Of a stretch of DNA of 20,041 nt, positions 1-20,041 are shown piece by piece. Where the stretch lies: positions 1 through 20,041 of the forward strand of contig JBBSQY010000056.1 of the NCBI GenBank assembly GCA_038243585.1. The letters are read 5' to 3'. The DNA is from Candidatus Sumerlaeales bacterium (GTDB taxonomy: Bacteria > Sumerlaeota > Sumerlaeia > Sumerlaeales > Sumerlaeaceae). The number at the start of each line of letters is the position of its first letter. Within the stretch, counting starts at the first letter, position 1. The position numbers and the translations under genes are program-made. The notes beneath the pieces were generated by a model. The model saw nothing but the letters and a program-made list of their open reading frames with translations. It did no database searches and had not been told where the DNA came from.

Positions 1-574
1 CACCTTTTTTCATTCGAGCTTCGCGGGGGAAGACGCCATGTAACAGGATTTTGGTGTTCGGCAGCTTTTCCTGTATCACCTCAACTATGCGGGAGATGCC
101 GGCTACTATGTCTGCGGGGCTGTCGGAGTGGGTGTTGTTGGTTCCGATCATGATGACAACGACTTTAGGAGAAATGCCTTCCAGCTCTCCACCTTTGGTA
201 ATGCGCCAAAGAACGTTTTGAGTGCGGTCACCGCCGACACCGAAATTAGCCGGGTTCCATTTGTCAAAGCTGGCGTTCCAAACTTTGGGAAACCTGGACC
301 ATCGGTCGGTGATGGAATCGCCGAGGAACAGAAGGTCTATCGGGCCCTTTTTAAGGCGCTTGAGGTTTTCGGCGTGACGCTGCTCGAACTTCCCTTTGCG
401 TGGAACTGGATCAAGGGCTTTGGGAAGGCTGCCGGAAGTTGCGCTGGCGGTCATACTGGCGCTGGCGCTGGTGCTGAGAGCGATGGCGCTGCTGGTGGCG
501 GCGCCAGCCGCACCGGCGATGGGGAAAAGCAGCATGGATAGGGCTGTAACGGTGATGAAAACGGTTTTTATCAT
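1..574 (-). CDS. Secreted SGNH/GDSL-family hydrolase (PAF-acetylhydrolase Ib-like); runs off the window edge, 3' end missing
   Basis: Not in the ORF track; translated by hand from ATG at 574, with GGAG shortly upstream. MIKTVFITVTALSMLLFPIAGAAG (signal-peptide-like), a Ser/Ala/Thr linker, then IDLLFLGDSITDRW (block I), NFGVGGDRTQNVLWRI (block II) and PKVVVIMIGTNN (block III). The frame is open to the window edge. Confidence 0.92.
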   Translation of the reverse strand, partial: MIKTVFITVTALSMLLFPIAGAAGAATSSAIALSTSASASMTASATSGSLPKALDPVPRKGKFEQRHAENLKRLKKGPIDLLFLGDSITDRWSRFPKVWNASFDKWNPANFGVGGDRTQNVLWRITKGGELEGISPKVVVIMIGTNNTHSDSPADIVAGISRIVEVIQEKLPNTKILLHGVFPREARMKKG

Positions 575-757
575 GGTCGGGCTCCAGTTGGTTCAGATAT
601 GTGTAATCTGCGGCGCGGGGGGAGGATTGCAATTGTTATATAATATCATCTAGAAAGTTGTCGTAATAATGCCTTGATTAATTGCAACTTAAACTTAATA
701 AGAAACCCTGTGGCCGCAGGAATGGGGTCCGCGCTTAAAAAACTCTGGAGAAAATAA

Positions 758-3004
758 ATGCTTAACCTCACAATCACAGCAGGTTCTCATAGAGCTGCCG
801 CGGCGCTTATTGCTGCTGCTTTTCTTGTTTTAAATCCAAATGCGGCAACTTCCGGGGTATCGACGAAGGCGGTCAATTCTTATGCTCATAAAGATAGCAC
901 TCCAGCCGACGACCTAGCCCCTCGAATAGATACGGATGGTGCTGGAACGTGGGGCGGACTATGGATGAGTCCCTGGCTAACCAACCCTGCAGGAGGCGGC
1001 GTTAAGTTCTCTCTGAGTAACGACACAGGCGCAACATGGGGCGCTAATTCTGGCCACACCCTGATGCCAGGCCATAACATGATTAGTGCAGATGTTGCCT
1101 ATGCGGGTAATAACAAATGGGTAATTATGGGTATCAGCGAAGACCCTGCAAGCCCTAATGCCTTTCGGAAAGTTAGTTTTATCGTCACTAACGGTGACCA
1201 ACCAACAATAAATCCAAAAGTATTAACCCAAGCTGCTTCGTCTCAGCCATTTCCCTTCAATCAGCTGCAGGTGGTGTCTGACGGAAACGGAAAACTGCTG
1301 GCCAAGTGGCTGCAATTTAGTGAGGGGGTGCGTTATGACCTGGTGTTTTCCCACTCGACAGATTACGGGCAGACCTGGTCTGTCCCGGCAGATGGTTACG
1401 GCATCTATCCCAATTACGATCGTCGGGGTAAAGACGCCAAAATTGCTTACGCCGGCGACGGCATGTGGGTTATTGTATATACTTTTGCGGATGTTGACGG
1501 GAGAAATACGAATGCTGTTGCGCAATCCGATAATATGGGCGTCAGCTGGAACACGGTTGGACGGCTTTACCGGGGCACCGCTTCTGATTTTGAAGAGTCT
1601 CTTTTTGATATAGCGGCGCGGGACGGCAAAGTGGTTATTGCCTCGATGAATGTTTCTGATCCTCGTCCACCGGGCGGGATGGCGTACTCAGTGGCGATCT
1701 ATAACAGCAATGACAGTGGCACGACTTTTACCGGCCCGCTGTGGGTGCCGCGCTCGACATGGAACAGCATTCCAAGCCTCGCTACCGATGCGTCAGGCAA
1801 CTGGCTGTTATCGATATCTCCAAACGATACACGCTTTACTGACGACAACGTCAGCATTTGGAAATCGTCTTCACCAGAGACTACCTGGACCCTCTCGAAC
1901 GTGGTGCCACAAATCGGCAATACCAACGCGGTAGTTGCCGGGTCTGGAAATGGGGAATTTGTGCTGCTTACGGAGCATTATGACTCGCCCGCGACTTTCT
2001 TTAACGCCGATGTGGACATCATGTCCCTAGGTACTGACGACAATGGCACCACCTGGTCGGCTCCTGTTTACGTCAATTCCTCCGCGGCTTCAGACTTAGG
2101 GAAGGTCCATGATACGGGTCACGATATAGACGCCGCCGAAAACATCGTTATGGCCTCCTGGTTGACCAATTTCACCTATCCGCCGGGTATCAGCAGTAGT
2201 AGCACAGTGATGGTCAGCCGTTCGTTCGATCACGGCAAAACGTGGGGTCCGGCTATGGAAATCCCCGGTAGCTTTTTAATGGACTATAGCGGAACTTGGC
2301 TTAATACCTCCATTCGTCATATCAGCCCTGGCACCTGGGAATGCACCTGGCAAGTCAGCAACTGGTCTCCTTATACCTACAAAAAAGTAAAATCAATTGA
2401 CGACGGATTGACCTGGTCTGCGCCCGTCGCAGTAGAAGGTCTTCCTGTCCGAGATCCTTCAGTAGCTAGCGACGGAAGTGGCAATATGGTGAGGGCGCGA
2501 TCTGAAACGATCTTTGATTCCAATACAAGAACGGACACTGTAAATACATACACCGAACTGTCCACCGACAGTGGAGCCACATGGCACTCTAAAGTAAATG
2601 TATTGTCGGAATCCGGTCCATTCATGCAGTGGACATCCCAAAATCGCGATGAGCCTGCCGTGGTCTATCTCGGTGATATGCGATTTGCGGTCCTCGTGCA
2701 GAACATATTTGAAGGCCGAGATTTACCGTACGATGTTAACAGGCTCCAAACCTTTAATCTCTATATAGCGGAATCTAGTAATGGCGGTAACACTTGGTCG
2801 ATACCGACTCCGGTTGTAAAAACCAGCCGAGCTACTCAGAGGTACGAAGCTACTTTGACGGCAGCCGGTAACAACATCATTGTTGGCTGGCAGAAGGGCG
2901 AAACGCCCGGGATTTATGGCTCTCAGGATGAAGGCGATATCTACGCATGGACGAAACGCTTCGGTAATCCCACAGCCGCGCGTGACTGGTCGCTTTTCGA
3001 TTAA
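758..3004 (+). CDS. Secreted BNR/Asp-box repeat beta-propeller protein (sialidase-like fold, activity unknown) with a C-terminal DWxL(F/Y) tail
   Basis: 748-aa ORF with GGAG upstream of the ATG and an N-terminal hydrophobic signal-like segment. About nine S/T-x-D-x-G-x-T-W boxes: SNDTGATW, STDYGQTW, SDNMGVSW, SNDSGTTF, TDDNGTTW, SFDHGKTW, SIDDGLTW, STDSGATW, SSNGGNTW. Ends TAARDWSLFD. Confidence 0.85.
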   Translation: MLNLTITAGSHRAAAALIAAAFLVLNPNAATSGVSTKAVNSYAHKDSTPADDLAPRIDTDGAGTWGGLWMSPWLTNPAGGGVKFSLSNDTGATWGANSGHTLMPGHNMISADVAYAGNNKWVIMGISEDPASPNAFRKVSFIVTNGDQPTINPKVLTQAASSQPFPFNQLQVVSDGNGKLLAKWLQFSEGVRYDLVFSHSTDYGQTWSVPADGYGIYPNYDRRGKDAKIAYAGDGMWVIVYTFADVDGRNTNAVAQSDNMGVSWNTVGRLYRGTASDFEESLFDIAARDGKVVIASMNVSDPRPPGGMAYSVAIYNSNDSGTTFTGPLWVPRSTWNSIPSLATDASGNWLLSISPNDTRFTDDNVSIWKSSSPETTWTLSNVVPQIGNTNAVVAGSGNGEFVLLTEHYDSPATFFNADVDIMSLGTDDNGTTWSAPVYVNSSAASDLGKVHDTGHDIDAAENIVMASWLTNFTYPPGISSSSTVMVSRSFDHGKTWGPAMEIPGSFLMDYSGTWLNTSIRHISPGTWECTWQVSNWSPYTYKKVKSIDDGLTWSAPVAVEGLPVRDPSVASDGSGNMVRARSETIFDSNTRTDTVNTYTELSTDSGATWHSKVNVLSESGPFMQWTSQNRDEPAVVYLGDMRFAVLVQNIFEGRDLPYDVNRLQTFNLYIAESSNGGNTWSIPTPVVKTSRATQRYEATLTAAGNNIIVGWQKGETPGIYGSQDEGDIYAWTKRFGNPTAARDWSLFD

Positions 3005-3031
3005 TTGCGTGGCGTTGTGATGTATTGATTT

Positions 3032-3322
3032 GTAGAGATGCTTCGGGCTTTCAGCCGTGGCGCATTTTTAATACTACCATGCTGGGTTGGTGGACCAGGC
3101 TGGTATGCAAACGCAAATTTGGTGATGAAAACAAAACCAAGTGAATCACACTTAGCCAGATTCAAAAACTTGACCGATGCGCCAGTGGTGGCATGGGAGG
3201 AAATTGCTGCTGAAGCGGTTGTGAAGCCACGCTGAAGCGCGCTTTTCTTTGTTTTCGCTATGGTCACCCCTCATAAATGAGGGTGCAAAGAATAGCGGGC
3301 TAAAGCCAGCCGTGAACACGGC
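3032..3322. repeat. Degenerate REP-like palindromes downstream of the BNR gene
   Basis: GTAG at 3032 followed by GGGCTTTCAGCCGTGGC (3045-3061); an imperfect inverted partner GCCACGCTGAAGC (3226-3238); CCCTCAT-AA-ATGAGGG (3268-3283); GCGGGCTAAAGCCAGC (3295-3310); GCCGTG-AA-CACGGC (3309-3322). The CGGGCTTTCAGCC core recurs at 3627-3639. Confidence 0.45.
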
Positions 3323-3551
3323 AACAGTCATATCGTTGCTTTTTATGTGTCCAGGAGTCTCTGAAGTAAGCCACTCAGTTAAAACTGGACAATTCCTTAC
3401 AGAATGCAGGATGCACGGAACTGAGTTGCGCCCGCCCCCGCGGGCATCTTGGGGCTAAACATCGGACAATCACCGCTCTGGTTAAGTTAAGTTCGAGTTG
3501 GACTGCTCCTAAATCAGTTATTTATAACGTGTCTGCGAACTAATAGTTGGG

Positions 3552-3641
3552 GGTATGGGACGGACTTTCAGCCCTTGATAATAGGGTATGACGAAACCCA
3601 GGCCTGCGGCCTGGGCTGGTATGGAACGGGCTTTCAGCCCT
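3552..3641. repeat. REP-like composite element: two 24-nt direct repeats flanking a perfect hairpin
   Basis: GGTATGGGACGGACTTTCAGCCCT (3552-3575) and GGTATGGAACGGGCTTTCAGCCCT (3618-3641) are 22/24 identical; the second contains the palindrome GGGCT-TTC-AGCCC. Between them lies CCCAGGCC-TGC-GGCCTGGG (3597-3615). Confidence 0.8.
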
Positions 3642-3653
3642 AAGTTGGAGCTT

Positions 3654-3710
3654 TTCAGACGGACTCTCGGCTAATCGACGGGGTCTCAGCGAATCGACGG
3701 GGTCTTGTGA
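3654..3710. repeat. 19-bp-period tandem repeat, three copies (first degenerate)
   Basis: TTCAGACGGACTCTCGGCT / AATCGACGGGGTCTCAGCG / AATCGACGGGGTCTTGTGA. The 14-mer AATCGACGGGGTCT is exact at 3673-3686 and 3692-3705. The array abuts the stop codon at 3711. Confidence 0.75.
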
Positions 3711-6488
3711 TTAGTACAGGGTCCAGTCGTTCACTTTGCTGTCGAGAACTTCGATGTAGTAAACCTCCTGCCCAAGTGGTTCTGCTGAATGCGAGTCTGC
3801 GGAAAAGAACAGGCGATTGCCGAGGACGCCGGCTTCGTTCATGGTGGCACCGGATTTGGCTCCAGGCGCGAAATCCTGGATGAGATTTATGCCGCCGGCA
3901 TAACCAACAGTGCGATAGAGTTCGCGACCGAGACTTGCTGTTGTACTTGCCAGGTACATAAACCCGTTTACCTCTGCCAGCAATTGTGGCTCTGAAGACA
4001 GGGGGCCCTGGAAAACATTCCGGGTCCCTGGGACAGTTCCATTACTGTAGTTCAAATGGTATTTGTATTGCGAGGGATTTAAGCCACTGAGACTGACGCC
4101 CATGTAATAAACCCCTCCGTGCTGGCTCTGCAGTAAGTCTAGCCCGTCACCGTTAATAAAGGCCGGCATGATGGATGATACCTGGGTGGTTCCGGCTACG
4201 GTTCCGTCTGTCATCCATAAACTGGTGGTGGTGCTGGAATCGCTGGCGAAGAAATAGACACGGTTTCCCGCACTGGTAAAGTGGCTGGGCGATGATCCGG
4301 TGATGCCCGGCACTATGTCAGCTAGTAATGAGGTTCCCTGGGGAGTGCCATCGGATATCATGATTTCTTCCCCGGTTCCGGTTCCGGTAGCGCCAAAGAC
4401 AATGCGTCCGTCAGGCAGCGCAGCTCCTTCGGTTGGCGGCGTGGAGGATTGCAAGATTTCGCTGGTGCCTGCAGCTGTCCCGTCGGTCGTGATTACCCGG
4501 TAATTCGGTGGGGAGGGGTTGCTGTCCGGAGCATAAAAGAGACCCCATGATCCGCTGGCGCCGATGAGGCGCAGCGGGTAGGATGATGTGACCAGAGCCG
4601 TCGCCGGGATGTCTTCTGTTCCGGCGACAGTTCCATTGCTTTTGTATAGGACTGGATAATCATCTCCCGTTGCGCCACCGAAGTAACAATAGTCGCCCAG
4701 TTCAAAAAGTTTAGTTGGGCGTTTGGGCGCGTGTGCCGGCGAGCTTTGCACAATCTCCGTTGGTGGGGCGCTGGTTGAGTTTCCGCTTGTTATATAGACC
4801 TTGCCATCCCCATAGTATCGCCCGTCCTCCCAGTGGCTGTAGTCGCTGTAGAATAGGGGGCCGTTCGGAGTGACACCCAGCCATTCGGCGTTGGGCGCCT
4901 GTATCTTCATCGCTGTATAAGGATTATCAATTCTATAGGATGCTCGAGTCGATTGGGTTTGAGGCAGGCCTTCGGTAAAGAATAACCGATTGCCGGCTTT
5001 GATGAAATTCGTTGGGTTTATGCTTAACGGGATATTATTAAAACGCGTCAGTCTTATCGGTGCATTGGAGTTCTGGGAATTTGCGATAAAGATATTTTCC
5101 GTCTGGTTTTGATCAAAAGACAACAAGTTAAAGACCGGATTTCCGTTGAACAGTGGGAGTTGACCGCTCGAAAATCTGGCATAGGGTGAGGTCTTAGCGA
5201 CTAGTATTGCGCTGGCCAGAGGACCGTTAATGCGAAAAATCCCGCTCGTGGTAGACAGGTATGTCCCAGCCGGAGTCGGAAAGGCGGCTCCGATATCCGC
5301 GAACGGCAAGCCGGGCGGGACGGCAACCGGAACAGAGTAACCATCTGAGACGTATAACACCATCGTGCTATTTGCCTGATTAAAGCCAGAGATATACAGA
5401 CTATCATTTACCCAGGCCAGTTCGGCCGGTATTGCTTGAGAATCTGGCAGATTAGGGAGTACGCGGGTGGTGACGCCATCACTGGCGTGGATGGTGGAAC
5501 CGGTTTGCTGCTTTACCCAAAAGAAGTCTGTGCTGGATTCGGTGCGGGCGCCGCCCTGGCTCATGTCGAAAGAAACCGGGAGATCGAGAGAGAGGGTACG
5601 GGTGCCGGTTAACGTGCCGTCCGTCACAAAGAATGGGGTTACACCGTCGCTCCCGTTAACACCGAAAAAACATTGTCCCAACGCACGAACCATTTCTACC
5701 TTTTTGGTGGAGGGGGAAGTGAGGGTGTATAATAGCTGGGTTCCTGTGGCAGTGCCATCGGTTCTGTAAAGGCTCGCTGTTTTGCCGGCATCCTCATATA
5801 TAAAAAAAAGAAGAACATCGCCCAGCAGACGCGTGGGACCAACGGCCGGGATGGCCGTCGCTTCTGGCCGCATAAATGAGATGAAGGTGGTGATCTCTGT
5901 GCCGTCACTGGTGGCGGTTTGCAGTCGACCGACCTCATACCCCGAGGAATAACGAGCTTTTCGGACGAAGCAAATATTGCCTCCACTGCCTGACCAGGTG
6001 GCGAAGGGGGAAGTCCCTTCGATTTCGTCGGATGCATATTCGGTTTTGCCGGTGGCGCCATCAAGTTTCGCGTAACGAAAAACCAGATCATCGGGACTCT
6101 GAGGAAAAATGGCCTTTCCATCGACAACAGCAAAAAAAGGATGGTCTGCCAAGCCGACGGCATCGCGCGGGCCCGGTTGTCCTGTATCTCCGAATGTGGC
6201 CGCGGATCCCATACGCATTCCAATTCCCTGATCAGGGCTGATAAGGTTTGGGAAATTCATGTAATAGCCGTCAATGGTATTAGGATTCAAGTTTCCACGA
6301 CGCGATACCACGTAGATGCTGTCGGTGGTGGTTCTTATTTGCGACACGACTCTTGCATCATTCTGCCAGTAACTTAGCTTATGTGACAGGAGATTTATAG
6401 GCTGTGAGCGGGCTGTGGCCGAAAATGCCAGGACTATTCCTGTTACTGCTAAAAGACGAATGTATCGAAAAAGCTGGTTCGTGCGCAA
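3711..6488 (-). CDS. Secreted ELWxxDGT-repeat beta-propeller protein with a C-terminal DWxLY tail
   Basis: 925-aa ORF with a TTG start preceded by AGGGGA and a signal peptide (MRTNQLFRYIRLLAVTGIVLAFSATARS). Repeats: LYRTDGTATGT, FFVTDGTLTGT, LYKSNGTVAGT, VITTDGTAAGT, GEEIMISDGTPQGTSLLADIVPG, LWMTDGTVAGT, GRELYRT. Ends SKVNDWTLY. Confidence 0.88.
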   Translation of the reverse strand: MRTNQLFRYIRLLAVTGIVLAFSATARSQPINLLSHKLSYWQNDARVVSQIRTTTDSIYVVSRRGNLNPNTIDGYYMNFPNLISPDQGIGMRMGSAATFGDTGQPGPRDAVGLADHPFFAVVDGKAIFPQSPDDLVFRYAKLDGATGKTEYASDEIEGTSPFATWSGSGGNICFVRKARYSSGYEVGRLQTATSDGTEITTFISFMRPEATAIPAVGPTRLLGDVLLFFIYEDAGKTASLYRTDGTATGTQLLYTLTSPSTKKVEMVRALGQCFFGVNGSDGVTPFFVTDGTLTGTRTLSLDLPVSFDMSQGGARTESSTDFFWVKQQTGSTIHASDGVTTRVLPNLPDSQAIPAELAWVNDSLYISGFNQANSTMVLYVSDGYSVPVAVPPGLPFADIGAAFPTPAGTYLSTTSGIFRINGPLASAILVAKTSPYARFSSGQLPLFNGNPVFNLLSFDQNQTENIFIANSQNSNAPIRLTRFNNIPLSINPTNFIKAGNRLFFTEGLPQTQSTRASYRIDNPYTAMKIQAPNAEWLGVTPNGPLFYSDYSHWEDGRYYGDGKVYITSGNSTSAPPTEIVQSSPAHAPKRPTKLFELGDYCYFGGATGDDYPVLYKSNGTVAGTEDIPATALVTSSYPLRLIGASGSWGLFYAPDSNPSPPNYRVITTDGTAAGTSEILQSSTPPTEGAALPDGRIVFGATGTGTGEEIMISDGTPQGTSLLADIVPGITGSSPSHFTSAGNRVYFFASDSSTTTSLWMTDGTVAGTTQVSSIMPAFINGDGLDLLQSQHGGVYYMGVSLSGLNPSQYKYHLNYSNGTVPGTRNVFQGPLSSEPQLLAEVNGFMYLASTTASLGRELYRTVGYAGGINLIQDFAPGAKSGATMNEAGVLGNRLFFSADSHSAEPLGQEVYYIEVLDSKVNDWTLY

Positions 6489-6715
6489 AGTTTTTGTCCC
6501 CTGTTAATTTCAATCTACCTGATCATGATATGACATACGCGCGGACGGGCAATAGTTTTTTGGGTTGAGGATCAAGTTATTCCGCAGAAATTAAGATCGA
6601 AAATTATTAGCATAAGGATCTCATGACCTGAAATGGCTGGTCCCTGGTTGATAAAAAGTTGAGTGAAAAACGAGTTGTTTTTCAGCTGGGAACGGAAATC
6701 GTTACGGTGACTGGC

Positions 6716-8158
6716 ATGACTAATACGACCGCCATAGTATGGTTTCGACGGGACTTGCGCCTAGCTGATAACCCCGCTTTTTTTGAAGCGCTGAAGCTTT
6801 TTGAGACGGTCGTGCCCGTCTACATTTGGTCGCCCGAGGAGGATTCTCGCTGGGCACCTGGGGCGGCCAGTCGGGTTTGGCTTTATCATTCACTGGAAGC
6901 TTTGGCTAATGCCATGGCAGAAAAACAAAGCAGGCTTATTTTGCGCCGGGGAGAGGCGCTGCCGGCGCTTCAAACCTTGATTAAGGACACTGGGGCGACG
7001 GCGGTTTTTTGGAACCGACTGTATGAACCTTCGGTTAATGAGCAGGATGCAGGCGTGGAAAAGGCGCTGCGAAGCGACGGGGTCGAGTGTGAAATTTTTC
7101 CGGGGAATCTTTTGCTGGAGCCATGGGATTCCAGAAAGAAAGATGATACAGCGTACCGGGTGTTTACGCCTTTTGCGAACGCCCTTAAAGAAAAGCTGGA
7201 TGACATCAAAGCGGACCCGGCGCCTGGTGTGATGTCGGCGGTACCGCCGGAAATTTACTCGGACGACCTTGAGTCGTTCGATCTTCTGCCGAAGATCGAG
7301 CGGGCAGGGGGAATTCAAGAAGCATGGACGTTTGGCGAAGCGGGAGGGCAGGCGGCGCTTAAGGATTTTATACAGAACGGGCTTGGCGGTTATAGCAAAA
7401 CCCGTAATTTGCCCGCGATGGAGGATGGGGTGTCGCGGTTATCTCCGTATCTGCATTTTGGCGAGATCAGTATCAGGCACGTTTGGGCGGACGTATCAAA
7501 AGCCCGCGCGAAACTGTCGGGGGCGGAACAGAAATCGGCGGACGTTTATCTTAAGGAATTGCTTTGGCGGGAGTTCAGCCATCATCTGCTATTTCATTTT
7601 CCGACCATGCCGGATAAGCCGCTTCGGGAAGAGTTTTCCCGGTATCGTTGGGCCACGTCGGGCACTCAATTGAAGGCCTGGCAGCGTGGGCAAACCGGGT
7701 ACCCCATCGTCGACGCGGGTATGCGGCAACTTTGGGAGACTGGGTGGATGCACAATCGCGTTCGCATGATTGTCGGGTCGTTCCTGATCAAAGATCTGGG
7801 TATCGAATGGCAGACGGGTGAGGAATGGTTTTGGGATTCCCTGGTGGACGCGGACCTGGCGCAAAATGCCATGAACTGGCAGTGGGTTGCGGGCTCAGGC
7901 GCGGACGCATCGCCGTTTTTTCGGATCTTTAATCCGGTCACGCAGGGAAAGAAGTTCGATCCTGAGGGCGAGTATGTTCGGCGATATGTGCCGGAGCTGA
8001 AGGACATGCCGGCTAAGTGGATTCATGCGCCTTTTGATGCACCGGGAGAGGTGCTGGAGGGAGCGGACGTTAAGCTGGGGGATAATTATCCGAAGCCGAT
8101 TGTAGATCATGACGAGGCGCGCAAACAGGCGCTGGCGAACTATCAGAAGATTCGTTAG
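6716..8158 (+). CDS. phrB: Deoxyribodipyrimidine (CPD) photolyase
   Basis: IVWFRRDLRLADNPA N-terminal motif, VSRLSPYLHFGEIS, ELLWREF, WQRGQTGYPIVDAGMRQLWETGWMHNRVRMIVGSFL and WQWVAGSGADASPFFRIFNP. The start is moved from the track's 6659 to ATG 6716 because the family motif begins a few residues later. Confidence 0.95.
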   Translation: MTNTTAIVWFRRDLRLADNPAFFEALKLFETVVPVYIWSPEEDSRWAPGAASRVWLYHSLEALANAMAEKQSRLILRRGEALPALQTLIKDTGATAVFWNRLYEPSVNEQDAGVEKALRSDGVECEIFPGNLLLEPWDSRKKDDTAYRVFTPFANALKEKLDDIKADPAPGVMSAVPPEIYSDDLESFDLLPKIERAGGIQEAWTFGEAGGQAALKDFIQNGLGGYSKTRNLPAMEDGVSRLSPYLHFGEISIRHVWADVSKARAKLSGAEQKSADVYLKELLWREFSHHLLFHFPTMPDKPLREEFSRYRWATSGTQLKAWQRGQTGYPIVDAGMRQLWETGWMHNRVRMIVGSFLIKDLGIEWQTGEEWFWDSLVDADLAQNAMNWQWVAGSGADASPFFRIFNPVTQGKKFDPEGEYVRRYVPELKDMPAKWIHAPFDAPGEVLEGADVKLGDNYPKPIVDHDEARKQALANYQKIR

Positions 8159-8185
8159 AAGTGGTTAAACTTTTAAGTCGGGATG

Positions 8186-8343
8186 GTGGGATGGGCATTT
8201 TTGCCCGTCTGGCAAAACGAGGAAGCTAATTGTGCTGTTATCTTTGCGCGGGTTTGTGGTTGTTACGGTGGCGATTGGCGGTGGGTTTGACCGTTTTCTT
8301 TGGTGGTTTCGCCCACTGAGACGGGCAGGAATGCCCATCCTAC
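8186..8343. repeat. Inverted REP doublet (REPIN-like) between convergent phrB and radA
   Basis: GTGGGATGGGCATTTTTGCCCGTCT (8186-8210) and AGACGGGCAGGAATGCCCATCCTAC (8319-8343). The reverse complement of the second is GTAGGATGGGCATTCCTGCCCGTCT, 22/25 identical to the first. Each has a GTAG/GTGG foot plus an internal GGGCA...TGCCC palindrome. Confidence 0.85.
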
Positions 8344-8355
8344 ATTTTGATACTT

Positions 8356-9744
8356 TTAATATATCTCCAGGGCCTTTAGTGCGTCGCCGACATTTTTTAC
8401 TCCGATGATTTTAATGCCCGCGGGGGCGCGGTTTTTTTGCCACGGCGCTGTCACGGCGCGCGTAAATCCCAGCCTTGCGGCTTCGGCGAGGCGTTTGTCG
8501 AGGTGGCTGACGCTGCGGATTTCTCCGGCCAGGCCGACCTCTCCCAACACTACTGTTTTTTGATCAATCGCCACTCCCTGAAAGCTACTGACCATGGCGC
8601 TGAGGGCTGCCAGATCGGCGGCGGGTTCTTCCACTTTTACGCCACCGGCGATATTGACGTAGACGTCCTGATCAAACATCCTCAGGCCGATCCGCTTTTC
8701 CAGCACGGCGATAAGCAGGGCCACGCGGCGCTGGTCCAGGCCGTTGGCGGACCGACGCGCCGCGCCGAAACCGCCGTTGGGGGCAGTGAGCGCCTGTATC
8801 TCCACCAGCAGCGGACGCGTGCCTTCCAACGCGGGAACCACTACGCTTCCGCTTGCGCCTTCCGGGCGTTCCTGGAGAAATAATTCGCTCGGGTTTTTTA
8901 CTTCCGCCAGGCCGCTGCCGCCCATTTCAAAAATCCCGATTTCGTTTGTTGATCCGAAGCGATTTTTTACGGCCCGCAGAATTCGGAAATTGTGGTGCTG
9001 ATCGCCCTCAAAGTAGAGCACTGTATCCACCATGTGTTCCAGCACTCGTGGACCCGCGACCACACCGCTTTTCGTTACGTGACCTACCAGGAACAGCGGC
9101 ACATGGATGTGTTTGCACAGCGTGATAAGGTGCGCTGCGGAATCCCTTATTTGCGAAACGCTGCCGGGCGCGCTTCCGGATTCCTCGCTCCAGGCGGTTT
9201 GAATGGAATCAAGAATGACGCAGGAGGGGCGTACCGCCTGGATGTGTTCGCCGATGGTTTCTACCTGGGTTTCGCCCAGACAAAGCAAGTGTTCAGATAC
9301 CGCGCCGAGGCGACCTGCCCGCAGGCGCGTCTGTTCAAGGCTTTCTTCACCGCTTACGTATAAAGACGGCGAACCGGCACCGGCCATTTGCAGAGCAACC
9401 TGTAACATCAGCGTGCTTTTGCCGATGCCGGGCTCGCCGCCGATCAGCGTTACGGAACCGGCCACGATTCCTCCGCCGAGGATGCGGTCAAATTCATCGA
9501 TGCCGGTCATGCGGCGCGTCTCCGCAAGCACGTCGACCTGATTCAGCGGAATCGGTCCGGGGCGAACGCCGCCCACTCCCCCGCCTCTAAATAGATTTTT
9601 GGTCGCCGTCTTGCTTTTCTCAGAGGCCACTTTTTCTTCCACCAGCGTATTCCACTGGCCGCATGAGCTGCACTTGCCTTCCCAACGGGGAAAACTGTCG
9701 CCGCATTCCTGACACACAAACTGAATCTTCTGCTTCGTAGCCAA
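8356..9744 (-). CDS. radA: DNA repair protein RadA/Sms
   Basis: Zinc finger CQECG...WEGKCSSC, Walker A GGEPGIGKST, KNRFG motif and Lon-like C-terminus (DVYVNIAGG, GEVGLAGEIR). The likely start is TTG at 9744 with AGGAG at 9756-9752, rather than the track's 9795. Confidence 0.97.
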   Translation of the reverse strand: MATKQKIQFVCQECGDSFPRWEGKCSSCGQWNTLVEEKVASEKSKTATKNLFRGGGVGGVRPGPIPLNQVDVLAETRRMTGIDEFDRILGGGIVAGSVTLIGGEPGIGKSTLMLQVALQMAGAGSPSLYVSGEESLEQTRLRAGRLGAVSEHLLCLGETQVETIGEHIQAVRPSCVILDSIQTAWSEESGSAPGSVSQIRDSAAHLITLCKHIHVPLFLVGHVTKSGVVAGPRVLEHMVDTVLYFEGDQHHNFRILRAVKNRFGSTNEIGIFEMGGSGLAEVKNPSELFLQERPEGASGSVVVPALEGTRPLLVEIQALTAPNGGFGAARRSANGLDQRRVALLIAVLEKRIGLRMFDQDVYVNIAGGVKVEEPAADLAALSAMVSSFQGVAIDQKTVVLGEVGLAGEIRSVSHLDKRLAEAARLGFTRAVTAPWQKNRAPAGIKIIGVKNVGDALKALEIY

Positions 9745-9856
9745 ACTGTTGCTCCTGAGATTATTAGTTGCGGTTGGTACAGACTTGCTTTTCAACGGAT
9801 TTTTCTAATGAACCAACAATATAGTATCTGGATTACGTGATAAGGAGCTACCATTT

Positions 9857-10048
9857 ATGACTAGTTTAAAATATGTCTTTTGGAAAGAAGACGAGGCCTG
9901 GCTCGGATACCTGGTAGAATTTCCGGATTACTGGACGCAGGGGGAAAGCGAGGTTGATCTCAAGGAACATCTCGTTGACCTTTATAAAGATCTGACCAGT
10001 GGAGCAATTCCAAGTATACGGAAAGTGGCGGAACTAAGCGTCGCGTGA
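9857..10048 (+). CDS. hicB: HicB-family antitoxin (short form, no obvious DNA-binding domain)
   Basis: 63 aa, acidic, YVFWKEDEAWLGYLVEFPDYWTQGESEVDLKEHL matches the HicB partial RNase H fold pattern. Strong RBS TAAGGAG. Its stop overlaps the hicA start (GTGA). Confidence 0.88.
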   Translation: MTSLKYVFWKEDEAWLGYLVEFPDYWTQGESEVDLKEHLVDLYKDLTSGAIPSIRKVAELSVA

Positions 10049-10224
10049 AACGGAAAGACTTAATCAGGGCTTTGGAAGAAGCTGGATGCGTTTTAATTCG
10101 ACATGGTGGAAAACATGATTGGTTTCAGAATCCAGCAACTAAGCAATCACAACCGGTGCCGCGACACCGTGAAATAAATGAAATGCTGGCGAAGCAAATC
10201 GTTAAAATGCTCAGCAATAAATAG
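10045..10224 (+). CDS. hicA: HicA-family mRNA interferase toxin
   Basis: Not in the ORF track (59 aa). GTG start at 10045: MKRKDLIRALEEAGCVLIRHGGKHDWFQNPATKQSQPVPRHREINEMLAKQIVKMLSNK*. It is basic and has the G-x-H catalytic His and VPRH motifs typical of HicA. Confidence 0.93.
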   Translation: MKRKDLIRALEEAGCVLIRHGGKHDWFQNPATKQSQPVPRHREINEMLAKQIVKMLSNK

Positions 10225-10285
10225 TGTTGAAGCGCCTTTGAAATTACTAACTCGCAAAACCAGTAAAAGTCCTAGAGCATTAGCA

Positions 10286-11191
10286 TCAGTTCAGACACGA
10301 TGCGTGCTGTTCCAGGCTGCGCCGCTTCTGACAGGCGCCGTGCAGTTCGCATTTATCACATTGTCGCAAGTCTGATTTAGTCGGACACAATTTTAAGATT
10401 CCCAGGCGGCACAGAGAAAAATCGAACCGCGTTGGATCGATTGGGTCTATTAATCGCAGCTTCCGAGTCACGTCTCGTGCGAACTCCAGCGATGCCGCTT
10501 TGCGGGTGCTGAAGCCGAGGTTTGTACTTAGCCGCATAATATGGGTATCTACGGGCACCAGCAGCAGCGACGTGGGAATTGTGTTCCACAGACCCAGGTC
10601 GATCCCATCGTCTGCGCGGATCATCCAGCGCAAAAACAGATGGATGCGCTTGCATGCGCTGCCTTTGTCAGCCCTCGGCATCAGATGCTTGAATGAGGAT
10701 CTTGTTGTCATTACTGAGCGGTCAAAATGGGGCTCGAAAGAAAAAGAATGCAGGTAATCGAAGAAACGTCCGGCGGCCTGCGCGAGGTCTGTTTCCTGGT
10801 CGCGAATACCTTCGCAGAAACCGGACTCCAGCGATTGTCGCTGTACGGCCTGATGCAATAGCCAGCACAGGCACAGAATGTCCTCTTCGTCCGAGAATCG
10901 ATGCTTGAAGCCCGCCAGCGCCTGTCGCGCGGAAAGGATTTCAAAATTCCGGATGAACTGCCCTGGCCTGCTGCCCATCGCAGAAAACAGCCGCGCCAGA
11001 CTGGCGTTGATTTGCTTCACATTCCCATAGGCCAGAAGAGCGGCGAAAAGGGCCGCTATCTCCCGGTCTTCTGTGCACGTGAATTCGCGAACCATAACCA
11101 GCGGATCGCTGCCCAGGTATACGGGCTGGTGGTAACGTTCGTATACGGATTCCAGAAAGGGTCCGTATGGGGTATGGACTGGCTTGGTCAT
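10286..11191 (-). CDS. TIGR02757/DUF2400 family protein (HhH-GPD-related) with a C-terminal 4-Cys cluster
   Basis: SDPL...DREIAALFAALLAYGNVKQI, SACKRIHLFLRWMIRADDGIDLGLW, LLVPVDTHI and DPIDPTRFDFSLC are characteristic of the family. C-terminal C-x8-C-x2-C-x5-C. Confidence 0.88.
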   Translation of the reverse strand: MTKPVHTPYGPFLESVYERYHQPVYLGSDPLVMVREFTCTEDREIAALFAALLAYGNVKQINASLARLFSAMGSRPGQFIRNFEILSARQALAGFKHRFSDEEDILCLCWLLHQAVQRQSLESGFCEGIRDQETDLAQAAGRFFDYLHSFSFEPHFDRSVMTTRSSFKHLMPRADKGSACKRIHLFLRWMIRADDGIDLGLWNTIPTSLLLVPVDTHIMRLSTNLGFSTRKAASLEFARDVTRKLRLIDPIDPTRFDFSLCRLGILKLCPTKSDLRQCDKCELHGACQKRRSLEQHASCLN

Positions 11192-11342
11192 TATGATTAC
11201 TTTACAGCTTAGTACGGAAAAAGCTCAGGGTCATAAAGGCTCAGCGCATAACATTGATTTGATGGGCTGGGCGCTTATAAGTTTTTTCGGTTCAGGTGAG
11301 GTGATGTTCTCACAGTCGGGACGCCTATGTTAAGTCTGTTTA

Positions 11343-12752
11343 CTAATGCACCCGGACCTGGGTGCCGCACTTTCGGCACTGGATCATCGGGGCTGAAAAC
11401 ATTGGGCTTAGCTGAAGGATGTTTCCGCACTGGCAGGGAAAGCTTTCCCATGTGTTCAGGGCGCTTCGTGTGTGATCCATAAAGACGGGCTCCGGCTTCA
11501 GTTCCAGATTCAACGCTGTATCGCCATCGTACCCAGGGGCGTTTGCGGTTGCACCAGTCGCCGGCACATCGTTCGCCACGCCGCATCGGATGCACCGAAC
11601 CGTTGCCTCGTTATAGGTGCTCGGCACCTTCAGCGTCGCACCGCATTGGCAATGGATGTCAGTGTACCCAAATAGACGATGGACGACAGCCTTTGATTCT
11701 GCCCTGGTCTCCAGCGGCGGCTCGTTGGATGCCTGGCGGATCGCCTGTGCCTTGCTCTCATGCAGAGTATGGGTCCCGATAATGGATTCCCGTTTTTTTA
11801 CCGCGCCGTAAGATTTGTTGTAGTCCAGAAAAGACGCGCCGCCCATACCACGCAACACCTGCACGCGATCAAACAGGGGCGGATGGGTGGAGAACATGCT
11901 GTCTGAGCCGCCATCCGCCGCTAACGGGTTTACGATAAACATGGGTGCTACCGCGCGATTGACTTCTCCCATGGGGGTTCCCGACCCAGCGATCTGCAGC
12001 AGTGCCGACGCCAACCCTTCGGGATAGCGCGTGTACACCGCCGCAGAAGCATCGGCGAGATATTCGCGGACTCTCGACATGGCAAAATAGAGTACCCGGG
12101 CCAAAATTGGTCCCAGGACAATCAACAGCACAGCCACTACGAGAAAGATTATCTGCGCCTGACCGCCGCCGTCACCGCCACGGCTGTCGGACCTGCGCCG
12201 ACCTCGTCCGCCATAGAAAAACATCCGCATGGCCATATCCGACAGGATGATGATAGACCCGAGCATGACCCCGGCCAGGGTCATGAATTTCGTATCCATG
12301 TTTTTCAGGTGGGCAATCTCGTGGGCAATGACACCTTGCAGCTCGTCGCGATTTAGCCGGTACATGAGGCCCCGCGTTACCGCCACTGCGCTGGTTTCCG
12401 GTTTCCGTCCTACGGCGAAGGCGTTGGGCGAGTCCGAATCGACAATGTAAATCTTTGGCATGAAGGTCAGGCCGGAAGCCAGTTGCATTTCTTCGACGAT
12501 GTTGAAAAGCCGTGGACTCTCGTCCCGCGTCAGTTCTCGCGCGCCCATTCCCGCCATTAATACGGATTCGCCTGCGACGGCATAAACCGCCAACTGCACC
12601 AAGAGCACGATCAGCCCTATAAGCAGACCGACCGGCCCCGCACCGGGTTGGAAGGCTTCCGCTGCAAAATAACCAATGGACAACAGAATCAGGCCCATCA
12701 GCACAATCAGCCAGAAAGATTTACGCTGGTTCGCGCGTATCTGCTCCCACAT
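11343..12752 (-). CDS. htpX: HtpX-like M48 membrane zinc metalloprotease with a C-terminal double zinc-ribbon extension
   Basis: N-terminal TM helices, PNAFAVG, ELQGVIAHEIAH (HExxH), SRVREYLADA and FSTHPP. A C-terminal extension carries two C-x-C...C-x2-C motifs. Confidence 0.9.
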   Translation of the reverse strand: MWEQIRANQRKSFWLIVLMGLILLSIGYFAAEAFQPGAGPVGLLIGLIVLLVQLAVYAVAGESVLMAGMGARELTRDESPRLFNIVEEMQLASGLTFMPKIYIVDSDSPNAFAVGRKPETSAVAVTRGLMYRLNRDELQGVIAHEIAHLKNMDTKFMTLAGVMLGSIIILSDMAMRMFFYGGRGRRRSDSRGGDGGGQAQIIFLVVAVLLIVLGPILARVLYFAMSRVREYLADASAAVYTRYPEGLASALLQIAGSGTPMGEVNRAVAPMFIVNPLAADGGSDSMFSTHPPLFDRVQVLRGMGGASFLDYNKSYGAVKKRESIIGTHTLHESKAQAIRQASNEPPLETRAESKAVVHRLFGYTDIHCQCGATLKVPSTYNEATVRCIRCGVANDVPATGATANAPGYDGDTALNLELKPEPVFMDHTRSALNTWESFPCQCGNILQLSPMFSAPMIQCRKCGTQVRVH

Positions 12753-12781
12753 GATTCAGGAAGTTCGGTTCCGCATAAAGC

Positions 12782-13348
12782 TCAAAAGGTCACTTTCGGG
12801 GCTTCACGCTGTTCCGGTTCGATTACCTCGAAAAACGGCTTGCGCTCAAAATTGAACATCCCAGCGACAATGTTGGCCGGGAAGGTCTCGCGCTGGTTAT
12901 TATACTGCAATACGCGGTCGTTGAAAAACTGACGCGCGAAAGCAACCTTGTTCTCCGTGCTTGTAAGCTCCTCTTGCAAAGCCAGAAAGTTTTGGTTGGC
13001 CTTCAAGTCCGGGTAGGCTTCCGATACCGCAAACAAACTTTTCAGCGCGCCGGTGAGCATATTCTCTCCCGCCATCCGCTCTTCCAGATTTGTCGCCCCC
13101 ACCGCCATGTTTCTCGCCTGTATTACGCGCTCGAGGGTTTCTCGCTCGTGGGACGCATAGCCTTTCACGGTCTCAACCAGGTTTGGAATCAGGTCGGTGC
13201 GGCGTTTTAGCTGCACATCAATCTGCGCCCATGAATTTTGTATTTCGTTTCGCAGCCGAACGAGGCTATTGAAAATCCCTACGGCCCAAAGAGCCAAAAT
13301 GATTAATATTGCGGCAATTATCAGTAATGCGATTATTCCACCAGTCAT
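12782..13348 (-). CDS. lemA: LemA family protein
   Basis: N-terminal TM anchor; FNSLVRLRN, WAQIDVQLKRRTDLIPNLVETVKGYASHE, EAYPDLKANQNFLALQEELTSTENKVAFARQFFN and FPANIVAGMFNF. Confidence 0.96.
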   Translation of the reverse strand: MTGGIIALLIIAAILIILALWAVGIFNSLVRLRNEIQNSWAQIDVQLKRRTDLIPNLVETVKGYASHERETLERVIQARNMAVGATNLEERMAGENMLTGALKSLFAVSEAYPDLKANQNFLALQEELTSTENKVAFARQFFNDRVLQYNNQRETFPANIVAGMFNFERKPFFEVIEPEQREAPKVTF

Positions 13349-13821
13349 GCTTTGCCGTCTCCCTTATTATTTATGATAAACTTTTCAGATGGCGCGTGGG
13401 GCTCCACGGCGTAACAGCCAAGAACTTCGCTGAGCAGAGCCAAGGCTCCTGTGGCCGACATGGAATCCGGTAACGATTTCAACAGCAGAAGCAACTCATT
13501 TTTGTCAAACCACACGCCGTCATTGCCGGGGCATCGGTCAAGGCGCAATTCCTCGCCATCTGCGCCCCTGCGGACGACTTCCTTTAAGGCGCGGTCGCAG
13601 CGTGGACATAAGTAGGCAGGGCGTCCGGTTTCAGAGCGCACGTCCGCTTCCACAAATTCCTGAAAACAATCGGTACCGACGCCGCCTGTGCGCTCCAGCA
13701 ATCTCTCAATCTCGCCATGGTCCAGCCACAAACCCTCGCAGGATGGGCAGTAATCCACCTCTACCCCTTTAAACTCAAGAAGGATCAGCGCAACATCGCA
13801 TTTGGGGCAGACAACGATCAT
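13345..13821 (-). CDS. Tandem zf-TFIIB-like zinc-ribbon protein
   Basis: Two copies of CPxC...(V/L)DxCP...G(L/V)W(L/F)DxxE: CPKC..VDYCPSCEGLWLDHGE and CPRC..LDRCPGNDGVWFDKNE. RBS AAAGGA. ATGA overlap with lemA. Confidence 0.85.
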   Translation of the reverse strand: MIVVCPKCDVALILLEFKGVEVDYCPSCEGLWLDHGEIERLLERTGGVGTDCFQEFVEADVRSETGRPAYLCPRCDRALKEVVRRGADGEELRLDRCPGNDGVWFDKNELLLLLKSLPDSMSATGALALLSEVLGCYAVEPHAPSEKFIINNKGDGKA

Positions 13822-13905
13822 AAACGTAATCCTTTTCGCTCCACGCCGCGTATTTCAATAGTTTTCACCATATGCCTCAGCGGGGATAAATCTTGCGGTA
13901 AATGG

Positions 13906-14652
13906 TTAATCTATAACTGTCCGCGCGTAAGCCAGGCATTCTACGGATTCCGCGCCGGCTTCGCGCAAGGTCCGGGCGCATTCGTTTAGTGTGCTACCGG
14001 TCGTGTAAACATCATCAATCAGCAGCACCTTTTTACCCGCCACGGCCGCAGAATCCTTACACGCAAAGGCACCTGCGACGTTTTTGCGCCTTTGACTTTT
14101 TTTCAGGCTGGTTTGGGACGAGGTTGGTCTGGTTCGTACCAGGGCCTTTTCTGAGACGGGAATGGTCAAACTTTCTCCGAATGGTCTGGCGATCAGCGCT
14201 GATTGATTAAAGCCGCGATCGCGCAGCCGGGTGGAATGAAGGGGAACAGGCAGGACAATGTCGGCTATGGGAGCGCCGTCATTTACGGCTTCTCTGTATA
14301 TCCGCGCCATTTCTCGGGATAGCAGGGGCGCGTATTCGATTCTTCGCTGATATTTTAGCCTATGGACGAGGACTTGGGCGATGCCGGAAAACCGGGCGAC
14401 GCCCTGGGCCTTGATAAAATAGGCGGTGCCGGGAGGGCAGTTTGCGCAGCGGCCTTCTTCTTTTATTTTCGCATCGGGGCAACCGCACCGTGCACAGATG
14501 GGAAGCAGAAGCGGCGGGATGGAATCGAGGCATGGCCTGCAAACAAGCCATGCCTCGTCGAGAATTCGTTCTCCGCAACCGCAGCAAAGCCGCGGAAGCA
14601 GAAAATCCAGTACGTTGTTCCATATATTACGGATAGGGGATGTTTCGATCAC
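13906..14652 (-). CDS. comF: ComF family protein (double zinc ribbon plus phosphoribosyltransferase domain)
   Basis: [62 protein letters not shown]. The GTG start overlaps the pgk stop (GTGA). Confidence 0.93.
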
Positions 14653-15845
14653 GCCTCCGAAAGCGCTTCAATTCCGGGCAGAGTTTTGCCTTCCAAGTAT
14701 TCCAGAGAGGCTCCGCCACCGGTGCTGATGTGAGTCATTTTGTCGGCAAAACCGAATTTAAGTGCGGCAGCTGCACTGTCGCCGCCGCCAATTACTGTTA
14801 CGGCATCACTGGCCGCCATGGCCTCGGCCACTTTGCGGGTTCCATTTGCAAACGGTTCCAGTTCAAACACACCAACAGGACCATTCCAGACAATTGTTTT
14901 AGCTTTTTCAATCTCAGCCGTAAACAGTTTCACGCTTTCCGGGCCTATATCCACGCCCATCCAGCCATCGGGAATTTCATTTGCGGGAACGATTTTCGTA
15001 GGTGCGCTGGCATCCGGGCGATCGTCTGACTGGCAGGCAACGCAGTCCACCGGAAGCAAGAGTTTCTTGCCCAGAGTTTTCGCCTGCTCCAAGGCCTTTT
15101 TTGCGTCTTCCAGTGTATCTTCTTCGAATAGGGAATTGCCGATGGAGCCGCCCTGTGCCTTTACAAAGGTGTAAGTCATTCCGCCGCCCAGCATCAACAC
15201 GTCCACCTGCTGAAGCAGGCTGTCTATGACGTTGATCTTAGACGAAACTTTCGAGCCACCCAAAATGCCCACATACGGCCGCTCTGGCTTCCCAAGGGCT
15301 TCCCCCAGGTAACGGAGTTCCTTTTCCACTAGAAGTCCGCCGACGCTTTCAGGCACGTGCTTTGTAATGCCCACGGTGCTGGCATGAGCGCGATGGACGG
15401 ATCCAAAAGCGTCTTGCACAAAAATATCCGCCAAACTTGCCAGCTTTGCCGCAAACGCATCGTCGTTCTTTTCCTCTTCCGGATGAAACCGGACGTTTTC
15501 CAGCAATAGAACGTTTCCCGGCTGAAGATTAGCCACGGCGTTTTCTGCTTCTGGTCCGATGCAGTCCGTTGCGAAAGCGACAGGCGCTCCAAGCAGCTCA
15601 GACAAGCGTTCCGCCGCGGGCTTCAGACTGAATTCCGGCTTTACAGAGCCTTTGGGGCGACCCATGTGGGACGCAAGAATCACTTTGGCGTTGTTTTCAA
15701 TGAGATACCGGATCGTGGGTAGCGCCCCTTGGATACGGCTATCATCGGTAATTTTTCCATTTTCCATGGGGATATTGAAGTCTACTCGAACGAAAACGCG
15801 TTTCCCGGAAATATCATTGAGATCGCGAATGGTTTTTTTTGCCAA
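14649..15845 (-). CDS. pgk: Phosphoglycerate kinase
   Basis: [56 protein letters not shown] and [18 protein letters not shown] start preceded by GGAG. Confidence 0.99.
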
Positions 15846-15950
15846 TTTATTATCTCCAAATTGCTCAGTTTTGTGTTGAAGCGAATGCCGCGGCGCGGAA
15901 GCGACAGCAAAAAAGATTTTATCGCTGGCGCTGGTGCCATAAGTTTAGGT

Positions 15951-16640
15951 CTAGGACCGTTTTGACTTTTGTTTCCGAGTCGGGGGTTCAGGCGCAGGTC
16001 CTGTAACCAAGGAGTCGATACTTGGTTTTAACTGGCGTAGACGATCCTGGCTAACTGCACCAACTTCACGATATACTTCGCTGTCGCCAGCTGGGGTAAA
16101 GACCAACAACGTCGGGGTGAACTTAAGGCCGAGGCGATTAACTACTTCCGGATTTTGAGTAAACTCGATACGGGCTTTCACTGCATTATCAAACACTTGC
16201 ATGGAGCCTGGCTGGGCAAGAATCGCATCAAATCGGTCGCACTCAGGACAGCCGTGATGCACAAAAAGGGCAACCAGCGGCCTTCCCTGCTGTTGAGCTT
16301 GGGCACGGGCGGTGTCAAAGTCACTCAGCCATAGCTGATTGCTGTTCTGGCTTTCTCTCATACGCAAATTTACGTTCGATTGACTTGCCTGGGGCAGCTG
16401 CTGGATTTGTTGCGATGGTTGAACAGGCCTTTGTTGGGCGGGAGGCTGGGGAACTTGTCGTTGTTGCGCGGGATACTGATAGCTCGGATACTGCCCGGCC
16501 TGCGGGTAGTTGGCGTATGTGCTTTGCGCCGCCGGCTGTTGATACCAGTTGTTTGCGCGAGGCTGGGCGTGACTTTCCGCGCTGATAACTGCGACTGCAC
16601 AGACAGTCATTATGCTACTTAACAGGGGGTTCCTGTTCAT
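15951..16640 (-). CDS. Exported thioredoxin-fold protein (CPEC) with an N-terminal Gln/Pro/Tyr-rich low-complexity region
   Basis: Signal-peptide-like MNRNPLLSSIMTVCAVAVISAESHA from ATG 16640 (the track start at 16667 is an alternative). WLSDFDTARAQAQQQGRPLVALFVHHGCPEC...LGLKFTPTLLVF fits the thioredoxin-like pattern (CxxC plus cis-Pro loop). Confidence 0.75.
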   Translation of the reverse strand: MNRNPLLSSIMTVCAVAVISAESHAQPRANNWYQQPAAQSTYANYPQAGQYPSYQYPAQQRQVPQPPAQQRPVQPSQQIQQLPQASQSNVNLRMRESQNSNQLWLSDFDTARAQAQQQGRPLVALFVHHGCPECDRFDAILAQPGSMQVFDNAVKARIEFTQNPEVVNRLGLKFTPTLLVFTPAGDSEVYREVGAVSQDRLRQLKPSIDSLVTGPAPEPPTRKQKSKRS

Positions 16641-16779
16641 TTGTATTCTCTCTTCCAAACTAATCATTTTTTACCTTGAACGGCAAACTGTTACATCTAT
16701 TGCAAAAATTCCTTGCGGCGGATAAACAAACAAGCCTTAACCGCACTGTTAACATCTCTTGGAGAGCCAGTTTTAATTT

Positions 16780-18159
16780 ATGACTTTTGGAAAAACAGAG
16801 CGCATGGTGGCGGTCGTCATCGGCATCGTAGCCCTTGCGGCGACTATTCATTTTCTGATATTTCAGAAAAAAGCCGAGACGTATAACCAGACAAGCCAGG
16901 AATATACGGCCGCGGTAGAGCAACTGTCGACGGCAGAATTCATACGGAACCAGCAAGCATTTGAAGAGTATAAGCAACGCACCAGTCAATACTCGGACCT
17001 GGTGACTAGCGTAGTCGACGAGTTAAACCTTGTTAAGCTGGACCTGCCTACCTCACCACCGGTGGGAGCAGTCGACCGGTGGGCTTCCGGGACAATTGAA
17101 TTGCTCACAAAGCTGACGGCAGCGCCGCCAGCCAATCTGCAATTGCCGTTTCTTGGAAAAGATGGCTGGGACCTGTCGGCGCAATTGCCGGCGGTGGGGG
17201 GTGCGGGGGCCCTGGCAGATCGAGTCAGCCAGTTAAATGGCACCTATCAGGAATTGCAGGTCGCCAAAGGCAACGTCCAGGCAGAGTGGCAGGTGCTGAA
17301 AAACTATAATGCCCGCCTGACAGCACTGGGCGTAAACCCGCAGCAGGTTTCCAACTTCTATTACCCGGCAGGTGGTGGGCTGTTTTTCAATAATGAGGAA
17401 TGGATTAAGGCGGTATTAAGTCAGTCTGGCGCGAGCCGGATGGCTACGTCTAACGACTTGCAGCCTTATTATAACATTTATGGTTTGCAGCGTTTTGGGC
17501 AGGCAATTCCGGTGCTAAAGAAGATATGGCTTTATGCGCTTGTCAGCCGCGCGATGCAAGCCCAGAACCCGGAAACGGTTCGCGTTGATCCGAATATTCT
17601 TCCGCGGTTTGGTGAGGCGCTCCAGATAGGCGTTCCGCTAGAGGATGAACCCCTCAACAGCATTAATAAGCAATTGACCGCCCTGCTGGATATTATAGCG
17701 ATTGCAGGCCAGACCGGCATTCAGGAAATACAACAGGTTCGCTTCATGCGCCCAATAAATGTGGGCAAGGCAACATTGAGAGTGCCGGGAGCGCTGCCAC
17801 CCGTGACTACACCAGCGCCTACTCCGGCAAATGCTATGGGTGGAATGGGTATGGGTATGATGGAAATGGGATTGATGGGCGGAATGGGCGGCCCGAATGC
17901 CCAGCCGATGGTAACTCCAATCCCAGACGCGGAACGTGTTGGTACCGGGGCTGGAATAGAACTGGTCTTAAAAGCAGACAACGCCAGCTTAACGCGGTTC
18001 TACTATCAGCTAAGTCACGTTACCCGCACTTACGGAATCGATGATCTGTATGTTTATAGCTCTCCCCAGGGAGTGTTTACCACCGCGACTGTTGAAGTAA
18101 TAACGGATATTAATACACAGGGCACCGCCGGCGCGGCACCTGCAGAGGGAGCAATTTAA
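16780..18159 (+). CDS. Membrane-anchored hypothetical protein (N-terminal TM, coiled coil, Met/Gly-rich insert; possible PilO/GspM-like C-terminus)
   Basis: 459-aa ORF. TM segment MVAVVIGIVALAATIHFLIF, a helical heptad-like stretch, and PPVTTPAPTPANAMGGMGMGMMEMGLMGGMGGP. The CDS is well supported; the PilO-like call is only an architectural impression. Confidence 0.75.
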   Translation: MTFGKTERMVAVVIGIVALAATIHFLIFQKKAETYNQTSQEYTAAVEQLSTAEFIRNQQAFEEYKQRTSQYSDLVTSVVDELNLVKLDLPTSPPVGAVDRWASGTIELLTKLTAAPPANLQLPFLGKDGWDLSAQLPAVGGAGALADRVSQLNGTYQELQVAKGNVQAEWQVLKNYNARLTALGVNPQQVSNFYYPAGGGLFFNNEEWIKAVLSQSGASRMATSNDLQPYYNIYGLQRFGQAIPVLKKIWLYALVSRAMQAQNPETVRVDPNILPRFGEALQIGVPLEDEPLNSINKQLTALLDIIAIAGQTGIQEIQQVRFMRPINVGKATLRVPGALPPVTTPAPTPANAMGGMGMGMMEMGLMGGMGGPNAQPMVTPIPDAERVGTGAGIELVLKADNASLTRFYYQLSHVTRTYGIDDLYVYSSPQGVFTTATVEVITDINTQGTAGAAPAEGAI

Positions 18160-18161
18160 TC

Positions 18162-18356
18162 ATGATTGATAATGAACTTCTGGACATTCTTGCCTGCCCC
18201 AAATGTAAAGGGGAGCTTGACTATAAGGTTGCGGCTGATGAGAAGAACGGTGAGCTGATATGCAATCAATGCCTTCTGCGCTACATGGTAGTCGACGACA
18301 TTCCTAATCTGATCATCGAAGACGCGATACCTTTAGATAGAGGTGTCTCTGGATGA
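18162..18356 (+). CDS. Trm112-like (YcaR/UPF0434) small zinc-finger protein
   Basis: MIDNELLDILACPKCKGEL...LICNQCLLRYMVVDDIPNLIIEDA matches the family pattern. RBS GAGGGAG. Starts 2 nt after the upstream stop. Confidence 0.92.
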   Translation: MIDNELLDILACPKCKGELDYKVAADEKNGELICNQCLLRYMVVDDIPNLIIEDAIPLDRGVSG

Positions 18357-19129
18357 GTCCCCGTGCAAAAACGGCTCGAAACACTGAGATTTATCGTGCT
18401 GACGATGAGGTTTGGGTGTCGTTGAGAGGTCCCCTTGCGGTAGAAGATATTGAAGCGTTAAAAAAAGCTGTATTGCCAGCGATCACACGTGGCGTTCAAC
18501 GAGTTTACGTGGATTTAAAATCGATTGATAATATGGATAGCGCAGGCATTGGACTCTTAATGAAATTTAAGATGACCGCCAAAATGCACAACGCGGGAAC
18601 AACGCTTGTAGATCCTGTCGACAACGTGGCGGAGGTGCTAGCCATTTCTCGGGTAGACGGAATTTTTGATATGGTATCTGGCCCCGATGCCGATGTTTTA
18701 CGAAAACGCATCAGGCAACCGTCCAATGAATGGGTAGATCAGCAATTGTCGTCCAGCGAAGATGTCTCCTCCCCGTTCCGAGAGGAAGGTCAATCTTTTC
18801 CACAGGTAAGCTCCGAAGGCGCATTTCAAGACGTCAAGAGCGAGGCGGTGAGGGTCCATGAATTGGTAGAAGAGCAATGCCGCAATGCGGTAGAAGCCAT
18901 GCGCCAGGGTAACTACGAAAATTCTATTGAGGCTTATAAAAGCGCATTGGCTTTAGATCCAAACTATCTACCGGCGCTAAACAATCTAGCCATCGTCTAC
19001 GAGAAACAACCTGTGTGGCGGCCTTTGGCTGTTGATATATGGAATAAAGTACTGGAACTAAGCCGCGAGCGCGATGACACCAAGCACGCGAATCGGGCGG
19101 AGCGCCACCTGGCGGATTTGGCAGACTAG
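18353..19129 (+). CDS. STAS (anti-sigma-factor antagonist) domain fused to a C-terminal TPR domain
   Basis: VSLRGPL...VYVDLKSIDNMDSAGIGLL...VAEVLAISRVDGIF (STAS, with the conserved DSxG Ser); QGNYENSIEAYKSALALDPNYLPALNNLAIVYE (TPR). ATGA overlap with the Trm112-like gene. Confidence 0.9.
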   Translation: MSPRAKTARNTEIYRADDEVWVSLRGPLAVEDIEALKKAVLPAITRGVQRVYVDLKSIDNMDSAGIGLLMKFKMTAKMHNAGTTLVDPVDNVAEVLAISRVDGIFDMVSGPDADVLRKRIRQPSNEWVDQQLSSSEDVSSPFREEGQSFPQVSSEGAFQDVKSEAVRVHELVEEQCRNAVEAMRQGNYENSIEAYKSALALDPNYLPALNNLAIVYEKQPVWRPLAVDIWNKVLELSRERDDTKHANRAERHLADLAD

Positions 19130-19266
19130 ATGTGAATTGTTTTTTTCGGTTTTATCAGCCCAGCCTTATGAACAAAAACCTGCTGCTGATAGAAACTGGG
19201 TGGGGGAAACCGGCGTAAAAAAATCTGCGTCCGGCACAGTTTCTAAATGTTGGAGAAAATGACGTT

Positions 19267-20041
19267 ATGGGAAAGGCGACTGGCTTTCTTGAGATTCAGC
19301 GGGAATTAACCGAACGGCGCGATCCGCTGGTAAGACTAGAGGATTACAACCAGGTTTACCATCAGGCTCCAGAGGAGCTTGTGAAAAAGCAGGGCGCAAG
19401 ATGTATGGACTGCGGTATCCCTTTCTGCCATACCGGTTGTCCTGTGGGCAATGTTATCCCCGACTGGAACGATCTTGTCTATCGGAGCCGCTGGAAAGAA
19501 GCTATCGACACCCTTCACGCCACTAACAATTTCCCGGAATTTACAGGCTGGGTATGCCCCGCCCCATGTGAAGCCAGCTGCGTACTGGGAATTAACGACG
19601 ATCCCGTGACGATCAAACAAATTGAACTGGCTATCGTGGAACACGCCTGGAAAGAGGGCTGGATTGTTCCGATGCCCCCAAAAAGGCGGACTGGCAAAAA
19701 GGTAGCAGTTGTCGGAAGCGGTCCTTCCGGTCTGGCGTGCGCGCAGCAGCTAAACAGGGCCGGTCATACAGTTACAGTATTTGAGCGGGCTGACCGCATC
19801 GGCGGTCTGCTTCGCTACGGCATTCCTGATTTCAAACTGGAAAAATGGGTTGTTGAACGCCGCGTAGACCAGATGCGCGATGAAGGTGTGGAGTTTCGTA
19901 CCAACGTCAATGTGGGAGTAACTGTAACTGCAGAGGAACTGCGAGAGCAATTTGACGCCATAGCCCTCTGCGGTGGTTCAACAAAGCCCCGCGATCTTCC
20001 CGCCCCAGGGCGTGAACTTGACGGCGTTCATTACGCCATGG
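19267..20041 (+). CDS. gltD: Glutamate synthase small (beta) subunit; 3' end outside the window
   Basis: Not in the ORF track. ATG at 19267 with GGAG upstream: [13 protein letters not shown]...[31 protein letters not shown]...[25 protein letters not shown]...[47 protein letters not shown]. Open to the window end. Confidence 0.96.

What the first reader, a model, noticed from the sequence alone, without database searches (positions are those of the whole stretch)
2972..3740. Shared C-terminal DWxL(Y/F) tail on two unrelated secreted proteins: candidate novel protein-sorting signal
Seen: the BNR-repeat protein ends T-A-A-R-D-W-S-L-F-D* (2972-3004, +) and the ELWxxDGT protein ends S-K-V-N-D-W-T-L-Y* (3740-3711, -). 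The consensus is [ST]-x-[AV]-x-D-W-[ST]-L-[FY] at or one residue from the C-terminus. The two proteins have different repeat types, both carry N-terminal signal peptides, and no cytoplasmic protein in the window ends this way. Established: known C-terminal sorting signals either have a TM helix plus basic tail (LPXTG, PEP-CTERM, GlyGly-CTERM) or form a folded domain (T9SS CTD); this ~9-residue tail has neither. Inference: it is a lineage-specific tag for outer-membrane translocation or surface anchoring of large passenger proteins, implying an uncharacterised recognition machinery. I recall similar tails on Candidatus Sumerlaeota (BRC1) proteins, but that is unverified and I cannot confirm whether the motif has been named.
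Basis: partly seen in the sequence, partly recalled or inferred. Interest (0 to 1): 0.85.

Follow-up and report, generated by a model that had tools for sequence, protein, structure and literature searches.

The report
Short tryptophan tag on exported proteins
About 80 unrelated exported enzymes and binding proteins of this uncultured bacterium end in the same nine-residue peptide, which looks like an uncatalogued address label, probably read by a pilus-type secretion machine, although its reader has not been shown.

Summary
Both tails are real and far beyond chance. About 80 of 2,614 crude genes end in [STA]-x-[VAI]-x-D-W-x-L-[YF] plus 0-1 residue. A strict regex hits 55 termini against 0.016 expected. 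Carriers fall into 45 unrelated clusters, mostly have signal peptides (60/75 vs 402/1,719) and lack membrane helices. Homologues in other phyla carry T9SS, dockerin, SLH or RTX modules instead. The tail recurs across the phylum (Sumerlaeota, inferred) and in a second phylum. No Pfam, NCBIfam or PDB entry covers it. Tail genes are co-transcribed with an expanded GspG-like pilin family more often than chance: 10/80 here, 10/69 vs 1.4 expected in five relatives. The W-x-x-hydrophobic end matches the PilC/PilY1 docking strand. Best reading: a linear export or docking tag for a type IV filament (T2SS-like) machine (0.5). Binding is untested because the complex predictor was unavailable. No strand-less PilK partner was found, and pilin and tail counts do not scale. 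The scan had noted this tail before, in this genome and others.

The parts
2972..3004 (+). C-terminal tail of the BNR-repeat protein, T-A-A-R-D-W-S-L-F-D plus stop
   Evidence: PSSM score 23.4 bits
3711..3740 (-). C-terminal tail of the ELWxxDGT protein, S-K-V-N-D-W-T-L-Y plus stop
   Evidence: PSSM score 28.6 bits; repeat homology to 119 relatives mostly ends at residues 910-916, just before the tail
758..3004 (+). 748-aa BNR-repeat (Asp-box) passenger protein
   Evidence: PF13088 E 2.8e-14; no NCBIfam family
3711..6488 (-). 925-aa ELWxxDGT-repeat passenger protein
   Evidence: TIGR04534 E 3e-29; homologues
758..850 (+). Sec-type signal peptide of the BNR protein (approximate)
   Evidence: sequence and heuristic test; cleavage site not determined
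6405..6488 (-). Sec-type signal peptide of the ELWxxDGT protein (approximate; TTG start)
   Evidence: sequence and heuristic test; cleavage site not determined

Best explanation
The tail is a linear recognition tag added to folded periplasmic proteins. Shown: it is modular, C-terminal, on exported cargo, and genetically linked to pilin genes. Inferred: cargo enters the periplasm by Sec (a few by Tat) and folds. The last ~9 residues, which follow the last strand of the fold after a 2-5 residue linker, then dock on a subunit of a type IV filament machine, with V(-3), W and Y/F(+3) in a groove, probably by beta-strand addition as with the PilC/PilY1 tail. The filament carries the cargo through a secretin for release or surface display. 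Which subunit reads it is open. My split within this reading: the expanded GspG-like pilins about 0.4, the GspIJK tip about 0.3, a secretin or GspC-type component about 0.3.
For: Cargo: 80 carriers in 45 single-linkage clusters; strict signal peptide 60/75 vs 402/1,719, p 1e-23; mature TM helix 1/75 vs 373/1,719 (47). Pfam shows glycoside hydrolases, metalloproteases, amidases, nucleases and LTD, golvesin or FG-GAP modules. Slot equivalence: of 120 listed ELWxxDGT relatives only the query, a paralogue and P0012 end in the tail; 26 of the other 119 carry T9SS CTD, SLH, RTX or dockerin domains. Linkage: 10/80 tail genes lie next to a pilin gene, against 1.9 in random exported sets (0/2,000 draws) and 7/306 strict-signal non-tail genes (p 5e-4). 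All 10 neighbours are of the 26-member PNFLEAQ family and 8 are on the same strand (47, 68). This replicates in five relatives: 10/69 vs 1.36 expected, 0 on the opposite strand (79, 80, 84). The pilin family is in 75/75, 35/35 and 5/5 genomes of the three phyla with the tail. Its model (pLDDT 88.9) matches type IV pilins (CofA Z 7.5, EpsG Z 6.6, PulG Z 6.0). G000 has a full gsp-like operon and three secretins; GspK is found in 72/75 and 35/35 genomes. Two DUF1501-type proteins with twin-arginine leaders carry degenerate tails, which fits a route for folded cargo. PilC tails have a conserved W and a hydrophobic residue at W+3 (PMC13711793, passages), the same spacing as here (W 78/80, Y/F 80/80). 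Sumerlaeota GspK ends in a similar [VI]-x-[QEDH]-W-type strand (73); only 2 of 2,256 non-tail proteins of G000 end so, and one of them is GspK.
Against: 70 of 80 tail genes, including both in this window, have no adjacent pilin, and 16 of 26 pilins have no adjacent tail gene. Counts do not scale: G070 has 127 pilin-pattern hits but 1 and 0 tail-pattern hits, and the third phylum has 27-51 pilins with 1-9 tails. All 30 GspK examined, and the three other PilK-like proteins of G000, appear by sequence to supply their own last strand, so no strand-less acceptor was found. The 16 GspK ends examined in the second phylum have no W although the tail there is the same. None of 276 pilin homologues ends in the tail. 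Adjacent pilins of one subfamily sit beside unrelated cargo. Co-transcription could reflect shared regulation of nutrient-capture loci. PMC13533445 states that T2SS payloads do not need strand addition on PilK. At most 59 of 365 strict-signal, non-membrane proteins of 250 aa or more carry the tail, and the localisation of none is known.
Confidence: 0.5

Rival explanations
1. Non-covalent surface-retention tag: after export by any route, the tail binds an outer-membrane, S-layer or scaffold protein, as dockerin or SLH modules do; pilin genes are merely co-regulated neighbours.
For: Homologues carry dockerin or SLH (6) in the same slot. In family f2, dockerin-like ends and W-tails coexist. Most tail genes have no pilin neighbour.
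Against: Nine residues is small for a cell-wall anchor. No recurring scaffold family appears among 246 non-pilin neighbours of tail genes. The linkage to pilins is strand-specific and replicated.
Confidence: 0.24
2. The tail is read by a periplasmic peptide-binding domain (TPR or PDZ) of a chaperone, protease or transpeptidase, for example the TPR region of the 1,692-aa secretin, and is cleaved or attached to a surface molecule.
For: TPR and PDZ domains bind C-terminal peptides (recalled). A TPR-bearing secretin is present in G000 (64), and its middle region is found in 71/75 genomes.
Against: 0-4 extra residues after the aromatic are tolerated (48, 30, 1, 1 of 80) and one perfect copy has six, which is unusual for recognition of a free carboxylate. 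Exosortase is not found in G000 or in 66/75 genomes. There is no TM anchor for sortase-type chemistry.
Confidence: 0.15
3. The tail is the signal for a beta-barrel translocon unrelated to type IV filaments (T9SS-like, BAM/TAM-like or new).
For: The terminal aromatic recalls the outer-membrane-protein beta-signal (recalled). The cargo types overlap T9SS cargo, and 9 homologues end in the T9SS CTD.
Against: There is no T9SS CTD on the window proteins, while the same model hits a homologue. Cargo are soluble enzymes, not barrels. The SprA search found nothing, but its control did not ring, so absence is not shown.
Confidence: 0.08
4. The motif is a structural end of the fold, or a chance or compositional effect.
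For: Both window proteins are repeat proteins, probably propellers. I did not fold them.
Against: It occurs on 45 unrelated clusters, including non-propeller folds. It is absent from 117 of 119 ELWxxDGT relatives. It is about 3,500-fold enriched at termini.
Confidence: 0.02

Closest known systems
C-terminal beta-strand (C-beta) of PilC/PilY1 and MshQ, added to PilK/PilX at the type IV pilus tip (PMC13533445; PMC13711793)
   Same: About 10 terminal residues projecting from a folded, Sec-exported protein; conserved W with a hydrophobic residue at W+3, at or one residue from the end; no TM helix; type IV filament genes linked.
   Different: There it sits on one or two PF05567-type tip adhesins per genome and needs a PilK lacking its last strand. 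Here it is on about 80 unrelated enzymes, after W come a variable residue and L rather than charged residues, the linked genes are GspG-like pilins with Glu5, and no strand-less PilK was found.
Export signal of TcpF (V. cholerae) and CofJ (ETEC), read by minor pilins TcpB/CofB (PMC10120004)
   Same: A short, portable linear signal on a periplasmic protein, read by a pilin, leading to export through a secretin.
   Different: That signal is N-terminal on the mature protein, serves one substrate per system and belongs to type IVb pili. This one is C-terminal and genome-wide.
Ultrashort putative C-terminal sorting motifs in NCBIfam (NF050076 sort_motif_YLP, NF053834 ultrashort_CTERM)
   Same: 10-11-position C-terminal motifs named as sorting signals; shows that the idea of a very short tail already has catalogued examples.
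   Different: Neither model matches these tails. I saw only their names, lengths and cut-offs, not their descriptions.
T9SS C-terminal domain (TIGR04183, PF18962)
   Same: Genome-wide C-terminal tag on Sec-exported enzymes and adhesins of the same kinds; occupies the same slot in homologues.
   Different: A folded domain of about 70 residues, against 9 residues here; no match.
Tripartite signals LPXTG, PEP-CTERM, GlyGly-CTERM, MYXO-CTERM
   Same: Modular C-terminal tags shared by many unrelated exported proteins.
   Different: No TM helix, no basic tail, exosortase mostly not found.

Membership tests
PilC/PilY1 C-beta docking strand | Terminal ~10 residues with conserved W and a hydrophobic residue at W+3 | tested here: met
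   W 78/80, Y/F at +3 80/80, 0-1 residue after it in 78/80; definition from PMC13711793 passages
PilC/PilY1 C-beta docking strand | Carrier has the PilC/PilY1 propeller (PF05567) | tested here: not met
   None of the 42 tail-protein scans (19 + 23, of about 80 carriers) hits PF05567. The genome search was also blank, but its control did not ring
PilC/PilY1 C-beta docking strand | A PilK/PilX partner that lacks its own last strand | tested here: inconclusive
   Four K-like proteins in G000 and 30/30 GspK ends look self-complemented by sequence; not folded; genome 89.7% complete
PilC/PilY1 C-beta docking strand | Binds a pilin by beta-strand addition | not tested
TcpF/CofJ type IVb export signal | N-terminal segment of the mature protein | tested here: not met
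   Strictly C-terminal; 4 internal PSSM hits above 12 bits in 979,326 positions, the best 6 residues from an end
Tripartite C-terminal sorting signals | TM helix after the motif | tested here: not met
   The protein ends 0-4 residues after the motif; mature TM helix in 1/75 (47, 95)
Tripartite C-terminal sorting signals | Basic cluster at the C-terminus | tested here: not met
   K/R in the last five residues in 3/80 (95)
Tripartite C-terminal sorting signals | Cognate sortase-type enzyme | tested here: inconclusive
   Exosortase PF09721 not found in G000 or in 66/75 genomes, control rang in 1 (60); sortase, rhombosortase and myxosortase were not searched
T9SS CTD | ~70-residue domain matching TIGR04183/PF18962 | tested here: not met
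   No hit on the window proteins or on 41 tails; positive on homologue P0029 (108)
T9SS CTD | SprA translocon in the genome | tested here: inconclusive
   PF14349 0 of 5 genomes; control rang nowhere
NCBIfam ultrashort motifs (NF050076, NF053834) | Match to the curated HMM | tested here: not met
   NF053834: 0 matches in G000 at E<=10, control rang in 10 (106). NF050076: one sub-cut-off match in a 25-aa frame, not a tail. Neither hits the 41 tails
Type I secretion C-terminal signal | Substrate lacks an N-terminal signal peptide (recalled) | tested here: not met
   60/75 carriers pass a strict heuristic signal test
Type IV pilin (for the linked PNFLEAQ genes) | Class III signal with Glu5 and pilin fold | tested here: met
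   TIGR02532 above cut-off; invariant F1 and E5 (63); fold matches to CofA, EpsG and PulG at Z 6.0-7.5 (76); below the GspG equivalog cut-off (44.7 vs 88.85 bits)

The most novel reading that the evidence does not exclude
Two or three uncultured phyla use a portable nine-residue linear signal to load dozens of unrelated folded enzymes onto a type II secretion/type IV filament machine, with a massively expanded family of variable GspG-like pilins acting as carriers or adaptors. This would be a T2SS-type system with a genome-wide linear substrate signal, a generalised form of the PilC/PilY1 docking strand.
Probability: 0.3. Interest if true: 0.92.

Novelty: new variant of a known kind. Interest (0 to 1): 0.74.

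Why it matters
How type II secretion systems pick folded substrates is described as poorly understood (PMC10120004, abstract page). A nine-residue tag shared by about 80 cargoes gives a direct handle: fuse it to a periplasmic reporter, or use it as bait to find its reader. It also offers a testable purpose for the 20-130 variable pilin genes in these genomes.

Tried and rejected
Complex prediction of pilin (A3) with tail (A2) was not available, so there is no evidence either way on binding. The first pilin model, from 19 rows, was unusable (pLDDT 46.5); 150 rows gave 88.9. Foldseek gave no match at E<=0.001. Neither window protein was folded. The loose signal-peptide heuristic passed about half of all genes and was replaced by a stricter one. 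Genome searches for TIGR04183, SprA and PilY1 were blank but had silent controls. PilX_N found nothing above cut-off. A viral-contig scan with the ELWxxDGT protein found no relative. Homologues of a small tail protein (L149) were only 9, all with the tail, so a swap with PEP-CTERM could not be tested. No pilin-tail fusion among 276 homologues. No recurring non-pilin neighbour family. Tail genes do not cluster with each other (6 vs 5.0 expected). The 'residues left' figure was discarded because repeats align internally. Rows dropped: one degenerate Tat protein (C34:32256) was removed from the 81-member set before the counts of 80, and the degenerate or extended copies listed (for example C1:58022, C20:45434, C28:13040) were not added. 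Genes are ORF-based guesses. The strict DNA pattern allows TGG in place of a stop, so a few hits are not termini. Literature searches found no description of the motif; the library omits most subscription papers, and no supplements were read.

Full report
Observation. Both tails are at the stated coordinates, at the ends of two convergent genes: a 748-aa BNR-repeat protein (758-3004, +) and a 925-aa ELWxxDGT protein (6488-3711, -). No other ORF of this contig ends this way.

Genome-wide test. In G000 (3.43 Mb, 99 contigs, 89.7% complete) a loose regex hit 67 of 13,708 ORFs, 50 of them 300 aa or longer. A PSSM from 60 seeds gave a working set of 80 among 2,614 crude genes, with only 4 internal hits above 12 bits in 979,326 positions. 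A strict regex matched 55 of 2,336 termini against 0.016 expected from internal positions and at most 1 in 200 shuffles. Consensus relative to W: -5 S/A/T (78/80), -3 V/A/I (78/80), -1 D (51/80), W (78/80), +2 L/I/V/M (75/80), +3 Y/F (80/80), then 0 or 1 residue in 78/80. These position counts partly reflect how the set was selected.

The carriers. They form 45 single-linkage clusters, median 548 aa. A strict heuristic finds signal peptides in 60/75 versus 402/1,719 other proteins of 250 aa or more (p 1e-23), and a mature TM helix in 1/75 versus 373/1,719. Pfam scans of 42 carriers show GH43, GHL10, reprolysin-like and M23 peptidases, amidases, nucleases, phosphoesterases, lamin-tail, golvesin, FG-GAP, BNR and ice-binding domains. 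Two DUF1501-type proteins with twin-arginine leaders end in degenerate copies.

Modularity. Of 120 listed relatives of the window's ELWxxDGT protein, three end in the tail: itself, a paralogue and P0012. Of the other 119, 9 carry the T9SS CTD, 6 SLH, 6 RTX and 5 dockerin domains. Local alignments of 75 of the 119 stop at residues 910-916, just before the tail; 26 run a few residues further, often against internal repeats, and 3 reach the end. So the tail lies outside the repeat fold by sequence; I did not fold the protein. No Pfam, NCBIfam or PDB entry matches 41 tails, nor do the two ultrashort NCBIfam motif models.

Distribution. The strict DNA pattern matches 63 of 75 genomes of the phylum, 36 of them with five or more hits (reversed control 0-4). 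Families f2-f8 are at background with it, but a variant, [ST]-x-[AVT]-x-x-W-x-x-Y-x-stop, gives 134 hits against 39 control hits in those 18 genomes, and translated examples flank pilin genes. Some lineages (f14, f16, parts of f7 and f13) stay low with both patterns. The phylum name Sumerlaeota rests on the titles of full-length pilin hits and on earlier scan notes about this genome. A second phylum has the strict tail in 35/35 genomes, 32 with six or more hits; a pilin homologue there is labelled Ca. Hinthialibacter sp. and three others Ca. Omnitr..., so it is probably Hinthialibacterota/OLB16 (inferred). A third, unnamed phylum of five genomes has 1-9 hits, clearly above control in one. Six genomes of other phyla gave 0-1.

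Link to pilins (lead from earlier notes, tested here). G000 has 41 pilin-like genes, 26 of one family with a conserved N-terminus (PNFLEAQ), variable middle and conserved SxGPD and YDxTNGTxSxG motifs. Ten of 80 tail genes are adjacent to one, against 1.9 in random exported sets (0/2,000) and 7/306 strict-signal non-tail genes (p 5e-4); none lies within two genes of the 15 other pilins; 8 of the 10 pairs share a strand, with gaps of -17 to 293 bp. In five well-assembled relatives 10 of 69 tail sites have a same-strand pilin within 5 kb upstream or 0.7 kb downstream, 1.36 expected by position alone, and none on the opposite strand; kin are not independent and that null is not matched for exported genes. 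The family occurs in 75/75, 35/35 and 5/5 genomes of the three phyla. Its model (pLDDT 88.9) is a type IV pilin, closest to CofA, EpsG and PulG. G000 also has a gsp-like operon, a PilMNOPQ-like cluster and a 1,692-aa TPR-bearing secretin; GspK is found in 72/75 and 35/35 genomes and the large secretin in 71/75.

Mechanism. PMC13533445 (parts 1-3 of 8 read) shows that the last ~10 residues of PilC/PilY1 add a beta-strand to PilK, and that T2SS GspK supplies this strand itself. PMC13711793 (passages) gives the conserved W and W+3 hydrophobic residue. PMC10120004 (abstract and opening) shows a portable linear signal read by a minor pilin. PMC13081927 (abstract, section 9) shows that a variable loop of the major pseudopilin affects secretion specificity. 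The tail has the PilC spacing, and Sumerlaeota GspK ends resemble its first half. I therefore favour a docking tag for a type IV filament machine (0.5).

Against that reading. Most tail genes, including both here, have no pilin neighbour. Pilin and tail counts do not scale (G070: 127 pilin hits, 1 and 0 tail hits). All K-like proteins examined appear to keep their own last strand. The second phylum's GspK ends lack the W. No fusion or other recurring neighbour was found. A surface-retention tag (0.24), a TPR/PDZ or processing signal (0.15) and a barrel translocon (0.08) remain open.

Prior knowledge. Eight literature searches (listings only) found no description. Term searches inside the Sumerlaeota paper PMC8092238 and the Hinthialibacterota paper PMC9324843 found no occurrence of 'C-terminal' in the main text; their supplements were not read. 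The scan itself had noted the tail at least eleven times, in this genome and others; these notes are not independent support.

Verdict. A real, uncatalogued, multi-phylum C-terminal tag on exported proteins (about 0.92 that it is a sorting or docking signal). It works most like the PilC/PilY1 tail or the TcpF export signal but fails membership of both. New variant of a known kind; interest 0.74.

Noticed in passing
window 16780-18159 (+): 459-aa protein with a weak match to the Amuc_1100 pilus-like family (E 0.002), standing apart from the PilM-like gene and 1,692-aa secretin on contig C32; may belong to a third type IV filament system.
   Followed up: partly
G000:C32:28553-33631 (L151): 1,692-aa secretin with TPR repeats; its middle region is conserved in 71/75 genomes of the phylum. 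Candidate reader of the tail.
   Followed up: partly
window 3035-3058, 3552-3575, 3618-3641: Three imperfect 24-nt repeats between the two convergent genes, REP-like in look; G000:C73:10446-11036 resembles a REP-associated transposase (recalled, untested).
   Followed up: no
G000:C98:364-3249 and C46:2132-4876: Two paralogues of the window's ELWxxDGT protein; the C98 copy has the same last 15 residues.
   Followed up: partly
L027, L032, L036, L039, L040 (G002, G003; family f2): Several exported proteins end in a dockerin-like repeat instead of the W-tail, while W-tails also occur in the same genomes.
   Followed up: no
G013-G019 (family f8), G058, G060: Exosortase PF09721 occurs in 7/7 genomes of f8 and two of f1 but nowhere else in the phylum.
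   Followed up: no
G070: 127 hits of the pilin pattern but 1 and 0 hits of the two tail patterns; a useful contrast for phyletic profiling.
   Followed up: no
G000:C1:58022-60922 and C34:32256-33596: DUF1501-type proteins with twin-arginine leaders end in degenerate tails; the upstream partner gene on C1 has none.
   Followed up: partly
G000:C65:12821-13591: PIG-L deacetylase with a perfect tail but no detectable signal peptide; the start may be miscalled, or it is exported with a partner.
   Followed up: no
G000:C15:49439-51850, C18:32250-34172, C73:2219-4384: Three large (640-803 aa) PilK/PilX-like proteins besides GspK; the C18 and C73 ones follow PilV/PilW-like pairs.
   Followed up: partly
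window 6659-15845: Ordinary-looking genes by eye: photolyase-like, RadA, HtpX-like protease, LemA, ComF-like, phosphoglycerate kinase (names recalled, not scanned).
   Followed up: no
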